Shown here: piece by piece, positions 1 through 64,000 of the stretch | How the letters are laid out: every line of letters starts with the position of its first letter | Position numbering within the stretch: position 1 is the first letter of the stretch | From: Nitrospirota bacterium | GTDB taxonomy: Bacteria > Nitrospirota > Thermodesulfovibrionia > Thermodesulfovibrionales > JdFR-85 | DNA length: 64,000 bases | Assembly: GCA_035873375.1 (NCBI GenBank) | Contig: JAYWMQ010000006.1 | Coordinates: forward strand, 65,551 to 129,550 | Direction: 5' to 3' | Translations under genes and position numbers: made by a program | The notes under the pieces: generated by a model | Databases searched by the model: none | What the model saw: the letters and a program-made list of their open reading frames with translations, nothing else | Told to the model about the DNA's origin: nothing

Positions 1-103
1 ACCTTGGACCAAACTCTCTGAGCACTAATTCAGATACCCTGTAGCCAAGGGCAAGGCCGGGACATACATGTCCGTGAAACCTTACCACATCTTCAAATGT
101 CAT
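1..103 (-). CDS. FmdE-domain protein, N-terminal fragment (gene runs off the window start)
   Basis: Reverse-strand ATG at 103-101. Translation is [34 protein letters not shown], carrying the FHGHxCPGLAxG signature of FmdE/FwdE-family proteins. Only 34 codons are visible. Confidence 0.6.
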   Translation of the reverse strand, partial: MTFEDVVRFHGHVCPGLALGYRVSELVLREFGPR

Positions 104-756
104 TAAAGCACCTCCCTGTATTTCGTTACAAGTATCCTGTAACCCTCTCTGGAGAGGTTTTCAGCCAGTCTGTCGGCATATTTGCGGTCTGTGAACTTTC
201 CTATCATGACCCTGTAGTAACGGTTACCCCTTATCGAGATTTTTCTGATATAGACCTTGCGGTAAGTGCGTGACAGCGCTGATTTCAGATCACCGGCGTT
301 TTTATAATCACGGAATGATGCGATCTGTATGGTAAATGGACCGGCGGAAGAGGAGACGTACTTTACCGGCCGGACAAAGGACATGTCCCTTCCCATATAA
401 TTCACCCGCACCCTTGCAGTGCCTTTATGTATCAACCCTATCTTTTTTGCGGCACCATATGAAAGGTCTATATCCCTGCCACGTATAAAGGGTCCCCGGT
501 CATTAACCTTTACCACAACCGAGCGTCCGTTTTCCGGATTGGTAATCTTGAGTTTTGTACCAAAGGGCAGGGTCTTGTGTGCTGCTGTCCGGGCATACAT
601 ATTATAAGTCTCGCCCGAGGCGGTCAGCCTTCCGTGGAATTTCTTGCCATACCAGGAGGCTACCATGTAACGGTCTTCAGACCTTGTTTCATGTCTTGAG
701 GCAGCGCATGCCGGTAACAGCAATACAATAATTAAAAGCAGCAGAGGCCTTTTCAT
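103..756 (-). CDS. rlpA: RlpA-family septal-ring lytic transglycosylase lipoprotein with C-terminal SPOR domain
   Basis: Signal peptide with lipobox LLPAC. DPBB core [20 protein letters not shown]...[10 protein letters not shown]-terminal SPOR-like segment [14 protein letters not shown]...YYRVMIGKF. Confidence 0.85.
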
Positions 757-767
757 ATCAGGGACTC

Positions 768-2180
768 CTACAGAATATACCTGCTTAGGTCCTCGTCCTT
801 CACGATTTCACTTAGTTTTTCTCTGACATAGTCACTGTCTATCTTCAGTGAAGTGTTTCTTTTTTCAGGGGCGTCAAAGGATATCTCTTCAAGGAGTTTT
901 TCTAGTACGGTATGAAGCCTCCTTGCCCCGATGTTTTCGGTCTTCTCGTTGACTGTGGCTGCAATGGACGCTATCTCGTCAATGGAGTCATCGGTAAAGT
1001 GTATATGCACCTCTTCGGTGGCAAGAAGGGCGATGTACTGCTTTACAAGAGCGTTGTCAGGCTCTGTAAGGATACGGATAAAGTCTTCCTTCCCAAGTGA
1101 ATCAAGCTCGACCCTTATAGGAAACCTTCCCTGGAGCTCAGGGATAAGGTCGGAAGGCTTGGACATATGAAAGGCGCCGGCTGCAATAAAGAGTATGTGT
1201 TCCGTGCGGACAGGGCCGTGTTTGGTGGTTACGGTTGTTCCTTCAACTATGGGCAGGAGGTCTCTCTGGACTCCCTCTCTTGATACATCCGGTCCCTGGG
1301 CTGACCCTCTTGATGCGACCTTGTCTATCTCGTCAAGAAATACTATGCCGGTCTGCTCAGTGCGCCTGATGGCCTCTTTTGTGACCATATCCATATCAAT
1401 CAATTTATCCGCCTCTTCACGTGTGAGCAGCTGAACGGCCTCTGCGACTTTTACCTTTTTTCTCTTCGGCTTTTCAGGCAGGAAACTGCCCAGCATCTCT
1501 TTCAGGTTGATCTCAAGGTCCTCGAGTCCAACATTGGAGATGACTCCAAGGGGCATCACTTTTTCCTTGACCTCAATCTCCACGTAACGGGAATCGAACT
1601 TTCCCTCCCTGAGTTGAGCCCTCAGTTTTTCCCTTGTATCTGAATGTTTCTGTTTCTCTTCCTCTCCCTGGTCTGTTTCCTTAAACCCCTTTCTCGGAAG
1701 CGGCAGCAGGAGGTCAAGAAGCCTTTCCTCAGCAAGGGTCTTTGCCTTTTCCTGAACCTTTGCAAAGTGCTCGGTCTTGACCATGTTGACGGCAATCTCG
1801 GTAATGTCCCTTATTATGGATTCCACGTCCCTTCCAACATAACCGACTTCCGTAAACTTTGATGCCTCCACCTTCATAAACGGTGCATTTGCAAGTTTTG
1901 AAAGCCTCCTTGCAATCTCTGTCTTTCCTACACCGGTGGATCCGATCATTATTATATTCTTGGGCAGGACTTCATCGCGCAGTTCAGGGCTTAACCTCTG
2001 TCTCCTCCATCTATTCCTCAGCGCAATGGCAACGGCTTTTTTGGCATTATGCTGCCCTATGATAAACTTGTCAAGCTCTTCAACAATACGTCTTGGTGTC
2101 AACCCTTCGAGAGAGGTTTTTTCCTCTGTGCGAGGGCTTTTTTGGTCTGTCATATCTTCGGTCTTCTCCAGAATTTTCAT
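768..2180 (-). CDS. hslU: ATP-dependent protease ATPase subunit HslU
   Basis: [34 protein letters not shown], Walker [16 protein letters not shown], Walker [10 protein letters not shown]. Sits 1 nt after hslV. Confidence 0.95.
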
Positions 2181-2181
2181 T

Positions 2182-2709
2182 TTATAACTCCTCGGTTATT
2201 ATTCGTTCATTTGTGTAAATGCATATGTCGGCTGCAATCTTCATGGCCTTCTCAACTATATCTCCGGCTTCAAGCGCTGTATTTTCATAAAGGGCCTTTG
2301 CTGCAGCCTGGGCAAAGGGTCCGCCTGAGCCTATAGCAGCAATACCTTCCTCCGGCTCTATTACGTCACCTGTGCCGGATATGATGAATGTATGCTCTGA
2401 ATCCGCAACTATAAGTAGGGCTTCAAGCCTCCTGAGTATCTTGTCAGTCCTCCAGTCCTTGGCAAGCTCTACCGCTGCCCTGGTGATGTTGCCCCTGTAG
2501 GATTCAAGTTTTCCTTCAAACTTTTCAAAGAGTGTAAAGGCATCGGCAGTAGCACCTGCAAAACCTGTGAGCACCCTGTCCTGATACATCTTTCTCGTCT
2601 TTCGTGCATTGTGCTTCAGGACTGTATTTCCCATTGTCACCTGGCCATCACCGCCAATGGCAACTTTTCCGTTTTTCCTGACGCATAATATAGTTGTGCC
2701 TCTTATCAT
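2182..2709 (-). CDS. hslV: ATP-dependent protease subunit HslV
   Basis: [22 protein letters not shown]...[14 protein letters not shown]...IGSGG, typical HslV/ClpQ. Confidence 0.95.
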
Positions 2710-2844
2710 TGAAAGTCTCCTTGTCCTGTCCAGTTAGTCTCTGTCCATAAACTCAATTGGCCTTTCTCTCGTCCTCAGGCAATTTGTTTCATTGAACCTT
2801 TTATATTCAGATGAAACATAATTACATATTATAGCAAAGATACT

Positions 2845-3732
2845 TTATTTTTCTCCCTTTCTCTTTTTTGCCAGGGGATGGGCATTATCATAGACATCCA
2901 TGAGATGCGTGATGTCCAGATGTGTGTATACCTGCGTGGAGGAGAGAGAGCTGTGTCCGAGGAGCTCCTGAATAACCCTCAGGTCAGCGCCGCTCTGCAG
3001 GAGATGAGTGGCAAAGGTGTGCCTGAGAGTATGTGGCCCAATCTTTCCGCCAAGCCCTGTCTCTCTTGAATATTTTACCACTATCCTTCTGATGCTCCTG
3101 TCCGTCAGGCGGGACCCCTTCCTGTTCAGAAAGATAGCCTGGGTCTCCTTTTTCATCAGAGACCTCTCTATCAGATATACCTTTAATGACTCGATTGCCT
3201 TGTTTCCCACAGGGACTATCCTCTCCTTTTTCCTCTTGCCCCTCACCTTTATCAGGCCATCCCGCATGTTGAGGTCTTCCATATCCATGCCGGCCAATTC
3301 ACTGACCCTTAACCCGCTTGAATAAAGGAGTTCAAGGATTGCCCTGTCCCGCGCCTTCTGAAACCCTATGCCTTCGGGTTTTTCAATTATCGCGAATGTT
3401 TCATCAACCGAAAGAAATCGTGGTAACCTCTTCTGTTGTTTCGGGTTCGGCACCAGGCGGGCCGGGTTTGAGCTTATGTGACTCTCTCTGTGGAGAAATC
3501 TGAAGAATGATCGTAATGTGGCAAGCTGCCTGCTTACTGTAGACCTTTCCATGCCGTCCTTCAGGCGGTGGGCAATAAACCCCCTTATATCACTCAACTC
3601 TATATCTGCCGGAGATTTCCTTACAAGGGTAAAGAATTCCTGGAGGTCCTTCCTGTAGGCCCTCAGGGTGTGAGTGGACGCACCCTTTTCAAGCTCCATA
3701 AACCTCAGAAACTCCTTCATGTATTCATTCAT
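2845..3732 (-). CDS. xerC: Tyrosine recombinase, XerC/XerD type
   Basis: N-terminal SAM-like domain with TLRAYRKDL. Catalytic C-terminus GLRVSEL...HTLRHTFATHLL...LLGHSSLSSTQVYTH. The trmFO-xerC-hslVU order matches the Bacillus gid-codV-clpQY arrangement. Confidence 0.85.
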   Translation of the reverse strand: MNEYMKEFLRFMELEKGASTHTLRAYRKDLQEFFTLVRKSPADIELSDIRGFIAHRLKDGMERSTVSRQLATLRSFFRFLHRESHISSNPARLVPNPKQQKRLPRFLSVDETFAIIEKPEGIGFQKARDRAILELLYSSGLRVSELAGMDMEDLNMRDGLIKVRGKRKKERIVPVGNKAIESLKVYLIERSLMKKETQAIFLNRKGSRLTDRSIRRIVVKYSRETGLGGKIGPHTLRHTFATHLLQSGADLRVIQELLGHSSLSSTQVYTHLDITHLMDVYDNAHPLAKKRKGEK

Positions 3733-5033
3733 TCAACCGCCCTTATATATTCATTCCATGCTGCGAGGGCCTTTTCTACGATATATGCACGCCGCTTTCT
3801 CTTGTCTTTAATCCTGATGTCAGGTGCGGGGAGAAGCCCGAAGTTAATGTTGCTTGGCTGAAAGCCCTCGGGCGGAGATGTTGTAATATAACGGATCAGC
3901 GATCCATGTGCTGATTCCCCGGGCGGTGCAGTAAAGCTCATGCCCTTCAGCCTCCTTGCAGCGTTTATACCGGCAAGAACCCCCATGGCCGTGGATTCAA
4001 TATAACCTTCAACCCCTGAAAGCTGACCAGCAATATAGGTTTCAGGGCTTACCTTGAGAGCAAGGTCGGGGTTCAGAAACATGGGACCATTAATAAAGGT
4101 GTTCCTGTGGATGCTTCCATAGCGCATAAAGACTGCATTTTCAAGCCCGGGGATGAGCCTAAAAACCCTCTTCTGCTCCGGCCATTTAAGGCGTGTCTGA
4201 AACCCTACCATATTATATGCCGTTGCATCCCTGTTCTCAATCCTCAACTGGACGACTGCGTACGGCACGTTCCCTGTGCGGGGATCAGTCAGCCCGACGG
4301 GTTTCATGGGGCCGAAACGCAGGGTGTCCTTTCCCCTCCCTGCCATCACCTCAACAGGCATGCATCCTTCAAAAACCCTTTCATCCTCAAAGGCCCTCGG
4401 GGTTACCATGTCAGCCTCTGAAAGGGCATTATAGAACCTCTCATACTCATCCCTGTCCATCGGACAGTTCAGGTAGTCAGGTTCTCCCTTTCCGTAGCGT
4501 GAGGCCCGGAAAACCCTGGAGTAATCAATGCTGTCTGCCTCTATAATCGGGGCTATGGCATCATAGAAATAGAGGTAATCACCTCCGAGCAGTCTCCTGA
4601 GTGAGTCGGACAGCGCATCTGAAGTCAGAGGCCCGGTTGCAATAATACATGGCCCCCCGGGAATCTCTGCAATCTCTTCCCTTATCACTTCTATCAGTGG
4701 GTGGGTCAATAACCTCTGTGTTATGTATTCGGCAAATAGCTTTCTGTCAACAGCAAGGGCAGAGCCGGCAGGTACGCTGCATTCAGCAGCAGCCTTCATC
4801 AGCAGGGAGCCGGCCATCCTGAGCTCATCCTTGAGGAGTCCTGCCGAGGTAACGGGCTCCTTTGACCTGAGGGAGTTTGAACATACGAGCTCTCCCAGGA
4901 GGTCCGTCTTGTGCGCCCCGGTTGTCTTGTCCGGCCGCATTTCGTATAGTCTTATACTAATCCCTCTCTGAGCTGCCTGCCAGGCTGCCTCACTGCCGGA
5001 AAGTCCTCCACCTATGATTGTAAGTGTTTTCAT
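3729..5033 (-). CDS. trmFO: Methylenetetrahydrofolate--tRNA-(uracil-5-)-methyltransferase TrmFO
   Basis: MKTLTIIGGGLSGSEAAWQAA dinucleotide-binding start and Gid/TrmFO-like body. I place the start at ATG 5033. The track ORF extends a further 72 low-complexity codons upstream and overlaps def. Confidence 0.9.
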   Translation of the reverse strand: MKTLTIIGGGLSGSEAAWQAAQRGISIRLYEMRPDKTTGAHKTDLLGELVCSNSLRSKEPVTSAGLLKDELRMAGSLLMKAAAECSVPAGSALAVDRKLFAEYITQRLLTHPLIEVIREEIAEIPGGPCIIATGPLTSDALSDSLRRLLGGDYLYFYDAIAPIIEADSIDYSRVFRASRYGKGEPDYLNCPMDRDEYERFYNALSEADMVTPRAFEDERVFEGCMPVEVMAGRGKDTLRFGPMKPVGLTDPRTGNVPYAVVQLRIENRDATAYNMVGFQTRLKWPEQKRVFRLIPGLENAVFMRYGSIHRNTFINGPMFLNPDLALKVSPETYIAGQLSGVEGYIESTAMGVLAGINAARRLKGMSFTAPPGESAHGSLIRYITTSPPEGFQPSNINFGLLPAPDIRIKDKRKRRAYIVEKALAAWNEYIRAVE

Positions 5034-5115
5034 GATATCAAAAAAAACTTTAATAACAGACACCTGGATATAGATTGTCCGGGACAAAAGATTTCTTGTG
5101 TTGTTATAATAAAAC

Positions 5116-5625
5116 ATGTCAGTGCTTGAAATAAAGAAATATCCCGACCCTGTATTAAAAAAGAAGGCCCTTTTTGTAGAGAATATAGACGGGGCATTAC
5201 AGGAACTTATTGACGATATGATAGATACCATGTATGATGCCCCAGGCATTGGTCTGGCTGCACCCCAGGTTGGTGAGTCCAGAAGGATTATAGTGGTGCA
5301 TATAAATCTGAAGGAGGAAGCGCACCCGTTGATTGTCCTTGTAAATCCTGAAATAGTTCAGGTTGACGGCAAGGTCGTCTCAGAGGAAGGCTGTCTGAGT
5401 GTTCCGGGTTACGTGTCGAATATTGAGAGGGCCGGGATGGTGCTTGTAAAGGGTTTTGACAGGGAAGGCAGACCCGTGGAGGTTGAGGCGGAAGGTCTGC
5501 TGTCAAGGGCGCTTCAGCACGAGATAGACCATCTTGACGGGATTCTTTTCGTTGACAGGATGAGTCCGATAAAGAGGGAATTTTTCAGGAAACGCTATCT
5601 TAGAAGGATGAGGGAAACAGCCTGA
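5116..5625 (+). CDS. def: Peptide deformylase
   Basis: GIGLAAPQVG, EGCLSVPG and HEIDHLDG, the three canonical deformylase motifs. Confidence 0.95.
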   Translation: MSVLEIKKYPDPVLKKKALFVENIDGALQELIDDMIDTMYDAPGIGLAAPQVGESRRIIVVHINLKEEAHPLIVLVNPEIVQVDGKVVSEEGCLSVPGYVSNIERAGMVLVKGFDREGRPVEVEAEGLLSRALQHEIDHLDGILFVDRMSPIKREFFRKRYLRRMRETA

Positions 5626-5647
5626 ATTATTCTTGTACAGGAAAATC

Positions 5648-5770
5648 TATCCGCAGATTTCACAGATTACGCAGTTTTTTTTCTTAAAAGATAACAAACA
5701 GGATTCTAATGACAAACCTCAGAGGCTATTTCTGAGTTTTAATATCTGTGAAATCCGTGTAATCTGCGGA
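5648..5770. repeat. Palindromic intergenic element, copy 1 (arms built from 9-nt CRCAGAT units)
   Basis: Left arm TCCGCAGAT TTCACAGAT TACGCAG (5650-5674). Right arm ATCTGTGAA ATCCGTGTA ATCTGCGGA (5744-5770), in inverted orientation around an AT-rich spacer. Lies between def and fmt. Confidence 0.8.
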
Positions 5771-5802
5771 CTAAAAAGTAAGTTAACTAAATTGAACCCG
5801 AT

Positions 5803-6744
5803 ATGGCGATAATCTTCTTTGGCACTCCATTATTTGCAGTTCCTGCTCTGGAAAAGCTGATATCTTCAGGGGAAGATATTGTGCTCGTTGTGACACAGCC
5901 TGACAGGGTTGGCGGGAGAGGGCACAGGATTATCCCTCCTCCGGTAAAGAGCGTGGCTGAGAGGGAAGGGCTTACAGTTGCTCAGCCCGGCAGTATAAGA
6001 TCTGAGGATTTCATAAACAGGTTAACTGCTCTGAACCCCGAGTTTATAGTAGTTGTGGCTTTTGGCAGGATACTTCCAGAGAGTGTGCTTCAGATTCCCC
6101 TGAGGGGCTGCATCAATGTCCATGCCTCGTTATTGCCCGGATACAGGGGGGCAGCGCCGATCCAGTGGGCTATTATCAGCGGAGACAAAAAGACCGGCAT
6201 TACCACAATGCTGATGGATGAAGGGCTTGACACCGGGGATATTCTCCTCCAGAGAGAAGTGGACATAAGGGATGAGGACAATGCCCGGACACTCTCGGAA
6301 AAACTCTCTGTAGTGGGAGCAGAACTCCTTGTTGAAACACTGAGTGGATTGCGGGCCGGCAAGCTAAAACCCCGTCCACAGCAAGGCGAGCCGAGTTATG
6401 CACCGATTCTGAAGAAAAATGACGGACTGATTGACTGGTCCCTGTCGGCCAGGATGATTTATAACAGGGTAAGGGGGCTCTATCCATGGCCGTGTGCATA
6501 TACGTATTACAGAAAAAAGATGCTTAAACTGCTTAGGGTGGAGGCAATAGAGGGACACGGACAGCCCGGAGAGGTAGTGCATAAGGGCAAGGGGGAATTG
6601 GTTATTGGTACCCCTGAGGGCCTCGTAAAGATACTCGAGGTTCAGATGGAAGGCAGAAAACCGATGGATATCAAGGCCTTTTTGCAGGGCATCGGGAGAG
6701 ACATCAGAAAGGGAGACAGGTTTGGCGGGCTACAGGATAATTAG
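5803..6744 (+). CDS. fmt: Methionyl-tRNA formyltransferase
   Basis: IIFFGTP.FAVP...VVTQPDR..GRG...INVHASLLPGYRGAAPIQWAII, classic Fmt. The def-fmt pair is conserved. Confidence 0.95.
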   Translation: MAIIFFGTPLFAVPALEKLISSGEDIVLVVTQPDRVGGRGHRIIPPPVKSVAEREGLTVAQPGSIRSEDFINRLTALNPEFIVVVAFGRILPESVLQIPLRGCINVHASLLPGYRGAAPIQWAIISGDKKTGITTMLMDEGLDTGDILLQREVDIRDEDNARTLSEKLSVVGAELLVETLSGLRAGKLKPRPQQGEPSYAPILKKNDGLIDWSLSARMIYNRVRGLYPWPCAYTYYRKKMLKLLRVEAIEGHGQPGEVVHKGKGELVIGTPEGLVKILEVQMEGRKPMDIKAFLQGIGRDIRKGDRFGGLQDN

Positions 6745-7246
6745 GGGTTTTGTGCTCAAGGTGCTTTATCCCATTTTTATGCTCCTGTCTGCGTTCAGGA
6801 AGGACAAAAAGGAAGCCCTGCAGCGGCTGATTATCAATATGAACAACAGCCTTGTAATCAGGGAACGTCACAAGACAAAGAAGATACTTTTGCTCCTTCC
6901 GCATTGCATCCAGGTAGATAAATGCGAGATCAGGCTGACCCATAACATACATAATTGCAAGAGATGCGGAAAGTGCGAGATTAAAGACCTTATAGACCTG
7001 GCTGAAGATTACGGACTGACCCTCTTTGTAGCCACTGGGGGCACACTTGCGAGGAGGATCGTCATGGACGCAAAGCCGGAGGCAATAGTTGCTGTTGCCT
7101 GTGAGAGGGACCTTTCGAGCGGCATTGTTGATACCTATCCAATGCCTGTGCTTGCAATCTCAAACGAGAGACCTTTTGGTCCCTGTTATAATACTCGGGT
7201 GAGTCTTGAAAAGGTTAGGGATGCCATAAAGACTTTCTGCTCATAG
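6722..7246 (+). CDS. DUF116-family protein (Cys-rich, conserved hypothetical)
   Basis: ILLLLPHCIQ...CKRCGKCEI...ATGGTLARRIV...IVAVACERDL matches my memory of the DUF116 pattern. The start is ambiguous: TTG 6722 overlaps fmt by 23 nt and in-frame GTG codons follow. Confidence 0.7.
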   Translation: MAGYRIIRGFVLKVLYPIFMLLSAFRKDKKEALQRLIINMNNSLVIRERHKTKKILLLLPHCIQVDKCEIRLTHNIHNCKRCGKCEIKDLIDLAEDYGLTLFVATGGTLARRIVMDAKPEAIVAVACERDLSSGIVDTYPMPVLAISNERPFGPCYNTRVSLEKVRDAIKTFCS

Positions 7247-7280
7247 GCATGGTTGTGATATAATTCATGCATTGAAGATA

Positions 7281-7355
7281 TGGAGTGTTGGAGGATTGAA
7301 GAGCTGGAGTATTGGAGGGTTGGATTTTTTCATCACTCCACCACTCCATCACTCC
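7281..7355. repeat. Heptamer-based inverted repeat (TGGAGTG-like units / CACTCCA units)
   Basis: Left arm TGGAGTGTTGGAGG...CTGGAGTATTGGAGGGTTGGA, a T6 loop, then right arm CAT-CACTCCA-C-CACTCCA-T-CACTCC. Ends about 15 nt before the osmC-like RBS GAGGAGG. Confidence 0.7.
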
Positions 7356-7380
7356 GCATTAGATTCTTGAGGAGGTGGAG

Positions 7381-7797
7381 ATGGAGGCAACAATAAAATA
7401 TGTTGATGGACTCAGGTTTGTTGCAGAGGGCGCTACCGGGCACTCTGTTGTTATGGATGGAGATCCCCTGTTTGGCGGTGAGGATTCCGCGCCGAGACCA
7501 ACAGAGTTTGTCCTCATGGGACTTGGTGGTTGCACGGGCATGGATGTTATCTCTGTTCTCAGGAAAAAGAGGCAGGAAGTTACAGGATTTGAGATAGAGG
7601 TCCAGAGCAAAAGGGCGGAGGCACATCCCAAAAAGTTTACGGATATAAATCTGCATTACACTGTACGGGGTAAAAATATCTCTGAGGATGCAGTTAAAAA
7701 GGCCATAAATTTATCCATGGAGAGGTACTGTTCGGTAAAGGCAACACTTGAAGGTGTGGCAAAGATTACATATTCCTACAAGGTGATACAGGAGTAG
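7381..7797 (+). CDS. OsmC/Ohr-family peroxiredoxin-like protein
   Basis: [17 protein letters not shown] and [11 protein letters not shown], the two conserved Cys regions of the OsmC family. ATG 7381 is preferred over GTG 7375 because of RBS spacing. Confidence 0.85.
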
Positions 7798-7814
7798 AGA
7801 TTCCGAATCAGGTT

Positions 7815-8789
7815 ATGCTTTTCTACCTCGGTAAACGTATAACAGAGATATTTATCACGCTGATAGGGATTACCCTCCTGTCATTCTTTATAATCCACCT
7901 TGCACCGGGTAAGCCTACAGATGTGTTGACCGATCTGAATCCAAAGATAACGCCTGAGGCAAGGGAGCGGCTTGAGAAGTACTATGGCCTTGACAAGCCG
8001 ATAATCGTACAGTACCTTTTATGGGCAAAGAGGATTGTAAAGCTGGACTTTGGAGACTCCTTCTCCACTGACAGACGTCCGGTATGGGAAAAGATAAAGG
8101 AGCGGGTCCCTGTTACCGTATCAATAAACCTTCTCAGCATGCTGCTGATATTTGTGATAGCCATACCCGTTGGTATCTCTTCGGCAACGCGCCAGTACTC
8201 CCTGTATGACAAGATAACCACGGTGGGGGTTTTTCTTGGATTTGCAATGCCGGCTTTCTGGCTTGGCATACTGCTGATGATGCTCTTTGGGGTATATCTG
8301 CAATGGCTGCCCATATCCGGCCTTAAGTCCATGAACTACGAAACCCTGTCTGCCGGAGGCAAGGTCCTTGATCTTGCAAAACACCTTGCCCTGCCGGTCT
8401 TTGTATCTGCCTTTGGCGGTATTGCCGGCATATCCAGATACATGCGCAGCAGTATGCTTGAGGTTATCAGGCAGGACTACATTATTACGGCAAGGGCAAA
8501 GGGGTTGCCTGAAAGCAAGGTTATTTACAAACATGCCTTAAGAAACGCACTTCTTCCCATCATAACCCTGCTCGGTTTATCTGTTCCGGGATTGATAGGA
8601 GGGAGCGTGATATTCGAGCAGATATTCAGTATCCCCGGTATGGGCCAGCTATTCTGGATGTCGGTAATGCAGAGGGATTATCCGCTGATAATGGGACTTC
8701 TCACCATTGGCGCCATACTCACACTGATCGGCAACATGCTTGCCGACCTCTGTTACGCAGTAGTAGACCCGAGGATAAGGAGAAAATAG
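7815..8789 (+). CDS. ABC transporter permease, DppB/OppB type
   Basis: N-terminal [24 protein letters not shown] loop region [28 protein letters not shown]. Confidence 0.9.
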
Positions 8790-8792
8790 GAA

Positions 8793-9632
8793 TTGAGCGC
8801 TATCTTCTATGAGAGATTCGGTCATAATAAACTGGCTGTGGCAGGGAGTGTGCTTGTGGCCCTCCTATTTCTTACAGCGCTACTTGCACCTGTAATTTCC
8901 CCCTATGAACCGGATTATATTGACAGATACCACGTCCTTGAACCACCGGGCAGGCTTCATCCACTTGGCACTGACGATATTGGAAGGGATGTGCTGAGCA
9001 GGATGCTTTATGGGGCAAGGGTTTCATTGTCTGTCGGCTTTGTGGCTGTTGGCATTGCAACGTTTATTGGAATGGTAATGGGTGCAGTTGCCGGCTACTA
9101 CGGGGGCATAGCGGACAGGTTAATCATGAGATTTGTGGATGTGATGCTGTCAATACCGTCATTCTTCTTTATCCTTGCAGTTATAGCCTTTGTGGGGCCC
9201 AGCATATGGAATATCATGATCATCATAGGGGTAACCTCATGGATGGGGGTGGCCAGGCTTGTCAGAGCGGAGTTTCTTACCCTCAAGTCAAGGGAGTACA
9301 TACTCGCTGCAAGGGCGATAGGTGCGTCTGACATGAGAATAATACTCCGTCATATGCTGCCGAACAGCCTTGCCCCCGTAATAATATCGGCCGTGCTTGG
9401 TATTGCATCAGCAGTGCTCCTTGAGTCGTCACTCAGTTTTCTCGGACTTGGAGTTCAGCCGCCTATGCCGAGCTGGGGAAACATTCTTACTGCGGGCAAG
9501 GCCAATATCGAGATTGCATGGTGGCTTTCCGTCTTCCCCGGAGTGGCTATACTGATTACAGTGCTTTCCTATAACCTCCTTGGCGAGGGACTGAGAGACG
9601 CCCTTGACCCGAGATTGTGGGAAAGGCGATGA
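8793..9632 (+). CDS. ABC transporter permease, DppC/OppC type
   Basis: HPLGTDDIGRDVLSRMLYGARVSL and ILAARAIGASDMRIILRHMLPNSLAPVI. Confidence 0.9.
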   Translation: MSAIFYERFGHNKLAVAGSVLVALLFLTALLAPVISPYEPDYIDRYHVLEPPGRLHPLGTDDIGRDVLSRMLYGARVSLSVGFVAVGIATFIGMVMGAVAGYYGGIADRLIMRFVDVMLSIPSFFFILAVIAFVGPSIWNIMIIIGVTSWMGVARLVRAEFLTLKSREYILAARAIGASDMRIILRHMLPNSLAPVIISAVLGIASAVLLESSLSFLGLGVQPPMPSWGNILTAGKANIEIAWWLSVFPGVAILITVLSYNLLGEGLRDALDPRLWERR

Positions 9633-10309
9633 GGAATAAACTTCTTCTTTTTGATATTGACGGCACCCTGATTGATTCGGGACGGGCTGGTACGAGGGCT
9701 CTGGACAAGGTCTTTCTCAATCTCTTTGGCATCAGGGATGCATTTAAGGGGATCAGGATGGCCGGCAAAACCGATATCCAGATAATCAGGGAGTGCCTGA
9801 GGGTCCACGGGATACCTGACAGTGTTGGTGAAATAGAGGGGGTAGTCGGAATGTATATAGATTTATTAACTGAAGAGATAGAGAACCCGTGGCGAAGTGT
9901 AATGGCCGGGGTTGTTGATCTTCTTGAAACCCTCAAGGCAGACGGAATACCCATGGGACTGTTAACCGGAAACATAGAGACGGGTGCAAGGATAAAGCTT
10001 GACTCCTTTGGTCTCAATCAATATTTTACTGCCGGTGCATTCGGCAGTGACCATGAAGACAGGGATATGTTGTTGCCGATTGCGGTTGCAAGATTCTCCG
10101 CGCTTGGTATAAACGTTCCTCCAGAAAGGTGTATTGTTATAGGTGATACCCCCAGGGATGTAAGATGTGCAAGAGTCCACGGGGCTTCGTGTATTGCCGT
10201 CAGTACGGGATCATACAACAAAGAGGCACTTATGGAAGCAGGTGCAGACCTTGTGCTGGAGAGTCTGGAGAACAGGGAAGCCTGCCTGAGCTTTATGTCA
10301 ACAGCCTAA
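9629..10309 (+). CDS. HAD-superfamily hydrolase (phosphoglycolate-phosphatase-like)
   Basis: LLLFDIDGTLIDS motif I, LLTGN motif II, VIGDTPRDVRCA motif III/IV. ATG 9629 forms an ATGA overlap with the permease stop. The track start is GTG 9617. Confidence 0.85.
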   Translation: MRNKLLLFDIDGTLIDSGRAGTRALDKVFLNLFGIRDAFKGIRMAGKTDIQIIRECLRVHGIPDSVGEIEGVVGMYIDLLTEEIENPWRSVMAGVVDLLETLKADGIPMGLLTGNIETGARIKLDSFGLNQYFTAGAFGSDHEDRDMLLPIAVARFSALGINVPPERCIVIGDTPRDVRCARVHGASCIAVSTGSYNKEALMEAGADLVLESLENREACLSFMSTA

Positions 10310-10340
10310 GTATAAGATGAAATGCTTCAGTTGGCTTTTC

Positions 10341-10532
10341 TCATGTCTTAAAAACTTCCTTTTTGTAACTATTACTTGTATTTATCCGAGAAGAGAGTTA
10401 AACTTATAGCTAAGGGGAGTCTTACATCATCTCTTTTCTTCTCAAAGCAGGGGGGATAAATATCTGTACTTCCATATTTAAACTCAATTTGTGTCTTACG
10501 GTTACAATCTTTTTAAATGAGGAGGAGAAGGT
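10341..10532 (+). repeat. Duplicated 5' regulatory region, copy 1 (paralogous to 13543-13745)
   Basis: Shared blocks TCATGTCTTAAAAACT, GTAACTATTA, ATTTATCCGA, CTTCCATATTTAAA, AAACTCAATTTGTGTCTT and the RBS GAGGAGGAGAAG, all ahead of the ATG. Confidence 0.8.
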
Positions 10533-13427
10533 ATGCTGAAAAAAATGTGTTTCAAGACTTTCATGGGGGTGCTTATTGTCCTTTTTGCCGGATTGTGGAT
10601 TACCGGTGATGTTGCAGATGCGAGTTCCGGAGGTATGAAGCAAAGAGAGCATCATAGACACCACTCTCCCGGCGCTTCTTACAACGTAGGCGGCATAGTA
10701 AACGAACTTGGCGATGGTGAAACGGTCGTTCTTCTAAACAACGGCAGGGATAAACTTGAAATTACGGCAAACGGTGTTTTTGCCTTCTCCACACCGGTTT
10801 CCGACTTGGCCACCTACGATGTTACGGTTGAAACTCAGCCGAGCAACCAATATTGCCGCATCAATAACGGCAGCGGAACAATAAACGGTGAGGACATAAC
10901 CGATATAACCATTAGGTGTTCTATCTTTTCCGTTGCCATTGCAGCTGGGAACAACCATGCAGTAGTGCTTAAAAACGACGGCACAGTATGGACATGGGGA
11001 AATAACAACCTAATGCCGTTTCAGGTAATCGGACTTACAGACGTTATCGCCATTGCGGCCGGAGATGGTCATACAGTCGCGCTTAAAAGCGACGGTACAG
11101 TATGGACCTGGGGTGATAACAAATATGGACAACTGGGTAATGGAACAAGAACACGCAGTTATACTCCTGTGCAGGTATGCGATACCGGTGAGACCGCTCC
11201 GTGCACCAACTTCCTAACGGATGTAATCGACATCACCGCTGGAGGTGACAATATAGTGGGTATGGCGCATACAGTTGCTCTTAAGTCGGACGGCACGGTG
11301 TGGGCATGGGGAAGTAACCAGTACGGCCAGCTGGGAAATGGAACGACGACAAGAAGTACCACGCCGGTTCAGGTAAGCGGTCTTACAACTGTTGTCGCAA
11401 TTGCTGCAGGAAAAAATTATACCATTGCGCTTAAAGCCGACGGTACGGTAAGGGCTTGGGGAAGGAACTGGCCCGGTACGCTGGGAGATGGGACGACAGA
11501 TGAGAGCACCACGCCGGTGGAGGTAAGCGGCCTAACGGATATTAATGCAATTGCGGCCGGAAACGATCATACCCTCGCGCTTAAAATCGACGGCACGGTA
11601 TGGGCCTGGGGAGGGAACATCCATGGTCAGCTGGGAGACGGAACGAGTACATATAAAATCACGCCGATTCAGGTAAGCGGCCTTACTGACGTTGACGCAA
11701 TAGCCGCCGGATGGGGGCACAGCATCGCACTTAAATCCGATGGTACAACCTGGACGTGGGGAGATAACAAATATGGCCAGTTGGGAAGAACTGCAACTTA
11801 TTACTGGGATTATTACACGCCTGCACCGGTAGACTCCCTCATGGACGTAATCGGTATTGCGGCCGGAGGCTCTTTAGCTATAGAGAACACAGCGTTCTCT
11901 CAAGGGTACAGTCTATCGCTTAAATCTGACGGCACGGTCTGGGCATGGGGAGATAATCAATACGGCCAGTTGGGCGATGGCACAAGGACAAACAGCCTTA
12001 CGCCGGTACAAGTGTTGGGTGAAACAGCTCCCTACATTGTGGACAACTACAGTTTGGGCGGTACGGTAAACGGTCTTGTTGATGGAGAAACTATTGTTCT
12101 TCAAAACAACGGCGTGAACGACCTGACAATAACGGCAGACGGTGTTTTTAGCTTCTCCACACCGGTCTCTGACTTGGCCGCCTATAACGTTGCGATTTCA
12201 ACCCAGCCGGATAGCCGGTTTTGCAGGGTCGATAACGACAGCGGAACAATAAACGGCGAGGATGTAACCGACATCTCGGTTACATGCTTCGACTTTTTTG
12301 CGGATGTAACTGCTGTTGCGTCAGGAAGTCGTTTTACCATTGCGCTTAAGGCTGATGGTACGGTATGGGCTTGGGGAGCTGGAGGCGCTCTGGGAGACGG
12401 AACAGAGACAAGTAGTGCCACACCTGTGCAGGTTTGTGATGCCGGAGAAACCGCTCCCTGCTCCAGTTTTCTCACGGATGTCGCTGCTATCGGTGCCGGG
12501 GATTCCAATGCTGTCGCGCTTAAAACCGACGGTACGGTCTGGGCCTGGGGAAATAACAGTGATGGACAGCTGGGTGACGGTACAACGACGAGCAGCAGGG
12601 TGCCCATTCAGGTCGACATAACCGCCATTGCCAGCGGAGCTGCTCATACAATTATTCTTAAAACCGACGGTACGGTCTGGGCCTGGGGATGGAACTACTA
12701 TGGCCAGCTGGGAGACGGAACGACAATAGATCGCACCACGCCTGTGCAGGTAAGCGGACTTACAGACGTAATCGCCATTGCGGCTGGAGTTTATCATAAC
12801 GTTGCGCTTAAAAGCGACGGCACGGTCTGGGCCTGGGGGTATAATGGTCTGGGCCAGCTGGGAGACGGAACGACAATAGATCGCTTAACGCCTGTTCAGG
12901 TAAGCGACCTCTCAAACGTAACCGTCATTGCGGCAAAGCCCTATTCTGCTCTCGCTCTGAAGAGCGAAGGTACAGTGTGGACGTGGGGAGCAATAGGACG
13001 TCTGGATATAACGACAACTGAAACCTGTAATAACAAGCCTTGCTCAACAACGCCTGTGCAGGCAAACGACCTCACGGACGTAACTGATATCGCTGCTGGC
13101 CGCGGTTTTAGTGATAATACAATTGTACTTAAGAGCGACGGCACAGTCTGGGCTTGGGGAGATAATGGGTCTGGCACGCTGGGAGATGGGACGACAACAG
13201 ATAGCTCCACGCCTGTGCAGGTAAACGAACTCACGGATGTAATCGACATCACGGCCGGAAATGGTCATGCAATTGCGCTTAAAACCGACGGTACGGTATG
13301 GGCCTGGGGAAATAATTCCTGGAGTCAGTTGGGGTTGGCAGTGACTACAAGCTGCCCCGACATAGATATGGGTGTGTTTTACTATCCGTGCTCCACTACG
13401 CCCGTACCGGTCCTGGTAACGCCGTAA
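10533..13427 (+). CDS. Secreted RCC1-repeat protein: two (beta-sandwich module + 7-bladed RCC1 propeller) units
   Basis: Signal peptide. Fourteen repeats of about 50 aa of the form AAGxxHxxALKxDGTVWAWGxNxYGQLGDGTT..TPVQV. Two roughly 80-aa modules at aa 50-130 and about 506-586. Confidence 0.9.
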   Translation: MLKKMCFKTFMGVLIVLFAGLWITGDVADASSGGMKQREHHRHHSPGASYNVGGIVNELGDGETVVLLNNGRDKLEITANGVFAFSTPVSDLATYDVTVETQPSNQYCRINNGSGTINGEDITDITIRCSIFSVAIAAGNNHAVVLKNDGTVWTWGNNNLMPFQVIGLTDVIAIAAGDGHTVALKSDGTVWTWGDNKYGQLGNGTRTRSYTPVQVCDTGETAPCTNFLTDVIDITAGGDNIVGMAHTVALKSDGTVWAWGSNQYGQLGNGTTTRSTTPVQVSGLTTVVAIAAGKNYTIALKADGTVRAWGRNWPGTLGDGTTDESTTPVEVSGLTDINAIAAGNDHTLALKIDGTVWAWGGNIHGQLGDGTSTYKITPIQVSGLTDVDAIAAGWGHSIALKSDGTTWTWGDNKYGQLGRTATYYWDYYTPAPVDSLMDVIGIAAGGSLAIENTAFSQGYSLSLKSDGTVWAWGDNQYGQLGDGTRTNSLTPVQVLGETAPYIVDNYSLGGTVNGLVDGETIVLQNNGVNDLTITADGVFSFSTPVSDLAAYNVAISTQPDSRFCRVDNDSGTINGEDVTDISVTCFDFFADVTAVASGSRFTIALKADGTVWAWGAGGALGDGTETSSATPVQVCDAGETAPCSSFLTDVAAIGAGDSNAVALKTDGTVWAWGNNSDGQLGDGTTTSSRVPIQVDITAIASGAAHTIILKTDGTVWAWGWNYYGQLGDGTTIDRTTPVQVSGLTDVIAIAAGVYHNVALKSDGTVWAWGYNGLGQLGDGTTIDRLTPVQVSDLSNVTVIAAKPYSALALKSEGTVWTWGAIGRLDITTTETCNNKPCSTTPVQANDLTDVTDIAAGRGFSDNTIVLKSDGTVWAWGDNGSGTLGDGTTTDSSTPVQVNELTDVIDITAGNGHAIALKTDGTVWAWGNNSWSQLGLAVTTSCPDIDMGVFYYPCSTTPVPVLVTP

Positions 13428-13436
13428 CGCTTATCG

Positions 13437-13483
13437 CTCTTTGCACCCTCTGTGGTTTTCTTTTTCACAGTGGGTGCAAAGAG
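13437..13483 (+). terminator. Hairpin downstream of the first RCC1 gene
   Basis: CTCTTTGCACCC-T-CTGTG / loop / CACAG-T-GGGTGCAAAGAG, 10 nt after the stop. Only a weak T tract follows (GTTTTG). Homologous to the hairpin after the second gene. Confidence 0.6.
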
Positions 13484-13542
13484 CAGCCGTTTTGCTGATG
13501 CATACCCATCCTTCATTCATCCCTCCCTGAGTTTATCTCTTT

Positions 13543-13745
13543 TCATGTCTTAAAAACTCCCTTTTCGTAACTATTAGTAGCATTTATCCGAAAGAAGTGT
13601 TATGCTTATACCTAAGGGAAATCGTTTCCCTATTTTTATAGTCCTCACTATAGAAGAATATCTGAATTGATGCTTCCATATTTAAAATTTAAACTCAATT
13701 TGTGTCTTGCAGTTACCATATATTTTTTAATAAGGAGGAGAAGAT
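13543..13745 (+). repeat. Duplicated 5' regulatory region, copy 2
   Basis: Aligns block by block with 10341-10532 (see that entry). Confidence 0.8.
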
Positions 13746-16181
13746 ATGCTGAAAGGAGCGAGGTTCAGGACTTTCATAGGGGTGCTTATTCTTCTTTTTG
13801 CCGGATTGTGGATTACCGGCTGTACTGAAGAGATAGGTTCAATGGGGATGAAGCATAAGTACGATCATGACAGTGCGGATGAGACAAAGGTCATTGCCGT
13901 AGCGGGTGGAAACTTTTACTCCGTTGAGCTTAAATCAGACGGTACGGTCTGGACATGGGGAAGGAACGAATCCGGCCAGCTGGGAGACGGGACAACGATA
14001 GACAGTCCGGCGCCGATACAGATAAGCGGACTCACGGATGTAACCGCCGTTGCAGGCGGGGGTTACCATGCAATGGCGATTAAAGATGACGGCACGGTGT
14101 GGGCATGGGGAAGTAACAATGCAGGTCAGTTGGGCGATGGAACGACGACAGACAGGACTACGCCGGTGCAGGTGATCGGGCTTGCGGACGTGACCGCCGT
14201 TGCTGCCGGATGGAATCATAGCATAGCACTCAAAGCCGATGGCACGGTGTGGGTATGGGGCTGGAATGGAGGAGGCCTGCTGGGAGTGGAAACAACCGAA
14301 AAATGCGAGTTTGGCTCTCCAGCCCTGTCTTGTTCCACCACGCCGGTGCAGGTAAGTGAACTTACGAATATAACCGCTATTGCAGCCGGAAGTTACTATT
14401 CCATAGCACTCGAAGATGACGGTACGGTCTGGACCTGGGGAAATAACTATGCAGGTCAGTTGGGGAGAACAGAAGACGGAAACACACCTACACCAGTGGC
14501 CTCCCTTACGGATATAACCGCTATTGCAGCCGGAGCTTATCATACCGTAGCGCTTAAAGCCGATGGAGCTGTATGGGGATGGGGGAGCAATGAACACGGT
14601 CAGCTGGGAGACGGTACGGCGACATGGAACTCCATCACACCGGTACAAGCAAGCGGACTTACGGATGTAATCGCCATCACCGCCGGAGGCAAAACAAATT
14701 CGGGGCATACCATGGCGCTTAAAGCTGACGGTACCGTATGGGCATGGGGAAGCAATGAACACGGCCAGCTGGGTGTAATAACAACGGAAGTTTGTGAAAT
14801 ATCCCTGACTGCTGGTCGAACCGGGACTACTTATTCTAATCTTTGTTCCACCACGCCGGTGCAGGTAAGCGATTTTCCTGACATAACTGCCATTACAGCT
14901 GGATATTACCATAGTATTGCGGTAAAAGAGGATGGCACAGCATGGGCATGGGGAGATAACAAATACGGCCAGGTGGGGGCGGCAACAACTGAAGTTTGCG
15001 GTTATGGGGATTTTGATTGCAGTCCCACACCCGTACCTGTAAGGAGCAAAGTACCAGGCACATTCAGCATAGGTGGTACGGTAAGCGGTCTTGCTGGAAC
15101 GTTGGTCATTCAAAACAATGGAGGAGATGATCTGGTAATCACGGAGAATGGCTCTTTTACCTTTGCAACAGAACTTGAGGACCTGGATGTTTATGATATA
15201 GGGATTTTAACCCAACCTGATGGTCAGACATGCGAAATCACAAGTGCCAATACTGGAAGGGTCAATGCAACGGACGTAACGGACATAGAGATTGTATGCC
15301 CCTATCCCTTTACGGAAGTCGTTGCTATTGCTGCCGGAACTTTTCATTCCATTGCTCTCAGAACCGACGGTACGGTCTGGACGTGGGGACAAAACTTTAA
15401 CGGTCAGTTGGGTGATGGGACAAGAGATAACAGCCCTGTACCTGTACAGGTCGGATTGTCGGATGTTACCGCAATTGCTGCGCGAAATACTGGTAGCATA
15501 GCGCTTAAAAGCGACGGCACAGTATGGACGTGGGCGAGAGATGGTTACTTTATACCCGTACAGTTAAATGGACTTACGGATATAAGCGCCATCGCTGGGG
15601 GAGGCAACCACTCTCTTGCTATCAAAGCCGTTGACACGCTGTGGGCGTGGGGAAAGAATTTCTCTGGCCAGCTGGGAGACGGAACAACGACGGACAGCTA
15701 CACGCCTGTAAAGGTATCCGGTCTTACAGACGTAAACGCCGTTGCCGGGGGACTCTACCATACCGTAGCACTTAAAAGCGACGGTACGGTGTGGACGTGG
15801 GGATGGAACGAATACGGACAGTTGGGAGACGGAACGACGATAGACAGCCATATCCCTATACAGGTGAGCGGCCTTACGGACATTGTCGCAGTAGCGGCCG
15901 GAAGCGGTCACACAGTGGTTCTTAAAAGCGATGGTGCGGTGTGGGCATGGGGTGGAAACTCTGACGGCCAGCTGGGAGATGGAACGACGATAGACAGCCG
16001 TATCCCTATACAGGTGAGCGGCCTTACGGACATTGTCGCAGTAGCGGCCGGAAGTGGTCATACAATGGCTCTTAAAAGCGATGGCACGGTGTGGGCATGG
16101 GGAAGTAACGCCTCCGGGCAGTTGGGAGATGGAACGACAACAAACAGTACCACACCTGTACAGGTAGTACTGAGACCATAA
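13746..16181 (+). CDS. RCC1-repeat lipoprotein: propeller + beta-sandwich module + propeller
   Basis: Signal peptide ending in lipobox ITGC (Cys26). Thirteen RCC1 repeats. One 80-aa module, FSIGGTVSGLAGTLVIQNNGGDDLVITENGSFTFAT...DVTDIEIVC. Confidence 0.9.
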   Translation: MLKGARFRTFIGVLILLFAGLWITGCTEEIGSMGMKHKYDHDSADETKVIAVAGGNFYSVELKSDGTVWTWGRNESGQLGDGTTIDSPAPIQISGLTDVTAVAGGGYHAMAIKDDGTVWAWGSNNAGQLGDGTTTDRTTPVQVIGLADVTAVAAGWNHSIALKADGTVWVWGWNGGGLLGVETTEKCEFGSPALSCSTTPVQVSELTNITAIAAGSYYSIALEDDGTVWTWGNNYAGQLGRTEDGNTPTPVASLTDITAIAAGAYHTVALKADGAVWGWGSNEHGQLGDGTATWNSITPVQASGLTDVIAITAGGKTNSGHTMALKADGTVWAWGSNEHGQLGVITTEVCEISLTAGRTGTTYSNLCSTTPVQVSDFPDITAITAGYYHSIAVKEDGTAWAWGDNKYGQVGAATTEVCGYGDFDCSPTPVPVRSKVPGTFSIGGTVSGLAGTLVIQNNGGDDLVITENGSFTFATELEDLDVYDIGILTQPDGQTCEITSANTGRVNATDVTDIEIVCPYPFTEVVAIAAGTFHSIALRTDGTVWTWGQNFNGQLGDGTRDNSPVPVQVGLSDVTAIAARNTGSIALKSDGTVWTWARDGYFIPVQLNGLTDISAIAGGGNHSLAIKAVDTLWAWGKNFSGQLGDGTTTDSYTPVKVSGLTDVNAVAGGLYHTVALKSDGTVWTWGWNEYGQLGDGTTIDSHIPIQVSGLTDIVAVAAGSGHTVVLKSDGAVWAWGGNSDGQLGDGTTIDSRIPIQVSGLTDIVAVAAGSGHTMALKSDGTVWAWGSNASGQLGDGTTTNSTTPVQVVLRP
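15831..16130 (+). repeat. Near-identical 150-bp tandem duplication (one RCC1 blade)
   Basis: 15831-15980 versus 15981-16130. The first 74 nt differ at 1 position. Encodes DGTTIDS(H/R)IPIQVSGLTDIVAVAAGSGHT... twice. Confidence 0.9.
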
Positions 16182-16190
16182 AGCGCCCCG

Positions 16191-16233
16191 CCTTTGCTCC
16201 CTCTATGGTTTTTCACCACAGAGGGAGCAAAGG
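16191..16233 (+). terminator. Hairpin downstream of the second RCC1 gene
   Basis: Perfect 14-bp stem CCTTTGCTCCCTCT / AGAGGGAGCAAAGG with a 15-nt loop, 10 nt after the stop. No clear U tract. Confidence 0.55.
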
Positions 16234-16494
16234 GGTAGCCGTCTTCGCCTATACCGAGATTCACCATTCAGACCTGTCCGCCTTTCGGCAAAGAGGCCAT
16301 CTTGGGGAATATTGACGGGTACTGCCCCGTTCAGTAATAATCCTTCCGGCAAATCAAACGTTTCTACAAATTTCTTGTAATAAACATTATATTGCTTTTG
16401 TTTCTGAACTGTGATACTATCTTTATAAACCCAATTTCGCATATTAATTTTTTGCCTCAGGGGGGGCTGCAGGCATAATGACCACGTTACACTT

Positions 16495-18486
16495 ATGAAC
16501 CTGTCTGTTTATTGCCCACCTTGTGAGGAGGGGAACTTGGAAAGCCAAAATGATAAGTCAAGCAATGTCTCTTGCATAGACGAGAAATGGTTCCACGCTG
16601 TCTGTAAAAGCATCGGGGATGCTGTTATGGCAACCGATAAAGCCGGCATTGTGCAGTATTTGAATCCGGTCTCCGAAAGACTGACCGGTTGGCTGGAAAA
16701 GGATGCTGTGGGAAGACCGCTGGAGAGCGTTTTCCGGATCATAAATGAGGAAACCCGTAAAGAGGTGGAGGACCCGGTCAAGAAGGTCTTGCGCGAAGGC
16801 CGGGCTGTAGGATTGGCAAACCCTACCCTGCTAATTTCAAAAGACGGAACAGAAATCCCCATTGCTGACAGCGGTTCACCCATCAGAGACTGTAAAGATG
16901 AAATCGTCGGTGTGGTACTGGTTTTCAGTGACCAGACCGAGGAACGCAAGGCGCAGTATGCCTTGCAGGAGGCCAAGGAATTTGCTGAAAGCATCGTTGC
17001 CACCATCCGTGAACCACTAATTGTCCTTGATGCACAATTGAAGGTAATTTCCGCCAATCATCGCTTCTGCCAATCATTCCAGGTGGAAGAGAAGGAAACA
17101 GCCGGCAGACACATTTATGATCTGGGTAACCGGCAATGGGATATTCCCGGACTGAGGGAGCTGCTGGAAGATATTTTGCCACAGAACACCAGTTTCAGCG
17201 ATTTTAAGGTGGAACACGAGTTCGAACATATCGGAAAACGCATTATGCTGTTAAACGCCCGGCGTATATACCACGAAGCGAACAAGACCAGGCTGATCCT
17301 GCTCTCTATTGAGGATGTCACAGAACACTTACGACTGGAGGATCAATACCGTCAGGCGCAAAAGCTGGAGGCCATTGGTCTTCTTTCAGGAGGCGTGGCC
17401 CATGACTTCAATAACCTCCTGACGGTGATTCTTGGCTATGGCGAGGTCATTCTACGAAGACTCCACCGGGATGACCCGTTGCGACAGGATATCAATAAGA
17501 TTCTAAATGCATGCCACCAGGGTGCTAGTCTGACGCATCAACTTCTGGCCTTCAGCCGCAGGCAGACTCTTCAACCCGAGGTTATCGAACTTAACAGGCT
17601 TCTTGACGATCAGCAGAAACTGCTCAGGAGACTGATTGGCGAGAACATCGAGTTCATAACAACGTTTGCTGACAACCTTGGCCGTGTAAAGGCAGACCCC
17701 GGCCAGATTGAACAGGTCATTATGAACCTTGCCGTTAATGCCAGGGATGCCATGCCCCGTGGCGGCAAACTGATTATTGAGACCTCTAATGTTGAGCTTG
17801 ACAAGGAGTACAGTAAGGGTCACATAAGTGTTGTGCCGGGAAAGTATGTAATGCTCGCCATTACAGATACGGGGGTCGGCATGGATAAGGAGACCCGGGG
17901 GAAGATATTTGAGCCTTTTTTCACCACCAAGGAACTGGGTAGAGGAACGGGCCTGGGTCTGTCGACTGTCTACGGAATCGTCAAACAGTCCGGCGGCCAC
18001 ATCTGGGTCTACAGCGAACCGGATAAGGGCACGACTTTCAAGATATATCTGCCTTGCACAGAGGATGCTCCTACTGCCAAGGTTGAACATGAGGAGGTGG
18101 AAGTACAGAGTGGCTGCGGGCATATACTCGTTGTGGAAGATGAGTCAGCAATCCGGGAACTTATAGAGATACAGCTTGAAAACCTGGGTTATCAGGTTAC
18201 CCTGGCCGCAAATGGCGGAGAAGCCCTTCTGGCTATCGAAGAAAAGGGGATTAGACCTGATCTGCTCATAACGGACGTAGTCATGCCCGGGATGAGTGGT
18301 GTAGTGTTGCTCAAACGGCTCCGCAAGACCCTTCCGGAGCTCAGGGTGCTCTTCATGTCAGGTTACACCGACAATGTCATCGTCCACCAAGGCATTCTCG
18401 ATCCGGGCATTCCTTTTATTCAGAAACCGTTCTCAATTAAGGGCCTTTCGGCCATTGTGTGTAAGGAATTACAAAGCAGCAAATGA
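16495..18486 (+). CDS. Hybrid sensor histidine kinase (2 PAS + HisKA + HATPase_c + receiver)
   Basis: PAS-like segments. H-box [18 protein letters not shown]-box [11 protein letters not shown]-boxes DTGVGM and GTGLGLS. C-terminal REC ILVVEDE...[14 protein letters not shown]...KPF. Confidence 0.9.
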
Positions 18487-18518
18487 GTGGCTATCCGCCT
18501 CTCTTTTCTTAATTTGAA

Positions 18519-19223
18519 TTACTTAGAAAGTCTGATAATATTCCATTCTTTCAACCTTGCATATGTCATTAATCTTTTATCTCCAATCACTGCATACGGA
18601 TTCCCTACCGTCTCAAGCATCTTGCTATCTGATATGTGATCAGAATAGGCATAGCTATATGAAAGGTCTATCTTGTTTTTTTTGGAAAATTCTTTCATTG
18701 CCACTGCTTTTCCCATACCTACAACCGGCAGGGAGTTTAGAATCCTGCCAGTATAGCATCCCCCAACAACTTCAACCCGGGTGCCGATTACATGTTTGAT
18801 TGATAACTTTTTTGCATAAGGCAGAATTAACGGCATATGAGAGCCTGACACCAGAACAACAATATGTTCCGATTCTAAATGCTTGTACAGACATTTCATA
18901 ACTCCCTCATTAAAAGATACTCTCTGATCAATGCCTGAAAACCATTTATCAACGAGAAGTTTATATTCTCTTTCATTCACTCCATTGAGCCTGGCATAAT
19001 ATGTTTTGTTTACGCTCATCCTCTCATCTTTCTTCACAGCCTTTGCCATTAACCTTAAGTAATGAAGGTACGCATTAGCAAAAAGGAAGAGCCTCTTAAA
19101 TGGAAACGCACTATTAGTCCTGCAATGCCGGCAATAATACCAATAAAAGGAACTCATTGTATTTAGATTTAACAAGGTCCCGTCTACATCAAAAAAGGCT
19201 GCAATCTTCATCATCGACTCCAA
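18519..19223 (-). CDS. HAD-IB family hydrolase/phosphatase (SerB-like subfamily)
   Basis: AAFFDVDGTLL motif I, VLVSGS motif II, KAVAMKEF...AYSDHISDSKML motifs III/IV, with a cap insertion typical of HAD-IB. Confidence 0.8.
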   Translation of the reverse strand: MESMMKIAAFFDVDGTLLNLNTMSSFYWYYCRHCRTNSAFPFKRLFLFANAYLHYLRLMAKAVKKDERMSVNKTYYARLNGVNEREYKLLVDKWFSGIDQRVSFNEGVMKCLYKHLESEHIVVLVSGSHMPLILPYAKKLSIKHVIGTRVEVVGGCYTGRILNSLPVVGMGKAVAMKEFSKKNKIDLSYSYAYSDHISDSKMLETVGNPYAVIGDKRLMTYARLKEWNIIRLSK

Positions 19224-19256
19224 AATAAATGGATTTTAAGTATCATCAGTAATTCT

Positions 19257-20003
19257 CTAAAATTCAAATATCTCTCCGAATTGAGGGATAAGTACTTTTT
19301 TCTCCAAATCATATAATCTTATTAATCTGCAAAACTCTTTGAGCGGCCAGGAATGTTTTTCAAGAATGGTTCTGAATGTTCCATAATGTACAGGGACCAT
19401 GAGTCCTGCTTTCAAATCCACAAAAACCTTTACCGAATCTGCGGGACTGAGGTGCTCCTTACCAAACAAAAAAGAAGGAGTAGCAAGTCCGATAGGAAGA
19501 AACGCCACATCAATGGAATATTTCCGGCCTATATTTTTGAAAACCTGTGAGTAGCCGCTGTCACCCACAAAGAAAATTGTTTTGCCGTTTATTCTGATTA
19601 TATAACTGTTTGTCTGAGTCTTTCTTCCCCACATGTAACGAGCGGATGCATGCACTGCCGGCAAAGCTGTAATCCTGGCAGCAGCTATATTTCTTGACTC
19701 TCCATGATTCAATTCGAACACCTTGTCTTCGTGAATATCCTTAAAATATCTGCCCGTCTTTTTCGGGCACAATATAGCTTGAACGTCTTTTATTTGACGA
19801 ATCGACGACAAGGACAGATGGTCAATATGTGAATGTGTAATGACTATTATGGTCTTGTTCGGCAATCCATCAATATTTAGCGCTGGCTTTACCATCCGGC
19901 GCATAATGAACCCCATGGAGCTATCAAAATTTGGGTCTGTAAGGATATGAAATGATCCTGCATCAAACAGAACAGTCGAGTGTCCAACAAGTATTGCATT
20001 CAT
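19257..20003 (-). CDS. MBL-fold metallo-hydrolase (UlaG/NAPE-PLD-like subgroup)
   Basis: ITHSHIDH metal motif, FFVGDSGY, VPVHYGTF. Overlaps the upstream SDR gene by 4 nt. Confidence 0.8.
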   Translation of the reverse strand: MNAILVGHSTVLFDAGSFHILTDPNFDSSMGFIMRRMVKPALNIDGLPNKTIIVITHSHIDHLSLSSIRQIKDVQAILCPKKTGRYFKDIHEDKVFELNHGESRNIAAARITALPAVHASARYMWGRKTQTNSYIIRINGKTIFFVGDSGYSQVFKNIGRKYSIDVAFLPIGLATPSFLFGKEHLSPADSVKVFVDLKAGLMVPVHYGTFRTILEKHSWPLKEFCRLIRLYDLEKKVLIPQFGEIFEF

Positions 20004-20968
20004 TTTATTCTCATATATTCCTGCACTGCAGAAGTTACCCCTTCCTGAAAATTCACTGCTGAAACAAACCCTAACTCGTGCTTGGCTAAATCGACGCTGC
20101 AGGCATGATTGAGAGACATGTAGTCAACCACGTATCTCGTCAACTTTGGAGTTGTCTTTTTATATCGTGATACGTGCTCCATTAATAGGGCTAACCCCCT
20201 GGCCGTAACCCTGGGGACTTTCGGGGGGATTCCAACTGACAACTCCTCGGATATAGTCTTTACAATTTCCATCATTGTTGGAATATAAGATGCACCAATA
20301 TTGTAAGTTTCTCCATTTTTTCCTTTTTCAGCACACATTATCAGCCCGTTTACACAATCCGAGACATGAGTTATATGCTTTTTATTTTTACCACTTCCTA
20401 TGATCCTGAAACTTTTGTTCAATATCCCCTCAACCAGAGCCGGAATCAATCGACCGGTCGCTCCATATAAAGATGTGGGACGTGCTATTTTTAAGGGAAG
20501 GCCATTCCGCGCAAACTCGATGGCAATTTCTTCGGACTGAATCTTGGAACGTTCATAATCAAATATATCCTCAGGCAATTGGGACTGTTCATCTTTCAGT
20601 ACAGCTTTTTTCGAAGGCCCATAGAGTAGTGTTGTACTCACATGAACAATATTGGGACATTCCCAGCGCTCACATTGTTCCAGCAGTTTTGTTGTTCCAA
20701 GAACATTTGCATTATAGTAATCATTCCATTTCAGGCCCCAAAAGCCCGTAAGCGCAGCACAATGGTATATGACATCAGCATTCTGAACGGTTCCGGTGTA
20801 AGAGGAGTTGTTCATCAGGTCACCATGCACTACTTCCACGCCGGATAGGAATTCCGGTACTTTCTGCGGATTCCTCACTAATATAGATACATGGCATCCG
20901 TCTTCAAGCAGCCTTTTTGCAAGATGTCTTCCAAGGAACCCTGTTCCTCCGGTTATAAATACTTTCAT
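20000..20968 (-). CDS. NAD(P)-dependent epimerase/dehydratase-family reductase (extended SDR)
   Basis: MKVFITGGTGFLGRHL Rossmann motif. Catalytic YERSK (YxxxK). 322 aa. Confidence 0.85.
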   Translation of the reverse strand: MKVFITGGTGFLGRHLAKRLLEDGCHVSILVRNPQKVPEFLSGVEVVHGDLMNNSSYTGTVQNADVIYHCAALTGFWGLKWNDYYNANVLGTTKLLEQCERWECPNIVHVSTTLLYGPSKKAVLKDEQSQLPEDIFDYERSKIQSEEIAIEFARNGLPLKIARPTSLYGATGRLIPALVEGILNKSFRIIGSGKNKKHITHVSDCVNGLIMCAEKGKNGETYNIGASYIPTMMEIVKTISEELSVGIPPKVPRVTARGLALLMEHVSRYKKTTPKLTRYVVDYMSLNHACSVDLAKHELGFVSAVNFQEGVTSAVQEYMRIK

Positions 20969-20969
20969 G

Positions 20970-22820
20970 CTATTTACCCTCCTTCTTATACCTGATCTTT
21001 CGATGCATCCGTTTTTCCAGGGGACTTTTGTATTCTAACACTTCCCAGTTTGTTGCTTCCCTGAAACTGGGGGTGCCATCCGGATTATTTCCATCAAATA
21101 TCCTGAACCTGTTTCTACTGAGGACACTCCCTGATGAATGGCAATCACTGCAACGAAGTGCTTCTTTTGCATTCCTGACTCCATGAGTAATCGTAAGATA
21201 TGCACCTGCAGGATAATTCGGGCCGTGTGCATCCTGCATGTATTCACCTGTTGGCATCAATGACATGGAATAGTAATCACCAGGATACAGCCCGTTAAAT
21301 ATTCCTACGAGAGGACTATCTGAATCAGCTCCTAAAAACCTTCCAATGGCATTCAAGTTAAAAAATGTCTTTGTCATTGCGCTGTTAACGGCATCACCTA
21401 AGTTAGAGGTTAGAGCAAGAACCTCCCTGTCAAGATTGAAAATGAGCGGCATTGAAGCCATCTTTTCCTGCATTTTTGTAGAGAGGCTGGAATCCAGTGT
21501 TCTGTTTCCCAGAGTTCCAGTTCCATCAGACGCTGTTGCATAAGGATGATCCCCGGGACGCATCATGCCGAGTCCGACTAAAGCCCTCTGAATGGTCGAG
21601 TCATCCAGAACATCTGCCATTACAAGACCTGATGCATCTACAGGCAGGCCTGAAGTAAGAGGCTTGAAAGGCCATATTTTGCTTCCGGAATCATATCTGC
21701 TGCCAATAGGTTGAGCCAGAAAACTTGCGGTTCCGTTGAACCAAAGGTACTTTGGTCTCAGCTTATATTCTTCATATATATCGTACTCATTTTTTCCCTC
21801 TGTAATATAGTCACGGGTATCATATGCACTATACGCGTTCTCTCGTGCATACCTGATGCTTATTCCATCAGAAGTCCACGAGTAAAATGTCGCCCCTGAC
21901 GTCCAGGGAATATGACAGGTCTGGCAAGCAATAAAGGTTAAGTGTCTATTGAGTATTTTACGATTTTTTTTGAGGTGAGGTGTCTCGGAATGGCATTTTT
22001 CGCATTTCATGGCATTTTCCGACGAACCGACACGGTAATCAGAAGCAAATAGTTCAGAAACAAAATTCCCTCTCGGAATTTTATGCTGTTTCACCTCATG
22101 GCAACGAGTGCATGCATTGCCATTGAACGCAGGAGAAGCAATATGGACATCATTCCAGGCTTCGAATGGTGTACCCCGTTCATCCGAAGATGCTGCCTCA
22201 TAATGACATCTGAGACAAAGTTCCGTTTTTGTTTTGCCGATGCTCTTGACAGCATCCCATGTCCTGTCCTGGTACCAGGTTTTTATAACCCATCCATTAT
22301 CTAACGTTTCATCTACCAATCGGTCCCGGCCGTTGTATTGTGACGCATGACAAATGAGACAATCAACTCCGTCTCGTGACTTTTCAATATTTTCTATCGG
22401 CATACCTGTTGATTGGTCAATATCATTCATTGTTCCAGGCAGATATCTCCCCACATGACATTTTCCACATCCCCTGCTGTCATTGAAACTATAGTTAACA
22501 AGGGTATTTCCTCCCGTCATACCACTGCTCCGGTCATAGTGACCATGCATGCCTCCACCGGGATAATCGATATACTGATTTTCGGACCTGAAGGTATAAT
22601 GAACCGTATTCATTACTTCAGTGATCTTTTCCTCATGACAACGTGCGCATAGCTGAGATGTAAGAAGTTCAGCATATCCGTCCGACTCACCGTCCATTGA
22701 ATCAACAGACAGAAACATATTGTAGAGATTTGAATGGCTCCAATCTTCTGCCCATCCAACAGATGCACTCATGAAAAAAAAGAGCAGTGTTAGTATCTTA
22801 AGTAAACTTCTTATTTCCAT
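20970..22820 (-). CDS. Secreted octaheme c-type cytochrome
   Basis: Signal peptide. Eight CxxCH motifs: CARCH, CGKCH, CLICH, CLRCH, CTRCH, CEKCH and CQTCH within aa 58-303, and CSDCH near aa 565. Confidence 0.9.
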   Translation of the reverse strand: MEIRSLLKILTLLFFFMSASVGWAEDWSHSNLYNMFLSVDSMDGESDGYAELLTSQLCARCHEEKITEVMNTVHYTFRSENQYIDYPGGGMHGHYDRSSGMTGGNTLVNYSFNDSRGCGKCHVGRYLPGTMNDIDQSTGMPIENIEKSRDGVDCLICHASQYNGRDRLVDETLDNGWVIKTWYQDRTWDAVKSIGKTKTELCLRCHYEAASSDERGTPFEAWNDVHIASPAFNGNACTRCHEVKQHKIPRGNFVSELFASDYRVGSSENAMKCEKCHSETPHLKKNRKILNRHLTFIACQTCHIPWTSGATFYSWTSDGISIRYARENAYSAYDTRDYITEGKNEYDIYEEYKLRPKYLWFNGTASFLAQPIGSRYDSGSKIWPFKPLTSGLPVDASGLVMADVLDDSTIQRALVGLGMMRPGDHPYATASDGTGTLGNRTLDSSLSTKMQEKMASMPLIFNLDREVLALTSNLGDAVNSAMTKTFFNLNAIGRFLGADSDSPLVGIFNGLYPGDYYSMSLMPTGEYMQDAHGPNYPAGAYLTITHGVRNAKEALRCSDCHSSGSVLSRNRFRIFDGNNPDGTPSFREATNWEVLEYKSPLEKRMHRKIRYKKEGK

Positions 22821-22833
22821 AAATTCCCCCTGT

Positions 22834-23355
22834 TCATATTGTTGAAACCTGCAAAAGATTCCTTTTACGAAATCGATTTACAATTTTTTTACTTATACAG
22901 TTTCCTATTATTTCAAACTCTGCAAGTATCTTGTTGTTCTGGATAACACAAATTACTCCTGTAAATTCCCCATTTCCTTTTCTGCTCTTCTCTTTAAATT
23001 CATTTACAGTAATGCGCAAAATTGTTTCCAACTCGAACTCTACAAAGTTGTAGAACCTTGAAAAAAATCTGTCAAGGATGAAGTAAGTGTCCTGCCCAAT
23101 ACCATAGAACTGATGGACAACCGCAATTCCCATCTGCCGTGCTGCTTCAATAAGAAGCAGTCCAGGTAAATGGTCGACAGGGTGCTCAAAAAAGAAAGGC
23201 AGATTTTCATCGAATGCAATGAAACATTCATAGATATTGCTTCCAAGATCATTTCTGTGAATGATATCGCTTATTAATACATTTGATTCCTCATGTTTGT
23301 GGACATATTTTTTCCCGATTTTTTTTGATTTTGCTGATGCATACCTATCCTTCAT
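22834..23355 (-). CDS. AfsA/ScbA-type hotdog-domain protein (single domain, 173 aa)
   Basis: YVHKHEESNVLISD followed by FFFEHPVDHLPGLLLIEAARQMG. This matches my memory of the A-factor biosynthesis hotdog domain signature (VHK..enVl...; F.DHp.DHvPGm.l.EaaRQ). Strong RBS AAGGAGGGGGG. Confidence 0.6.
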   Translation of the reverse strand: MKDRYASAKSKKIGKKYVHKHEESNVLISDIIHRNDLGSNIYECFIAFDENLPFFFEHPVDHLPGLLLIEAARQMGIAVVHQFYGIGQDTYFILDRFFSRFYNFVEFELETILRITVNEFKEKSRKGNGEFTGVICVIQNNKILAEFEIIGNCISKKIVNRFRKRNLLQVSTI

Positions 23356-23620
23356 TCTCCCCCCCTCCTTATTTTAATAATCATACCGTACCGTTATACT
23401 TTATTCTTAGATTCAGGTTGCTGAAGTATTGTGACAAGCGCATGTCAAATCTTCTGTAATGGTAATATTGTACTTAAGGCTGAACAAAAAAATATGGTAA
23501 ATATACCTTTACAATTACAGATTTATCTTAAAGAATGGAGGGAGAGAGAGAAGAAGGCCATATCTCAGCGGGCTGTTGGCAAAAAGAAATACAGTCAATA
23601 CTCTATCATTCCTCTTGTTT

Positions 23621-23660
23621 ACGCCCGGTATGGACATGATCTAATGAAGTGACCTGTCTG
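23621..23660. repeat. 40-nt direct repeat, left copy (partner at 27980-28019)
   Basis: ACGCCCGGTATGGACATGATCTAATGAAGTGACCTGTCTG versus ACGCCCGGCACGGACATGAGCTAATGGGGTGACCTGTATG, 34/40 identical by hand alignment. A further shared CCGTTA(A/G)AGC lies downstream. Confidence 0.75.
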
Positions 23661-23820
23661 TCAGAAGGTCCGTTAAAGCTGGTTTGTCCTCGCGAGTCAA
23701 GGCTGTCAAGGATATCAAATCAAGCAGATTTTACAGAATCTCAACAAAGCAGATATTTCTATCGTCAAGAGAAAGAGTTGTGGACTAAAAAGAAAATATA
23801 AATTGGCACAAACGGTTTTT

Positions 23821-25284
23821 TTACCCTAAAATCCCGGCTTTGCGGGCAACGGACAGCAGCGCAGGGCAGGGCTCGATACCAAGCTCCCGTTTCAGGGTCT
23901 CTTTTGCCCCGTTGAATATCTGAACGGCCTTTGAAGGGTATGTCTCCATATAGGAGCGCATGAGGTAAACATACACCTCTTCATATAGTGGGTCCTTATC
24001 AGCCGCCCTGTGGAGTTGAGGGATTTTCTCACCTTCAGGCATGAGGGATGATGCCATGTCTGAATACTGTCTTGCCTGATCAGGCATAGCCGTCTTTCAT
24101 ACAGATTTGCAACCTCGAGCGTACCTGCCGATGCAAGGAGCAGAAAACCTGCCTCTTTCCATCTCTGTATCCACACAAGAAAGTGTTTTAGGGCCTCACT
24201 ATCCCTGCCGAGGTCGGAAAGCGCCTGGCCGTGAAGGAGGGAGGGCATCTGTACTGCAATGGGACTTTCACTCGATCTTCCCCTGTCAATTGCCTCATTG
24301 CTGTGAAGGAGAGCCCTGTGAGGCAGGTTTATCCCGAGTGTATGCTATGCCAAGATTAAAGTGCAGATAGGAGTAATGAAAGTAGTTCTGCTCAGGTATG
24401 GCACGGGCGCGCACCTTTTCGGCAATCCGTTCCACTGCCTCTGAATTTCCACTGTGCGAAAGGACATGCAGTAGATGTCCATAAGCAAGAAAATATACAG
24501 GGGGCGGGAGCGTTTCAAAGAATGGCAGGTTTATGATCTCCATCAGCACCCGTCCCCCGGCGTCAGGGTTTCCACTGACTGTATGGAATAATCCCAGGGT
24601 GGTTTGAAAATATATCCTGCAGACCATGGATGTATCAGGTTGTTCACACAGTATTCCGGCATCTGAAAGGAGCATATCCGCCTCTGAAAGTCTGCCCATC
24701 CAGAGGAGGCTGTAACTGGCTGCTGCAGAGTAAAAGAGCCTGAGAGATATGGAGCCAGCCTTTTCCGCCCATAAACGCAGTAACCTGTAACTATCCAGGG
24801 CCTGTTGCACCTTTCCGTAACCTGTAAGTTCTGCCATGGCCCTGAATCCGTAAAGTGATGCCATTGCAAGGGGTGGGATATGTTCCTTTATATCAAGAAG
24901 TTCTTCAATCCTGCCGTACCATGAGTCATAACGGTGGTAGTTATGTCCACTGTCCCAGATGGAGGCGACCCTGGCACCAAGGCTGGCACATGCTGCCTCA
25001 TAATCACCGGCACTCATGAATAACCGGTAGAACTTATCCATTGAATCCAGAGGGATTGACTGTTTTACCGCCTCTGAAAGAAAGAGGATTCTGGGCGGAA
25101 ATTGCTGTATATCAGTGGTAAATTTCTGAAGGGGCATGAGATGGGAGATGATGGCAGGGGTGTCCATGTTAAACCACCAGGTAAGCCCGTCGTCACACAG
25201 GGCGTAAATATATTCGTCCCATTTTCCCTCCTCCACATGTGAATTGTAAGGGCTTTTTAGTTGAATAAAGGATGACTCTTCCAT
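23821..25284 (-). pseudogene. TPR-superhelix + C-terminal BTAD regulator, disrupted by two frameshifts
   Basis: Three consecutive ORF pieces (25284-24295, about 24340-24090 in another frame, 24087-23821). Together they read through a TPR-like region into a BTAD-like tail, DPLYEEVYVYLMRSYMETYPSKAVQIFNGAKETLKRELGIEPCPAL. The first and last pieces share a frame. Confidence 0.7.
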
Positions 25285-25315
25285 AAATATAGTGATGTTG
25301 CGTTGTTATACGGGG

Positions 25316-25447
25316 TTACATCAATTCTTTAAGTTTTTCAATTGTAATATCTGCATCTTGCAAGATACTTTTAAAGGTTTTGGGATGAATGATTTTACCT
25401 GAATGATAATGATAAGGAACAGTTACTCTTGGCAACTTCTCTGTCAT
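25316..25447 (-). CDS. HicA-like toxin remnant (43 aa, C-terminal half only)
   Basis: Not in the ORF track because it is under 60 aa. Translation is MTEKLPRVTVPYHYHSGKIIHPKTFKSILQDADITIEKLKELM, resembling the ..VTVP.H.g.dl..gTl.sILkqAgi.. C-terminal half of HicA. ATGA overlap with the hicB stop. The N-terminal half with the GSH motif is absent. Confidence 0.5.
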   Translation of the reverse strand: MTEKLPRVTVPYHYHSGKIIHPKTFKSILQDADITIEKLKELM

Positions 25448-25668
25448 ACTGCTACTTCCCTCAGGGTTAGACTCACAGATTCAGATTGTGGTATATCTTC
25501 ATTGTTCTCAATTCTGTCTTCCACGTGGAGCCGAATAGCGTCTTTGATGTTTTCCAGAACTTCTTCATAAGAATTACCCTGTGTGTAGCAACCCTGAAGT
25601 TCAGGACAAAATGCAAAATAGCCATCACTATCTCGTTCAACTATAACGGAAAACCTGCATGTATGCAT
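25444..25668 (-). CDS. hicB: HicB-family antitoxin (UPF0150 fold, no DNA-binding extension)
   Basis: FSVIVERDSDGYFAFCPELQGCYTQGNSYEEVLENIKDAIRLHVE, a typical short HicB. RBS AGGAGGAGG. Confidence 0.8.
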   Translation of the reverse strand: MHTCRFSVIVERDSDGYFAFCPELQGCYTQGNSYEEVLENIKDAIRLHVEDRIENNEDIPQSESVSLTLREVAV

Positions 25669-25704
25669 TTCTGACCTCCTCCTGATGGGGTTAACCTTCG
25701 ATAA

Positions 25705-25713
25705 ATTATAACA
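25705..25713 (-). promoter_or_regulatory. Candidate extended -10 promoter for hicB
   Basis: The minus strand reads TGTTATAAT (TGnTATAAT) about 37 nt upstream of the hicB ATG. No convincing -35 element. Confidence 0.4.
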
Positions 25714-25771
25714 TAAACTTGACTGACGGGTGTCCGGGAAGATACGGAATTGTTAAGGCATGGAGTAAGGA

Positions 25772-25793
25772 TTGTGAAGATATTTCTTCACAA
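25772..25793 (-). promoter_or_regulatory. Perfect 9-bp inverted repeat (hairpin or operator)
   Basis: TTGTGAAGA-TATT-TCTTCACAA, immediately after the stop of the small ORF and about 60 nt upstream of the hicB -10. No U tract. Confidence 0.35.
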
Positions 25794-25970
25794 TTAAAGG
25801 GCAGCCCATCTTAATTGTTTGGTAATAAATACTGTTTTTTTATTGTACTTGACCAGTATCCCGACTACCTCACCACGACCAGGAGGATGAAAGTATACTT
25901 TTTCTCCAACACTGAACTCGAGCATTTCAGAGTGGACCCGCATTGACTCTATAAACTTTAACCTTTCCAC
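25794..25970 (-). CDS. Small hypothetical ORF (58 aa) immediately downstream of the sulfatase gene
   Basis: GTG start. Translation is (M)ERLKFIESMRVHSEMLEFSVGEKVYFHPPGRGEVVGILVKYNKKTVFITKQLRWAAL. A degenerate, frame-broken paralog lies at about 28080-28215. No family recognised. Confidence 0.3.
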   Translation of the reverse strand: MERLKFIESMRVHSEMLEFSVGEKVYFHPPGRGEVVGILVKYNKKTVFITKQLRWAAL

Positions 25971-25999
25971 CTCGATAATCTCGATTTGCTATACTATTT

Positions 26000-27907
26000 T
26001 CACTGTTTCCATCGATTAAGATGATGTTTATATAAATAACTTGCACTTTGATAATATGTTATTGCATCTGATGCATCCTTGTCTAAAGGAGCAATTTCTT
26101 TATATTTGATGCCGCGAAGACTCTGATTAACTATACTATACTCGTGAACACTCCTGTCTGGTTCCAATACAAGAAGCCTCCTGTTTCTTAAAAACCCCAA
26201 TTTCTGGTAAGTTCCAATAAATGCTCTTTCATAAAACTTTTCATTAAGTATATTCTTGCCATAAAATTTACTTTCATAACTCCAGTTCATAATTGAAAAA
26301 AGAGTAGGCATAAGATCAATTTGGGAAGATAGTTTACTTATAGTATTTGGTTCTATAATATCTGGTGCATAAATTAAAAAAGGAATCTTATATCGCCAGG
26401 CAGGTAATGATGTTTTCCCGGCACTTCCTCCGTTATGGTCAGCTACAATAACAAAAATAGTATTTTTAAACCAAGGCCTGGATGCTGCATTTTTTAAGAA
26501 TTTATCAATAGCATAATCTGTATATTTTACTCCTCCCGCTCTTCCCGTGTGTGAGGGTATATCTATTTTTCCATCAGGGTAGGTATATGGTCTATGATTG
26601 GAGGTTGTCATTATGTAGTTAAAGAATGGCTTCCCTTTTTTATATGATTTATCTGATTCTTTTAGTGCCTTGTTAAACAAATCTTCATCACATACTCCCC
26701 AAGCATTAGAAAATGTTATTTCATCTTTGGTCATATTCGTTCTATCAACAATATAAAAGCCGTTATGTGAAAAAAAATCATTCATATTATCAAAATAACC
26801 ATATCCTGCATAAATAAATTTATTTTCATATCCTTTTTCTTTAAATACAAACCCCGAAGAAAACATATTATAGTTATCCGGTCTTTTAACAATACTTCTT
26901 CCAGGTGTTGGAGGAACAGATAAAGTAACAGCTTCCATCCCTCTAACCGTTCTTGTTCCTGTTGCATAAAAATTATCGAAAAATAGAGATTTCTTAGCCA
27001 GTTTATCTAAATACGGGGTTAAGTCCCTATTGTCGCCAAAAATCCCCATATATTCTGCACTAAGACTCTCAACCATAATCAACATAATATTATATTTTAA
27101 TTCTTTGCCATCTTTATTTATAAACTGCGAGGAGTTATCATCGAATCCAGACAAGATCTTTAAATTAGACATTACAGTTTTTATATTCTCAGTCTTATAG
27201 AACTCATCATAGTCTAATGTATTATTTCTAAAGGCAGAGAATAGAGAATAAAGTCCATTTTTGGATAATTCATTGTCATATTGATTATTAGAGATATTTG
27301 CTAAAGATTGCTTATCAAGTATATTAAAAAACAAGACAGGTAAAACAATCAAAACTGCTACAACTTTCAATCGTTGCAGATAACCTTGAGTAGAATCAAA
27401 TGCAAAATCAAGAATAGATGTTTTTTTATAAATAAAATAAAAAGTAATAGAACTAATTATAAAAACGATGGTAAGAAGCAATGGGATTGGATATGATTCA
27501 AGGATATTATTTATGACCTCATGCGTATATACAAGATAATCAACAGCAATAAAATTAAACCTTTTTCCAAACTCATCCCAAAAGAACCATTCTGAAAAAC
27601 CATTAAAAACGAGTAGATTAATCTGAATAAACAAAAACAGCCAGATTATGTATTTATGAAATTTGTTGTTAAATAACTTATTGGGCATCAAAGCAATATA
27701 TAGCGCAAAAGGTGCTACAAAATACATAGCCGCAACAAAATCATAAATTAATCCCACTAAAAACAGTTTTATTAGTACAAATATTCCAAAATCAACCTGA
27801 TCAAAATCGGCAAACAGTAATATTATTCTTGAGGTAAAGCTAATAGCGATAAATATCACTATTAGCAAAGTTACTAAAGCAAAGCGATTTTTTATATATT
27901 TTGACAT
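26000..27907 (-). CDS. LTA-synthase/phosphoglycerol-transferase family sulfatase-fold membrane protein
   Basis: Five N-terminal TM helices followed by an alkaline-phosphatase-superfamily domain (MVESLSAEYMG...TGTRTVRGMEA...VADHNGG). Very AT-rich. Confidence 0.85.
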   Translation of the reverse strand: MSKYIKNRFALVTLLIVIFIAISFTSRIILLFADFDQVDFGIFVLIKLFLVGLIYDFVAAMYFVAPFALYIALMPNKLFNNKFHKYIIWLFLFIQINLLVFNGFSEWFFWDEFGKRFNFIAVDYLVYTHEVINNILESYPIPLLLTIVFIISSITFYFIYKKTSILDFAFDSTQGYLQRLKVVAVLIVLPVLFFNILDKQSLANISNNQYDNELSKNGLYSLFSAFRNNTLDYDEFYKTENIKTVMSNLKILSGFDDNSSQFINKDGKELKYNIMLIMVESLSAEYMGIFGDNRDLTPYLDKLAKKSLFFDNFYATGTRTVRGMEAVTLSVPPTPGRSIVKRPDNYNMFSSGFVFKEKGYENKFIYAGYGYFDNMNDFFSHNGFYIVDRTNMTKDEITFSNAWGVCDEDLFNKALKESDKSYKKGKPFFNYIMTTSNHRPYTYPDGKIDIPSHTGRAGGVKYTDYAIDKFLKNAASRPWFKNTIFVIVADHNGGSAGKTSLPAWRYKIPFLIYAPDIIEPNTISKLSSQIDLMPTLFSIMNWSYESKFYGKNILNEKFYERAFIGTYQKLGFLRNRRLLVLEPDRSVHEYSIVNQSLRGIKYKEIAPLDKDASDAITYYQSASYLYKHHLNRWKQ

Positions 27908-27979
27908 GTATTCCCTTTTGTGTATAATGCGGAATTGAGCTGCAATACCGTAAGTGTTGTCAGCTCCAACGATTGGTAT

Positions 27980-28019
27980 ACGCCCGGCACGGACATGAGC
28001 TAATGGGGTGACCTGTATG
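27980..28019. repeat. 40-nt direct repeat, right copy, followed by two short hairpins
   Basis: See 23621-23660. Followed by TGCGT-GCA-ACGCA and GGCAGGA-AGTC-TCCTGCC. Confidence 0.75.
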
Positions 28020-28430
28020 CGTGCAACGCACAGGCAGGAAGTCTCCTGCCGTTAGAGCAGACGTTATAATTTTAAATATAATTATTTGGTAACAACTTAC
28101 TTCTTTGGGTGGATTTCAATTACGTTGCCTGAATTCCTGTTTTTTTGCATTGATTCTTTTGTCTTTTCAAGCAAAAGAGGAGACACATTCCATCTCGATA
28201 ACCTCGATTTTCTGATGATTGTTACATATAACCGATACCGGTAATTGTACAGTTTTTGTATGTTTTCAAAGTATACACCATTAAAATCTTAATTGACAAC
28301 ACGGATATCATGATATTTGTAATGATTTCCGGCAGTTGAAATGTATTTTGGTCATATGTTAGTATTCGGTTATGGAGGCAATTGCCGAAAAGACTGTAGA
28401 GACTCTCTATGATTTGTGCAACATCATTTG

Positions 28431-30014
28431 ATGAATTATAACTCCAGGCCGGCAATCAGTGTCCTGATTACTCTCGCATTTACGTTGCTGCTCCTCTCCT
28501 GTACATCTTCAAACCGTCTTCAGGGATATGTCTATTACAGATTGAAAGCCTCCCCCTCCACCCTTGATCCGGCACTGATTTCAGATGTTGCCAGTGCCAC
28601 AATTGCTGCCAAACTCTTTAACGGGCTTGTCAGGTTAAAGGGTAATCTCGAGATCGCCCCTGACATTGCACAGAAATGGAGTATTTCAAAGAATGGTCTG
28701 AGATATACTTTTTTCCTGAAAAAGGGAGTACAATTCCCTAACGGTCGTGAGGTGAGGGCCCGGGATTTCAAGTATTCCTTTGAACGTGTGCTTAATCCTG
28801 CAACAAAATCACCAAACACATGGGTATTTGACAAGGTTGAAGGGGTAAGGGAATTTTTAGAGGGCAGGGCAGGGGAGGTTAAGGGTTTTAAGGTAAAGAG
28901 TGATTACGTATTTGAGATTATCCTAAAAAAACCCTTCTCCCCGTTTCTGAGTATGCTTACCATGACCCCTGCCTATGTTGTTCCCCGGGAAGAGGTGGAA
29001 AAGTGGGGCGTTGATTTTTCAAGCCATCCTTCAGGCACCGGCCCCTTTACCTTAAAGGAATGGCTGCCTGACAGGGAGCTGCTGCTGGCAAGAAGGACCG
29101 ATTACTTTGACGGCAACAGCAGGGTCAGGGGGATTGCTTACAGGATAATCGCCGAGGACCTGACTGCTGTTACTGAATTTGAACTGGGCAATATAGATGT
29201 CATTGCATTGCCTGCATCGGCATATTCGAGGTTTAAGAATGACAGAAAATGGAGCAGATATATCATATCCCGTGAAGGACTGAATACCTACTACCTTGGA
29301 CTGAACTCATCAAGGCCACCATTTAATGACCCTGAACTCAGAAGGGCGGTTTCATATGCAATAGACAGGGAGAAGATTTTAAATACCTTCTATGAAGGCC
29401 GGGGCAAGCTGGCTGTGGGGCCTGTCCCTGACCTGCTCAGGAAATGGGATATAAAGACTCCGGTTCGGTATGATCCCAAACTGGCAGGGAAGATAATCCG
29501 GGACAAGGGTTTGAAGGGGATGAAGGTGGATATGTATGTGAGTGCGGACAAGGAGGTGGTGGACCTGGCAGAGATAATCCAGGCATATCTTGCCAGGGTT
29601 GGGATCAATGTTAATATAAAGCAGTTGGAGTGGAGCGCGTACAAAGAGGCGGTGAATAAAGGGGAACCTGATATGTTCTGGCTGAGCTGGTGGGCAGACT
29701 ATCCTGACCCTGAAAACTTTCTCTTTCCCCTGTTTCACTCCAGGAATATCGGGGCGGGAGGTAACAGGGTAAGGTATATCAACAAAGAGGTTGACTCACT
29801 GATTGAAAAGGGGCAGTATTCAGTTAATGAAAAGAAGAGGGATTACTTTTATCAAAAGGCTGAAGAGATTATAATAAAAGACTCCCCCTGGGTATTTTTC
29901 TGGCATAAGACCGATTATGTAATAACGCAGCCGTGGATAAGGGGCTGCAGGGTGTATCCTGTTTACAGCATGGATAAGGGGATGGAAATAAAGACTGATT
30001 TAGCTGTGAATTAA
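28431..30014 (+). CDS. ABC transporter substrate-binding lipoprotein, family 5 (peptide/nickel, DppA/OppA-like)
   Basis: Signal peptide with lipobox LLSC. YRLKASPSTLDPA...AKLFNGLVR...WSAY...FWLSWWADYPDPENFL, typical of SBP_bac_5. Start placed at ATG 28431. Confidence 0.9.
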   Translation: MNYNSRPAISVLITLAFTLLLLSCTSSNRLQGYVYYRLKASPSTLDPALISDVASATIAAKLFNGLVRLKGNLEIAPDIAQKWSISKNGLRYTFFLKKGVQFPNGREVRARDFKYSFERVLNPATKSPNTWVFDKVEGVREFLEGRAGEVKGFKVKSDYVFEIILKKPFSPFLSMLTMTPAYVVPREEVEKWGVDFSSHPSGTGPFTLKEWLPDRELLLARRTDYFDGNSRVRGIAYRIIAEDLTAVTEFELGNIDVIALPASAYSRFKNDRKWSRYIISREGLNTYYLGLNSSRPPFNDPELRRAVSYAIDREKILNTFYEGRGKLAVGPVPDLLRKWDIKTPVRYDPKLAGKIIRDKGLKGMKVDMYVSADKEVVDLAEIIQAYLARVGINVNIKQLEWSAYKEAVNKGEPDMFWLSWWADYPDPENFLFPLFHSRNIGAGGNRVRYINKEVDSLIEKGQYSVNEKKRDYFYQKAEEIIIKDSPWVFFWHKTDYVITQPWIRGCRVYPVYSMDKGMEIKTDLAVN

Positions 30015-30076
30015 CACAAATGGGCACGAATTAAAGGATTAGGATTCATGGGAAAGACAAGACAGAAGACTTTTGG

Positions 30077-30170
30077 CCGCAGATTTACGCAGATAAACAC
30101 AGATTTTTCAGGATTTTTAAAATATTAAGTTCCTAACAAATATCTGCGCCTATCTGTGAAAATCTGCGGC
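30077..30170. repeat. Palindromic intergenic element, copy 2
   Basis: CCGCAGAT TTACGCAGAT AAACACAGAT ... ATCTGCGCC TATCTGTGA AAATCTGCGG. The right arm contains the GTG that the ORF track uses as the permease start. Confidence 0.8.
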
Positions 30171-31139
30171 GGAAAATTTTTTAAAGGAGGCTTTGCTATC
30201 AAGGGTTACATTTTAAAGAGGCTTATACTCCTGGTTCCCCTGATGTTTGCAATCACACTGTTTGCCTTTTTCCTGCTCAAGGCGCTTCCGGGAGACCCGG
30301 TGCTGGGGCTTGTGGGAGAGCGGGCCAGCCCGGAGATAATTGAAAGCATAAGGAAAGAGATGGGCACTGACAAGGGTTTTGTTAGCCAGTATATAGGTTA
30401 TCTGAAGCTGCTGCTTAAGGGAGACCTTGGCAGGTCTTATTACACCAACAGGGATGTACTGACGGATATATCTCTGAAATTCCCCAATACCATGATGCTT
30501 GCCTTTGCCGCCATGCTTGTATCCGTTCCCTTAGGTATAGCCCTCGGATTCCTGTCTGCCCTGTCAGCCAACAGGAGGTCACGATTCCTTGAAAAACTTA
30601 TTGATACCATCTCAATCTCCGGATTGAGTATTCCCGTGTTCTGGAGTGCAATAATCATCATGATGATCTTCAGCCTTAAATTAAAACTCTTTCCTCCCTC
30701 AGGTACGGGGGATATAAGGTTTCTGGTCCTTCCTGCGGTTGTCCTTGCCATACCTGCTACGGCAACGCTGGCAAGGGTCACAAAGACGACCGTAATAGAT
30801 ATACTGAAGATGCCCTATATAACCACAGCGAGGTCAAAGGGGCTGTCTTTAACGAGAATAAACCTGATTCATGTACTGAGAAATGCCATTATCCCCATAG
30901 TCACCATTATCGGCCTTGATTTCGGCAGCTATCTAAACGGTGCAGTTGTTACCGAGACCATATTCGGCTGGGACGGCCTGGGCAGGTTTACCATGGAAGG
31001 GATAATAAAGAGGGATTATCCGGTGATAATGGGATGCATAATTGTCGGTACCGTGGTTTTCGTTATTGTAAATCTGATTACCGATGTAATCTATCAATAC
31101 CTTGACCCGAGGATAAGGCTCAATGTCAAAAAGGGGTAA
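30156..31139 (+). CDS. ABC transporter permease, DppB/OppB type (start uncertain)
   Basis: ILKRLILLVPLMFAITLFAFFLLKALPGDP and ITTARSKGLSLTRINLIHVLRNAIIPIVT. The GTG at 30156 lies in the repeat. An RBS AAAGGAGG at 30183-30190 suggests a later non-canonical start near 30198-30212. Confidence 0.85.
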   Translation: MKICGGKFFKGGFAIKGYILKRLILLVPLMFAITLFAFFLLKALPGDPVLGLVGERASPEIIESIRKEMGTDKGFVSQYIGYLKLLLKGDLGRSYYTNRDVLTDISLKFPNTMMLAFAAMLVSVPLGIALGFLSALSANRRSRFLEKLIDTISISGLSIPVFWSAIIIMMIFSLKLKLFPPSGTGDIRFLVLPAVVLAIPATATLARVTKTTVIDILKMPYITTARSKGLSLTRINLIHVLRNAIIPIVTIIGLDFGSYLNGAVVTETIFGWDGLGRFTMEGIIKRDYPVIMGCIIVGTVVFVIVNLITDVIYQYLDPRIRLNVKKG

Positions 31140-31929
31140 GCTGTCCATAATTATCGTTGCCGGCTTTTTTATTGTCTCGCTCCTTGCACCCTTTCTGCCG
31201 ATTAATGACCCATACAGGATTGACCTTGATTCAATAAAGAGGCCTCCGGGCATTGATCATCCCTTTGGAACGGATAATAAGGGCAGGGACATATTTGCAA
31301 GGGTGGTTTACGGAGGAAAAATATCGATTGGTGTTGCCATGATTGCAGCGTTCATATCCGCACTAATCGGTTTTACTCTCGGCCTGACGTCAGGATATTA
31401 CGGGGGTGTCATTGACAGTGTTGTAATGACTGTGGTGGACTTTTTTCTCTCTTTCCCCTCCCTGCTGCTCGCCATAGCCATCTCCATAATCCTGCCGCCG
31501 GGTATCTATACAGTAATGATAGCCCTGTCAGTAGTCGGATGGACGTCATTTGCAAGGTTGATAAGGGGGCATGTGTTGACGATTAAGGATATGCCCTTTG
31601 TTGATGCTGCAAGGGCGATCGGGTGCAGTGATTTAAGGATACTGCTGCTGCATATTGCTCCCCTCTGTATACCTCTGGCCCTGGTGCTGATGGGCATAAA
31701 GCTTGGCGGATATATCCTTACCGAGGCAACCCTGAGCTTTCTGGGCCTTGGTGCACAGCCTCCAACCCCCACATGGGGATACATGGTCAGTGCAAACAGG
31801 GCATATATCCTTTCGGCACCGTGGATGGTACTCTATCCCGGGCTGGCCATATCAATAACAGCCTTCTGCTTTAATATGCTTGGGGAGTCCTTGAGGGAAA
31901 AATACGAGTTCAAGACCGATATTCATTAA
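31123..31929 (+). CDS. ABC transporter permease, DppC/OppC type
   Basis: HPFGTDNKGRDIFARVVYGGKISI and VDAARAIGCSDLRILLLHIAP. Confidence 0.9.
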   Translation: MSKRGKLSIIIVAGFFIVSLLAPFLPINDPYRIDLDSIKRPPGIDHPFGTDNKGRDIFARVVYGGKISIGVAMIAAFISALIGFTLGLTSGYYGGVIDSVVMTVVDFFLSFPSLLLAIAISIILPPGIYTVMIALSVVGWTSFARLIRGHVLTIKDMPFVDAARAIGCSDLRILLLHIAPLCIPLALVLMGIKLGGYILTEATLSFLGLGAQPPTPTWGYMVSANRAYILSAPWMVLYPGLAISITAFCFNMLGESLREKYEFKTDIH

Positions 31930-32048
31930 CTTTCCGGTTTACCATAGTCCTGCCATACAAGGGTAACCACTACCTCGGACCGAAATTCAGGCTTCACCGC
32001 TATTCTTATTTTACTTTCCCCGAATCGTCAATAGTCAATCGAAAATCG

Positions 32049-32930
32049 TCAATCCATTTCACCGTCTATTATTTTACAGTTTTCCTCAATCTCTTTTTTA
32101 TTCATCATGCCGATTATTAGTGAGTCGACAAAGGGCAGGTCCCTTACATACTCCACTGCCTCTCTTGCCTGCCCTCTGAGTTGACCCTCGGCTATCACTT
32201 TCATGCCAACAACCCCTTTTGACAGGGAATGAATCTTTTTAGCCGTCTCCTCAACCTCTTTACGGTCATCAGGAGGTATCAGTAATGATTCGGGTTTGGG
32301 CCGGAAGACTGCCTGTATCCTTTTGGGCAGAAGCCCTGCTGTCTTTTTAACCCACGCTATTGAGGCGACTTGATCATAAAGTCCGAGTTTGCCGGCATCC
32401 ATATTGAGTCCGGCAAGGTTTATCCTTACCCATACTGCATCGATTTCGGGAATTCCCGCAACAGCCTTTAATGCACCCAATCCATGAGAGGACATGCCTA
32501 CTGCCCGAACCCTGCCTTGCTCTTTAAGTTCAAGCAGTGCATCAAGTGCGCCTGCCCGTGCCTTTAATTCATTCTCTGTCCTTACTGCGTGGAGCAGGCA
32601 GACATCAATATAGTCAACGCCGAGGTCTCTGAGGGAGGTGTTAAAATCCCTGAGTGTATCTTTTGCGCTGCAGCCCGTCAATTTCGTCGATATCACAACA
32701 TCGGAGCGTTTGACCTGTCTTAATGCCTCTCTGACATGGGGATGAGTCCTGTACTGAAATGCCGTGTCCCAGAAATTAATGCCCTGCTCAAAGGCAAAGA
32801 GGAGGAGTCCGGCCAACTCCCCGGTCGTCATTAATGCCTGTGCACAATGTCCTGACGGATGTGCTGTCCCGGTTCCTATGCCGAGCCTTGAGACCTCAAT
32901 GCCTGTTTTTCCAAGCCTGACTCTTTCCAT
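32049..32930 (-). CDS. Aldo/keto reductase family oxidoreductase
   Basis: MERVRLGKTGIEVSRLGIGTG...FWDTA..Y...VVISTKL...YIDVCLLH. Confidence 0.7.
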   Translation of the reverse strand: MERVRLGKTGIEVSRLGIGTGTAHPSGHCAQALMTTGELAGLLLFAFEQGINFWDTAFQYRTHPHVREALRQVKRSDVVISTKLTGCSAKDTLRDFNTSLRDLGVDYIDVCLLHAVRTENELKARAGALDALLELKEQGRVRAVGMSSHGLGALKAVAGIPEIDAVWVRINLAGLNMDAGKLGLYDQVASIAWVKKTAGLLPKRIQAVFRPKPESLLIPPDDRKEVEETAKKIHSLSKGVVGMKVIAEGQLRGQAREAVEYVRDLPFVDSLIIGMMNKKEIEENCKIIDGEMD

Positions 32931-33066
32931 ATTCCCTCCAGAGCAGCCATAGAGTCATGAAAAAGGTTCTTTTCATAATTCCCTCCAGACCTGCCGGACT
33001 CTGAATCCTTAATCCCGGCACCCCATTATATGGCTTTTAACCCGCCTACTGTAATATAATCCATAT

Positions 33067-33693
33067 ATGTTAAAAATAGCACCTGAAGGCTGGCCCTTTG
33101 TGGCTGTCACGGCTCTTCTCACAGTAATCATCTACCTGATATGGCAGCCCTGGACAGCTGTGTTGCCGCTGATACTCTTCCTCTTCATGCTCTACTTCTT
33201 CAGGGACCCTGAGAGGACGATTCCTGAGGAAAAAGATATATTTGTCTCTCCTGCAGACGGTAAGGTAATACTTGTAAAGGACACACTGGAAGAAGAGTAT
33301 ATTAAGGACAAGGTCAAACAGATCAGCATATTTATGTCTCCATTTAATGTCCATGTCAACAGGGCGCCCTGTGATGGCACGGTTGAGAAGGTAAAACATA
33401 CCCCTGGCGGATTCAGTGCGGCATACACTGATGAGGCATCCCTCAGCAATGAAAACATAGCCATGCTTCTCAACACAAAGTATGGCAGGGTGCTGGTCAG
33501 GCAGGTTGCAGGTCTTATCGCCAGACGGGCCATCTGCAGGGTCAGCCCGGGCGATACCCTGAAGAGGGGACAGCGATACGGTATGATTAAATTCAGCTCA
33601 AGAGTTGATCTCTATCTGCCGGTAGCTGTGCAGGTAGAGGTAAGCGTAGGCCAGAAAGTCCGGGCCGGTGAAACAATAGTGGCCAGGAAATAA
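33067..33693 (+). CDS. psd: Phosphatidylserine decarboxylase (short/archaetidylserine type)
   Basis: VSPADGKV...FMSPFNVHVNRAP..G......GMIKFSSRVDLYLP. The self-cleavage region reads FSS rather than the usual G-S. Adjacent to pssA. Confidence 0.85.
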   Translation: MLKIAPEGWPFVAVTALLTVIIYLIWQPWTAVLPLILFLFMLYFFRDPERTIPEEKDIFVSPADGKVILVKDTLEEEYIKDKVKQISIFMSPFNVHVNRAPCDGTVEKVKHTPGGFSAAYTDEASLSNENIAMLLNTKYGRVLVRQVAGLIARRAICRVSPGDTLKRGQRYGMIKFSSRVDLYLPVAVQVEVSVGQKVRAGETIVARK

Positions 33694-33747
33694 AAAAATA
33701 AAATTAAACCGGACGCTATTCTGCGTCCGGCGAAAGGATGTTTTCAG

Positions 33748-34485
33748 ATGAAAAAAGGTGTTTACCTACTCCCCAACGGGCTTACCCTGAGTGGTATGTT
33801 CTTTGGGTTTTATGCAGTGCTCTCTGCACTTAACGGTGATTATGTCAGGGCAGCCTGGGCAATACTGATTGCCACTGTCTTTGACGGTCTTGACGGCTGG
33901 GTGGCAAGGCTCACAAACAGTACCACCAGGTTTGGGGTGGAGCTTGATTCCCTGAGTGACCTTGTTGCATTTGGTGTTGCCCCTGCCATTTTGCTCTATA
34001 CATGGTCACTAAACCCCTTTGGCCGTGTTGGAGCAGCAGCAGCCTTTCTCTTTGTTGCATGCGGTGCACTGAGGCTTGCACGTTATAATATCCAGATGGG
34101 CTCGGCAGAAAAACGCTCATTTACAGGCATGCCCATCCCTGCTGCAGGAGTCATAATCGCAACGCTTGTCATCTTTTACGAAAGTATTACCGAAGACAGA
34201 CCTGAGAAGAGCATCCTGATACTCCTGCTCACGGTTGTCCTCGCAATTCTGATGATCAGTACGATGAGATTTCACGGCGCAAAGGAGATTGACTTTAAAA
34301 AGAGGAAGCCCTTCTGGGTCCTTGTCATATTTGTGATCCTTATTGTTGTTACTGTTGTCCACCCGCCGGTTGCGCTCTTTTCCTTTGCAATGGTCTATCT
34401 CTTTTGGGGTATAATAGAGAACGCGTACCTGTTATACAAAAAGAAGAAAAGGGTCAGGAATCCGGATAAAAGAGCTGCTGCCTGA
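33748..34485 (+). CDS. pssA: CDP-diacylglycerol--serine O-phosphatidyltransferase
   Basis: CDP-alcohol motif [10 protein letters not shown]...[11 protein letters not shown]. Multi-TM. Confidence 0.9.
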
Positions 34486-34525
34486 CACCTGTTTTGTCAC
34501 CAGCACTAAAAGGAATTTAAGGATT

Positions 34526-36052
34526 ATGAGATACATAAAGATTTTTGATACAACCCTCAGAGACGGCGAGCAATCACCGGGTGCCTCGATGAATGTAGAG
34601 GAAAAGCTCCATGTTGCCCGTCAGCTGGCAAGATTAAATGTTGATGTGATAGAGGCCGGTTTTCCTGTTGCCTCACCAGGAGACTTTGAGGCCGTAAGAC
34701 GAATTGCAGAAGAGATAAAGGGAGTCACTGTTGCAGGGCTTGCCAGGACAAAGGACATAGATATCGAGCGGGCGGCAGAGGCGATAAAACCTGCGGAGTC
34801 CGGCAGGATACATACATTTCTTGCCACCTCTGACATTCACCTGAAGTATAAACTCCGCATGAGCAGGGAAGAGGTTTTGAATGCAGCCGTAGGTGCAGTG
34901 AAGAAGGCAAGGGGGGTTACGGATGATGTGGAGTTCTCTGCTGAGGATGCCACAAGGAGTGACAGGGATTTCCTCTGCAGGGTTATAGAAGAGGTTATAA
35001 AGGCAGGGGCGACAACCGTGAATATCCCTGACACCGTAGGTTATACCATACCCCAGGAATTTGGCGAGCTGATAGAGTATCTGATGAACAGGGTGCCGAA
35101 TATTGATAAGGCGGTAATCTCTGTGCATTGTCATAATGACCTTGGCCTTGCAGTAGCCAACTCACTGACTGCCGTCCTTAAAGGGGCCGGCCAGGTTGAG
35201 TGCACATTGAACGGAATTGGCGAGCGGGCTGGAAATGCGGCGCTGGAAGAGGTGGTAATGGCCATCAAGACAAGGCCGAAGTTCTTTAATGCAGAGACCG
35301 GAATAGTTACTGAGGAGATATACAAGACGAGCCGTCTTGTCTCAAAGATTACAGGTGTGGTCGTACAGCCGAACAAAGCCATAGTCGGTGCCAATGCCTT
35401 TGCCCATGAAGCCGGAATTCACCAGGACGGAGTCCTCAAGGAGCGTTCAACCTATGAGATTATGAAGCCCGAAACGGTCGGGATACCGCAGAGCAAGTTA
35501 GTCCTTGGCAAGCACTCGGGCAGGCATGCCTTTAAGGAGAGGCTCAGGGAGCTTGGTTATGAACTGGGTGATGAAGAGCTCAACAAGGCTTTTGAGAGAT
35601 TCAAGCGTCTGTGTGACCAGAAGAAATATATATTTGACGAGGATATCGAGACCCTTGTATCTGAAGAGGTAAAAAAGGTTCCCGAGGTCTTCAGCCTTAT
35701 GGACCTGAGGGTCTCAAGCGGCACGTCGGTCAAGCCGACTGCCACAGTCCGTCTGAAGGTCAGGGACGAGGTTGTTGAGCGTACCGAGGAAGGTGACGGA
35801 CCTGTTGATGCCACCTACTGTGCCATTGCAAGGATTACAGAGACAAAGAGCCATCTCGATAAGTTCGAGATAAAGGGCATAACAGGGGGCACTGATGCGC
35901 TTGGTGAGGTCATGGTGACCCTTGAGGAGGATGGCCATACGGTCAGGGGGTACGGGTCTGATACGGACATCATTGTTGCTGCTGCAAAGGCATATATTAA
36001 TGCCCTGAACAAGCTTGAAGGCAGAAAGAGGGAGCCTCAAAAGGGAATCTAA
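34526..36052 (+). CDS. leuA: 2-isopropylmalate synthase
   Basis: [14 protein letters not shown]...[15 protein letters not shown]...HQDG, plus a C-terminal LeuA dimerisation/regulatory domain. Confidence 0.95.
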
Positions 36053-36070
36053 TTGAAAAAATAAAGAATA

Positions 36071-36172
36071 ATCCGCAGATTACACAGATTAACGCAGATT
36101 AGAAAGATTAAAAAGGGTTTATAGAGGGACTAAAATTATAAAAATCTGCGAAATTTGTGTAATCTGCGGATT
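36071..36172. repeat. Palindromic intergenic element, copy 3 (best-formed)
   Basis: AATCCGCAGAT TACACAGAT TAACGCAGAT TAGAAAGAT ... ATCTGCGAA ATTTGTGTA ATCTGCGGATT. The terminal 11 nt are a perfect inverted repeat. Confidence 0.85.
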
Positions 36173-36218
36173 AGATATGTTTATAAGTATTAGAGTTTTT
36201 ATTTTGATGGAGGAATGG

Positions 36219-37478
36219 ATGACTATTACTGAAAAGATACTTGCTGCACATGCCGGGAAAAAAGAGGTCTCGCCTGGAGAGTTGATAAATGCAAGGGTGG
36301 ACCTTATACTTGCAAACGATATAACTGCGCCTATTGCCATAAAGGAGTTTAGGAAGATCGGAGCTGAAAAGGTCTTTAATTCTGAGCGGGTGGCCTTTAT
36401 TCCTGACCACTTTGCCCCTCAAAAGGATATAAAGGCTGCTGAGCAATGCAGGATGTTGAAGCTTTTTTCAAGAGAGCAGGGGCTTAAGCTCTATTTTGAG
36501 GTTGGCAGGATGGGGGTTGAACATGCCCTGCTTCCGGAGCAGGGTCATGTGGTTCCCGGTGATCTTGTAATAGGAGCCGACAGCCATACGTGCACATACG
36601 GCGCCCTTGGTGCCTTCTCTACCGGCGTTGGCTCTACCGACGTTGCAGCTTCCATGGCAACCGGTGAGTGCTGGTTCAAGGTACCGGAAAGCATGAAGTT
36701 TATCTATTACGGAAGCCTCGGGAAATGGGTCAGCGGTAAGGACCTCATACTCCATACAATCGGAGATATTGGTGTGGATGGCGCCCTTTACAGGGCCATG
36801 GAGTTTGAGGGAGAGACGATAAGGGCACTGCCGATGTACGGCAGGCTCACCATGTGTAATATGGCTATAGAGGCCGGAGGAAAGAGCGGAATAATCGTCC
36901 CTGACGATATAACAGAGGCATATGTGAAGGAGCGGGCCAGAAGGGAGTATAAGTTCTATCAGTCCGACCCTGATGCAGTATATGTGGAGACCAGGGAATA
37001 TGACTGCTCAACGATTGAACCCCTGGTCGCCTGTCCCCATCTGCCCTCTAATGTAAAACCTGCCAGGGAGCTGACCGATATTGCCATTGATCAGGTTGTT
37101 ATAGGTTCATGTACTAACGGACGCATTGAGGACCTCAGGGAGGCCGCAGAGGTAATATGGGGCAGGAAGGTTAATCCCAATGTTCGTATGATCGTTATCC
37201 CGGCAACGCAGGCCATCTACAAGCAGGCCCTGAAGGAGGGGTTGATAGAGGTCTTTATTGATGCTGAAGCCGTAGTATCAACCCCGACGTGCGGTCCATG
37301 TCTCGGGGGTCATATGGGTATACTTGCAAAGGGGGAGAGGGCTGTTGCCACAACAAACAGAAACTTTGTGGGAAGGATGGGAGACCCTGAAAGTGAGGTC
37401 TATCTCTCGAACCCTGCAGTGGCTGCTGCAACGGCCGTACTTGGCAGGATCGGATTACCTGAGGAGGTAGGTCTTTAA
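36219..37478 (+). CDS. leuC: 3-isopropylmalate dehydratase large subunit (about 420-aa type)
   Basis: MTITEKILAAHAG...DSHTCTYGALGAF..G.GSTD...GSCTNGRIEDL...PTCGPCLG. Start at ATG 36219 behind GGAGGA. No leuD follows. Confidence 0.9.
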   Translation: MTITEKILAAHAGKKEVSPGELINARVDLILANDITAPIAIKEFRKIGAEKVFNSERVAFIPDHFAPQKDIKAAEQCRMLKLFSREQGLKLYFEVGRMGVEHALLPEQGHVVPGDLVIGADSHTCTYGALGAFSTGVGSTDVAASMATGECWFKVPESMKFIYYGSLGKWVSGKDLILHTIGDIGVDGALYRAMEFEGETIRALPMYGRLTMCNMAIEAGGKSGIIVPDDITEAYVKERARREYKFYQSDPDAVYVETREYDCSTIEPLVACPHLPSNVKPARELTDIAIDQVVIGSCTNGRIEDLREAAEVIWGRKVNPNVRMIVIPATQAIYKQALKEGLIEVFIDAEAVVSTPTCGPCLGGHMGILAKGERAVATTNRNFVGRMGDPESEVYLSNPAVAAATAVLGRIGLPEEVGL

Positions 37479-37764
37479 AATAGCACTTTATCCACGCAAT
37501 AGTTCCAATCTAATGCCCAAATCCAGCAATAAGTCGTAATTTCTTCATTTATTGCTCCCCATCTTAAAGAAAGAGCTATGCATCTGGCGATTACAGAGGG
37601 TGGGTGGACTTGATTATCTCCGACGTAACCCTTACAATAAACTATATAGAGTCTGTGCCTAAATTGCAGTCACTTGTTCGTTTTCATACAAGGACTCTGA
37701 TTACAGTGATTCCAGTTTGTTCGAGGATGTCACACCGAACATAAACCGGGAAGGAGAATAACTT

Positions 37765-39132
37765 TTGACAGAAAACATACCCCTGAAAAAGAGCGATGCC
37801 TTTCTCTGCAATTTTGTAATGGAACCCCTTTTAGTGATAAACAGGGCTGGAAGGGTTATCGCTTTCAACAAGGCCTTTACGGAGATCCTTGGAGGAAAGG
37901 AAGCATCCATAAAAGGCAAGGATTTCAGGGAGATAGAGGAATTAGCAAGTTTCTGGCCCTCTGTGCAACATTGTCTGAATACGTGTGAAGACATTAAGGA
38001 CAGGTTGCGCATCGGTGAGATTGAGTATGAAGTCACAATACATCCTGCCACTTCAATTGATGGCAAGGAGATTCTGAGTCTGCTCTTCTATGACGTATCA
38101 CATTATCTGACAGTAGAAAAGGAGCTTGTAAAACGTAATCGCGAGCTAATGGTTATTAATACACTTTCAGGTGCATTTATATCCTCATATGATATTGACA
38201 GGGTCTTTAATGACCTTCTTGAGAAGGTATTGATGATAACCGACTTCAGTGTAGGATGGATAATGTTGACCGACAACAGTGGTCTCATACTCAAGAGTCA
38301 TGCAGGGGTTTCCCTGAATTTCCTGAAGCAGTTAAATGAAGGCAAGCTTGATGAGTTTGTCTGGTCAATACTGGATGCTGCAGAGCCGTTATATATACTT
38401 GAAAAGGATCAGGTCAAGAACTTTCATCATCTGAAAAAAGAGGGGGTTGTCTTCATGGGAGCAATACCTCTGAAGGTATCAAATTCGATATCCGGCATGC
38501 TCTTTCTTGCCAGCAGGTCTGAAAGGGTTTTTGACTTTGACCTTGCATCCATGATGGCCCTTGTGGGTAACCAGATATCCCTGATAGTGGAGAAGATCAG
38601 ACTTTTTGAGGAGACAAGAAGGCTCTCTATAACTGATGACCTGACCGGTCTTTATAATGTGAGATTCTTTTACCGTTCCCTTGAGTCGGAACTTGCAAGG
38701 GCAAGGCGGTATCAGGATGCCTTTTGCCTTGTTATCTTTGACATTGATGACTTCAAGCTAATAAATGATACTTATGGTCACCAGGTTGGAGATGATGTCC
38801 TGAGAGAGGTGGCTGAGATTATCCTGAACTCAGCGAGGAAAACCGATATTGTTGCAAGATACGGCGGAGAAGAGTTTGTTATCATCCTTCCAAGAACATC
38901 CAAGACAGAGGCCCTTCTTCTTGCTGACAGGATCAGGGAGCGGGTGGAGGAAAATGTCTTCAATAAAAATAATACTGTAAAGATACATATAACCGTAAGT
39001 GGCGGTATATCAGGTTTTCCGGAAGATGGTAAATCTGCTAAAGACCTCTTGTATACCGCTGATATGGCGCTTTATCGTGCCAAGGGATCAGGAAAAAAAC
39101 AGGTCGTCTGCCACTCATCTGAAACCTCATGA
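37765..39132 (+). CDS. Diguanylate cyclase with N-terminal PAS-like and GAF-like sensor regions
   Basis: DDLTGLYNVRFF...FDIDDFKLINDTYGH.VGD, I-site RKTD five residues before GGEEF. TTG start. Confidence 0.9.
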   Translation: MTENIPLKKSDAFLCNFVMEPLLVINRAGRVIAFNKAFTEILGGKEASIKGKDFREIEELASFWPSVQHCLNTCEDIKDRLRIGEIEYEVTIHPATSIDGKEILSLLFYDVSHYLTVEKELVKRNRELMVINTLSGAFISSYDIDRVFNDLLEKVLMITDFSVGWIMLTDNSGLILKSHAGVSLNFLKQLNEGKLDEFVWSILDAAEPLYILEKDQVKNFHHLKKEGVVFMGAIPLKVSNSISGMLFLASRSERVFDFDLASMMALVGNQISLIVEKIRLFEETRRLSITDDLTGLYNVRFFYRSLESELARARRYQDAFCLVIFDIDDFKLINDTYGHQVGDDVLREVAEIILNSARKTDIVARYGGEEFVIILPRTSKTEALLLADRIRERVEENVFNKNNTVKIHITVSGGISGFPEDGKSAKDLLYTADMALYRAKGSGKKQVVCHSSETS

Positions 39133-39173
39133 ATTTTCATCCAGGTATCTTCGTTCATCTGTTATAATATCAC

Positions 39174-39938
39174 ATGATTCAGGTGTTTAAAAGACCGGAA
39201 AGCCTCAAGGATGTGCCTTTCAGGTTCTGTCCAGGATGTGGGCATAGTATAGTGCACCGTCTTGTTGCCGAGTGCATTGACGAACTCGGGATAAGGGAAA
39301 GGACCATAGGCACAGCACCTGTTGGTTGTGCCGTTTTTGCCTATGATTATTTTAATTTTGACGTAATAGAATGCGCACATGGAAGACCTCCTGCAGTCGC
39401 TACAGCCTTAAAAAGGGTGATGCCCGACAAGGTTGTCTTTTCCTACCAGGGAGACGGAGATCTTGCCTCTATAGGATTGGGAGAGATTGTCCATGCTGCC
39501 AACAGGGGTGAAAACCTCTCCGTCTTTTTTATAAATAATGCCACATATGGTATGACCGGCGGGCAGATGGCCCCCACTACACTGCTGGGACAAAAGACTA
39601 CAACCACTCCTGCCGGGCGTGACCCGAAGAGCGAGGGGTATCCCCTTCCCATGGCCGAGATACTTGCGACCATTGAGGGTTCTGTTTTTATAGCCAGGAC
39701 AGCCATTGACGGAATAAAGGGCATAAAAGAGACCAGGAAATTAATAAAAAGATCCTTTCAATATCAGTTGGAAGGCAAGGGGTTCAGCATGATCGAGATT
39801 TTATCTCCATGTCCGACTGTCTGGAAAAAAACCCCCGTGGAATCACTGCGGTGGTTAGCCAGCCAGATGGAATTAGTTTACAGGACAGGGATATTAATAG
39901 ACAGGTGCCGGGAGTTACAGGATTGGAAAAAAGTATAA
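39174..39938 (+). CDS. 2-oxoacid:ferredoxin oxidoreductase beta (TPP-binding) subunit
   Basis: FCPGCGHSIVHRL...QGDGDLASIGLGE..HAANRGENL...NNATYGMTGGQ. Confidence 0.9.
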   Translation: MIQVFKRPESLKDVPFRFCPGCGHSIVHRLVAECIDELGIRERTIGTAPVGCAVFAYDYFNFDVIECAHGRPPAVATALKRVMPDKVVFSYQGDGDLASIGLGEIVHAANRGENLSVFFINNATYGMTGGQMAPTTLLGQKTTTTPAGRDPKSEGYPLPMAEILATIEGSVFIARTAIDGIKGIKETRKLIKRSFQYQLEGKGFSMIEILSPCPTVWKKTPVESLRWLASQMELVYRTGILIDRCRELQDWKKV

Positions 39939-40477
39939 TCATTTCAGGCTCCGGTGGACAGGGTATACTCTTGTTCGGCCGGCTGATTGCACACACACTA
40001 ATGATCGAGGGTAAAAATGTCACCTATTTCCCATCCTATGGGGCCGAGATCAGAGGAGGAACTGCTAATTGTAGTGTAATAGTATCCGATGATTTAATTG
40101 GTTCTCCGTTGGTCATGAATCCTGATATTTTGATTGTTTTTAATTGTCCGTCCCTTGAGAGATTTCTGCCCAGGCTGAAAAGGGAAGGGGTTCTGTTCTA
40201 TGATTCCTCTTTAATCACAAGTGATGGATGCGACAGGCTGTCTGTGGTCGATGAAACGTCTGACTTTCATTCTGTTGGAGTGGAGGCATCAGGGAAGGCT
40301 GCAGGGCTTGGCTCAATAAGGTATGCAAATATGGTGATGTTTGGTGCACTCCTCAGAAAAACCGTTATCTCAGACCTTTCCAGGGCTGAAAAGGGCCTCA
40401 GGGCACTGGTATCTGAAAGACACCTTGCACTTATTCCGGGAAATCTTGAGGCGATAAAAGTTGGTTATGAGTTATAA
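39923..40477 (+). CDS. 2-oxoacid:ferredoxin oxidoreductase gamma subunit
   Basis: IIISGSGGQGILLFGRLIAHTLMIEGKNVTYFPSYGAEIRGGTANCSVIVSD. Start uncertain: I use in-frame TTG 39923, and the track ORF begins at 39809 inside the beta gene. Confidence 0.85.
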   Translation: MEKSIIISGSGGQGILLFGRLIAHTLMIEGKNVTYFPSYGAEIRGGTANCSVIVSDDLIGSPLVMNPDILIVFNCPSLERFLPRLKREGVLFYDSSLITSDGCDRLSVVDETSDFHSVGVEASGKAAGLGSIRYANMVMFGALLRKTVISDLSRAEKGLRALVSERHLALIPGNLEAIKVGYEL

Positions 40478-40955
40478 AAAGCCTGCAAACCGTAAATCCT
40501 TACGAATCAGAAAGGCCGCCACACGGGACGTAAGGGAGATACATCGTCTCGTTAATTCTTTTGCAAAGAGGGAACAGATGTTGCCGCGCTCACTCAACGA
40601 GATATATGAAACCCTCAGAGATCATATTGTATGTGAAGATGATGGTGGTGACGTAACAGGTGTTTGTGCATTACATATACTCTGGGAGGACCTTGCAGAA
40701 ATAAGGTCCCTGGCTGTAAAGGCGGATGTCCAGAGGCAGGGCACAGGAAAAAGACTGGTAAAAAGCTGTATTTCTGAGGCAAAACGGCTCGGCATAGAAC
40801 GCATCTTTGTTCTTACCTACAATCCTGATTTTTTCCGGTCCCTCGGGTTTGTCGATATAGACAAGTCGGAGTTACCGCAAAAAATATGGGGAGACTGTCT
40901 CAGATGTCATAAGTTTCCGGAGTGTGATGAGTTTGCCTTGATTAAGAAGGTGTGA
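40467..40955 (+). CDS. GNAT N-acetyltransferase (N-acetylglutamate-synthase-like)
   Basis: IRKAATRDVREIHRLV...AEIRSLAVKADVQRQGTGKRLV. Acetyl-CoA motif Q/RxxGxG. Confidence 0.8.
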   Translation: MSYKKPANRKSLRIRKAATRDVREIHRLVNSFAKREQMLPRSLNEIYETLRDHIVCEDDGGDVTGVCALHILWEDLAEIRSLAVKADVQRQGTGKRLVKSCISEAKRLGIERIFVLTYNPDFFRSLGFVDIDKSELPQKIWGDCLRCHKFPECDEFALIKKV

Positions 40956-41511
40956 GGTTTATTTTTATGTAGGATTTCTCTCTCAGTTTTTCAATGAGTT
41001 TCCTGAGATGTTTATTTACCTCTCTTTCCCTCAGAAGTCTCTCAATATCATCCCGGACATCGTCTATCAGGGTCTTTCCGAACCTTTGCCTGTTTTCATT
41101 ATAGAACCTTTCGATCTCCTCCGGTGGAATCTTTATAAAGACCCTGACTTTTATATCAACATACTCTTTAATAAGTTCATCGTCTGATTTGCCGCGTAAC
41201 CGTATCCTCTTTGCCTCCCTGAGCAGGAGCCTTCGGTTAATCAGGGCATTTATAGCCTCTTCTTCAGAAAGCCCGGGTGCTAACTTTTTGGCCTTTTCGG
41301 TGTATTGCATAAAATCCGTCAGGGTAATCGCCTCATCATCAATAAAGGCAACAACCCGGTCAATGAGCTCAGCAGATGAAGGTTGCAGGAATGCCGTCAG
41401 TATCAGTGTAAGTGTCAATGTCAGTGTTAGTAGTATAGTAATAATGTAGTTGCTGTATCTGGAACCCGCAACCCGCAACCCGCAACCCGCAATGCTGTCA
41501 TCAGAATGCAT
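40942..41511 (-). CDS. SurA N-terminal-domain-only periplasmic chaperone (start ambiguous)
   Basis: Signal peptide YIITILLTLTLTLTLILTAFLQPSSA, then LIDRVVAFIDDEAITLTDF...INRRLLLREAKR. Candidate starts are ATG 41511 (overlaps the bamA stop by 11 nt) or TTG 41478 inside the heptamer tract. Confidence 0.75.
   Translation of the reverse strand: MHSDDSIAGCGLRVAGSRYSNYIITILLTLTLTLTLILTAFLQPSSAELIDRVVAFIDDEAITLTDFMQYTEKAKKLAPGLSEEEAINALINRRLLLREAKRIRLRGKSDDELIKEYVDIKVRVFIKIPPEEIERFYNENRQRFGKTLIDDVRDDIERLLREREVNKHLRKLIEKLREKSYIKINLTPS
41463..41492. repeat. Heptanucleotide tandem repeat, AACCCGC x4.3 (GCGGGTT on the coding strand)
   Basis: Read directly as AACCCGC AACCCGC AACCCGC AACCCGC AA. Lies 9 nt 3' of the bamA stop, in the first codons or 5' leader of the chaperone gene. 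Confidence 0.9.
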
Positions 41512-44206
41512 GTCCAATACTGAAATGTACCTCTCCCGCACTTTCACCCTCCTTTCTGTCAAGTTTATGCCCATAGTCGATCCGTATGGGCCCAACTGGT
41601 GTCCTGTATCTTATACCCAGCCCGGCTGTATATCGAAAGGTCAGATTCATATCGACCGTTTTTGTCCATACATTTCCTCCGTCAAGAAATCCGACAATAC
41701 TAAAACCCCTTCCAATATAAGTTCTCAGTTCAATATTGGACATCAGAAAGGCGTTTCCGCCGGTTGGTGTACCATCCTTACCCTTTGGTCCGAGGGTGTC
41801 CTGTTCAAAACCCCTCACAGTATTTCTCCCTCCGAGGAAGAATCTCTCAACAATGGGAAGTTCTCTTGTGTCAACAAATCCCTGTGCCGCTCCTCCTTTA
41901 ACGGCAAGGGCAAGAGTAAATCGTCTTCCGAGTTTCCTGTAAGTACTTGCATGAATAGTCAATTTCACAAAATCCGTTTCTCCAAGGAGATAAGTACTCG
42001 CAAATTTCAGGGAGGCGCCAACCAATACCCCCCTGGTAGGGTCAAAAGGATTATCCCTGGTGTCATAGAGTGCACCGGGACGTATGCTGCTGATAGCGAG
42101 TGTGCCTTCGTCCTCCCTTGACAAGACAACATCCGGCTTTAAATCAAAGGTTTCGACAAGGGAAAAGTCATAAGCAATCTGTGCCTTCAGGTTATTGGTC
42201 AGGTTTTTTTCAAGTGATACCCCGGAGGAGTTTTTCTTCATCCTGTACCTGACCTCTCCGGTGTCGATACTCTTTTCCGTACGGGTCTCTCTGAGGAGGA
42301 AGGCGTTAAAGACGAAAGGTCTTCCAAGCAGATAGGGTTCATGATAGCCAAGAACAAATCTTTCCTTCAGCGTACTCAATTCCCCTCTCAGATGTATCCT
42401 CCTGTTCATCCCCCATAGATTCCTGTAACTTATGTCTATGGAGCCTCTCAAACCTTCATAGTCCTCGTAACCAAGACTGAATTCAACCACACCCGGATTG
42501 CGTTCACTAACGGTTATAACGATATCACGTTTGTTGTCCTTTTTATCAAGTAGCTTGATATCAATATCTTTAAAGAGCCCGAGACGATAAAGACGTTTTG
42601 TCCCTTCCAAAAGCAATTTGTAGTTAAAGGGTTCGCCTTCTTTATGAATGAACTCCCTTTCAATGACCTCGGTCCTTGTGAACATGTTACCCCTGACTAT
42701 TGTTTTACCGAAATATTCCTTTTCACCTTCCGTAATCCTGAATATGACTTTCACTGACTGTCCTGATGTCATGGCATCAACAGAGACATTTATATCTGTA
42801 AAACCCTGTTCCTTATAACTGTCGGTCAAACGCTTTTTTGCATTTATTATGTCCAGTTCATTGTAGGGGGCATTCCTTTTAATGTTTAAAATCCTGTAGA
42901 TCTCTTTATCAGTAAAAAAGGCGTTGCCTTTGGCTATGACCTCACCAATCCGGAACCGCGGCCCCTCGTTCAGGGTAAAGTTTATATCCACTGTTCCTGT
43001 TTCCTCGGATATATTGACAGCAGTATCCTCAATCTTTGCATTCAGATAACCCAGCGCCCTGTAAAGTCCTGTTATGGTTTCAGCGTCCGGCTCTAAAAGG
43101 TCAGGATTATAGGGGGACCCCTCTTTCAGGCTTATAACATTTTTAAGCATCTTTTCACTGATGGAGTTGTTCTTGAATTCTATCTTCTGTATCTTATATG
43201 CTTTCCCTTCGTAAATAAAAAAGGTAAGGGAAATGGTCTTCTCATCCTCAGTCCTTAAAGGTGCAACCTGGGCATAAATAAATCCCTTCTGATGGTAAAG
43301 AGAGAGTATTTTTGCCGAGACTTCTTCAATTAACTCATCCTCAATCTCCTCTGCTTCACTGAAGGGCATTATCTTCAGAAGTTTTGATGTGCTTATCTCC
43401 GTATTTCCGTTTATCTCAATCTTCAATCTCTTGCCAGGAGAAACAAGAACTGTAAGAAGACCCTCGGAAAACGTAAAGGGGCCGACTATTGGATTAAGAT
43501 AGCCCTTTGACTTCAGGTATTCCCTGATTCTCTCCAGGTCTTTTTTTATCTTTTCAACGTTATATATATCACCTGATTCAATGTACATCTTCTGCCGCAG
43601 CCATTGATCAGCACCCTTGATCTCAATCCTCTGGATAACGAGGGGCTCACCCTCATTGACTTTTATTTTTATAATCGTCCTGTAAGGTTTTGGAGCTTTT
43701 TCCACAGTCAACGATAGTGATGCCTCCGGAAACCCAATCAGTCCGAGGGAGTTCTTGAGTTCTTTCCTGGCTTTCTCAATAAGGTCATAGCGCATTATAC
43801 CGTCCTCTTTCAGGATAAACATCTTTTTTATCTCCCTGCCTGAAAGGTATCGGTTGCCGGAGACCTTTATTTTATAAATGTATTCGCGTTCCCTGACCTG
43901 AATGAGAAGGGTCTTTCCCGGTGCATAACTGACTGCAATATCCTCAAATATACCCTTTCTGAATGCCCTCTTTATCCCCTCACTTATTGTCCCCCTGGCT
44001 ATCAATCCCCGACGGATATTCATCAAATAGAGGAGTTCATCTTTTGTGCATGAGGCAAGTCCCTTTATGATGATCTTCTCTGCAAGGAAACCCTCTGCGG
44101 CCTGAACCTTCAAAGGAAGAGTCAGAAAAGACGGAACCATCACAAGGACAAACAGCAGACAGCAGGCACTACGCACCAATTTTCTTACCCGGGTTTCTGC
44201 CGTCAT
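41501..44206 (-). CDS. bamA: Outer membrane protein assembly factor BamA (Omp85)
   Basis: Signal peptide, multiple POTRA-like repeats, C-terminal beta-barrel ending ...VHFSIGHAF. ATGA overlap with tamB. Confidence 0.9.
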   Translation of the reverse strand: MTAETRVRKLVRSACCLLFVLVMVPSFLTLPLKVQAAEGFLAEKIIIKGLASCTKDELLYLMNIRRGLIARGTISEGIKRAFRKGIFEDIAVSYAPGKTLLIQVREREYIYKIKVSGNRYLSGREIKKMFILKEDGIMRYDLIEKARKELKNSLGLIGFPEASLSLTVEKAPKPYRTIIKIKVNEGEPLVIQRIEIKGADQWLRQKMYIESGDIYNVEKIKKDLERIREYLKSKGYLNPIVGPFTFSEGLLTVLVSPGKRLKIEINGNTEISTSKLLKIMPFSEAEEIEDELIEEVSAKILSLYHQKGFIYAQVAPLRTEDEKTISLTFFIYEGKAYKIQKIEFKNNSISEKMLKNVISLKEGSPYNPDLLEPDAETITGLYRALGYLNAKIEDTAVNISEETGTVDINFTLNEGPRFRIGEVIAKGNAFFTDKEIYRILNIKRNAPYNELDIINAKKRLTDSYKEQGFTDINVSVDAMTSGQSVKVIFRITEGEKEYFGKTIVRGNMFTRTEVIEREFIHKEGEPFNYKLLLEGTKRLYRLGLFKDIDIKLLDKKDNKRDIVITVSERNPGVVEFSLGYEDYEGLRGSIDISYRNLWGMNRRIHLRGELSTLKERFVLGYHEPYLLGRPFVFNAFLLRETRTEKSIDTGEVRYRMKKNSSGVSLEKNLTNNLKAQIAYDFSLVETFDLKPDVVLSREDEGTLAISSIRPGALYDTRDNPFDPTRGVLVGASLKFASTYLLGETDFVKLTIHASTYRKLGRRFTLALAVKGGAAQGFVDTRELPIVERFFLGGRNTVRGFEQDTLGPKGKDGTPTGGNAFLMSNIELRTYIGRGFSIVGFLDGGNVWTKTVDMNLTFRYTAGLGIRYRTPVGPIRIDYGHKLDRKEGESAGEVHFSIGHAF

Positions 44207-47200
44207 CTGAACTCCACCCTGAACTTTATATCAGCGCCGATGGTTCCGAGCTCATCCCGTTCCCCAACAAGTGATATATTGTCACTCAGAAAAAACTCCA
44301 CTCTCAGGGATTGTTCAGGGGCATTGCCTAACGATGTTGTATATGTCACATATAGCCTGTCCGTAAGAAGCCTCTTTGAGACCGTAATCTTTGGTCCTAT
44401 TGTGCCCGTGATTTCAGAGACGTAAGGTTCTACCTGTATCCTGTCAAAGCCTGTAATGTTTCTCAGTCTCTCTTCAAGTGTTTCCTGAAGTTTTCCCGTC
44501 AGAAAAGATGCAGCCTCGGAAGCGCCGATTCCGCCTTCAAATCCCTTCAGCTTGGTGCCAAGCTCTCCCACGGTCAGGAGGCTCAGGATGTCTATCTCAT
44601 CAAGCATAGGTTCAGAAGAGAGGGAGAGGTTAAACTGTTCCGCATATCCCTCCAGGGAGAGATGTATCTGATAGTCCTTTACCCTTGTACTGGCAACGAT
44701 ATCAAAAAACGGGTTTATCCTCGCCGGGTCGGTAAAGTCGGCACTGGCATTTATTATGGTGAATTCATTATTCCTGAAGAATATCTTTCCCCCTTTCAGC
44801 TCTACCCGTCCTATCAGGGAGGGGTTCTTCAATGTGCCCAATATCACAAGGTCGATCCTTGCAGGGGCCGTTGCAAGATTATTGTCTATTATTATATCCT
44901 CATCACCATAAAGGTTGATATTAAGTTCAATGGTATCGAGAAGACCGTACTGCTTTTTTTGCAGGGCAGGTTTTTTTGCACTGAGGATCCAGCTTCTCCA
45001 TTCAATATTCCTTGTATATCTGCCCTTCAGCACCCTCAGATCTCCAATCAGGTATATACCCTCCTGTTTTTTTGCCAGTACCAGGTCTCCCGAGAGCTTG
45101 AAAGAGACCCCTTCCTCGAGGTATAAGTTGATGTTTTTTACAACACCTTCAAGATGATAATTCCTGAGTTTCAGACCCTTTAGCTGACCAACGCCCCTTA
45201 TCCTTATGTTTCCGGATGCAAACCTGCCTGACAGGGTATCAAGGACGATCCTGTTTTCATCAATATAAATATATCCCTTTATGGAAGAGAACCTGTTAGG
45301 GATTCCCGTTACAGCAAGTGAAGTCTCCTCAATTGAGAGCCCCCCGCTAATTACGGGATCAAGCCACTTGCCCCTTATGGCAAGGACAAAGTCGGAATAG
45401 CCCCTTATATATTCCAGCCCGGATATGAATCCCTCTAATGGACTGAGATATGCCCTTCCATTTATTGTCATGTCATATCCCTTCTCAAGGTCGAGGTTGC
45501 CGTTTATGCTGAGTGCAGCAAGTCCTGTCCTCAGGCTGAAAGAGTTGAATTCAATCTTTGAACCATCAATTGTCAGCATAATATCTTCCGTATTTGTGAA
45601 GTTCTGCCCATAGAGATTAAGTTTCAGACTCTTTAACAGTACTCTGCCCATCACAGAGCGGGAAGTTCCCGAAAGGTTTATCTCCCCTCGCAGGGAGAGG
45701 AATAGATCCTCCGGAATATCCTTTGAGAAGACATCCTTCGAAAACAAAAGGATTAAATCATCATATAACCCTTCCTTAACATCTATCCTGGCCCTCCATG
45801 GCAGCTCACCGGACATAGCCATGCTCCCGGCAATTGAGACCTGTTTCCTGAATAACCTGACCTCGAGGGTGAGCTCCCGGTTCTTAAGTCTCAGATGAAT
45901 ATCACCTAAATCTGATTGAATGGAAGGCTCTGTGTCTTTTCCGGTTGCACCACGGTCAGTGATCACCTCTATCATTCCATTGAATTCTCCCTCAGGAGAC
46001 TTTAATGAACCACTCACCTTCAGGTCACCCCTGAGACGTAATCCCCGAGGTAGTTTACCGGCAATATCATTAGAAACAAGGGAGAGCGTAAATTCATCGC
46101 TCTTTATAACGCCGGTGCTTGAGATGAAGAATGAGCCTTTTAAAAAAGAGGTGCCTTTTGTAAATACAAGGTTTGAGAGGTTAAACCCGCTGCGGCTGTA
46201 TTTGAAGTCTGTTTTCATATCTGCATAAATACTTTTTATTTTCAGTTCTTCGGTCTCTGCATGGCCATCCAGAATCACGTTATTTAAAGGTCCGGTAATC
46301 CTGAAATCACCGGATAATATACCTTCTGCCTCATCTGTTATCTCAGGAAATCCTTGATCCTCCATGGGTGCCGACTTCAGTGCAATCCACTTCTTAAGGT
46401 TGTCAAGGTGTAGTCGCGAAAAAGTGCCGGAGAGAGAGAACTCCGGCTTATCGAAGGTAAACAGTTCAGATTCAAGGGTCTTTACCGTGCCCATTAAAGT
46501 ATATGCTGTATCCTTCAGCTTCCCCTCAAGGCTGTTAATTGTCAACCCCCTCTTTCTGTATGATATAAGGGCATCAAGACATCCCAGAGGCCGGTTCAGA
46601 TAGAAGAAGTTGCACAGGCTTGCGTTACCTGAAATTACCGGGTCTTCGATCAACCCTGTAACATTGCCCTCAAACTGTCCGGTTCCCTTTATTATTCCCT
46701 CTTTATAATATACTTCGTTAAGGTTTTCTGTTGAAGCAAGGGCCTTCAGTCTGAGTATTCCTTTCCCGAAATCCAGGAATCCTTCAGTGGCAAGCCTGGT
46801 CCTGGAAGATGATGCCTTAATGTCTGTTAGTGTAAGCACATGACCTTTCATACGGAAGGAACCACTTGCCTTTTTTATCTTTTTAAGAAACGACGTCTCG
46901 GATGACTTGCCGTTGACACCTCTATTCCGGTCTGTTTGAAATGCCCTGTATTGAAAAGTGCCCCATGGTTCAAAAGCCCGTCCCTCTGATTGCAGCAAAC
47001 CTGTAACACTGCCTGGTGGTAATCCGGGGTCCCATTTGATCAGTTTCAATATGTTGTGGCTGTCAAGGGATTCCGCCTGAACCTTCAGTGTAAATCTTGT
47101 TGGTCTTGAGAGGTAGATATTAACCCCTACAGCAGCACTCCCGTTATAGGCACTGACTTTGCCATCGTAAAACTGCAGCACCTTTTCCTTATAAAGAAGC

Positions 47201-48294
47201 CTGCACCTCACACTGTCAACATCAATGCCGTATATATGCCCCTCCTTCATCTCAGCCCTGAGTAGTGCTACGGGATTTATTGCAGGACCCTTTACAGTAC
47301 CCGAAAAGCCGGCAAGCCCCTGCAGAGGAACATTTTCTTTAAGAAGCTCCATAAGGGTTTCAAGATATATACTGCCCTTTACGTCAAGGTTAAAGGATAA
47401 CCCTTGCAGAAAAGACAGGACAGGGGCAGGATTTTCGGGTTTCTTGGTTTTATTGACGGCTCCGGCCTTCCACCGAACCTCTCCACTTGCAGTTATGCTG
47501 CCCGTGCTATCTTTTTTGAGTAAAAATATATCTGATAATGTCTCTATTGATACATCTGTTCTTATCGTACCTTCGAAGACGTTGTTCTCCAGTTGTCCTT
47601 TCAGGTTTAGGAAAGAGTCTCCGCTTTTAAACTCAAGGGTTTTTAACCGGACGCTGTTATCTGAAAGTGATAACAGCATATGCAGGTTTCCATTGATGAC
47701 ATCCCTGTCTTTTTGTGTAATTTTGAGCTCTGCGTCCCTGAGGTTCAGAGATCTCCGTTTCATATTTCCTTCAGCCCTTATGTTATGAAGAGAAATAACG
47801 ACTCCCTTTTCAGGATCGGAGACACTGATGCTTCCATTTTTCAGCAGTATGCTTCCAAGCTTTATCTTCCAGCCCGATGTTTCAACCCCTGTTTTTTTTG
47901 CAGTCATTAATCCGGCTGCACCCTTCAGAGCCTGAAGCGCAGTTCCATATTGAAGGCTGTCAATGGCAACAAGGGAGACGTAAAGTTCACGGCGCAGAAG
48001 CGGCAGAAGCTCAATATAAAACCTGGCTTTTTTTATTGAGAGGGTCTCTTTCCCTTCTTTGTCAGATACCAAAAGATTGTCAACACCTGCAAAAGGGGGA
48101 AACAGGTTTATGTATATCCTCTTGGCTGTAACCCTCTGACCGGAAACACGGGAGAGTTCGGGCAGTATTATTCTCTTCAGGTGGTTTGACATAAAAGGGG
48201 ATCTTATATAAAAAAATGCCCCGGTTATGAGGATCACCAGGACAAATATGGATGTAAATAAGAGTACCTTTTTCCTTTTCACTGAAAATATCAC
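44203..48294 (-). CDS. tamB: Translocation and assembly module protein TamB (AsmA-like, DUF490 C-terminus)
   Basis: 1363 aa. N-terminal membrane anchor, a long beta-rich body, and a C-terminal ...LYVTYTTSLG...SLRVEFFLSDNISLVGERDELGTIGADIKFRVEFR, typical of TamB. Confidence 0.85.
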   Translation of the reverse strand: MIFSVKRKKVLLFTSIFVLVILITGAFFYIRSPFMSNHLKRIILPELSRVSGQRVTAKRIYINLFPPFAGVDNLLVSDKEGKETLSIKKARFYIELLPLLRRELYVSLVAIDSLQYGTALQALKGAAGLMTAKKTGVETSGWKIKLGSILLKNGSISVSDPEKGVVISLHNIRAEGNMKRRSLNLRDAELKITQKDRDVINGNLHMLLSLSDNSVRLKTLEFKSGDSFLNLKGQLENNVFEGTIRTDVSIETLSDIFLLKKDSTGSITASGEVRWKAGAVNKTKKPENPAPVLSFLQGLSFNLDVKGSIYLETLMELLKENVPLQGLAGFSGTVKGPAINPVALLRAEMKEGHIYGIDVDSVRCRLLYKEKVLQFYDGKVSAYNGSAAVGVNIYLSRPTRFTLKVQAESLDSHNILKLIKWDPGLPPGSVTGLLQSEGRAFEPWGTFQYRAFQTDRNRGVNGKSSETSFLKKIKKASGSFRMKGHVLTLTDIKASSSRTRLATEGFLDFGKGILRLKALASTENLNEVYYKEGIIKGTGQFEGNVTGLIEDPVISGNASLCNFFYLNRPLGCLDALISYRKRGLTINSLEGKLKDTAYTLMGTVKTLESELFTFDKPEFSLSGTFSRLHLDNLKKWIALKSAPMEDQGFPEITDEAEGILSGDFRITGPLNNVILDGHAETEELKIKSIYADMKTDFKYSRSGFNLSNLVFTKGTSFLKGSFFISSTGVIKSDEFTLSLVSNDIAGKLPRGLRLRGDLKVSGSLKSPEGEFNGMIEVITDRGATGKDTEPSIQSDLGDIHLRLKNRELTLEVRLFRKQVSIAGSMAMSGELPWRARIDVKEGLYDDLILLFSKDVFSKDIPEDLFLSLRGEINLSGTSRSVMGRVLLKSLKLNLYGQNFTNTEDIMLTIDGSKIEFNSFSLRTGLAALSINGNLDLEKGYDMTINGRAYLSPLEGFISGLEYIRGYSDFVLAIRGKWLDPVISGGLSIEETSLAVTGIPNRFSSIKGYIYIDENRIVLDTLSGRFASGNIRIRGVGQLKGLKLRNYHLEGVVKNINLYLEEGVSFKLSGDLVLAKKQEGIYLIGDLRVLKGRYTRNIEWRSWILSAKKPALQKKQYGLLDTIELNINLYGDEDIIIDNNLATAPARIDLVILGTLKNPSLIGRVELKGGKIFFRNNEFTIINASADFTDPARINPFFDIVASTRVKDYQIHLSLEGYAEQFNLSLSSEPMLDEIDILSLLTVGELGTKLKGFEGGIGASEAASFLTGKLQETLEERLRNITGFDRIQVEPYVSEITGTIGPKITVSKRLLTDRLYVTYTTSLGNAPEQSLRVEFFLSDNISLVGERDELGTIGADIKFRVEFR

Positions 48295-48558
48295 TCTCTT
48301 TTAAGCCCAGAGGCTACCTCTATTTTTATCCACCGTTATGAGCCTTTGGTACATAATGGTTTCATTCAACCCTCTATCACTCCCGTGTTTTACCTCTGCA
48401 TCTTGTGGCAGTGATATATTATGGCATTTTTGACTGAAAGAAGTCAGAGAGAAAATGTGGAAAATATCCTCCGTGTTTTCATTTTGGAGGCTTCTTATCT
48501 ATAATAGATGTGGTTGCAACAGGAGGACCATAAAATAAAAATCATACCGGAGGGTTCT

Positions 48559-49749
48559 ATGGTATCGGAGAGAGCAAAGAGGGTCAAACCCTCACCAACA
48601 CTTGCTATGGATACAAAGGCAAAGGAGATGAAGTCACAGGGTATCGATGTGATAAGTTTCGGCGTCGGAGAGCCGGACTTTGATACACCTGATAATATAA
48701 AAGAGGCTGCCATCAAGGCGATAAGGGATGGTCATACAAAGTACACCCCTGTTGGAGGAATCCCCCAGCTTAAGGATGCAATAGCAGAAAAGCTCCTCAA
48801 GGATAACGCTCTTTCCTATAAAAAAGAGGAGATTATAGTCTCATGTGGAGCAAAACACAGCCTCTATAATATAGCCCAGGCCATACTGAGTCCGGGAGAT
48901 GAGGTTGTCATACCGTCCCCATACTGGGTCTCTTACCCGGCACAGGTACTCCTGAATGACGCAACCCCTGTTTTTGTCAGGACCCGGGAGGAAGATGGTT
49001 TTATGGTTAATCCCGATGAACTGAAGGAGTATATTACCGAGAGGACAAAGGCCATCATACTGAACTATCCGTCTAATCCCACCGGCCTTGGTTATGACCG
49101 TTCAACCCTTGAGGCAATTGCAGATATTGCTGTGAAGAACAATATCTGCATCATCTCTGATGAGATATATGAGAAACTGCTTTATGACGGTGCCGAGCAT
49201 ATCAGTATTGCCTCTCTGTCAGAGGAGGTGAAGGCATGTACAATCCTGGTAAACGGTCTTTCGAAATCTCATGCCATGACAGGATGGAGAATCGGCTACA
49301 CGGCAGGGCCGGAAGATATCATTAAGGCCATGACCAAGATTCAGAGCCAGTCCACCTCCAACCCTGCATCTATTGCCCAATGGGCGGCAGTTGAGGCATT
49401 GAATGGACCTCAGGATTTTATCAGGACAATGGTGAAAGAGTTTGACATAAGAAGGAGGTTTCTTGTTGAGGCCCTGAATAATATAGAGGGGATACAGTGC
49501 GGTCTTCCCACAGGCGCCTTTTATGTCTTCCCGAATGTCTCCGGAGTACTTGGCAAGGGATACGAAGGCAGGGTAATAGAGGATTCTTCAGCCCTTGCAC
49601 TTTATTTCCTGGAAGAGGCCGGGGTTGCCCTTGTGCCCGGCAGTGCATTCGGGGCCGAGGGGTATATCAGGATATCGTATGCAACGTCTATGGAGAATAT
49701 CCGCAAGGCTGTAGAAAGGATTGGAGAAGCCATTGAAAAACTCTCCTGA
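48559..49749 (+). CDS. Aspartate/aromatic aminotransferase (class I PLP)
   Basis: GEPDFDTP...YTPVGG...NPSNPTG...SKSHAMTGWRIGY. Start at ATG 48559 behind GGAGGG. Confidence 0.9.
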   Translation: MVSERAKRVKPSPTLAMDTKAKEMKSQGIDVISFGVGEPDFDTPDNIKEAAIKAIRDGHTKYTPVGGIPQLKDAIAEKLLKDNALSYKKEEIIVSCGAKHSLYNIAQAILSPGDEVVIPSPYWVSYPAQVLLNDATPVFVRTREEDGFMVNPDELKEYITERTKAIILNYPSNPTGLGYDRSTLEAIADIAVKNNICIISDEIYEKLLYDGAEHISIASLSEEVKACTILVNGLSKSHAMTGWRIGYTAGPEDIIKAMTKIQSQSTSNPASIAQWAAVEALNGPQDFIRTMVKEFDIRRRFLVEALNNIEGIQCGLPTGAFYVFPNVSGVLGKGYEGRVIEDSSALALYFLEEAGVALVPGSAFGAEGYIRISYATSMENIRKAVERIGEAIEKLS

Positions 49750-50632
49750 GAAAGCTTTCCGCTCCGGCTACGTCTCCATACTGGGAAGACCCAATGTAGG
49801 GAAATCCACTTTTCTCAACGCCATCCTCGGAGAGAAGGTTGCCATTGTAACAAGCAAACCCCAGACAACGAGAAACAGGATAATCGGAGTCAAGACAACC
49901 CCGTCAGCACAAATCGTATTTATTGATACCCCCGGCATACACAAGCCAATGGGAAGGCTGGGTGAATTTATGGTGAAAGAGGCGATGGAGAGTCTCAAGG
50001 AGGTTGATATTGTCCTCCTTATGGTTGAACCGCAAAGGCCGGGGACTGAAGAGACAGCAATAATCGACCTCTTTAAACAGAGGAAAAACCTGACGGTTTT
50101 TTTGCTGATCAACAAGATAGACATAATCAGGAAAAGTGAACTCCTTCCCATCATTGAGAAATACAATCTGCTTTATCCTTTTGATGAAATAATCCCGGTG
50201 TCTGCCGTAAGGGGAGACGGCCTTGATATTGTCCTCGGGAAGATAGTTAATCGCCTGCCGGAAGGGCCAAAATACTATCCCGATGACATATTTACAGACC
50301 AGCTTGAGCGGTTTATGGTGGCCGAAATAATTCGTGAAAAAATAATGAACCTTACAGAGGAAGAGATACCCTACTCAGTGGCAGTGGAGGTGACTCAATG
50401 GGAAGAGAAAGAGGATATGATAGTAATCAATGCCAACATATATGTTGAAAAAGAGAGCCAAAAGGGTATAATAATAGGTAAGAGAGGTGCAATGCTGAAG
50501 GCCATTGGTACTGCTTCGAGGAAGGAAATAGAGGGTTTGCTTAATACAAAGGTTTATATGGAGTTGTGGGTCAAGGTTAAAAAAGACTGGAGAAAAAAAA
50601 CAGGTACATTGAGGGAATTAGGGTACCGGTAA
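49721..50632 (+). CDS. era: GTPase Era
   Basis: GRPNVGKST, DTPG, NKID, and a C-terminal KH domain with IIGKRGAMLK. Confidence 0.95.
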   Translation: MEKPLKNSPEKAFRSGYVSILGRPNVGKSTFLNAILGEKVAIVTSKPQTTRNRIIGVKTTPSAQIVFIDTPGIHKPMGRLGEFMVKEAMESLKEVDIVLLMVEPQRPGTEETAIIDLFKQRKNLTVFLLINKIDIIRKSELLPIIEKYNLLYPFDEIIPVSAVRGDGLDIVLGKIVNRLPEGPKYYPDDIFTDQLERFMVAEIIREKIMNLTEEEIPYSVAVEVTQWEEKEDMIVINANIYVEKESQKGIIIGKRGAMLKAIGTASRKEIEGLLNTKVYMELWVKVKKDWRKKTGTLRELGYR

Positions 50633-51084
50633 TGCTGATCCAGATGAAAGTAGAAGGACTTCTTTTTGACCCGAGAAGCGGGATGTACATCCTGCTTCTT
50701 AAGGAGATCGACGGTGCTCAGACGCTCCCGATCTGGATCGGAAAGCCGGAAGCGGACTCCATCGCCCTTGCCCTTGGACGGGTTATAACACCAAGACCAC
50801 TGACCCATGATCTCCTGAAAAACATCCTCACAACCCTTGATGTCGGGATATCAAGGATTGTGGTTACGGATATAATAGACAACACCTATTATGCCAGCCT
50901 TTACCTGCTTGACGGCAGCAAGGAGATACCTGTGGATTCAAGGCCAAGTGATGCCGTTGCCATAGCATTAAGGCTTCATGTGCCCATATTTGTTGAAGAT
51001 GATATACTTGAAAAGAGGAACACTGACGAGCTGGAGGAGTGGCTGAAAAACCTGAAGCCCGAGGATTTCGGAAATATAATGTAA
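50632..51084 (+). CDS. Bifunctional nuclease family protein (BFN/DUF151)
   Basis: LPIWIGKPEADSIALAL...PRPLTHDL...DSRPSDAVAIALR. Confidence 0.8.
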   Translation: MLIQMKVEGLLFDPRSGMYILLLKEIDGAQTLPIWIGKPEADSIALALGRVITPRPLTHDLLKNILTTLDVGISRIVVTDIIDNTYYASLYLLDGSKEIPVDSRPSDAVAIALRLHVPIFVEDDILEKRNTDELEEWLKNLKPEDFGNIM

Positions 51085-51136
51085 AGCCCGGGGCCTTGCT
51101 CCAGTGGCAGGCTTTCAGACGGCATTTATCTGAATA

Positions 51137-51877
51137 ATGATAAAAAAGACCGAAGGCATCGTCCTGAGAAACAGACCCCACCATGATGCTGACCTTATTG
51201 TAACCTATCTAACCCCCTCTCATGGAATACTGAACCTGTATGCAAAAAGCCCAAGGAAAGTCGGCAGCAGGTTCGGCAGTAGCCTGGAGCCCCTCACCTA
51301 TGCAAGGATAAGTTGCTTTGGCAAGGAGCAGGCTGCCCTTCCAAGACTGACTCAGTCTGACATTGTAAGGACATTTAATGTACTCAGGGAGTCCACGGAC
51401 TCCTTCATCAGGATATCCGAGGTGCTTGAACTGACACTGCGACTCCTTCCGGAGAGAGAACCCAACCGTATGGTTTTCCCGCTCCTCCTCAACATGCTTT
51501 TATCCCTTGAAAGAGAACCGGGGAATTCACTGTATGTAACCTTCTATAAACTGAGAATCCTCTCGCTTGCAGGCTTTGCACCAAGGGTGGGACAATGTGT
51601 AAGGTGCGGGAGAATAGCCGGAAGGTTTTACTTCAGCGAAGGAAGCACCGTCTGCAGGAGTTGTGCAGGTCCGGCTGACGGTTTTATGGAACTCAGCCCG
51701 CCTGTGCAGAGGGTCTACAATTACCTCATGAGAACCGGGCCTGCAACGGTCAGGCGGTTGAGGTTGACCGAAGAGATACACTCAGGGCTTGAAGCACTGA
51801 TAAACTCTCATATAAACTATACTGTAGTGGGAAAACTGAATACGCGAGAATATGCAGAAGGACTGAAGGCCCTGTAG
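51137..51877 (+). CDS. recO: DNA repair protein RecO
   Basis: N-terminal OB fold (TEGIVLR...) and zinc motif CVRCG...CRSC. Confidence 0.85.
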   Translation: MIKKTEGIVLRNRPHHDADLIVTYLTPSHGILNLYAKSPRKVGSRFGSSLEPLTYARISCFGKEQAALPRLTQSDIVRTFNVLRESTDSFIRISEVLELTLRLLPEREPNRMVFPLLLNMLLSLEREPGNSLYVTFYKLRILSLAGFAPRVGQCVRCGRIAGRFYFSEGSTVCRSCAGPADGFMELSPPVQRVYNYLMRTGPATVRRLRLTEEIHSGLEALINSHINYTVVGKLNTREYAEGLKAL

Positions 51878-51988
51878 TAATTCTTGTTATTTCTCCATGT
51901 TTTTCAGGATTTCAATATCATAAATCATTCAATTTAGGTTAAAATTACCTCTGTAAATCATATACTGCTAATAAGATAAGAGGATGCA

Positions 51989-52438
51989 ATGAAAGGCAAA
52001 CGGGAGACCATAAAAAACCTTATATCCATTCAGGAGAGGGTGAACAGGTTATTTGAGGATGTTTTTGCTGATACTGAGGCAGCAGGGGAGGGCCAGTCCG
52101 TTTCCTGGTCTCCACGGGTGGATATCTATGAAACAGGTGATGAGTTTGTTGTAAATGCCGAACTTCCCGGAGTGAAAGAGAAGAACCTGGATATCAAGGT
52201 TGAGGGTAATGCCCTTGTGATAAAGGGTTACAGACCTCATATTCATGATTTGTCCTCGGAGGAAACCGGGGGGAAATACCACATGGTCGAATGCACATAT
52301 GGTGCATTCAAGAGGTCTTTTCTGCTTCCTGAAAGCGTTGATGCCGGGAAGATCACGGCCCTGCTCAAGGATGGGATTCTCAGGATTGTGTTGCAAAAAA
52401 AATCAAGAGATATTGCACAAAATATAAGGATAGATTGA
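51989..52438 (+). CDS. Hsp20/alpha-crystallin small heat-shock protein
   Basis: WSPRVDIYETGDEFVVNAELPGVKEKNLDIKV...F.R.F.LP..VD...I.A...DGIL.I. Confidence 0.9.
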   Translation: MKGKRETIKNLISIQERVNRLFEDVFADTEAAGEGQSVSWSPRVDIYETGDEFVVNAELPGVKEKNLDIKVEGNALVIKGYRPHIHDLSSEETGGKYHMVECTYGAFKRSFLLPESVDAGKITALLKDGILRIVLQKKSRDIAQNIRID

Positions 52439-52447
52439 AGGCATGGC

Positions 52448-53023
52448 ATGTTGAGTGCAAAACTGGGACATTTCCTTGACAAACCTCTAAAACCTGTTGC
52501 AAGGCGAATAAGGTTAACACCGAATTTTTTTACTGCTGCAGGCTTCCTGATTACAGTCATAGCAGCCGTCACAATACCATATAGCCAGAAGACCGGAGGC
52601 GTACTGATACTTCTTGGCGGTGCTTTTGATGTGCTGGATGGCGTAGTGGCAAGGACAAACGGAAAGGTTACGGACTTTGGTGCCTTTCTCGATTCTGTGC
52701 TTGACCGTTACTCGGATGCCTTTCTCTTTCTTTCCATTGCCTGGTACATGGTGCTTCAGGGAGAGGAAACAGGGGTTTTTCTCAGTATCGGAGCCCTTGT
52801 AGGTGCCTTCCTTATCAGTTATGCAAGGGCAAGGGCAGGGGCGCTTGGCAGGAATTGTCATACCGGCATTATGGAGAGGCCCGAGCGTATAATTCTTATT
52901 GCTGTGGCCTGTTTTACAGGCTATTTCCTGCCGATTCTCTGGCTGCTCTTTATCCTCACTCACCTTACGGTTATTCAGAGAGTCATTCATGTAAAAAAAG
53001 AGTGTCTCAAACAAAAGACTTAA
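52448..53023 (+). CDS. CDP-alcohol phosphatidyltransferase family protein
   Basis: DVLDGVVARTNGKVTDFGAFLDSVLDRYSD, i.e. DGxxAR...G...D...D. Confidence 0.85.
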   Translation: MLSAKLGHFLDKPLKPVARRIRLTPNFFTAAGFLITVIAAVTIPYSQKTGGVLILLGGAFDVLDGVVARTNGKVTDFGAFLDSVLDRYSDAFLFLSIAWYMVLQGEETGVFLSIGALVGAFLISYARARAGALGRNCHTGIMERPERIILIAVACFTGYFLPILWLLFILTHLTVIQRVIHVKKECLKQKT

Positions 53024-53130
53024 AGTCCTTTTTCCCGCCGGTAATCCCGGAGATTTCCGCTCCTGTATACACATAACCCGGCCATCGGGTATAATAAATT
53101 ACAGTTTCAGATTCTCGTCAAAGTCGTGTT

Positions 53131-53952
53131 ATGGGACCAAACTTTCTATGTATCGGGACCTATCGTGCCGGGACTACCTGGCTCTATAGGGTGCTTAAGG
53201 AACATCCGGATATCTTTCTTCCTGATGAGAAGGAGCTGATGTTTTTCAGTCATCATTACGACAAGGGTATCGGATGGTACGAAAAGTTCTTTGAAAGCCG
53301 CCATGGACAGAAGTGTGCCGGAGACATATCACCGACATATCTGAGTTCACCACAGGCAGCCGCACGCATTTACAGGCACTTCCCTGATGTGAAGCTGATC
53401 GTTTCACTCCGTAATCCTGCGGAGCAGGTATATTCATTGTATAAATTGTGGCTGGCCAGGAGTTATACTGACAAGGATATCAGTATTGCCATTGAAGAGG
53501 AGAAAGAGTTTCTGGACAATATCCTCTACTGGAGGCATTTGTCGAGGTATCTGGAATTCTTTGATCGGAAAAACATCCTGGTCCTGTTTTTTGAGGACCT
53601 GAAAGAAGACCCTAAGGCATATCTCAAACAGGTATACGGGTTTCTGGGGGTTGAGGAGCGTTATCCGGAGAGTATCTATGAAAAATACAATCAATACAGA
53701 AAGCCACGTAATATGATAGTGGAAAATATCATAACCGGTACCGGCGACCTGCTTCGCCGGCTGAGGCTTCTTAAGTTCAAGTCGCTTCTCAATAATATCG
53801 GTGTCAGTGAGTGGATAAAGAAGTTTAATACCAGGAAAGAGAAAAAGGACGAGATGCCCGGAGAGGTTCGCAGCCGTATTAATGAATATATAAAAGACGA
53901 CAAACGCAGGCTTGAAGAGTTTGTGGGTAGGGACCTCTCTTTCTGGAGATGA
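53131..53952 (+). CDS. Sulfotransferase family protein
   Basis: 5'-PSB-like GTYRAGTTWL and 3'-PB-like SLRNPAEQVYS. Confidence 0.8.
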   Translation: MGPNFLCIGTYRAGTTWLYRVLKEHPDIFLPDEKELMFFSHHYDKGIGWYEKFFESRHGQKCAGDISPTYLSSPQAAARIYRHFPDVKLIVSLRNPAEQVYSLYKLWLARSYTDKDISIAIEEEKEFLDNILYWRHLSRYLEFFDRKNILVLFFEDLKEDPKAYLKQVYGFLGVEERYPESIYEKYNQYRKPRNMIVENIITGTGDLLRRLRLLKFKSLLNNIGVSEWIKKFNTRKEKKDEMPGEVRSRINEYIKDDKRRLEEFVGRDLSFWR

Positions 53953-53964
53953 CCGGAGCTGATT

Positions 53965-54723
53965 ATGCCTATTATTCTTGTTACCAACGATGATGGAATA
54001 CATTCTGAGGGACTCATGGCCTTGTACAGGGCCATGGGGGATATTGCAGATGCCTATATTGTAGCGCCTGACAGGGAAAAGAGTGCTGTCAGTCATGCCC
54101 TCACCATGCACCGGCCCCTCAGGGTTGACGAGATAAAGGAAAAAATCTATACCGTAAACGGGACCCCTACCGACTGTGTTGTAGTAGCGGTTGAAAAGGT
54201 TCTTCCTGAAAAACCCGTTATGGTAATATCAGGCATAAATCGCGGTGCAAACCTTGGTGATGACATTACCTATTCAGGGACGGTCTCTGCTGCAATAGAG
54301 GGTACGATATTCGGTATCCCTTCTGTGGCGGTCTCCACAGTCCTTACTGATGAGAAGACTATCTGTTTTGAGGCAGCTGCAAACTTCTCCAGGAGACTCG
54401 TCAGATTTGTTCTTCAGGGCGGGCTTCCGCCGGACACAATCCTTAATGTAAATGTACCGGATCTCCCGGAGGATGAAGTGAAGGGCATTAAATTCACCAG
54501 GCAGGGTAAAAGGGTATATGATAATGCGATCCATGAGACCCTTGACCCCTGGGGGAGAAAACATTTCTGGATAGGCGGGGGCATACCTTCATGGGAAGAA
54601 GGCAATGACACGGATTTTAATGCTGTTACCAACGGATATATCTCGATAACCCCGATACATCTTGACCTCACCAATTACGAGGCACTGCCCTATCTGAGGG
54701 GAAACTGGAGGGACCTTGCCTGA
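53965..54723 (+). CDS. surE: 5'/3'-nucleotidase SurE
   Basis: ILVTNDDGIHSEGL...SGINRGANLG.D..YSGTV.AA.E. Confidence 0.95.
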   Translation: MPIILVTNDDGIHSEGLMALYRAMGDIADAYIVAPDREKSAVSHALTMHRPLRVDEIKEKIYTVNGTPTDCVVVAVEKVLPEKPVMVISGINRGANLGDDITYSGTVSAAIEGTIFGIPSVAVSTVLTDEKTICFEAAANFSRRLVRFVLQGGLPPDTILNVNVPDLPEDEVKGIKFTRQGKRVYDNAIHETLDPWGRKHFWIGGGIPSWEEGNDTDFNAVTNGYISITPIHLDLTNYEALPYLRGNWRDLA

Positions 54724-56107
54724 TACCAAAAAACTTTATGACGTTATAGTTATCGGGGCCGGACCTGCCGGTATCTTTGCAGTGCTTGAACTGCTGAAAG
54801 ATACACCTCAAACAAAGATACTGCTGATAGAGAAGGGCAGGGACATAGACCGGAGAAAGTGTCCGATGATGCAGGGAACGAGTTCCTGTGCATCATGTGC
54901 CATATGCGACCTGCTGAGCGGATGGGGTGGGGCAGGGGCTTTCAGTGACGGCAAATTAAGCCTCTCCTCCGAGGTGGGTGGTCACCTTGTCAGGTATATG
55001 GATAAAGAGACCCTTGAGGGTCTTATCAAGTATGTGGACGATGTGTACAGGCAATACGGTGCTCCTGAAAAGGTATTCGGTGAGTCACCGGAGGAGATAG
55101 ACAGTATAAAAAACCTTGCATCAAAAAACGACCTTCTCTTCGTTCCCACAAGGATAAGGCATATCGGTACCGAGCGGTGCAAGGAAGTTCTGGAACGGAT
55201 GCGGGTATATATTAATGAAAAAATTGACGTGATATTCAACAGGAAAGTAACAAGGATTCTTACTGATGGTAATAAAGCCACAGGAGTAAAAGTAATTACC
55301 GGTGAAGAGTACAAAGGGCGGTTTATCCTGTCGGCGCCGGGCCGTGAGGGGTCAAGATGGCTTGAGAGGGAGGCCAAGAGACTGAAACTGACTCTTCTGA
55401 ATAACCCCGTGGATGTGGGCGTACGGGTTGAGGTGCCTGCATCCGTCATGGAACCGCTCACCTCTGTCACCTATGAACCAAAGCTTATTTATTACTCAAA
55501 GGCATTTGATGACAGGGTCAGGACCTTTTGTGTCAATCCCTATGGAGAGGTTGTCAAGGAATACCTCAAAGGCATCTGGACGGTAAACGGCCACAGCTAT
55601 GCACGCCACAAGACAGGCAACACGAACTTTGCCCTGCTTGTAAGTACCTATTTCACAGAGCCTTTTAAAGAGCCCATATCCTATGGCCGATACATTGCGC
55701 GCCTTGCCAATTTTCTGGGACAGGGGGTTATTGTACAGAGGCTCGGTGATCTCAGACGGGGCAGGCGTTCAACTCCTGAGCGGATATCCTCAGGCATTGT
55801 GGAGCCCACGCTTAAGGATACCACTCCCGGAGATCTCAGTTTTGTTCTCCCCTACAGGTACCTTACCGATATACTTGAGATGATAGAGGCCCTTGACCGT
55901 ATAGCCCCGGGTGTTAACTCAAGACATACCCTGCTCTATGGGGTGGAGGTCAAGTTCTATTCAATGCAGATAAAGCTTACTCCGGAGTTTGAATCGGAGA
56001 TAGAAAATCTCTTTGCCATAGGTGATGGTGCAGGGGTGAGCCGGGGCCTTATCCAGGCCTCTGCATCAGGCGTGATGGCAGCAAGGGCAGTTCTTAAGAG
56101 GATGTAA
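54716..56107 (+). CDS. FAD-dependent oxidoreductase (COG2509-like uncharacterised dehydrogenase)
   Basis: YDVIVIGAGPAGIFA dinucleotide motif. C-terminal FAIGDGAGVSRGL. Confidence 0.75.
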   Translation: MPDTKKLYDVIVIGAGPAGIFAVLELLKDTPQTKILLIEKGRDIDRRKCPMMQGTSSCASCAICDLLSGWGGAGAFSDGKLSLSSEVGGHLVRYMDKETLEGLIKYVDDVYRQYGAPEKVFGESPEEIDSIKNLASKNDLLFVPTRIRHIGTERCKEVLERMRVYINEKIDVIFNRKVTRILTDGNKATGVKVITGEEYKGRFILSAPGREGSRWLEREAKRLKLTLLNNPVDVGVRVEVPASVMEPLTSVTYEPKLIYYSKAFDDRVRTFCVNPYGEVVKEYLKGIWTVNGHSYARHKTGNTNFALLVSTYFTEPFKEPISYGRYIARLANFLGQGVIVQRLGDLRRGRRSTPERISSGIVEPTLKDTTPGDLSFVLPYRYLTDILEMIEALDRIAPGVNSRHTLLYGVEVKFYSMQIKLTPEFESEIENLFAIGDGAGVSRGLIQASASGVMAARAVLKRM

Positions 56108-56752
56108 ATGACGGATTATGAAGAGCTGAGAAGACTGATGGTTGATACCCAGCTTATCCCCAGGGGGATCAAGGACCAGCGTGTACTGAAGGCAATGCTG
56201 AAGGTCCCGCGTCACCTCTTTGTGGATGAGCCCGTCCAGTACAAGGCATACGATGACATGGCACTTCCGATCGGGGATGGTCAGACCATATCCCAGCCCT
56301 ACATGGTTGCCCTAATGACCGAGCTTCTTGAATTAAAGGGCAATGAGCGGGTGCTTGAGGTCGGGACAGGTTCAGGATATCAGGCAGCCATACTTGCCGA
56401 GCTTGCCGCAGAGGTCTACTCCATTGAACGAATGGAGCGCCTGGCACTCAGGGCCCGGGAGCGTCTCAGAAATTTAGGCTATGACAATGTACACATAATA
56501 ACAGGTGACGGGACTGCGGGATTGCCTGAAAAGGCCCCTTTTGACAGGATTATCATAACTGCCGGCACTCCACAGTTACCCGAGCCCCTCAAGGAACAGC
56601 TTGCCGACAATGGCATCCTTGTAGCCCCTGTTGGTGCAAGATTCAGTCAGCAACTGATCAGACTCAGGAAAGAAAAAGGCAAAATAACAGAGGAATATCA
56701 CACTCCGTGTGTATTTGTACCCCTGGTGGGTGAATATGGCTGGAAAGAATAA
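56108..56752 (+). CDS. pcm: Protein-L-isoaspartate O-methyltransferase
   Basis: VPRHLFV...QTISQPYMVA...VLEVGTGSGYQAA. Confidence 0.95.
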   Translation: MTDYEELRRLMVDTQLIPRGIKDQRVLKAMLKVPRHLFVDEPVQYKAYDDMALPIGDGQTISQPYMVALMTELLELKGNERVLEVGTGSGYQAAILAELAAEVYSIERMERLALRARERLRNLGYDNVHIITGDGTAGLPEKAPFDRIIITAGTPQLPEPLKEQLADNGILVAPVGARFSQQLIRLRKEKGKITEEYHTPCVFVPLVGEYGWKE

Positions 56753-56819
56753 GTGGATATATGATAAAATTTAAAACTGAACTAAAACTAAATCAGTCTT
56801 CCAAGGAGTTGAAGAGAAC

Positions 56820-58559
56820 ATGAGGATGTCAGGTGCAGAAATATTAATAGAATCTCTGAAGAGGGAAGGTGTTAAACACATCTTTGGATATCCTGGCGGA
56901 GTTGTCCTGAACATATTCGACCTGCTCTATGAGAACGAGGATTTTCAGGTAATCCTGACACGCCATGAGCAGGGGGCAGTACATGCTGCTGACGGATATG
57001 CACGCTCAACAGGAAAACCCGGCGTTGCCCTTGTTACCTCAGGGCCCGGTGCAACCAATACCGTGACGGGTATAGCCACGGCATATATGGACTCAGTCCC
57101 CCTTGTTGTCCTGACAGGACAGGTTTCAACTGATTTGATTGGAAACGATGCCTTTCAGGAGGCAGATATTGTCGGAATAACAAGGCCATGCACCAAACAT
57201 AACTACCTTGTAAAGGATGTTAAAGACCTTGCCAGGACCATTAGAGAGGCTTTTTATATTGCCACCACAGGCCGTCCCGGTCCTGTACTGATAGACATTC
57301 CAAAGGATGTCACAGTAGACAAGGCCACATTTAAATGGCCTGAACAGGTAAGCCTTCGCAGCTACAACCCTACATATGAAGGCAACAAATGGATGATAAA
57401 ACAGGCAGCACGTACCATACAGAAGGCCAAAAAGGCCGTGATTATTGCCGGAGGAGGAGTAATCCTCTCCAATGCAGCCAGGGAACTGAAAGAGCTTGCC
57501 GAGTTTACACAGGTGCCGGTTACCATGACCCTTATGGGGCTTGGCGACTTCCCGGGTGCACACGATCTCTCTCTTGGTATGCCCGGTATGCACGGTACCT
57601 ACTATGCCAACAAGGCCATTCAGGAATCAGACCTGATAGTAGCAGTGGGTATCAGATTTGACGATAGAGTAACCGGAAGGGTAAAGGATTTTGCCCCTCA
57701 TGCAAAAATTATTCATATAGATATCGACCCTACATCCATAAGGAAGAATGTCCGGGTTGATATACCGATTGTCGGTGATGCAAAGAGGATACTGAAGGTT
57801 CTCCTCAATATATTAAAGGAAGAGGGCAAGACCCAATGGGAACCGGTCCGCAAGTCCTGGCTCAAACAGATAGACCTGTGGAAAAAAGAACATCCCCTCA
57901 GTTATGTGTATAGTGATACTGTCATAAAACCCCAGTATGTTGTTGAACAGTTATATGAACTGACAAAGGGCAATGCCATCATATCCACAGAGGTTGGTCA
58001 GAATCAGATGTGGGCAGCACAGTTTTATAAATACGACAAGCCCCGCACCTTATTAACCTCAGGTGGACTTGGGACAATGGGTTACGGATTCCCGGCAGCA
58101 ATGGGTGCACAGGTAGCACATCCCGGCAAGACCATAATAGATATTGCCGGAGACGGAAGCATACAGATGAATATCCAGGAACTTGCAACCTGTGTGCTTT
58201 ACAAGCTGCCTGTAAAGGTGGCGATCCTGAATAACCAGTATCTCGGGATGGTGAGGCAGTGGCAGGAGCTCTTTTATGGGGAACGTTACTCCTGCAGCCA
58301 TCTCGATACAGTACCGGACTTTGTCAAGGTTGCAGAAGGGTACGGAGCCGTGGGGCTGAGGGCTGTAAAGCCATCAGAGGTGGTACCTGTCATAAAGGCA
58401 GCCCTTAAGGTAAAAGACAAGCCTGTTTTTATGGACTTTGTTGTTGACTGGAAGGAAAAGGTATTCCCGATGGTGCCTGCCGGAGCTGCTATTGATGAGA
58501 TGATGTTTGGTGAAGAAGCTGAAGAAAAGAAGACAAAGAAGCTCCGTGCCGTTAAATAG
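56820..58559 (+). CDS. ilvB: Acetolactate synthase large subunit
   Basis: [14 protein letters not shown]...GYPGG...TSGPGATN...[15 protein letters not shown]...GDGS.QMN.QEL. Confidence 0.95.
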
Positions 58560-58569
58560 GGGGTAAGAT

Positions 58570-59058
58570 ATGCGACATACAATAAGCGTACTTGTTGAAA
58601 ATAAGTTTGGTGTGCTCTCCAGGGTTTCAGGACTCTTCAGCGGACGTGGTTACAATATTGAAAGTCTTTCCGTGGATGAGACCATTGACCCTCAGCTCTC
58701 GGTGATGACCATTGTAACATCAGGCGATGATCAGATAATCGAGCAGATTACAAAACAGCTCAATAAACTGATAGACGTAATAAAGGTTGTTGACCTCACT
58801 GAAGTAGACCACGTGGAGAGGGAGATGATATTGGTAAAGATTACTCCCAAACAGCAGGACAAGGCTGAGGCACTGAGGCTCGTTGATATATTCCGCGGAC
58901 GCGTGGTTGACTCAAGTCCCAGGACATATACCTTTGAGATAACAGGAGACGAGAAGAAGATAGCAGCCTTTGTGGAGTTAATAAAGCCCTTTGGTATAAA
59001 GGAATTTGTAAGGACAGGCAAGATTGCAATGGCAAGGGAGGGTGTGAAAAAGGCCTGA
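58570..59058 (+). CDS. ilvN: Acetolactate synthase small (regulatory) subunit
   Basis: HTISVLVENKFGVLSRVSGLFSGRGYNIESLSV ACT domain. Confidence 0.95.
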   Translation: MRHTISVLVENKFGVLSRVSGLFSGRGYNIESLSVDETIDPQLSVMTIVTSGDDQIIEQITKQLNKLIDVIKVVDLTEVDHVEREMILVKITPKQQDKAEALRLVDIFRGRVVDSSPRTYTFEITGDEKKIAAFVELIKPFGIKEFVRTGKIAMAREGVKKA

Positions 59059-59414
59059 TGAGTAAATTAAGAGTCATCTTTCATGTAAATGAGACTTTAA
59101 AATGGGATGTAGCACTTGCAAATATCACAAACCTGCTGAGGGATGTGGGCGACTCCGGCGCAGAGGTTCTTGTGCTTTCAAACGGCCCTTCTGTTGAGGC
59201 GTATGCAGACGGGGAGAAGATGAAGAAAATAGAAGAACTTGCCGGACACGGGGTAAAATTTCTTGCATGCCGGAATTCACTGAAAAACCTCTGTGCCTCC
59301 GGTACCCTGTGCCTGAACGAGGAGAATCTCCCTGTATTCATCGGTGTTGTGCCTGCAGGGGTAACTGAGTTGATCAGGAGGCAGGCGGAAGGTTTTGCCT
59401 ACATAAAACCCTGA
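59058..59414 (+). CDS. DsrE/DsrF-like family protein (COG1416-like)
   Basis: 118 aa. RVIFHVNE...VLVLSNGPSV...FLACRNSL...VVPAGVTEL pattern. Confidence 0.6.
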   Translation: MSKLRVIFHVNETLKWDVALANITNLLRDVGDSGAEVLVLSNGPSVEAYADGEKMKKIEELAGHGVKFLACRNSLKNLCASGTLCLNEENLPVFIGVVPAGVTELIRRQAEGFAYIKP

Positions 59415-59415
59415 T

Positions 59416-60267
59416 ATGCTTGCAAGGGCAGCAGTCTACCTCCGGATGATAAAGTTCTCCCACTCTGTCTTTGCCCTGCCGTTTGCCTTTACTTCCGCAC
59501 TGCTTGCCGCCGGGGGAATCCCGTCGTGGAACAAAATCTTCTGGATTACAGTGGCCATGGTTGGCGGCAGGTCTGCAGCAATGGGCCTCAACAGGGTTAT
59601 TGACAGAAAGGTCGATGCCCTTAATCCAAGGACTTCCCGGCGTGAAATTCCGGCTGGCACAATAAAAACAGCTGAAGCCGTTGTCTTTATCCTTGCCTCT
59701 GTATTGATCTTCCTTTATGCTGCTTACAGGCTCAATCCCCTCTGCCTGAAACTATCCCCTGTGGCACTGGCCGTATTCGTCCTCTATCCCTACACAAAGA
59801 GATTTACATGGCTGAGTCATGTTGTGCTCGGTATAGCCATAGCAGGGGCACCTGTGGGTGCCTGGATTGCGTTAAGGGGAACATTGGATATGCAAATAAT
59901 CCCCTTGGCGCTATCGGTTGTGTTCTGGCTTGCGGGGTTTGATGTGCTCTATGCCCTTCAGGATGTGGATTTTGACAAAAAATCCGGTCTGCGCTCAATC
60001 CCGCAGAGGTTTGGCATCAAAAGGGCATTATTTCTGGCCCGGACATTTCATATACTGACGTGGATGCTTTTGCTCGTTACAGCAGTAATATTTGACCTTG
60101 GTATTGTCTTCCATGCCGGTCTCATACTGGTTGGGGTGCTCCTTGTCTACGAGCACCGCCTTGTGAAAGAGGACGACTTGAGCAGGCTGAATATGGCCTT
60201 CTTCAATATGAACGGATACATAAGTCTTACAATCCTTGTCTTTACCTTCTTCGACCTTATTATCTGA
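59416..60267 (+). CDS. UbiA-family aromatic prenyltransferase (4-hydroxybenzoate polyprenyltransferase-like)
   Basis: NRVIDRKVDALNPRT and DVLYALQDVDFD Asp-rich motifs. Multi-TM. Confidence 0.85.
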   Translation: MLARAAVYLRMIKFSHSVFALPFAFTSALLAAGGIPSWNKIFWITVAMVGGRSAAMGLNRVIDRKVDALNPRTSRREIPAGTIKTAEAVVFILASVLIFLYAAYRLNPLCLKLSPVALAVFVLYPYTKRFTWLSHVVLGIAIAGAPVGAWIALRGTLDMQIIPLALSVVFWLAGFDVLYALQDVDFDKKSGLRSIPQRFGIKRALFLARTFHILTWMLLLVTAVIFDLGIVFHAGLILVGVLLVYEHRLVKEDDLSRLNMAFFNMNGYISLTILVFTFFDLII

Positions 60268-60399
60268 GAAGAGTCTTTCACTCTTGTGTCTTCCACATGG
60301 TGTCAGAGTGACGGAAAGGGACAGGAAGATGCGAAAACTTGCCATAATGGCAGGATATCTGTGATAATATTTAGCTGGTATACTAAAGGCAGAAAGAGA

Positions 60400-61695
60400 A
60401 TGAAGAGAGTATATATACGAACTTTTGGTTGTCAGATGAATGTGCACGACTCTGAGAGGATGCTCGGGGTGCTCAGGCAGGAAGGTTATGTGCCTGTTGA
60501 TGACCCTCTGGAGGCAGACCTTATAGTATTTAACACCTGCAGCATAAGAGAGAAGGCTGAACAGAAGTTTTACAGCCTGCTCGGAAGAACCAAAACCATG
60601 AAGAGGGACAACCCGGGGTTAAAGGTGGCTGTGGCTGGTTGTATAGCACAGCAGCAGGGTGCGGGGGTTAAAGCAAGAGCCCCTTATGTGGATTACGTCA
60701 TTGGCCCACAGAACATAGACAGGGTAGGGGATGCCCTTCTTGGCAGAAAGGGCATATTTACAGGGGACAATCCCGAACTTGCCCAAAAAGATCTCCCGGT
60801 TGAACGTGATGGCTATGTCAAGGCATGGATTAATATAATGTACGGGTGCAATAATTTCTGTTCATACTGTGTTGTCCCCTATACACGCGGCAGGGAGAGG
60901 TCCAGGCCGGCAGATAACATCATGAGTGAAATCAATGGGCTTGCAGCAGAGGGTTTTAAGGAGATAACCCTTCTTGGACAGAATGTCAACTCCTACAGGG
61001 GGGAGGTGTCATTTCCTGAATTACTGCGATTCATCAACGACATAGAGGGTATAGAAAGGATACGGTTCGTTACTTCCCACCCAAAAGACCTTGAAGAGGG
61101 GCTCATCATGGCAATGAGAGACCTTAAAAAAGTATGCGAACATATACACCTGCCACTTCAGTCAGGGTCTGACAGGATATTGAAACATATGAACAGGAAA
61201 TACACCTTTGACGAGTACCTCAGAAAGACAGAGGGGCTCCGTAAGGCCATTCCGGACATAGCAATAACTACAGACATCATTGCGGGTTTTCCCGGTGAGA
61301 CAGAGGATGACCATAAAGCCACTGTATCAGCCCTGAAGGAGATAGGGTTTGACGGCATATATGCCTTCAAATATTCGTCCAGGCCAATGACAAGTGCGGC
61401 TGAGATGGACGGACATCTGCCGGATGAGGTCAAGTCTGAAAGACTTTCAGAGATACTCAGCCTTCAGGATCGGATTACAGGGGAAAGGAACAGGGCCCTC
61501 CAAAACACCATACAGGAAGTTCTTGTTGAAGGTCCGAGTGAATCCAACCCTGAAAAAATGACCGGCAGGACAAGGACCAACAAGATTGTCAATATCCTGC
61601 CCGCACACCATGCTATTCCCGGTATGCTCTTGAAGGTAAGGATATTAAAAGGGCAAAGACATTCCCTTGAGGGAGTGGCGATTGACGGTTTATGA
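60400..61695 (+). CDS. miaB: tRNA-2-methylthio-N6-dimethylallyladenosine synthase MiaB
   Basis: YIRTFGCQMNVHDSE UPF0004 domain, radical-SAM CNNFCSYC, C-terminal TRAM. Start placed at ATG 60400. Confidence 0.9.
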   Translation: MKRVYIRTFGCQMNVHDSERMLGVLRQEGYVPVDDPLEADLIVFNTCSIREKAEQKFYSLLGRTKTMKRDNPGLKVAVAGCIAQQQGAGVKARAPYVDYVIGPQNIDRVGDALLGRKGIFTGDNPELAQKDLPVERDGYVKAWINIMYGCNNFCSYCVVPYTRGRERSRPADNIMSEINGLAAEGFKEITLLGQNVNSYRGEVSFPELLRFINDIEGIERIRFVTSHPKDLEEGLIMAMRDLKKVCEHIHLPLQSGSDRILKHMNRKYTFDEYLRKTEGLRKAIPDIAITTDIIAGFPGETEDDHKATVSALKEIGFDGIYAFKYSSRPMTSAAEMDGHLPDEVKSERLSEILSLQDRITGERNRALQNTIQEVLVEGPSESNPEKMTGRTRTNKIVNILPAHHAIPGMLLKVRILKGQRHSLEGVAIDGL

Positions 61696-61756
61696 GTGAT
61701 ATATCAAGAACTCACGTTTTTTCTGACATGCAACCGTCAATCGCTAATTGTCAATT

Positions 61757-62989
61757 ATGAGAATCGCTGTACTGACCCTCGGCTGCAAAACAAATCAGGC
61801 TGAAAGCAACTATATAAAGAATGCTGCCGTAGGTTCCGGCCACTCGATTGTAACCCTCAGGGACTCACCTGATATATGTATCATAAATACCTGCACTGTA
61901 ACTGCAAAGAGTGATTACCAATCGCGTCAGATAATCAGAAGGGCCCTGAAAACAGGGGCCAGGGTGATAGTAACTGGTTGTTATTCAGAGATAAGCGCTG
62001 ATGAAATAAGTGCCATCTCTCCTGATTTAGAGGTTGTCAGCAACCAGGGGAAAATCAATGTTATCAAGATATTGGGTCTTGATGCTGAAACCATTTCTCT
62101 AAGTTACTTCCCGGATCGCTCCCGTCCCTTTGTGAAGATACAGGATGGCTGTAATTATGCATGTTCATACTGTACAATTCCGAAGGCAAGGGGCCGCTCC
62201 AGGAGCAGGCCTGTGGAGGAGATTACAGAAGAGATAAGCATGCTCGAAAGCAATGGGTTTGCCGAGGTAGTGCTTACAGGAATTCATATCGGTCATTACG
62301 GATATGACCTTGAACCTAAAGTATCACTTTCACATCTACTTGATAACATACTGACTTATACTGATAAGACGCGGATACGGCTAAGCTCTATAGAGGCTAA
62401 CGAGATAGATGACCATCTATTGGAGCTCCTCTCGGATAAAAGGGTCTGTCCACACCTGCATATACCTTTACAGAGCGGTGATGATCTTATTCTGAAACAG
62501 ATGAAAAGGCCTTACAGCAGGCAGTATTATATAGATAAAGTTCAAGAAGTACTTAAGAGATTTCCGGGGATTGCAATAGGAACGGATATTATTGTGGGTT
62601 TTCCCGGTGAAGGTGAAGCGGAGTTTCTGAATACAAACAGCCTGGTTAAAGAGCTCCCTTTTTCATATCTCCACATCTTTCCATATTCAGACAGGCCTGG
62701 AACGCTGTCAGCGGGTATGTCCGCCCAGGTAAGCCCGGAGACCAGAAAGGCACGGGCGCAGGTGCTTAAAACGATTGACATTGACAAGAGAAAGGCCTAC
62801 AGGCATGCCCAGATAGGCAGATCCCTGAATGTGATCTGTGAGAAGAGGCTCCGGAACGGCTTGTATACGGGCAAATCAGAGAATTATCTCAATGTTTACT
62901 TTGCCAATACGCACTGTCAGCACGGAAGGACTGTAAGTATCCGGGTTTCTGAAGGCTTTCAGGACGGTCTCCTCGGAATTCCCTTATAA
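61757..62989 (+). CDS. mtaB: Radical-SAM methylthiotransferase, MtaB-like
   Basis: MRIAVLTLGCKTNQAES and CNYACSYCTIP. Start placed at ATG 61757. Confidence 0.85.
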   Translation: MRIAVLTLGCKTNQAESNYIKNAAVGSGHSIVTLRDSPDICIINTCTVTAKSDYQSRQIIRRALKTGARVIVTGCYSEISADEISAISPDLEVVSNQGKINVIKILGLDAETISLSYFPDRSRPFVKIQDGCNYACSYCTIPKARGRSRSRPVEEITEEISMLESNGFAEVVLTGIHIGHYGYDLEPKVSLSHLLDNILTYTDKTRIRLSSIEANEIDDHLLELLSDKRVCPHLHIPLQSGDDLILKQMKRPYSRQYYIDKVQEVLKRFPGIAIGTDIIVGFPGEGEAEFLNTNSLVKELPFSYLHIFPYSDRPGTLSAGMSAQVSPETRKARAQVLKTIDIDKRKAYRHAQIGRSLNVICEKRLRNGLYTGKSENYLNVYFANTHCQHGRTVSIRVSEGFQDGLLGIPL

Positions 62990-63172
62990 AGAGAAACAAC
63001 ACCTTGATTTATAAGGTAATTCTGCCTGCCTAAAACTTATACAAAACCGAACATCCTTAGCATATCCCAGCATTTAGCGCTGATTTACACATGTTTAGTA
63101 ACAGGTTATCAACATGGATTGTTAATATGTAACGTCTGATAATTTATATTATGTTAAATTGCAAACAGACTC

Positions 63173-63192
63173 GAAACAGGATTCCCTGTTTT
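63173..63192 (+). terminator. Hairpin between convergent mtaB and cca
   Basis: GAAACAGG-ATTC-CCTGTTTT followed by GTTAT on the plus strand. 33 nt beyond the cca stop. Confidence 0.45.
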
Positions 63193-63224
63193 GTTATCAG
63201 TGGTTCTATCCTTGGCCGGGCCGT

Positions 63225-64000
63225 TCAGGGATGCCTGTCAAGCGTTTTCTTGCCAAAAAAACTCTTCAGATAAGCTGTTGCTTCCTTCCTGCTCCTTATC
63301 TTTCCTGTAAATTGTGCCTTTTTTACCTCGTACAGGAGCCTTCCAACTGTGGGGCCCTCACCAACACCGGTAATCTCTGCGATATCCTCACCATCAAGCA
63401 CGGGATTACCGGATATCGTGAGATACCTCATGGCCTTACCATAGAGGCCCTCCCTTCCCTGTATCATGATGACCTCCAAAATTGAATCCCCAAGCCTCTC
63501 AAAACAGTCGTATAACTCCTCATCGCTTGCATCCCTGCTGCTCAAAACTCCTTCCTGACGCATTTTAAACAGGGCTATACGTGTTTTGATCTTTTTTGAC
63601 AGCCTCAATCGTGTTGCTTCCATACCAGTCTCCTCAAGCAGGATATCGAGCAGTATCAGACCCTTAAGAGTAAGGCCCTGCGATACCTCTGCGTCCAAGC
63701 CCTCTTTAAACTCTTCAGGTGCTTCTTTAAGTTTTTGTGTTACTTCAATCAGTTTCTTCATTACATTATCCAACTTATTGTTTTCTAAAGGAATTACCTC
63801 TCTACCAAGACTGCAGTCAAATGCCTCCCTCAGTGCCCTCAGGCATGCCTTTGACTGCAGGAGCTTAAAAAACTCTAAAGTTATCCTTTCAGGGGCAGAC
63901 TGCCTGAGAAGGCCCTTATGCCTCCTTATCGCCTCCATAGTTTTGTCATCTATATGCCCGTCTATCTCACCAACAAACCTGTATGCCCTGATCAGTCGCA
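63225..64000 (-). CDS. cca: CCA-adding enzyme / poly(A) polymerase family protein, C-terminal part (gene runs off the window end)
   Basis: The frame stays open to position 64000 (..RLIRAYRFVGEIDGHIDDKTMEAI..). Contains PERITLEFFKLL and ITGVGEGPTVGRLL, typical of the tRNA nucleotidyltransferase body and C-terminus. Confidence 0.75.
   Translation of the reverse strand, partial: RLIRAYRFVGEIDGHIDDKTMEAIRRHKGLLRQSAPERITLEFFKLLQSKACLRALREAFDCSLGREVIPLENNKLDNVMKKLIEVTQKLKEAPEEFKEGLDAEVSQGLTLKGLILLDILLEETGMEATRLRLSKKIKTRIALFKMRQEGVLSSRDASDEELYDCFERLGDSILEVIMIQGREGLYGKAMRYLTISGNPVLDGEDIAEITGVGEGPTVGRLLYEVKKAQFTGKIRSRKEATAYLKSFFGKKTLDRHP

Follow-up and report, generated by a model that had tools for sequence, protein, structure and literature searches.

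What are the long palindromes built from short phased repeats that recur in the operon gaps of this Nitrospirota genome, and do they belong to a kind of element that is already known? An earlier note on the 64-kb stretch of DNA analysed here, which we call the window, had reported three copies of a repeat assembled from CRCAGAT units. We found these three copies to be real and to constitute the window's three strongest inverted repeats. Their positions in the window are as follows.

5650-5770, no strand assigned: element copy 1, in the def/fmt gap, with the outer pair T5650/A5770
5651-5676: left arm of copy 1, CCGCAGAT-tt-CACAGAT-ta-CGCAGtT
5677-5743: middle of copy 1, 67 nt
5718-5745, plus strand: small terminator-like hairpin in the middle of copy 1, CTCAGAGGCTATTTCTGAG and then TTTTAATATC, a match to consensus only
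5744-5769: right arm of copy 1, ATCTGTG-aa-ATCCGTG-ta-ATCTGCGG
5116-5625 and 5803-6744, plus strand: genes flanking copy 1, peptide deformylase (def) and methionyl-tRNA formyltransferase (fmt)
30076-30170, no strand assigned: element copy 2, in the gap between a peptide-binding protein gene and a permease gene
30077-30104: left arm of copy 2, CCGCAGAT-tta-CGCAGAT-aaa-CACAGAT
30105-30141: middle of copy 2, 37 nt
30142-30169: right arm of copy 2, ATCTGCG-cct-ATCTGTG-aaa-ATCTGCGG
28416-30014 and (30156 or 30198)-31139, plus strand: genes flanking copy 2, family-5 solute-binding protein (peptide or nickel) and ABC permease
30015-30031, plus strand: left arm of an outer hairpin layer around copy 2, CACAAAT-ggg-CACGAAT, whose right arm is missing in the window
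36069-36173, no strand assigned: element copy 3, in the leuA/leuC gap, with a TAAT/ATTA extension of the stem
36073-36099: left arm of copy 3, CCGCAGAT-ta-CACAGAT-taa-CGCAGAT, with a weak fourth unit reaching to about 36108
to 36143: middle of copy 3, 44 nt
36144-36169: right arm of copy 3, ATCTGCG-aa-ATTTGTG-ta-ATCTGCGG
34526-36052 and 36219-37478, plus strand: genes flanking copy 3, 2-isopropylmalate synthase and the large subunit of isopropylmalate dehydratase

All three copies sit in short gaps inside co-directional plus-strand operons, spanning the distance from one stop codon to the next Shine-Dalgarno sequence, and the element can overlap a start codon, as it does at the permease gene after copy 2. 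The arms agree largely with what the earlier note had described. Three units per arm were borne out, while the fourth unit that it allowed for is only weak and confined to copy 3; inverted heptamers close all three copies, as expected from the mirrored right arm that it proposed; and the shared termini that it recognized are CCGCAGAT, which opens each copy, and ATCTGCGG, which closes it. Its claim that only the arms are conserved between copies also held, as the middles in the window are AT-rich and mutually dissimilar, with measured lengths of 37-67 nt rather than the 40-70 nt given there. Upon scanning the element middles for promoters, we obtained background level only. Another tandem-unit palindrome or array lies in the window at 7271-7360, at a similar kind of site. 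The LeuC protein encoded in the window has a 100% identical counterpart in a Nitrospirota metagenome-assembled genome (MAG), with Dissulfurispira as the nearest named relative; for Def, an exact-protein look-up gave no record.

The signal that sets these elements apart from chance was found to be phased clustering. The bare heptamer CRCAGAT was not enriched in the window (20 occurrences versus 14 expected), whereas the phased pair CAGAT-N2-3-CRCAG occurred eight times, in all eight cases inside the three elements, and shuffled sequences yielded a mean of 0.42 and never eight. A three-unit scan of the window with tolerance for mismatches returned exactly the six arms plus one register-shifted match overlapping the left arm of copy 3, compared to 0.08 matches when the same scan was run on shuffled sequence. 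As single-stranded DNA, copies 1, 2 and 3 have predicted folding energies of -19.3, -22.4 and -28.5 kcal/mol, with z-scores of -3.8, -5.5 and -11.0, respectively.

Far from being limited to the window, an outcome that the earlier note had considered damaging to its reading, copies proved very numerous in relatives and far beyond. In a scan of one genome per species for the three-unit arm pattern, we found at least 120 matching genome loci, where rough chance expectation is about 17, as well as at least 120 loci in viral contigs. Because plain arrays are not rare in viral contigs, with triple arrays of a shuffled heptamer present at 30 viral loci, the hairpin layout itself was tested instead: the pattern CGCAGAT-N2-3-CGCAGAT-N13-43-ATCTGCG matched 64 viral loci versus 2 for the shuffled-heptamer control. 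A wider superfamily that would include arrays of CGCAAAG or CACTCCA is not claimed, as their plain-array counts (58 and 29) lie near that of the shuffled control (30).

The genome matches listed include Verrucomicrobiota, Planctomycetota, Acidobacteriota, Bacteroidota, Chloroflexota, Cyanobacteria, Nitrospirota, Gemmatimonadota, Desulfobacterota, Lentisphaerota, several Beta-, Gamma- and Zetaproteobacteria, and a few archaeal MAGs, with Geothrix, Pedobacter, Chryseobacterium, Salinisphaera, Microcoleus, Lyngbya, Bacteroides and Oligosphaera as cultured carriers. The credible archaeal case is a 448 kb Methanoperedens contig in which an archaeal-type SRP54 gene lies beside the arms, and two further "archaeal" MAG contigs with arms are ambiguous. 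Among these at least 120 matches listed, there were no Bacillota, Alphaproteobacteria or enterics and one doubtful actinomycete; none of 5,426 complete E. coli genomes contained the element, and records of cultured phages were nearly devoid of it. The viral loci are genuine phage DNA, carrying terminase, portal, capsid and baseplate genes, and a few megaplasmids contain the element, unannotated. Across all these taxa the architecture is constant, with the terminal CCGCAGAT, three units, and spacers of 2 and then 3 nt. One 36 kb phage contig holds about twelve copies, a number that may indicate a useful function instead of selfish or neutral spread.

Statistics from about 500 arms in the genome and viral loci define the family more closely. 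Three units were present in 326 arms, two in 137 (mostly decayed) and four in 9; the first spacer measured 2 nt in 339 of 472 cases and the second 3 nt in 233 of 335. The resulting end module of about 30 bp reads (T/G)A(T/A/G)C-CGCAGAT-N2-CRCNGAT-N3-CRCNGAT, with a 9+10 bp phase, and occurs in two consensus forms, tTtATC-CGCAGAT-Ta-CGCAGAT-t.a-CGCAGAT and tttTtAAC-CGCAGAT-gaA-CGCAGAT-gAA-CGCAGAT. The preceding C is restricted to the outermost unit of the arm, and the base before CC is T in 54%, A in 27% and G in 18%. Beyond the outermost unit the stem usually continues for 1-2 nt, occasionally for up to 10, and it is bordered by T runs at its 5' end and by A runs at its 3' end. Whole elements are non-coding and about 75-160 bp long; their middles are mostly 13-100 nt, with the distance between arms ranging from 13 to about 300 bp, and about half of all arms are solo arms with no partner detected.

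Arm pairs within 300 nt of each other were convergent in 120 cases and divergent in 5 (the three non-convergent orientations giving 5, 9 and 20), while pairs more than 300 nt apart were randomly oriented. This convergent excess indicates that the inverted pair is the unit of the element. Whole elements moreover multiply within genomes: middles were common only to copies of one genome or contig, sometimes in flipped orientation (three copies at L268, and L216/L256, L202 and L282), and never across taxa. For the three copies at L268, similarity is bounded by TTTTGAAC...GTTCAAAA and the flanks are unrelated. Both observations are in line with the earlier reading of the repeat as REP/BIME- or MITE-like. 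Since the window copies have no common middles, we infer from these other genomes that the element multiplies as a unit in the Nitrospirota genome as well. Like the earlier note, which had seen no target-site duplication in the window, we found none at any offset in 113-147 elements, and in 113 elements offsets 0-7 showed no direct repeat of at least 3 bp. A target duplication of TA or of 3 bp was rejected, as the two sides are uncorrelated (TA lies one base outside CC/GG on both sides in 24 elements versus 20 expected if independent), and the CTA that flanks copy 1 on both sides is an isolated case.

Comparison with relatives, which the earlier note had suggested, revealed that the element is lost, decayed or fitted with a replaced middle between close relatives. 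The def/fmt copy has orthologues in L012 and L121. At this site, a relative with 88% Def identity has a swapped middle and re-ordered arm units, and the terminator-like hairpin of copy 1 is kept in L012, while the region is rearranged in L121. Copy 2 has an orthologue with a homologous middle in L321; in L322, L324 and L325 the element is missing or has decayed. At this binding-protein/permease site, one relative reads cagCC-ataggtcttc-GCGGctg where filled genomes read agCC-GCAGAT...ATCT-GCGGctg, and another has a decayed right arm only. In L321, the CGCAGAT hairpin is nested in an outer CACGAAT hairpin that has its downstream partner, ATTCGTG-ctt-ATTCGTG. L325 is without both outer arms, and in the comparison of the two the CACGAAT arms flank sequence already present in the relative, a state that a single contiguous insertion would not yield. 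At leuA/leuC, relatives of 95% LeuC identity or more carry the element, with the exception of L537. At 95-97% LeuC identity we encountered three states, namely the element with a different middle, that same different middle together with a nested second and unrelated palindrome, and a fivefold TGGAGnnn array in place of the absent element; relatives at 91-93%, like Dissulfurispira, have unrelated spacers and either no element or a decayed one. Elements have been gained, lost, left to decay and re-filled between close relatives. A search for empty sites by simulated junctions at all loci recovered no clean filled/empty pair. As to whether the element moves, the indirect evidence from sequence comparison says yes.

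Such rapid turnover could also be a by-product of local mutation, in which replication slippage and template switching at quasi-palindromes would generate the structures with no dedicated protein or transposition. This would account for the shuffling of units between orthologous arms, for the middles that are flipped or replaced, for the variable length of the stem extension, and for arms in which all units carry the same variant (ATCGGCG three times or ATCAGCG three times). Other tandem-unit palindromes and arrays at similar sites (at 7271-7360 in the window and in L537) point in the same direction, as do the 30 viral loci at which plain tandem arrays of an arbitrary heptamer occur. Local mutation cannot, however, explain why many phyla share one heptamer, one terminal CCGCAGAT and one three-unit 9+10 layout, and it leaves unexplained both the excess of 64 hairpin loci over 2 for the shuffled control and the dispersed copies with homologous middles within single genomes. 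We therefore regard it as highly improbable.

The main rival is a role in RNA, with the element acting in cis as an mRNA hairpin in the manner of E. coli REP, either as a stability barrier or as an RNase III site that uncouples the cistrons. It ranks first among the rivals because of the operon positions and the abundance in phages: all three window copies fill gaps in co-directional operons, and many copies lie in the intergenic gaps of phages. In the classical REP example, a binding-protein gene is expressed above its permease genes, and copy 2 lies exactly at a binding-protein/permease junction. The strong predicted folds would suit such a role, as would the terminator-like stem and following T run in the middle of copy 1. 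Against it stands the pattern of mismatches between partner arms, in which transversions dominate (407 versus 263 transitions) and changes compatible with G·U pairing show no excess on either strand (121 top versus 142 bottom) and no bias with the direction of the flanking gene. Solo arms were likewise found in both orientations relative to genes, and foreign copies occur in every gene context, including between divergent genes, as judged from crude ORF calls. Furthermore, the heptamer is kept beyond the needs of pairing, with position 4 often a systematic mismatch; the site is not retained in relatives at 91-96% LeuC identity; the 5' T runs and 3' A runs are the reverse of an intrinsic terminator; and there is no Rfam match. 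The arm mismatches thus do not look like those of a selected RNA helix and place the signal at the level of DNA. We consider a function in RNA to be rather unlikely as the reason for the element. Putative effects on the flanking transcripts are plausible, but the comparative data argue against them as the reason why these elements exist.

What is maintained is above all a motif. Among partner arms that were located by way of the outermost unit and that matched the three-unit search pattern only incompletely, agreement was found in 65-85% of cases at heptamer positions 1, 3, 5, 6 and 7, in 54-60% at position 4 and in 52% in the spacers, and some right arms consist entirely of ATCGGCG or entirely of ATCAGCG opposite a CGCAGAT left arm, producing the identical mismatch in every unit. 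The higher agreement in the heptamer than in the spacers or at position 4, together with these repeated mismatches, indicates a constraint on C-R-C-N-G-A-T and its phase more than on complementarity. A motif that is kept better than the complementarity of the arms is the signature of sequence-specific recognition on DNA, and the earlier suggestion of iterated protein-binding sites is favoured by it.

Recognition on DNA might also serve the host, with the duplex heptamers forming operator or architectural arrays for a global regulator or nucleoid-associated protein and being kept for the benefit that they bring. Three heptamers at fixed spacing in a 9-10 bp phase would fit this reading, and so would a motif conserved above arm complementarity, a DNA-level signal independent of orientation, and a motif shared across phyla as with parS or the DnaA boxes of conserved proteins. 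Yet orthologous positions are not conserved in close relatives, the neighbouring genes are functionally unrelated, and the arms lie anywhere between 13 and about 300 bp apart, without favouring any phase. Copies in the same genome moreover have non-functional middles in common, as duplicated DNA would, and whole large clades are devoid of the element, including the 5,426 E. coli genomes. Host operators seem an unlikely explanation to us, one that fits the phased motif but not the turnover described above.

If a protein reads the arms, no candidate for its gene was found near them. The window contains no transposase or recombinase genes, as the earlier note had stated for a cognate transposase, and no cognate gene came to light in about 1.9 Mb of related loci around 500 arms. 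The catalytic motif of serine recombinases was absent from every ORF of 240 loci and from the window, and no HUH/Y1 signature occurred in the window or in about 1.9-2 Mb of loci, a sample in which a single-copy gene would rarely be caught. Three all-against-all clusterings of neighbouring ORFs gave no enriched candidate family, returning only ABC ATPases and the terminase, portal and capsid proteins of phages, and the phage contigs with high copy numbers have only structural proteins, and no small protein, in common. Where inverted arms lie 0.35-4 kb apart, they enclose ordinary phage or host ORFs (baseplate J and ORFs with no Pfam match), as seen in the DNA near known copies that this search covered. 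Genes for four-helix-bundle proteins (23S rRNA intervening-sequence or Avd-like) were rejected as partners, since they adjoin arms in 2 loci only and are flanked there by other repeats. With no qualifying gene near the copies, the element is to be considered non-autonomous and its enzyme, if any, to be encoded elsewhere.

The earlier note had not recognized a described family, and our searches likewise brought up no Rfam family, annotation or paper. At the gathering score, Rfam gave 0 matches for the window and 8 further loci, and permissive searches with E-values up to 10 returned only microRNA-like matches at chance level. Literature searches by motif strings and descriptors found no description of the element, and neither the RepRanger paper nor the GTAG/CGTC paper covers a phased-CRCNGAT element. 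A relation to the DnaA box was rejected, as only the terminal unit resembles TTATCCACA and does so only with R = A. Overall, the elements are probably mobile DNA of an apparently undescribed family.

REP, REPIN, MITE and other small palindromic repeats are as a rule lineage-specific, with REP families usually confined to a species or genus, so that their enzymes and functions have been worked out species by species. The present element resembles REPINs and REP-BIMEs, which RAYT (Y1 HUH) transposases mobilise, in being short, non-coding and extragenic, in consisting of an inverted doublet unit that folds into a long hairpin, in its lack of target-site duplication and frequent position inside operons, in having middles less conserved than arms, and in its solo units and its mosaic or nested clusters beside other palindromes. 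As in REPINs, the inverted doublet is the replicating unit, judging from the orientation counts (120 versus 5), the common middles and the strong predicted folds. In contrast to REPs, in which every unit is by itself an imperfect palindrome of 20-40 nt, its arms are direct triple heptamers that are not self-complementary and form a hairpin only together, and a single sequence family spans many phyla, archaea and phages. REPs are further defined by an unpaired GTAG or CGTC tag at one end (PMC3733652), which is absent from the present ends, both being (T/G)A(T/A/G)C-CGCAGAT. A further mark of REPINs is a RAYT gene that is present once in the genome and has the repeats on its flanks. Related 'TIR repeats' flank RAYT-like TIRYT genes (Di Nocera et al. 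2013, PMC3733652), whereas we never saw a RAYT or TIRYT gene adjoining a copy. Similarities to MITEs (Correia/NEMIS, RUP, ERIC, Nezha) comprise a non-coding length of 75-160 bp, inside the 50-500 bp of MITEs, inverted repeats of about 30 bp at the termini, multiple copies per genome with common interiors and in either orientation, and intergenic sites co-transcribed with their neighbours. Unlike MITEs, the element has no target-site duplication, no parent insertion sequence with matching ends was found in the DNA near known copies, its middles go down to 13 nt and are too short for duplex synapsis of the ends, and the ends are made of three phased iterons. The REP- or MITE-like kind proposed earlier is thus supported, whereas the strict definition of a REP (tag and self-complementary arms) and the classical definition of a MITE (duplication) both fail.

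For the phased ends, the closest likeness is to IS607. Its TnpA is a serine transposase with a MerR-like winged-helix domain, an end of the IS607-family element IS1535 contains four helically phased 9-bp motifs on which a protein filament nucleates, and the A/T-rich spacers are contacted by the protein wing (eLife 2018, PMC6188088; Mob DNA 2013, PMC4058570). Both elements have several short direct repeats in helical phase per end, A/T-rich spacers, G/C dinucleotide termini, no target-site duplication and a very wide range that includes archaea and viruses. IS607 nevertheless requires that both junctions present an identical GG crossover dinucleotide in direct orientation (PMC4058570; PMC6188088) and is without true terminal inverted repeats, while the present ends form a symmetric CC...GG inverted repeat; IS607 motifs also vary from element to element, and IS607 ends adjoin a serine transposase gene (tnpA, with or without tnpB), while no serine recombinase lies near any of our copies. 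Integron attC sites, which have invariant AAC...GTT outer boxes and form cassette arrays beside an integrase gene, were rejected, because these boxes do not match (A before CC in only 27%) and the copies in the window sit within core operons where no integrase is found. In the inverted terminal repeats of AAV, GAGC tetramers make up the Rep-binding element and are read by a multimeric protein, and parvovirus/AAV and other HUH-Rep origins resemble our element as DNA hairpins with tandem short repeats in a duplex stem. These are origins for the replication of linear viral genomes rather than dispersed chromosomal repeats, and with no sequence similarity the comparison is an analogy of design only. 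Since the element fails defining features of each known family, we file it as working like them rather than as being one of them. A palindromic interspersed repeat is a known kind; what is unusual here is that the ends are built from iterons and that one family extends over phyla, an archaeon and phages.

We consider it an even chance that the element is a small non-autonomous repeat of the REPIN/MITE-like kind, acting at the DNA level and selfish or neutral for its host, with arms that are putative triple sites for a protein acting in trans. The three phased heptamers, lying on nearly the same face of the helix, would form a cooperative array for one transposase or recombinase encoded elsewhere. 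Because the middles of 13-30 nt in many elements are too short for duplex looping, the most likely way for the arms to meet is in a hairpin folded from a single strand. Such folding would perhaps occur on the lagging-strand template, after which the protein may read three duplex sites in the stem. REPIN/RAYT and IS200/IS605 systems act on folded single strands and leave no duplication. Horizontal transfer, with phages as carriers, would account for the spread between phyla. Within the window, the elements may persist in intra-operon gaps because these gaps tolerate them, and any effect on def-fmt, opp-like or leu mRNA would be a side effect.

It is a tentative and somewhat unlikely possibility that the arms are the array of a hairpin enzyme family, HUH-type or unclassified, that is new to repeats and possibly domesticated. 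Its protein would then be common to Planctomycetota, Verrucomicrobiota, Acidobacteriota, Bacteroidota, Cyanobacteria, Chloroflexota, Nitrospirota, some Proteobacteria and some methanogenic archaea, but lacking in Bacillota, Actinomycetota, Alphaproteobacteria and enterics; the elements would be the first known case of a single sequence family of mobile hairpin DNA crossing phyla and domains, with phages as its vehicles. In a more extreme variant, a templated repeat-adding activity at DNA ends would write the three-unit arrays, which would explain arms on both sides of pre-existing sequence.

The wider meaning of the element lies in its range. One end design of 30 bp recurs in isolates and assembled genomes of more than 12 phyla, at least one archaeon and many phage contigs, which implies either a recognition protein of unusually conserved specificity or very effective horizontal spread, and the design itself provides a simple searchable marker for finding that protein. 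For annotation, the element is both a nuisance and an opportunity, as it fills operon gaps and marks intergenic sites of fast turnover.

The copy of the CGCAGAT element (an inverted repeat with arms of three phased CRCNGAT heptamers) that lies between the peptide-binding protein and permease genes, at 30076-30170, is enclosed by an outer hairpin layer, whose left arm, CACAAAT-ggg-CACGAAT, occupies 30015-30031. Among the loci from other genomes and viral contigs used for comparison (L numbers), the outer right arm, ATTCGTG-ctt-ATTCGTG, which the window lacks, is kept only in L321 (within the region at about 3440-3700), and in a further relative, L325, both outer arms are missing while the enclosed sequence is present. 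Such an arrangement is hard to explain as a single contiguous insertion. At the inner layer, the sole canonical in-frame start codon of the permease gene, GTG at 30156, falls within the right arm of the element, and a strong AAAGGAGG at 30183-30190 is followed by ATC at 30198 rather than by a canonical start (window 30156-30200). The element may overlap the annotated permease coding region, the placement of the start being uncertain.

Layering of hairpins was also found elsewhere, as several CGCAGAT hairpins (L007, L009, L019, L079, L092 and L110) contain a second hairpin of CGCAAAG or CGCGAAG units. In viral contigs, plain CGCAAAG arrays occurred at 58 loci, only about twice the 30 loci of the shuffled control, that is, plain triple arrays of a shuffled heptamer. 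Genes for four-helix-bundle proteins (Avd-like, or of the kind known from 23S rRNA intervening sequences) adjoin CGCAGAT arms in L120 (435-960) and L009 (2850-3640), where they are flanked by other tandem-unit inverted repeats, built of GGGACAnAG and CAGCG units. As this concerns only 2 of 240 loci, we do not claim an association of these genes with the arms.

The window holds further repeats, of which the AACCCGC, GTCAGT and AATCGTC arrays have no inverted partner, and the 150-nt repeats fall within two large ORFs (10533-13427 and 13746-16181):

11289-11711, 12657-12989 and 15771-16138: 150-nt (50-residue) tandem repeats, 73-86% matching
32023-32054: AATCGTC array, 4.6 units, at the end of a gene
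41396-41431: GTCAGT array, 6 units
41463-41492: perfect AACCCGC heptamer array, 4.3 units

The stretch 26000-28000, with a GC content of 31% versus about 46% for the rest of the window, carries a minus-strand ORF of 635 residues with a sulfatase domain and may be of foreign origin.

Besides the CGCAGAT element, the window has another type of palindrome made of tandem units. It is flanked by a DUF116 gene and an OsmC-like gene, with the ribosome-binding site of the latter immediately downstream:

7271-7360: SD-like units in 8-nt phase, TGGAGTG, GGAGGAT, TGGAGTA and GGAGGGT; opposite arm CACTCCAcCACTCCAtCACTCCG

Plain CACTCCA arrays were no commoner in viral contigs than the shuffled control (29 versus 30 loci).

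Both other gaps that house the element in the window contain repeats in other organisms. Between def and fmt, an unrelated organism (L147; Def 52% identical) has a solo array without a left arm, and a further organism (L123) has a palindrome, GTCATTCCGA...TCGGAATGAC, that resembles one, GTCATTaCGAGCGGAGCgAAGCAATC...GATTGCTTcGtCGCT..CTCGCAATGAC, which some relatives carry within the middle of their leuA|leuC CGCAGAT element and which the leuA|leuC site of L534 lacks:

L147, 826-890: ATCTGTG-ata-ATCTGTa-ataa-ATCAGTG-att-ATCTGTG, solo array
L321, about 9785-9885: nested palindrome
L535/L536, about 4530-4630: nested palindrome

The leuA|leuC gap of L537 (5740-5815; LeuC 96% identical) is without the CGCAGAT element that the window has there, and holds a fivefold TGGAGnnn array that continues into the leuC Shine-Dalgarno sequence. 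Close relatives therefore carry different repeat modules at one site.

Follow-up and report, generated by a model that had tools for sequence, protein, structure and literature searches.

Two neighbouring genes on the plus strand of a Nitrospirota MAG encode RCC1-repeat proteins that begin with closely similar leaders, are preceded by similar DNA and are followed by similar hairpins. Are they a recently duplicated, co-regulated unit, or do they have a more composite history? We addressed this question within a 64-kb stretch of DNA, hereafter the window, from whose first letter all coordinates are counted. Our answer is that the pair is likely a two-gene array of a multigene Nitrospirota family of Sec-exported double-propeller proteins that evolves by recombination at its ends.

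Two RCC1-repeat genes and their products

The open reading frames and Pfam matches bear out what an initial sequence-only reading had described, two neighbouring plus-strand RCC1 genes of 964 and 811 amino acids, although at that size neither deserves to be called giant, as it had proposed. The genes and the domains that they encode are the following.

10533-13427, plus strand: gene A, 964 aa (MEC4684419.1, P0001), from ORF and translation
Gene A residues 1-30: signal peptide, with a predicted signal-peptidase-I cut between ADA and SS
Gene A, after the signal peptide: His-rich linker GMKQREHHRHHSP
10674-10922 (residues 48-130): beta-sandwich 1 of gene A, from repeat D10 and the AlphaFold model
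Gene A, between the two beta-sandwiches: first RCC1 propeller, seven blades
12039-12290 (residues 503-586): beta-sandwich 2 of gene A, from repeat D10 and the AlphaFold model
Gene A, after beta-sandwich 2: second RCC1 propeller, seven blades
13436-13484, plus strand: hairpin after gene A (inverted repeat I1), 19-bp stem and 11-nt T-rich loop
13746-16181, plus strand: gene B, 811 aa (MEC4684421.1), from ORF and translation
Gene B, N terminus: lipoprotein-type leader with lipobox ITG-C26, then an acidic, His-containing linker
Gene B residues ~47-430: N-terminal RCC1 propeller, seven blades
15051-15305 (residues 436-520): beta-sandwich of gene B
Gene B, after the sandwich: C-terminal propeller with six blade motifs only
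16191-16233, plus strand: hairpin after gene B (inverted repeats I2 and I4), 19-bp stem and 5-nt loop

Three Pfam families (PF25390, PF00415 and PF13540) match both proteins far above their cut-offs, PF25390 with 654.6 and 701.7 bits for the two proteins against a cut-off of 150, and PF00415 with 12 stretches in each. There are 14 copies of the blade motif DGTVWxWG in A (7+7) and 13 in B (7+6), which confirms the blade numbers of the sequence-only reading; the strands in the AlphaFold model of B fit these numbers. This model (pLDDT 86.3) starts with a helix and then disorder over residues 1-44, continues with a seven-bladed N-terminal propeller (pLDDT >90; TM 0.88 to UVR8 in Foldseek) and ends with a C-terminal propeller in which six strand groups accompany the six motifs and residues 590-630 are of lower confidence. 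The last blades of B show 86% DNA identity, and P0128, an ortholog that matches B at 95% of the aligned residues, contains an extra 50-aa blade (14 versus 13); this difference comes from an alignment, regular-expression blade counts being too noisy family-wide for fine claims. The 84-aa beta-sandwich domains, two in A and one in B (repeats D10 and D14), had been missed by the sequence-only reading. The AlphaFold model of the sandwich has seven strands (pLDDT 86); the domain had no match below E 0.3 in a sequence search against PDB, and in a fold search it resembled Ig, CnaB or prealbumin-like structures only weakly (E of at least 0.013).

The best Foldseek matches of B are UVR8, RPGR, HERC2, RCC1 and BLIP-II, with E values from 1e-35 to 1e-18 for UVR8, RCC1, HERC2 and BLIP-II. 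RCC1, UVR8, RPGR and HERC1/2 carry the same signature motifs of the ~50-aa repeat as A and B, and the N-terminal propeller is seven-bladed as in these proteins (TM 0.8-0.89, normalised to the targets). These are intracellular proteins of eukaryotes, with roles in Ran nucleotide exchange, UV-B perception and ubiquitin ligation. By contrast, A and B are bacterial and predicted to be exported; each combines a Sec or lipoprotein leader with a pair of propellers and with spacers of sandwich type, and guanine-nucleotide exchange on Ran is not expected for exported bacterial proteins. Legionella LegG1/PieG, an RCC1-repeat effector secreted by the type IV system that acts on host Ran, is not known to share their Sec leader, double propeller or array, and we know of no eukaryotic host for these Nitrospirota. 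BLIP-II, a structural match to B at E about 1e-19 and TM about 0.8, is a secreted bacterial seven-blade propeller of RCC1 type whose sole role is to bind protein tightly (PMC9218822). It differs by its single ~270-aa propeller with shorter blades, devoid of sandwich domains and of any tandem array, and nothing ties the window proteins to beta-lactamases. By analogy with BLIP-II and other RCC1-like propellers, our best guess from the fold is that A and B would serve as binding modules, not as enzymes, in the cell envelope or at the cell surface.

Such proteins had been regarded as uncommon in bacteria. They are in fact abundant, as 7,940 of 8,000 scored candidate proteins reached E<1e-30, and most of the highly repetitive propellers of the RCC1/BLIP-II group are reported to come from bacteria (Pereira & Lupas 2022, PMC9218822). 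The propellers in that study resemble A and B in that their blades are highly alike and vary in number, as in B and P0128; it dealt with blade amplification within a gene, multigene arrays with shared cassettes lying outside its scope.

Both leaders, called by eye, have a basic n-region and a hydrophobic core, followed by ADA before S31 in A and by ITG before C26 in B. The B leader, MLKGARFRTFIGVLILLFAGLW-ITG-C26, fits the lipobox [LVI][ASTVI][GAS]C, and its cysteine is conserved in P0114, P0128, P0130, P0029, P0087 and others. The A leader (...LFAGLWITGDV-A-D-A, then SS) has small residues at -3 and -1 (A-x-A), as expected for signal peptidase I, and relatives have GGV-A-E-A before RS. The earlier description of both proteins as secreted agrees with the predicted export and is too uniform about the route: the B protein is predicted to be lipid-anchored from its lipobox with Cys26, whereas the A protein is predicted to be soluble, in the envelope or secreted, from its signal-peptidase-I site. 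Lipoprotein leaders occur in some family members only.

Shared ends and divergent bodies

Each gene is preceded by a copy of the same upstream module.

10322-10532, plus strand: upstream module, copy 1 (direct-repeat families D13, D15 and D17; alignments)
10340-10374, plus strand: copy 1 distal core, CTCATGTCTTAAAAACTTCCTTTTTGTAACTATTA
10378-10421, plus strand: copy 1 middle block
10422-10468, plus strand: copy 1 poorly conserved stretch
10469-10514, plus strand: copy 1 proximal block, CTTCCATATTTAAACTCAATTTGTGTCTT...
10520-10527, plus strand: copy 1 Shine-Dalgarno, AGGAGGAG
13508-13745, plus strand: upstream module, copy 2 (direct repeats; alignments)
13542-13576, plus strand: copy 2 distal core
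13580-13623, plus strand: copy 2 middle block
13615-13640, plus strand: copy 2 small hairpin and T-run (terminator-like call at 13615-13631)
13673-13725, plus strand: copy 2 proximal block
13732-13740, plus strand: copy 2 Shine-Dalgarno

About 210 nt of upstream DNA are common to A and B, with 82-90% identity in blocks. The individual alignments give 82% (10335-10421 versus 13537-13623), 100% (10469-10482 versus 13673-13686), 87% (10476-10514 versus 13687-13725) and 76% (10507-10655 versus 13720-13868), and the 35-nt distal core is present exactly twice in the window and never in shuffles, so that the upstream similarity reported from sequence inspection is real. The near-identity claimed for the first 25 codons is true of residues 12-25 (13 of 14 identical), but over the whole leader only 19 of 25 residues are the same.

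The 3' ends are also related, as first noticed: the two hairpins past the stop codons have 19-nt arms that are 95% complementary and align with each other. Their 19-bp stems directly past the stop codons fit the stable G+C-rich stem-loop of an intrinsic (Rho-independent) terminator. TTTT lies 5 nt past the 19-bp stem after A, the T-run after B is weak (only GTCTTC), many relatives have TTTT to TTTTTT past an extended stem, and a terminator consensus scan called neither gene-end hairpin. Hairpins homologous to these two stand after 15 family genes; in their alignment 91.6% of cells are paired and both sides are altered in 7 of 17 pairs, a level of compensatory change that only 2 of 500 shuffles reached.

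Might these similar ends reflect a recent tandem duplication of the whole unit, promoter, gene and terminator included, after which the bodies diverged fast by positive selection while purifying selection held the ends? The two units are adjacent, share orientation and have homologous 5' and 3' ends, and the dN between the bodies is high (0.33). However, synonymous sites differ about ten-fold as well, with a dS of 0.13 in codons 1-25 and of 1.38 in the remaining body. The body of A is closer to that of P0003, from another lineage, than to that of B (71% versus 57% identity), although its leader is closer to that of B (75% versus 54% for P0003), and its N-terminal His-rich linker and sandwich are shared with P0003 and P0020 and absent from B. 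Body subtypes also cross lineages elsewhere: X, the first gene at this locus in some relatives, has a body 80% identical to that of P0043, from another lineage, with a leader of a different type, and P0020 and P0108 are 75% identical over 874 aa, yet have unlike N-terminal modules. We consider this whole-unit history very unlikely. Divergence in such repeat-rich bodies may be inflated by blade-to-blade misalignment, but the body of the syntenic ortholog in L018 (71% identity) is as divergent as its flanks (72-77%), which indicates that bodies are not intrinsically unalignable.

The dS contrast, together with the fact that the body of A is nearest to P0003 and its leader nearest to B, shows that A and B are old paralogs in their bodies and carry a recently copied 5' module. 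The donor of the body of A was not found among the sequences compared. What stands of the tandem duplication originally proposed is thus a pair of adjacent paralogs, each with its own upstream copy, Sec-type leader and hairpin; recent copying of whole genes does not.

The upstream module and the question of regulation

Equivalent promoters, each within a copy of the shared upstream module, probably drive A and B. A scan with sigma-70 and terminator consensus sequences found no promoter in either copy, with counts at shuffle level, its sole call there being the small hairpin of copy 2; the sigma-54 pattern GG-N10-GC (TGGCAC-N5-TTGC) is absent from the upstream modules of the window and of lineage 1. 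The same sigma-54 pattern does precede the leading gene of the array in L001, L003, L006 and L014.

A long (~200 nt), conserved region ahead of a strong ribosome-binding site might be a structured cis-regulatory RNA, such as a riboswitch or leader, or hold a gene for a small peptide, and copy 2 does contain a small hairpin followed by a T-run. Yet this hairpin is missing in copy 1, and an Rfam scan of 9500-17000 returned only two sub-threshold matches to microRNA models, both on the terminator hairpins, leaving the upstream region without a match. We rejected a cis-regulatory RNA on the fold z-scores (-0.39 for copy 1 and -1.88 for copy 2) and a conserved small ORF on the dissimilarity of the ORFs between copies, and view either possibility as extremely improbable. 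The check for small ORFs was prompted by the accession gap from MEC4684419 to MEC4684421.

The sequence-only reading had presented the upstream blocks as candidate regulator sites. They may bind a dedicated regulator, which might in turn act under the neighbouring PAS hybrid kinase, and may be kept by selection for the co-regulation of A and B. The 35-nt distal core is A/T-rich, partly palindromic and near-invariant in six copies (A and B of the window, L004, L012, and both X and the B ortholog of L015); a weak TTTATC-N18-TATAnn, read from the alignment, lies just past it in all six; and the kinase stays beside the gene in L004 and L018. The blocks are indeed kept in the close relatives L004, L012 and L010/L015, with which copy 1 can be aligned as with copy 2, but the flanks of these loci are themselves 87-95% identical, and the module is no better conserved between genomes (87-88%) than flanking DNA (87-90%), so that no extra constraint is apparent. 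In L018, where the flanks are at 76%, the module is not alignable save for a ~27-nt vestige and the ribosome-binding site. Retention in close relatives and loss of alignment in L018 point to recent common descent more than to long-term constraint.

Nor does a regulon emerge from scans for the distal-core pattern in two big collections, which recovered orthologous loci and one chance-like ORF match in Nitrospinota. Among 185,579 genomes, not including that of the window, there were only two matches, both from Nitrospinota and inside a small minus-strand ORF ending ...GVTKKEFLRLIGKR, which we treated as chance; the metagenome scan recovered L004, already known, together with L010 and a further copy of the same ORF. 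As for regulation of the pair by the PAS kinase, the kinase has no DNA-binding domain, is missing from L010/L015 and survives only as fragments in L012, whereas both the RCC1 gene and its upstream region persist in these loci. Overall, the regulatory case for the upstream blocks is weak and a dedicated regulator rather unlikely, although some form of co-regulation of A and B is plausible given their shared upstream copies, leaders and hairpins and the predicted export of both proteins.

A modular family and its proposed diversification

The named sources of this family are all Nitrospirota. Array size in related genomes is 1, 2, 3 or at least 6 genes; leaders and intergenic regions are near-identical in the arrays with 2, with 3 and with at least 6 members. 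The comparison loci are all metagenome contigs, in which some rearrangements could be assembly artefacts, and L015 holds masked N runs. L018 is fully syntenic and has a single RCC1 gene, with the HAD gene on one side and the PAS kinase gene on the other, L004 and L012 also have a single gene at the locus, and L010 and L015 have X followed by an ortholog of B. The gene of L004/L012 shows a breakpoint relative to B after codon ~99: dS is 0.22 on the 5' side, close to that of the neighbouring PAS gene (0.25), and 1.09 for the 690 codons that follow it on the 3' side. A protein search with a leader profile retrieved only two fragments of 38-40 aa and missed known family members, which makes it uninformative about other types of cargo sharing the leader. 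Judged from these comparisons, the family is modular, with an upstream region and leader, a variable body and a terminator, and the content of the locus varies.

We therefore favour, as likely, the array and family reading outlined at the outset. Each gene forms its own cassette. Upstream DNA with a strong ribosome-binding site comes first, together with the conserved leader; the variable body follows, and a long-stem hairpin terminator starting ~10 nt past the stop codon closes the unit. The ~210 nt of upstream DNA and the first 25 codons were copied recently between A and B, and homologous recombination at the conserved ends probably drives family evolution: bodies and N-terminal modules are exchanged, arrays gain and lose genes, and single blades come and go.

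A more specific possibility is that the family is a contingency system of phase- or antigen-variable surface proteins, with the ends as recombination arms and an upstream simple repeat that switches or tunes expression. The genes of L004 and L012 differ by a dS of only 0.031, yet they have (TCACA)x3 and (TCACA)x9, respectively, between the distal and proximal upstream blocks; locus occupancy and array size vary among close relatives, mosaic genes exist in the family, and L005 contains frameshifted array members. However, the repeat is confined to the orthologous upstream modules of L004 and L012: both upstream copies in the window are devoid of it, and no short-period repeat exists in 10200-16400. 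We also saw no invertase, inverted-repeat switch or silent truncated cassettes in the window, the variation is between genomes and not inside one population, and the L005 frameshifts may be assembly errors. We regard such a switching system as distinctly unlikely. A slightly broader version, in which the arrays act as a recombination-driven diversifier of envelope or surface propellers, the ends being portable homology arms and (TCACA)n setting expression, appears unlikely; in it, propeller bodies and N-terminal modules would be traded between paralogs and perhaps between strains.

A comparable system is that of the Vlp and Vsp proteins of mycoplasmas, short repetitive surface lipoproteins encoded in tandem clusters, in which the 5' non-coding region and the prolipoprotein signal peptide are highly conserved, the repetitive mature regions diverge and the length of simple repeats near the promoter differs. 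These lipoproteins have been demonstrated to vary in phase and size at high frequency. In the Nitrospirota family, switching is hypothetical, the window copies lack the repeat and only some members are lipoproteins. So far, contingency-locus logic is familiar chiefly from host-associated pathogens; were the arrays indeed such a diversifier, surface variation of the contingency type would also exist in free-living, uncultivated Nitrospirota.

To our knowledge, exported bacterial RCC1-repeat proteins are abundant in metagenomes and almost wholly uncharacterised. On the array and family reading that we favour, the locus offers a clean, well-bounded case of family evolution in which conserved ends flank swapped, duplicated and resized bodies, and it provides natural comparisons for experiment: soluble versus lipid-anchored proteins, 13 versus 14 blades, one- versus two-gene loci. 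The pair would then belong to an ordinary but modular and fast-recombining family, a modest, descriptive observation on how such proteins evolve.

Exported double propellers encoded by A and B

ORFs, Pfam searches and motif counts agree with the sequence-only reading that two adjacent plus-strand RCC1 genes, with 14 and 13 blades, lie side by side on this Nitrospirota MAG contig of 199,921 bp. They encode RCC1-type double propellers with export signals.

Genes, sandwich modules (by direct-repeat comparison) and hairpins
10533-13427, plus strand: gene A, 964-aa ORF, MEC4684419.1
13746-16181, plus strand: gene B, 811-aa ORF, MEC4684421.1
A residues 48-130: 84-aa sandwich module
A residues 503-586: 84-aa sandwich module
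B residues 436-520: 84-aa sandwich module
13436-13484, plus strand: hairpin after the A stop codon, 19-bp stem
16191-16233, plus strand: hairpin after the B stop codon, 19-bp stem

In Pfam, PF25390 scores 655 (A) and 702 (B) bits, far over threshold, and PF00415 finds 12 repeats in each protein; A has 14 matches to the blade motif (K/x)xDGTVWxWG (7 then 7) and B has 13 (7 then 6), mostly spaced by 50 residues. At 964 and 811 aa these proteins are not giant, as had been said, nor are bacterial examples uncommon: highly repetitive RCC1/BLIP-II propellers are mostly bacterial (PMC9218822), and 7,940 of the 8,000 candidates scored in a protein homology search for RCC1-repeat proteins had E<1e-30.

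The domain order is leader, His-rich linker (GMKQREHHRHHSP), sandwich, propeller, sandwich, propeller in A, and leader, acidic linker, propeller, sandwich, propeller in B. In the AlphaFold model of B (pLDDT 86.3), residues 1-44 form a helix followed by disorder and the sandwich joins the two propellers; its top structural matches are UVR8 (TM 0.88), RPGR, HERC2, RCC1 and BLIP-II. The 84-aa module is modeled as a seven-stranded beta-sandwich (pLDDT 86) with only weak Ig, CnaB or prealbumin-like neighbors in a structure search (E >= 0.013), and a sequence search found no relatives in the PDB. Assigned by eye, the leader of B ends in a lipobox (...LFAGLWITG-C26) and that of A in a signal-peptidase-I site (...LFAGLWITGDVADA before SS). 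Because of this difference, "secreted" holds in the sense of export across the inner membrane, B being probably lipid-anchored.

Compared with the ortholog P0128 (853 aa; loci L010, L015 and L016 of relatives), to which B is 95% identical over aligned residues, the C-terminal propeller of B (15570-16174) is short of one 50-aa blade; eight residues, GNNYAGQL, are present in B and absent from P0128, and the last blades of B are 86% identical in DNA. A six-blade RCC1 ring, were it to close, would be unusual.

Upstream modules and hairpins

The claimed block-by-block similarity upstream of A and B was recovered as four blocks of 76-100%, and the 64 kb contain exactly two copies of a 35-nt distal block (0 in shuffles).

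Upstream alignment blocks, A against B
10335-10421 against 13537-13623: 82%
10469-10482 against 13673-13686: 100%
10476-10514 against 13687-13725: 87%
10507-10655 against 13720-13868: ribosome-binding site and 5' coding block, 76%

The first 25 codons are less alike than the "near-identical" originally described, with 19 of 25 residues identical. Six copies of the upstream module exist in the close lineage of the window: those of A, B, the single RCC1 genes of loci L004 and L012, and X and B', the first and second RCC1 genes of locus L015. All six share a distal core (TCATGTCTTAAAAACTyCyTTTTyGTAACTATTA), a middle block containing a weak TTTATC-N18-TATAnn, and a proximal block (...TTTAAACTyAATTTGTGTCyT). 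The expected conservation in orthologs thus holds in L004, L012 and L015 but fails in the syntenic locus L018, where the module is not alignable save for a ~27-nt vestige. Identity of the module between genomes is 87-88%, matching that of flanking DNA; given this and the failure to align in L018, the A/B upstream similarity is explained by recent copying. Some functional constraint on the distal core is plausible.

A consensus scan called no promoter in the upstream copies, an Rfam scan found no family, copies 1 and 2 have no significant RNA fold, and no small ORF is conserved among the copies. The proposed motif search fared no better: scanning genome and metagenome collections with the distal-core pattern gave no further genomic copies pointing to a regulon. 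We infer that A and B are expressed from equivalent promoters. Nothing supports the neighboring PAS hybrid kinase (PAS, HisKA, HATPase, receiver) as their regulator; a domain search found no DNA-binding output domain, and the gene is missing in L010/L015 and fragmentary in L012.

Several observations accompany this region. The annotated kinase start (16495-16626) may be too far upstream, L004 having a 4-nt deletion in the matching stretch and its kinase being called from an ATG equivalent to 16627 (MATDKAG...). The accessions MEC4684419 and MEC4684421 are two apart, implying that annotators called some small CDS between the genes (13428-13745); no ORF there is kept in other upstream copies. 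In groundwater MAGs of Nitrospinota (L007 4129-4153, L008 884-908, L011 3401-3425), the distal-core pattern matches at 24 of 25 nt within a small ORF on the minus strand, whose product ends ...GVTKKEFLRLIGKR, where the reverse strand of the window core would read VTKRKFLRH; this is probably chance. In a second lineage, a sigma-54-like GGCAT-AGAAC-TTGC precedes the first array gene (L001 9595-10000, L003 6713-7184, L006 501-1013, L014 ~9400-9600), with two upstream TGTCGGAAAATTTTACA copies that look like enhancer-binding sites and, after it, a TGTGTCTTCAGTATTTGTAAC block resembling the window distal core. The motif itself is not in the window.

Downstream, the homologous hairpins were confirmed, the A and B copies aligning with each other. 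Across 15 family genes bearing homologous 3' hairpins, 91.6% of alignment cells are paired, against 40-69% with the 3' partner slid, and 7 of 17 pairs show changes on both sides, matched by only 2 of 500 shuffles. Many copies have a stem of ~26 bp, then TTTT to TTTTTT; the T-run is TTTT in A and weak in B. The hairpin is most likely an intrinsic terminator. Among homologs in L001, L003, L005, L006 and L010, the T-rich loop (TTTTCTTTTT, 13455-13465) and stem top (CCCTCTGTGG / CACAGAGGG) differ less between lineages than the lower stem, whose changes are compensatory substitutions.

Mosaic evolution of the RCC1 genes

Every RCC1 gene forms a cassette that carries an upstream module and a hairpin of its own, and the family evolves as a mosaic through recombination at conserved ends. 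A simple tandem duplication, as originally proposed, does not fit A and B, whose dS is 0.13 over codons 1-25 and 1.38 over the remaining 712 aligned codons, the body of A being nearer to P0003, a protein of another lineage.

Identity of A to two homologs
A against P0003: body 71%, leader 54%
A against B: body 57%, leader 75%

In the identity matrix, leaders group by genome and bodies by subtype, which makes A a chimera in which the resident upstream module and 25 codons, recently copied, are fused to an old, divergent A-type body starting with the His-rich linker and sandwich.

Content of this chromosomal site in relatives
L018 (GCA_015491675.1): flanks 76-77% identical to the window; fully syntenic from HslVU to OppBC-HAD, then the PAS kinase; a single RCC1 gene with 71% nt identity to B, like its flanks
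L004 and L012: flanks 87-90% identical; one RCC1 gene
L010, L015 and L016: flanks about 95% identical; two genes: B' preceded by X, which is not A

A maximum chi-square scan of the L004/L012 gene against B places a breakpoint after codon ~99. On its 5' side dS is 0.22, counted as equal to the 0.25 of the neighboring PAS gene, and on its 3' side 1.09 over 690 codons, so that one of the two lineages has had its body replaced. In L015, B' is an ortholog that matches B at 95% of aligned residues, and X has a lipoprotein leader, its own upstream-module copy and a body that shares 80% identity with P0043, a protein of lineage 2 that has the other leader type. Likewise, the family proteins P0020 and P0108 are 75% identical over 874 aa but differ in their N-terminal modules. 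Taken together, these cases show recurrent recombination at conserved ends, and they make the A+B arrangement in the window just one of the forms that a changeable locus takes. Taken as a whole, we regard this evolutionary and structural account as likely.

Genes flanking the RCC1 locus decay in relatives. X lies inside a disrupted HAD gene (L015 6003-10000), with 23 codons of the HAD 5' end left on one side and ~110 nt of its 3' end on the other; of the OppC-like permease, the last ~190 nt remain in L012 (700-1130) and the last ~40 nt in L004 (1-165), with only 6 codons of HAD in both. Just upstream of the truncated L012 permease, a perfect 15-nt inverted repeat (TCTTAAATATTAAGT ... ACTTAATATTTAAGA) around ~60 nt (~838-925) looks like a MITE or insertion-sequence-end remnant.

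Family arrays and envelope setting

The subfamily, including P0003, P0026, P0020, P0108, P0114, P0128, P0130, P0029, P0087, P0043, P0089 and P0017, shares the leader, the sandwich and a C-terminal ...PVQVLVTP ending, and all members with a named source organism are from Nitrospirota or Nitrospirae.

Tandem arrays
L001: 3 genes
L003: 2 genes
L006: at least 2 genes
L005: at least 6 genes, some frameshifted

Within an array, leaders and the 100-175-nt intergenic regions are almost identical. An ABC ATPase and MacB/FtsX-type permeases adjoin the arrays of L001 (6411-9594), L006 (132-305) and L003 (12821-15549); these second-lineage transporter genes resemble LolCDE or MacAB, L003 adding an HlyD-type adaptor. 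In the window, Opp-type permeases upstream of the RCC1 genes take their place. A few genes downstream of the pair, the minus strand (20970-22820) encodes a multihaem c-type cytochrome of 616 aa that has MtrC/MtrF-like domain matches, and BamA/TamA-like and TamB genes (41501-48294) confirm that the envelope is diderm.

In L012 and L004, the RCC1 ortholog has a perfect (TCACA) repeat in its upstream module, nine times in L012 (1344-1388) and three times in L004 (~366-380), which might offer a clue to expression or phase variation; dS between these two genes is only 0.031 despite the repeat-length gap. Both window copies lack the segment. This length difference between near-identical loci is the main support for viewing the arrays as a contingency-type diversification system, which we think improbable.

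Our best guess is that A and B act as non-catalytic envelope binders. They are bacterial RCC1-repeat exported proteins, a class of propellers in which blade amplification and blade-number variation are already documented, and the modular behavior of their arrays neatly illustrates concerted and mosaic evolution without amounting to a new principle.

What the first reader, a model, noticed from the sequence alone, without database searches (positions are those of the whole stretch)
18519..23355. Five-gene operon: AfsA-type hotdog protein, octaheme cytochrome c, extended SDR, MBL hydrolase and HAD-IB phosphatase (candidate butenolide/gamma-butyrolactone-like pathway)
Seen in the sequence:
- Five minus-strand genes are packed with gaps of 13, 1, -4 and 33 nt, so they are almost certainly one transcript behind a strong RBS.
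- Spot counts of single 60-nt lines gave about 28% and 45% G+C, against about 58% in one flanking-gene line. The block is AT-shifted.
- The first gene product carries YVHKHEESNVLISD...FFFEHPVDHLPGLLLIEAARQ, which I recognise as the AfsA/ScbA/MmfL hotdog signature.

Established knowledge: AfsA-family enzymes condense dihydroxyacetone phosphate with a beta-ketoacyl thioester. The phosphorylated butenolide is then reduced (BprA-type NAD(P)H reductase) and dephosphorylated (for example the HAD phosphatase MmfP) to give gamma-butyrolactone or furan signals.

Inference: this operon supplies a reductase (SDR), a HAD phosphatase and an extra phosphodiesterase-like MBL enzyme. That fits a signal or lipid-like small-molecule pathway. 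The genomic context is clearly not actinomycete (tamB-bamA, multiheme cytochrome). No TetR-type receptor is present. Instead the neighbours are a PAS hybrid kinase (convergent) and a BTAD-domain regulator remnant (upstream). Embedding a periplasmic octaheme cytochrome in such an operon is not something I know from described AfsA clusters.
Basis: partly seen in the sequence, partly recalled or inferred. Interest (0 to 1): 0.8.

Follow-up and report, generated by a model that had tools for sequence, protein, structure and literature searches.

The report
AfsA synthase operon with octaheme cytochrome
A real five-gene operon pairs an enzyme of the kind that makes Streptomyces "hormone" lactones with an exported eight-haem cytochrome; the same pairing recurs in unrelated anaerobic bacteria, including a cultured Geobacter relative, so it is probably an undescribed small-molecule system that can now be tested at the bench.

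Summary
Five minus-strand genes (18519-23355) encode a single-repeat AfsA hotdog protein, an octahaem c-type cytochrome, an extended SDR, an MBL hydrolase and a HAD-IB phosphatase. They are tightly packed behind an AGGAGG ribosome-binding site.

The AfsA call is solid: Pfam PF03756 at 109.5 bits, no FabZ/MaoC/thioesterase hit, and the ExxR catalytic motif present. It is not a canonical two-repeat ScbA/BarX enzyme.

The gene set is conserved. The same five genes in the same order occur in two other Nitrospirota-type lineages and in the cultured Geotalea (Geobacter) daltonii FRC-32. A three-gene form (AfsA-cytochrome-HAD) occurs in an Ectothiorhodospiraceae MAG. In a further gene cluster the cytochrome and HAD sit beside a polyketide synthase with fused AfsA repeats.

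All eight lineages of this cytochrome clade have an adjacent AfsA domain. None of 77 more distant OTR-like loci does. The core is therefore AfsA + cytochrome + HAD, and the SDR and MBL are accessory.

Best reading: a cytoplasmic route from a phosphorylated acyl-DHAP or butenolide to a diffusible molecule, which a dedicated periplasmic cytochrome then acts on. The product and the cytochrome's role are inferred, not shown. I found no literature describing the pairing.

The parts
22834..23355 (-). Single-repeat AfsA-family hotdog protein (173 aa), the putative acyl/beta-ketoacyl:DHAP condensing enzyme. No signal peptide.
   Evidence: Pfam PF03756 at 109.5 bits, with no other family hit. It aligns best with the second repeat of a ScbA/BarX protein: PFFFEHPVDHLPGLLLIEAARQ against PIFFDHPVDHVPGMMLLEAARQ. 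E70 and R73 are invariant in the clade.
20970..22820 (-). Exported octahaem c-type cytochrome (616 aa) of the OTR fold. It belongs to a distinct clade carrying an invariant GGGxHGHxDR loop.
   Evidence: Eight CXXCH motifs and a hydrophobic N-terminal signal sequence. The only PDB relative is 1sp3 (phmmer E 1.4e-17; Foldseek E 1.6e-15, TMt 0.61). TIGR04315 scores 132 bits against a cutoff of 375. The AF2 model has pLDDT 79.7.
20000..20968 (-). Extended SDR (NAD(P)-dependent epimerase/dehydratase family, 322 aa), the putative reductase of the pathway intermediate.
   Evidence: PF01370 at 142.5 bits. GxxGxxG and Y138xxxK are present. It is in the same Pfam family as the reductase next to ScbA/BarX in L097. 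It is absent from the three-gene forms.
19257..20003 (-). MBL-fold metallohydrolase (248 aa). Its closest solved relative is NAPE-PLD. Putative phosphodiesterase or lactonase; accessory.
   Evidence: PF12706 at 102 bits. The HxHxDH motif is present. PDB 4qn9 NAPE-PLD at E 7e-18, plus UPF0173 hydrolases.
18519..19223 (-). HAD-IB family phosphatase (the probable true start is ATG 19214). Putative dephosphorylation step; part of the conserved core.
   Evidence: TIGR01490 at 118.6 bits, above the 98.3 cutoff. DxDxT and SDxxxD motifs are present. Orthologues at 40-53% identity are present in every lineage whose downstream DNA is available, including the PKS cluster. The start was checked.
23364..23369 (-). 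Ribosome-binding site AGGAGG, 8 nt upstream of the AfsA start codon.
   Evidence: Read directly from the sequence.
23370..23820 (-). AT-rich (about 37% G+C) upstream intergenic region, presumed to hold the promoter or operator. It contains the palindrome TGACA-N6-TGTCA at 23432-23447.
   Evidence: Sequence and G+C content. There is no Rfam match. The consensus scan gave no strong sigma-70 match on the minus strand. Function is not shown.

Best explanation
This is a conserved, horizontally mobile module. Its core is a single-repeat AfsA enzyme, a HAD-IB phosphatase and a dedicated periplasmic octahaem cytochrome c. Here, and in three other lineages, it is extended by an extended-SDR reductase and an MBL hydrolase.

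Proposed mechanism:
1. The AfsA protein, acting as a homodimer of one hotdog repeat, transfers a beta-ketoacyl group from fatty-acid-synthase ACP onto dihydroxyacetone phosphate. This gives an acyl-DHAP ester that cyclises to a phosphorylated butenolide. This activity is family knowledge and is inferred here from the conserved motif.
2. The SDR reduces the intermediate, in a BprA- or ketoreductase-like step (inferred).
3. The MBL enzyme opens a lactone or cleaves a phosphoester (inferred; accessory).
4. The HAD-IB enzyme removes the phosphate, giving a neutral molecule that can cross membranes (inferred).
5. In the periplasm the OTR-fold cytochrome oxidises or reduces this molecule. That ties its final form or activity to the respiratory electron pool, as an oxygen-independent stand-in for the P450 or flavoenzyme partners of AfsA in aerobes. 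This is the weakest step and is inferred only from strict co-inheritance.

In several lineages a co-transferred AraC-family regulator is the likely sensor.
For: **AfsA identity**
- The Pfam hit is AfsA only.
- The ExxR motif equivalent to ScbA E240/R243 is present. Those residues are reported as essential in PMC13454427.

**Conservation**
- The same five genes in the same order occur in L007/L012 (91% identity), L008, L009/L014 and Geotalea daltonii FRC-32, in different flanks.
- The three-gene form AfsA-cytochrome-HAD occurs in L092 and in an Ectothiorhodospiraceae MAG.
- Cytochrome and HAD orthologues (58% and 45% identity) lie next to a KS-AfsA-AfsA polyketide synthase, with acyl-AMP ligase, ACPs and a PPTase. 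That is the known beta-ketoacyl plus DHAP chain-release logic (PMC7756379).

**Specificity**
- All eight cytochrome lineages (no more than 81% identical to each other) have an adjacent AfsA.
- None of 77 distant OTR-like loci (802 kb) has AfsA, the HAD or the MBL.

**Intact catalytic motifs**
- The catalytic motifs are intact in nearly all lineages; only the SDxxxD pattern of the HAD was not matched in the Ectothiorhodospiraceae and L010 copies.

**Parallels with known pathways**
- The canonical route AfsA, then BprA, then a phosphatase is described in PMC11877004.
- An AfsA/epimerase-family reductase pair is seen in L097.
- AfsA + HAD + P450 neighbourhoods are reported in PMC8209734.

**Regulator**
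- The AraC regulator is 47% identical over its full length between a Nitrospirae MAG and Geotalea.
Against: - No member of this single-repeat clade has been characterised. It scores 50.5 bits against a cutoff of 200 on the ScbA/BarX equivalog model.
- The four enzymes are cytoplasmic and the cytochrome is exported. No transporter is conserved.
- No multihaem cytochrome is known to act on a butenolide or lactone; known OTR substrates are inorganic.
- The SDR's best solved relatives are sugar-nucleotide epimerases. Its similarity to the ScbA-linked reductase is confined to the Rossmann part.
- The MBL's best relative is a phospholipase D, and the HAD weakly resembles lipid phosphatases. Both fit a lipid reading equally well.
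- The nearest AfsA relatives (44-48% identity) sit in flagellar or chemotaxis clusters without a phosphatase, reductase or cytochrome nearby.
Confidence: 0.45

Rival explanations
1. The cytochrome is the functional centre. It is a periplasmic OTR-type reductase or oxidase for an inorganic sulphur or nitrogen compound. The cytoplasmic enzymes make a small amphiphilic molecule that serves it, as an electron mediator, cofactor or anchor, or as an autoinducer that controls its expression through the AraC regulator. The molecule is not its substrate.
For: - The cytochrome is the best-conserved gene of the set.
- Its only structural relative is a respiratory enzyme, 1sp3.
- No quinol-dehydrogenase partner is encoded in the operon.
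- An AraC regulator is co-inherited.
Against: - The OTR Lys56 position aligns with His, and the neighbouring Cys of broader relatives is lost. The active site therefore differs from OTR.
- 77 other OTR-like loci need no such enzymes.
- In L010 the cytochrome sits inside a typical secondary-metabolite cluster.
Confidence: 0.22
2. This is a lipid-remodelling pathway, not a signal pathway. AfsA makes acyl-DHAP. The SDR acts as an acyl-DHAP reductase and gives a lysophosphatidate-like lipid. The NAPE-PLD-like MBL and the PgpC-like HAD trim head groups. The lipid product is needed in the membrane or periplasm where the cytochrome works.
For: - The MBL's best solved relative is NAPE-PLD (E 7e-18).
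- The HAD has a weak match to phosphatidylglycerophosphatase C (TIGR01545).
- The SDR's best NCBIfam matches are lipid-linked: HpnA, OleD and sterol demethylase SdmB.
- A Burkholderia single-repeat AfsA lies beside a fatty-acid desaturase.
Against: - All these matches are far below the family cutoffs.
- The three-gene forms lack the SDR and MBL.
- The PKS-fused form points to beta-ketoacyl chemistry and chain release.
- Acyl-DHAP formation by an AfsA enzyme without cyclisation has not been reported in what I read.
Confidence: 0.15
3. The AfsA-like hotdog protein of this clade is not a biosynthetic enzyme. It is an acyl-ligand-binding or regulatory protein (as its presence in chemotaxis and flagellar operons might suggest), or a factor needed for maturation of the cytochrome.
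For: - The flagellar and chemotaxis-locus homologues nest inside the cytochrome-linked clade, and no other biosynthetic genes are nearby.
- Start and stop codons of AfsA and the cytochrome overlap in G. daltonii.
Against: - The catalytic ExxR and FFFEHxxDHxPG motifs are strictly conserved.
- A HAD phosphatase always accompanies the pair.
- AfsA has no signal peptide, whereas cytochrome c maturation is periplasmic.
Confidence: 0.1
4. The adjacency is a chance or purely local arrangement with no functional link.
For: None beyond the lack of experimental data.
Against: Eight lineages spanning Nitrospirota, a Geobacter relative and a gammaproteobacterial MAG keep AfsA next to this cytochrome clade in different genomic flanks. 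None of 77 distant relatives does.
Confidence: 0.02

Closest known systems
A-factor / SCB gamma-butyrolactone pathway of Streptomyces (AfsA/ScbA, BprA-type reductase, phosphatase)
   Same: - AfsA-family domain with the ExxR motif.
- An NAD(P)-dependent epimerase/dehydratase-family reductase follows it in the operon. The same arrangement is seen next to ScbA/BarX in L097.
- A phosphatase step is present.
   Different: - One AfsA repeat (173 aa) instead of two (about 300-340 aa). It fails the ScbA/BarX equivalog model.
- No TetR/ArpA-type receptor; an AraC-type regulator is present in relatives.
- A dedicated HAD-IB phosphatase, an extra MBL hydrolase and an obligatory octahaem cytochrome.
- The hosts include a cultured Geotalea and uncultured bacteria known only from metagenomes, not actinomycetes.
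mmfLHP (methylenomycin furans), the SRB/SAB butenolide pathways, and the AfsA + HAD + P450 neighbourhoods noted by Creamer et al.
   Same: A three-part logic of AfsA enzyme, phosphatase and redox tailoring enzyme. SabA/SabP/SabD are described, and AfsA + HAD + P450. The gene order AfsA, redox enzyme, phosphatase in the three-gene form resembles mmfL-mmfH-mmfP; that order is from my own knowledge and was not checked here.
   Different: The redox partner here is an exported eight-haem c-type cytochrome rather than a cytoplasmic flavoenzyme or P450. I could not retrieve SCP1 to compare MmfP and MmfH directly.
Phosphorylated butenolide synthase (PBS) domains that release polyketide chains (gladiostatin/gladiofungin, Burkholderia gladioli)
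   Same: In L010/L011, AfsA repeats are fused to the C-terminus of a ketosynthase protein, with phosphatase genes in the cluster. PMC7756379 shows such domains condense 3-ketothioesters with DHAP.
   Different: That architecture is in a relative, not in this window. The window's AfsA is free-standing and would draw on fatty-acid-synthase intermediates. The gladiostatin cluster description I read mentions no cytochrome c.
Octahaem tetrathionate reductase (OTR, Shewanella oneidensis, PDB 1sp3)
   Same: Eight CXXCH motifs. It is the only significant sequence and fold match in the PDB. Periplasmic location.
   Different: - About 180 residues longer.
- TIGR04315 scores 132 bits against a cutoff of 375.
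- The position aligned to OTR Lys56 (the unusual haem ligand; my own knowledge of Mowat et al. 2004, cited in PMC8840924) is His, inside an invariant GGGxHGHxDR loop.
- Always linked to AfsA, unlike 77 other OTR-like loci.

Membership tests
AfsA family (Pfam PF03756; phosphorylated butenolide synthases) | AfsA hotdog domain scoring above the Pfam gathering threshold, and better than other hotdog families | tested here: met
   109.5 bits against a cutoff of 24. No FabZ, MaoC or 4HBT hit at E<=0.01. The best PDB sequence hit is FabZ at only E 0.66.
AfsA family (Pfam PF03756; phosphorylated butenolide synthases) | Conserved active-site Glu/Arg (ExxR on the central helix; ScbA E78/R81 and E240/R243) | tested here: met
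   E70 and R73 in IEAARQ align with LEAARQ of the second repeat of a ScbA/BarX protein. They are invariant across the clade. The residue roles are from PMC13454427.
Canonical AfsA/ScbA/BarX gamma-butyrolactone synthases (NCBIfam NF041195) | Two tandem AfsA repeats in one polypeptide of about 300 aa, and a score above the equivalog cutoff | tested here: not met
   One repeat, 173 aa. NF041195 scores 50.5 bits against a cutoff of 200, matching only profile positions 200-266. The control ScbA/BarX protein has two stretches.
Canonical AfsA/ScbA/BarX gamma-butyrolactone synthases (NCBIfam NF041195) | Adjacent TetR-family (ArpA/ScbR) receptor gene | tested here: not met
   No TetR-family gene was seen among the neighbouring genes I scanned or in related loci. 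An AraC-family gene is present in L008, L009 and G. daltonii. The control locus L097 has ScbR.
AfsA family (Pfam PF03756; phosphorylated butenolide synthases) | Catalyses condensation of a beta-ketoacyl thioester with DHAP | not testable with these tools
   Needs an enzyme assay. There is only indirect support, from the PKS-fused relative in L010 and published PBS activity.
AfsA family (Pfam PF03756; phosphorylated butenolide synthases) | Hotdog fold | tested here: inconclusive
   The AF2 model built from five sequences has pLDDT 51.7. Foldseek finds no hit at E<=0.001; the weak top hits are mostly thioesterase, FabZ and FabA hotdogs.
Octahaem tetrathionate reductase family (TIGR04315) | Eight CXXCH haem-binding motifs and the OTR fold | tested here: met
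   Eight motifs at residues 58, 118, 154, 202, 237, 273, 299 and 557. Foldseek against 1sp3 gives E 1.6e-15 and TMt 0.61.
Octahaem tetrathionate reductase family (TIGR04315) | Score above the curated family cutoff | tested here: not met
   132.3 bits against a cutoff of 375.
Octahaem tetrathionate reductase family (TIGR04315) | Lysine ligand to the catalytic haem (Lys56 of OTR) | tested here: inconclusive
   The HMMER alignment puts OTR ...RGK(56)... opposite the invariant ...HGH(94).... This loop has pLDDT below 50 in the model, so the equivalence is uncertain.
HAD-IB hydrolases (TIGR01490) | Score above the cutoff, and the DxDxT and (S/G)DxxxD motifs | tested here: met
   118.6 bits against 98.3. 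DVDGT at residue 12 and SDHISD at residue 194.
BprA-type butenolide phosphate reductase | Specific homology to a reductase encoded next to AfsA/ScbA genes | tested here: inconclusive
   Same Pfam family, PF01370. Pairwise similarity to the L097 reductase is 30% over 118 N-terminal residues only (E 3e-11).
NAPE-PLD-like MBL phosphodiesterases | MBL fold with the HxHxDH metal site and similarity to NAPE-PLD | tested here: met
   HSHIDH at residue 57. 4qn9 at E 7e-18 over residues 5-233. Substrate not testable.

The most novel reading that the evidence does not exclude
Some anaerobic lineages (seen here in a Nitrospirota MAG, a Geobacter relative and a gammaproteobacterial MAG) run a butenolide- or furan-type hormone system. 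In it, an oxygen-independent octahaem cytochrome c, wired to the respiratory chain, performs the tailoring or activating redox step that P450s and flavoenzymes perform in aerobic actinomycetes. An AraC-type regulator, not a TetR-type one, reads the signal. Signal activity would then be gated by the cell's extracytoplasmic redox state. The chemotaxis and flagellar-locus paralogues would hint at a link to motility.
Probability: 0.2. Interest if true: 0.85.

Novelty: new variant of a known kind. Interest (0 to 1): 0.68.

Why it matters
AfsA-type signals are textbook regulators of antibiotic production in actinomycetes. Outside that phylum, AfsA homologues have been counted (12 phyla, PMC8209734) but almost never explained.

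This work defines a distinct clade of single-repeat AfsA enzymes. It is inherited together with one specific clade of periplasmic eight-haem cytochromes across phyla. If the link is biochemical, there are two possibilities:
- It is the first case of a multihaem cytochrome c working on, or with, a butenolide-type metabolite.
- It is a new way of coupling a diffusible signal to respiration in metal- and sulphur-cycling anaerobes.

The complete operon is present in the cultured Geotalea daltonii FRC-32, so the question can go straight to genetics, metabolomics and enzymology.

Tried and rejected
- **AfsA structure.** Only five sequences were allowed into the alignment, so the model was poor (pLDDT 51.7). 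Its fold search gave nothing significant and I do not use it.
- **Genome-collection scan with AfsA peptide patterns.** It returned only two loci, both flagellar-type. The conserved operons were found through the cytochrome instead.
- **SCP1 retrieval.** I tried to fetch SCP1 to compare MmfL, MmfH and MmfP. Neither NC_003903 nor AL589148 is in the plasmid collection.
- **Literature search for BprA.** It was swamped by an unrelated acronym. Searches pairing AfsA with multihaem, octahaem, daltonii or Geobacter found nothing relevant.
- **RNA and repeats upstream.** No Rfam family matches 18000-26000. The repeat finder reports no inverted repeat of 10 nt or more upstream.
- **Plasmid-borne single-repeat AfsA genes.** The contexts in Burkholderia and Mycetohabitans were uninformative.
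- **Rejected: the block is a recent foreign island defined by its AT shift.** The shift is modest here. In L008, L009 and G. daltonii the operon is slightly more GC-rich than its flanks.
- **Rejected: the PAS hybrid kinase or the BTAD fragment is the cognate regulator.** Neither recurs in the other lineages.

Full report
**What is in the window**

Five ORFs lie head to tail on the minus strand.

| Coordinates | Length | Product |
|---|---|---|
| 23355-22834 | 173 aa | AfsA hotdog protein |
| 22820-20970 | 616 aa | octahaem cytochrome c |
| 20968-20000 | 322 aa | extended SDR |
| 20003-19257 | 248 aa | MBL hydrolase |
| 19223-18519 | 234 aa | HAD-IB phosphatase |

- The last gap is 33 nt only with the TTG start. 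GGAG-N4-ATG at 19214 is the more plausible start, giving 42 nt.
- AGGAGG sits 8 nt upstream of the first ATG.
- The block is AT-shifted, but modestly. It is 41.2% G+C against 46.2% for the window and 50-52% for the flanking kinase and RCC1-repeat genes. GC3 is about 40% against 48-56%.
- The wider window is ordinary chromosome of a diderm: TamB, Omp85/BamA, LeuA, aconitase-family and HslU-like genes.
- An identical AfsA protein is on record from a Nitrospirota MAG.

**What the five proteins are**

*AfsA*
- In Pfam the 173-aa protein matches AfsA only (PF03756, 109.5 bits, cutoff 24). No other hotdog family appears at E<=0.01. The nearest solved sequence is a FabZ at E 0.66.
- It has one AfsA repeat. 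Against the curated ScbA/BarX equivalog it scores 50.5 bits (cutoff 200) and covers only the second-repeat region.
- Aligned to a bona fide ScbA/BarX protein from a Streptomyces plasmid, it matches the second repeat best: PFFFEHPVDHLPGLLLIEAARQ against PIFFDHPVDHVPGMMLLEAARQ.
- The Glu and Arg of EAAR correspond to ScbA E240 and R243, reported as essential (PMC13454427). They are invariant in the clade.

*Cytochrome*
- It has eight CXXCH motifs and an N-terminal hydrophobic signal sequence.
- Its only PDB relative by sequence (E 1.4e-17) and by fold is Shewanella OTR, 1sp3 (Foldseek E 1.6e-15, TMt 0.61). The fold comparison used a model with pLDDT 79.7.
- It falls far below the OTR family cutoff (132 against 375 bits).
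- An invariant GGGxHGHxDR loop lies where OTR has the Lys56 haem ligand. The Lys56 role is from my own knowledge of Mowat et al. 2004, which is cited in PMC8840924.

*Other three enzymes*
- The SDR is an epimerase/dehydratase-family enzyme with GxxGxxG and YxxxK.
- The MBL has HxHxDH. Its closest solved relatives are NAPE-PLD (E 7e-18) and the UPF0173 hydrolases.
- The HAD passes the HAD-IB TIGR01490 cutoff and has DxDxT.

**Conservation: the decisive evidence**

Searching with AfsA alone first suggested no conservation. Its nearest word-index hits (44-48% identity) lie in Thermodesulfovibrio and other Nitrospirae-type flagellar or chemotaxis clusters. Searching with the cytochrome changed the picture.

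| Lineage | Loci | Gene arrangement |
|---|---|---|
| 91% relatives | L007, L012 | same five genes (L012 ends within the SDR gene) |
| Nitrospirae MAG | L008 | same five genes, same order, different flanks |
| Hydrothermal-vent contig | L009/L014 | same five genes, same order, different flanks |
| Geotalea daltonii FRC-32 (cultured) | L099; same lineage in L013, L093, L094, L100, L101 | all five genes with 4-nt overlaps |
| Three-gene form | L092; Ectothiorhodospiraceae MAG (L102/L103) | AfsA-cytochrome-HAD |
| Short contig | L095 | AfsA-cytochrome, then the contig ends |
| PKS cluster | L010/L011 | HAD and cytochrome orthologues (45% and 58% identity) follow a 1266-aa KS protein ending in two AfsA repeats |

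- The L010/L011 cluster also contains an acyl-AMP ligase, two ACPs, a PPTase, a radical-SAM enzyme and others.
- In all, eight cytochrome lineages (no more than 81% identical to each other) each have an AfsA domain next to the cytochrome.
- The 77 more distant OTR-like loci recovered in the same scan (802 kb) contain no AfsA, no orthologous HAD and no orthologous MBL.
- The cytochrome is the best-conserved gene (51-59% identity to the window's copy). AfsA is the least conserved (37-42%).
- An AraC-family regulator lies beside the five-gene form in L008, L009/L014 and G. daltonii. It is 47% identical over its whole length, including the non-DNA-binding part. It is not in this 64-kb window.

**How it most likely works**

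*Shown*
- The family identities and intact catalytic motifs.
- The strict co-inheritance of AfsA, cytochrome and HAD.
- The accessory status of the SDR and MBL.
- The cellular sidedness: four proteins lack signal peptides and one is an exported haem protein.

*Established knowledge*
- AfsA enzymes condense beta-ketoacyl thioesters with DHAP. The ester cyclises to a butenolide phosphate, which BprA reduces and a phosphatase dephosphorylates (PMC11877004).
- AfsA-like domains fused to PKSs release chains in the same way. SAB butenolides need a phosphatase and a ketoreductase (PMC7756379).
- AfsA + HAD + P450 neighbourhoods exist in other phyla (PMC8209734).

*Inference*
- This operon makes a phosphorylated acyl-DHAP or butenolide from a fatty-acid-synthase intermediate. 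It reduces it (SDR), possibly opens or trims it (MBL), and dephosphorylates it (HAD) to a membrane-permeant molecule.
- The periplasmic cytochrome then oxidises or reduces that molecule. In these hosts, which include a cultured anaerobe, this would stand in for oxygen-dependent tailoring enzymes.
- The PKS-fused variant supports the beta-ketoacyl logic.
- Nothing here shows what the cytochrome does. The compartment mismatch, the lack of a transporter and the lack of precedent are real weaknesses.
- I put 0.45 on this overall scheme, and much less on the specific role of the cytochrome.

**Rivals**
- The cytochrome is a respiratory or detoxifying enzyme for an inorganic substrate, and the small molecule serves or regulates it (0.22).
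- The enzymes remodel a glycerolipid. This would fit the NAPE-PLD-like MBL, the weak PgpC-like signal in the HAD and the lipid-type SDR matches, but all are far below cutoffs, and the SDR and MBL are dispensable (0.15).
- The AfsA-like protein is a ligand-binding or maturation factor. The flagellar and chemotaxis paralogues nest within the clade, but the catalytic motifs are conserved (0.10).
- Chance adjacency is effectively excluded.

**Comparison with what is known, and novelty**

The system works like an AfsA-type butenolide or lactone pathway. By domain and motif it belongs to the AfsA Pfam family. It is not a member of the canonical two-repeat ScbA/BarX group, and it lacks the TetR receptor. 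The cytochrome has the OTR fold but fails the OTR family model.

Full-text searches pairing AfsA with multihaem, octahaem, daltonii or Geobacter found no description of this pairing. That is absence from the searchable library, not proof of absence.

I classify it as a new variant of a known kind. The variant is a single-repeat AfsA module obligatorily coupled to a periplasmic octahaem cytochrome, spread across phyla, and present in a cultured organism where it can be tested.

**Limits**
- The AfsA structure model was too poor to use.
- Two fold libraries were unavailable.
- True BprA, MmfH and MmfP sequences could not be fetched.

Noticed in passing
Loci L001-L006 (for example L003:1620-2147, L001:3560-4087, L006:1767-2294): The closest free-standing homologues of the window's AfsA (44-48% identity, 175 aa) lie inside flagellar or chemotaxis clusters of Thermodesulfovibrio and other Nitrospirae-type MAGs and metagenome contigs. 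One arrangement is FliS-(FliT)-AfsA-response regulator-PilZ-MotA-MotB-PAS kinase. Another is MCP-CheW-AfsA-small ORF-MCP-CheR-CheD-CheB. In a neighbour-joining tree they nest within the cytochrome-linked clade. No cytochrome, HAD or SDR is in the available flanks.
   Followed up: partly
L008:12671-13675, L009:12564-13565, L099:14919-15893 (minus strand): An AraC-family regulator lies beside the five-gene operon in three lineages. It is 47% identical over its full length between a Nitrospirae MAG and Geotalea daltonii, including the roughly 230-residue N-terminal part. It is a candidate receptor for the product. It is not found anywhere in the 64-kb window.
   Followed up: partly
L010:1-13252 (and L011): A separate biosynthetic gene cluster contains cytochrome and HAD orthologues. 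Its other genes are an acyl-AMP ligase, two small ACPs, a TrpD-like phosphoribosyltransferase, an IGPS-like enzyme, an MBL, a KS protein ending in two AfsA repeats, an isochorismatase, a PPTase and a B12-binding radical-SAM enzyme. The product is unknown.
   Followed up: partly
window 23821-25284 (minus strand): An 88-aa ORF matches only the C-terminal half of the BTAD domain (profile positions 77-143 of 146). The overlapping 118-aa ORF and the upstream 329-aa ORF have no Pfam match. This looks like a decayed or frameshifted regulator gene. It is not conserved next to the operon in other lineages.
   Followed up: partly
window 23432-23447: The perfect palindrome TGACA-TGCGCT-TGTCA lies about 80 nt upstream of the AfsA start codon. 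It is also present in the 91%-identical contig L007. It may be an operator, but it is too short to be significant on its own.
   Followed up: no
window 26000-27907 (minus strand); 25444-25668 (minus strand): A 635-aa membrane protein with a sulfatase/LtaS-type domain has the lowest G+C in the window (30.5%, GC3 24%). A HicB-like antitoxin gene lies next to it. Together with the operon this makes a low-GC stretch of about 10 kb.
   Followed up: no
window 10533-13427 and 13746-16181 (plus strand): Two very large tandem RCC1-repeat (beta-propeller) proteins of 964 and 811 aa, each with 10-13 repeats, lie just upstream of the PAS hybrid kinase.
   Followed up: no
L007:~640-680 against window 23310-23330: The 91%-identical metagenome contig has seven A's where the window has eight, in the homopolymer near the 5' end of the AfsA gene. 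As a result the gene was called as a 99-aa fragment there. This is either an assembly error or a natural frameshift.
   Followed up: partly
window 28416-31929 and 7815-9632; L010:13310-14959: Peptide/nickel-type ABC transporter genes (SBP_bac_5 plus permeases) flank the region on both sides. An SBP_bac_5 gene also follows the L010 cluster. This is probably coincidence.
   Followed up: no
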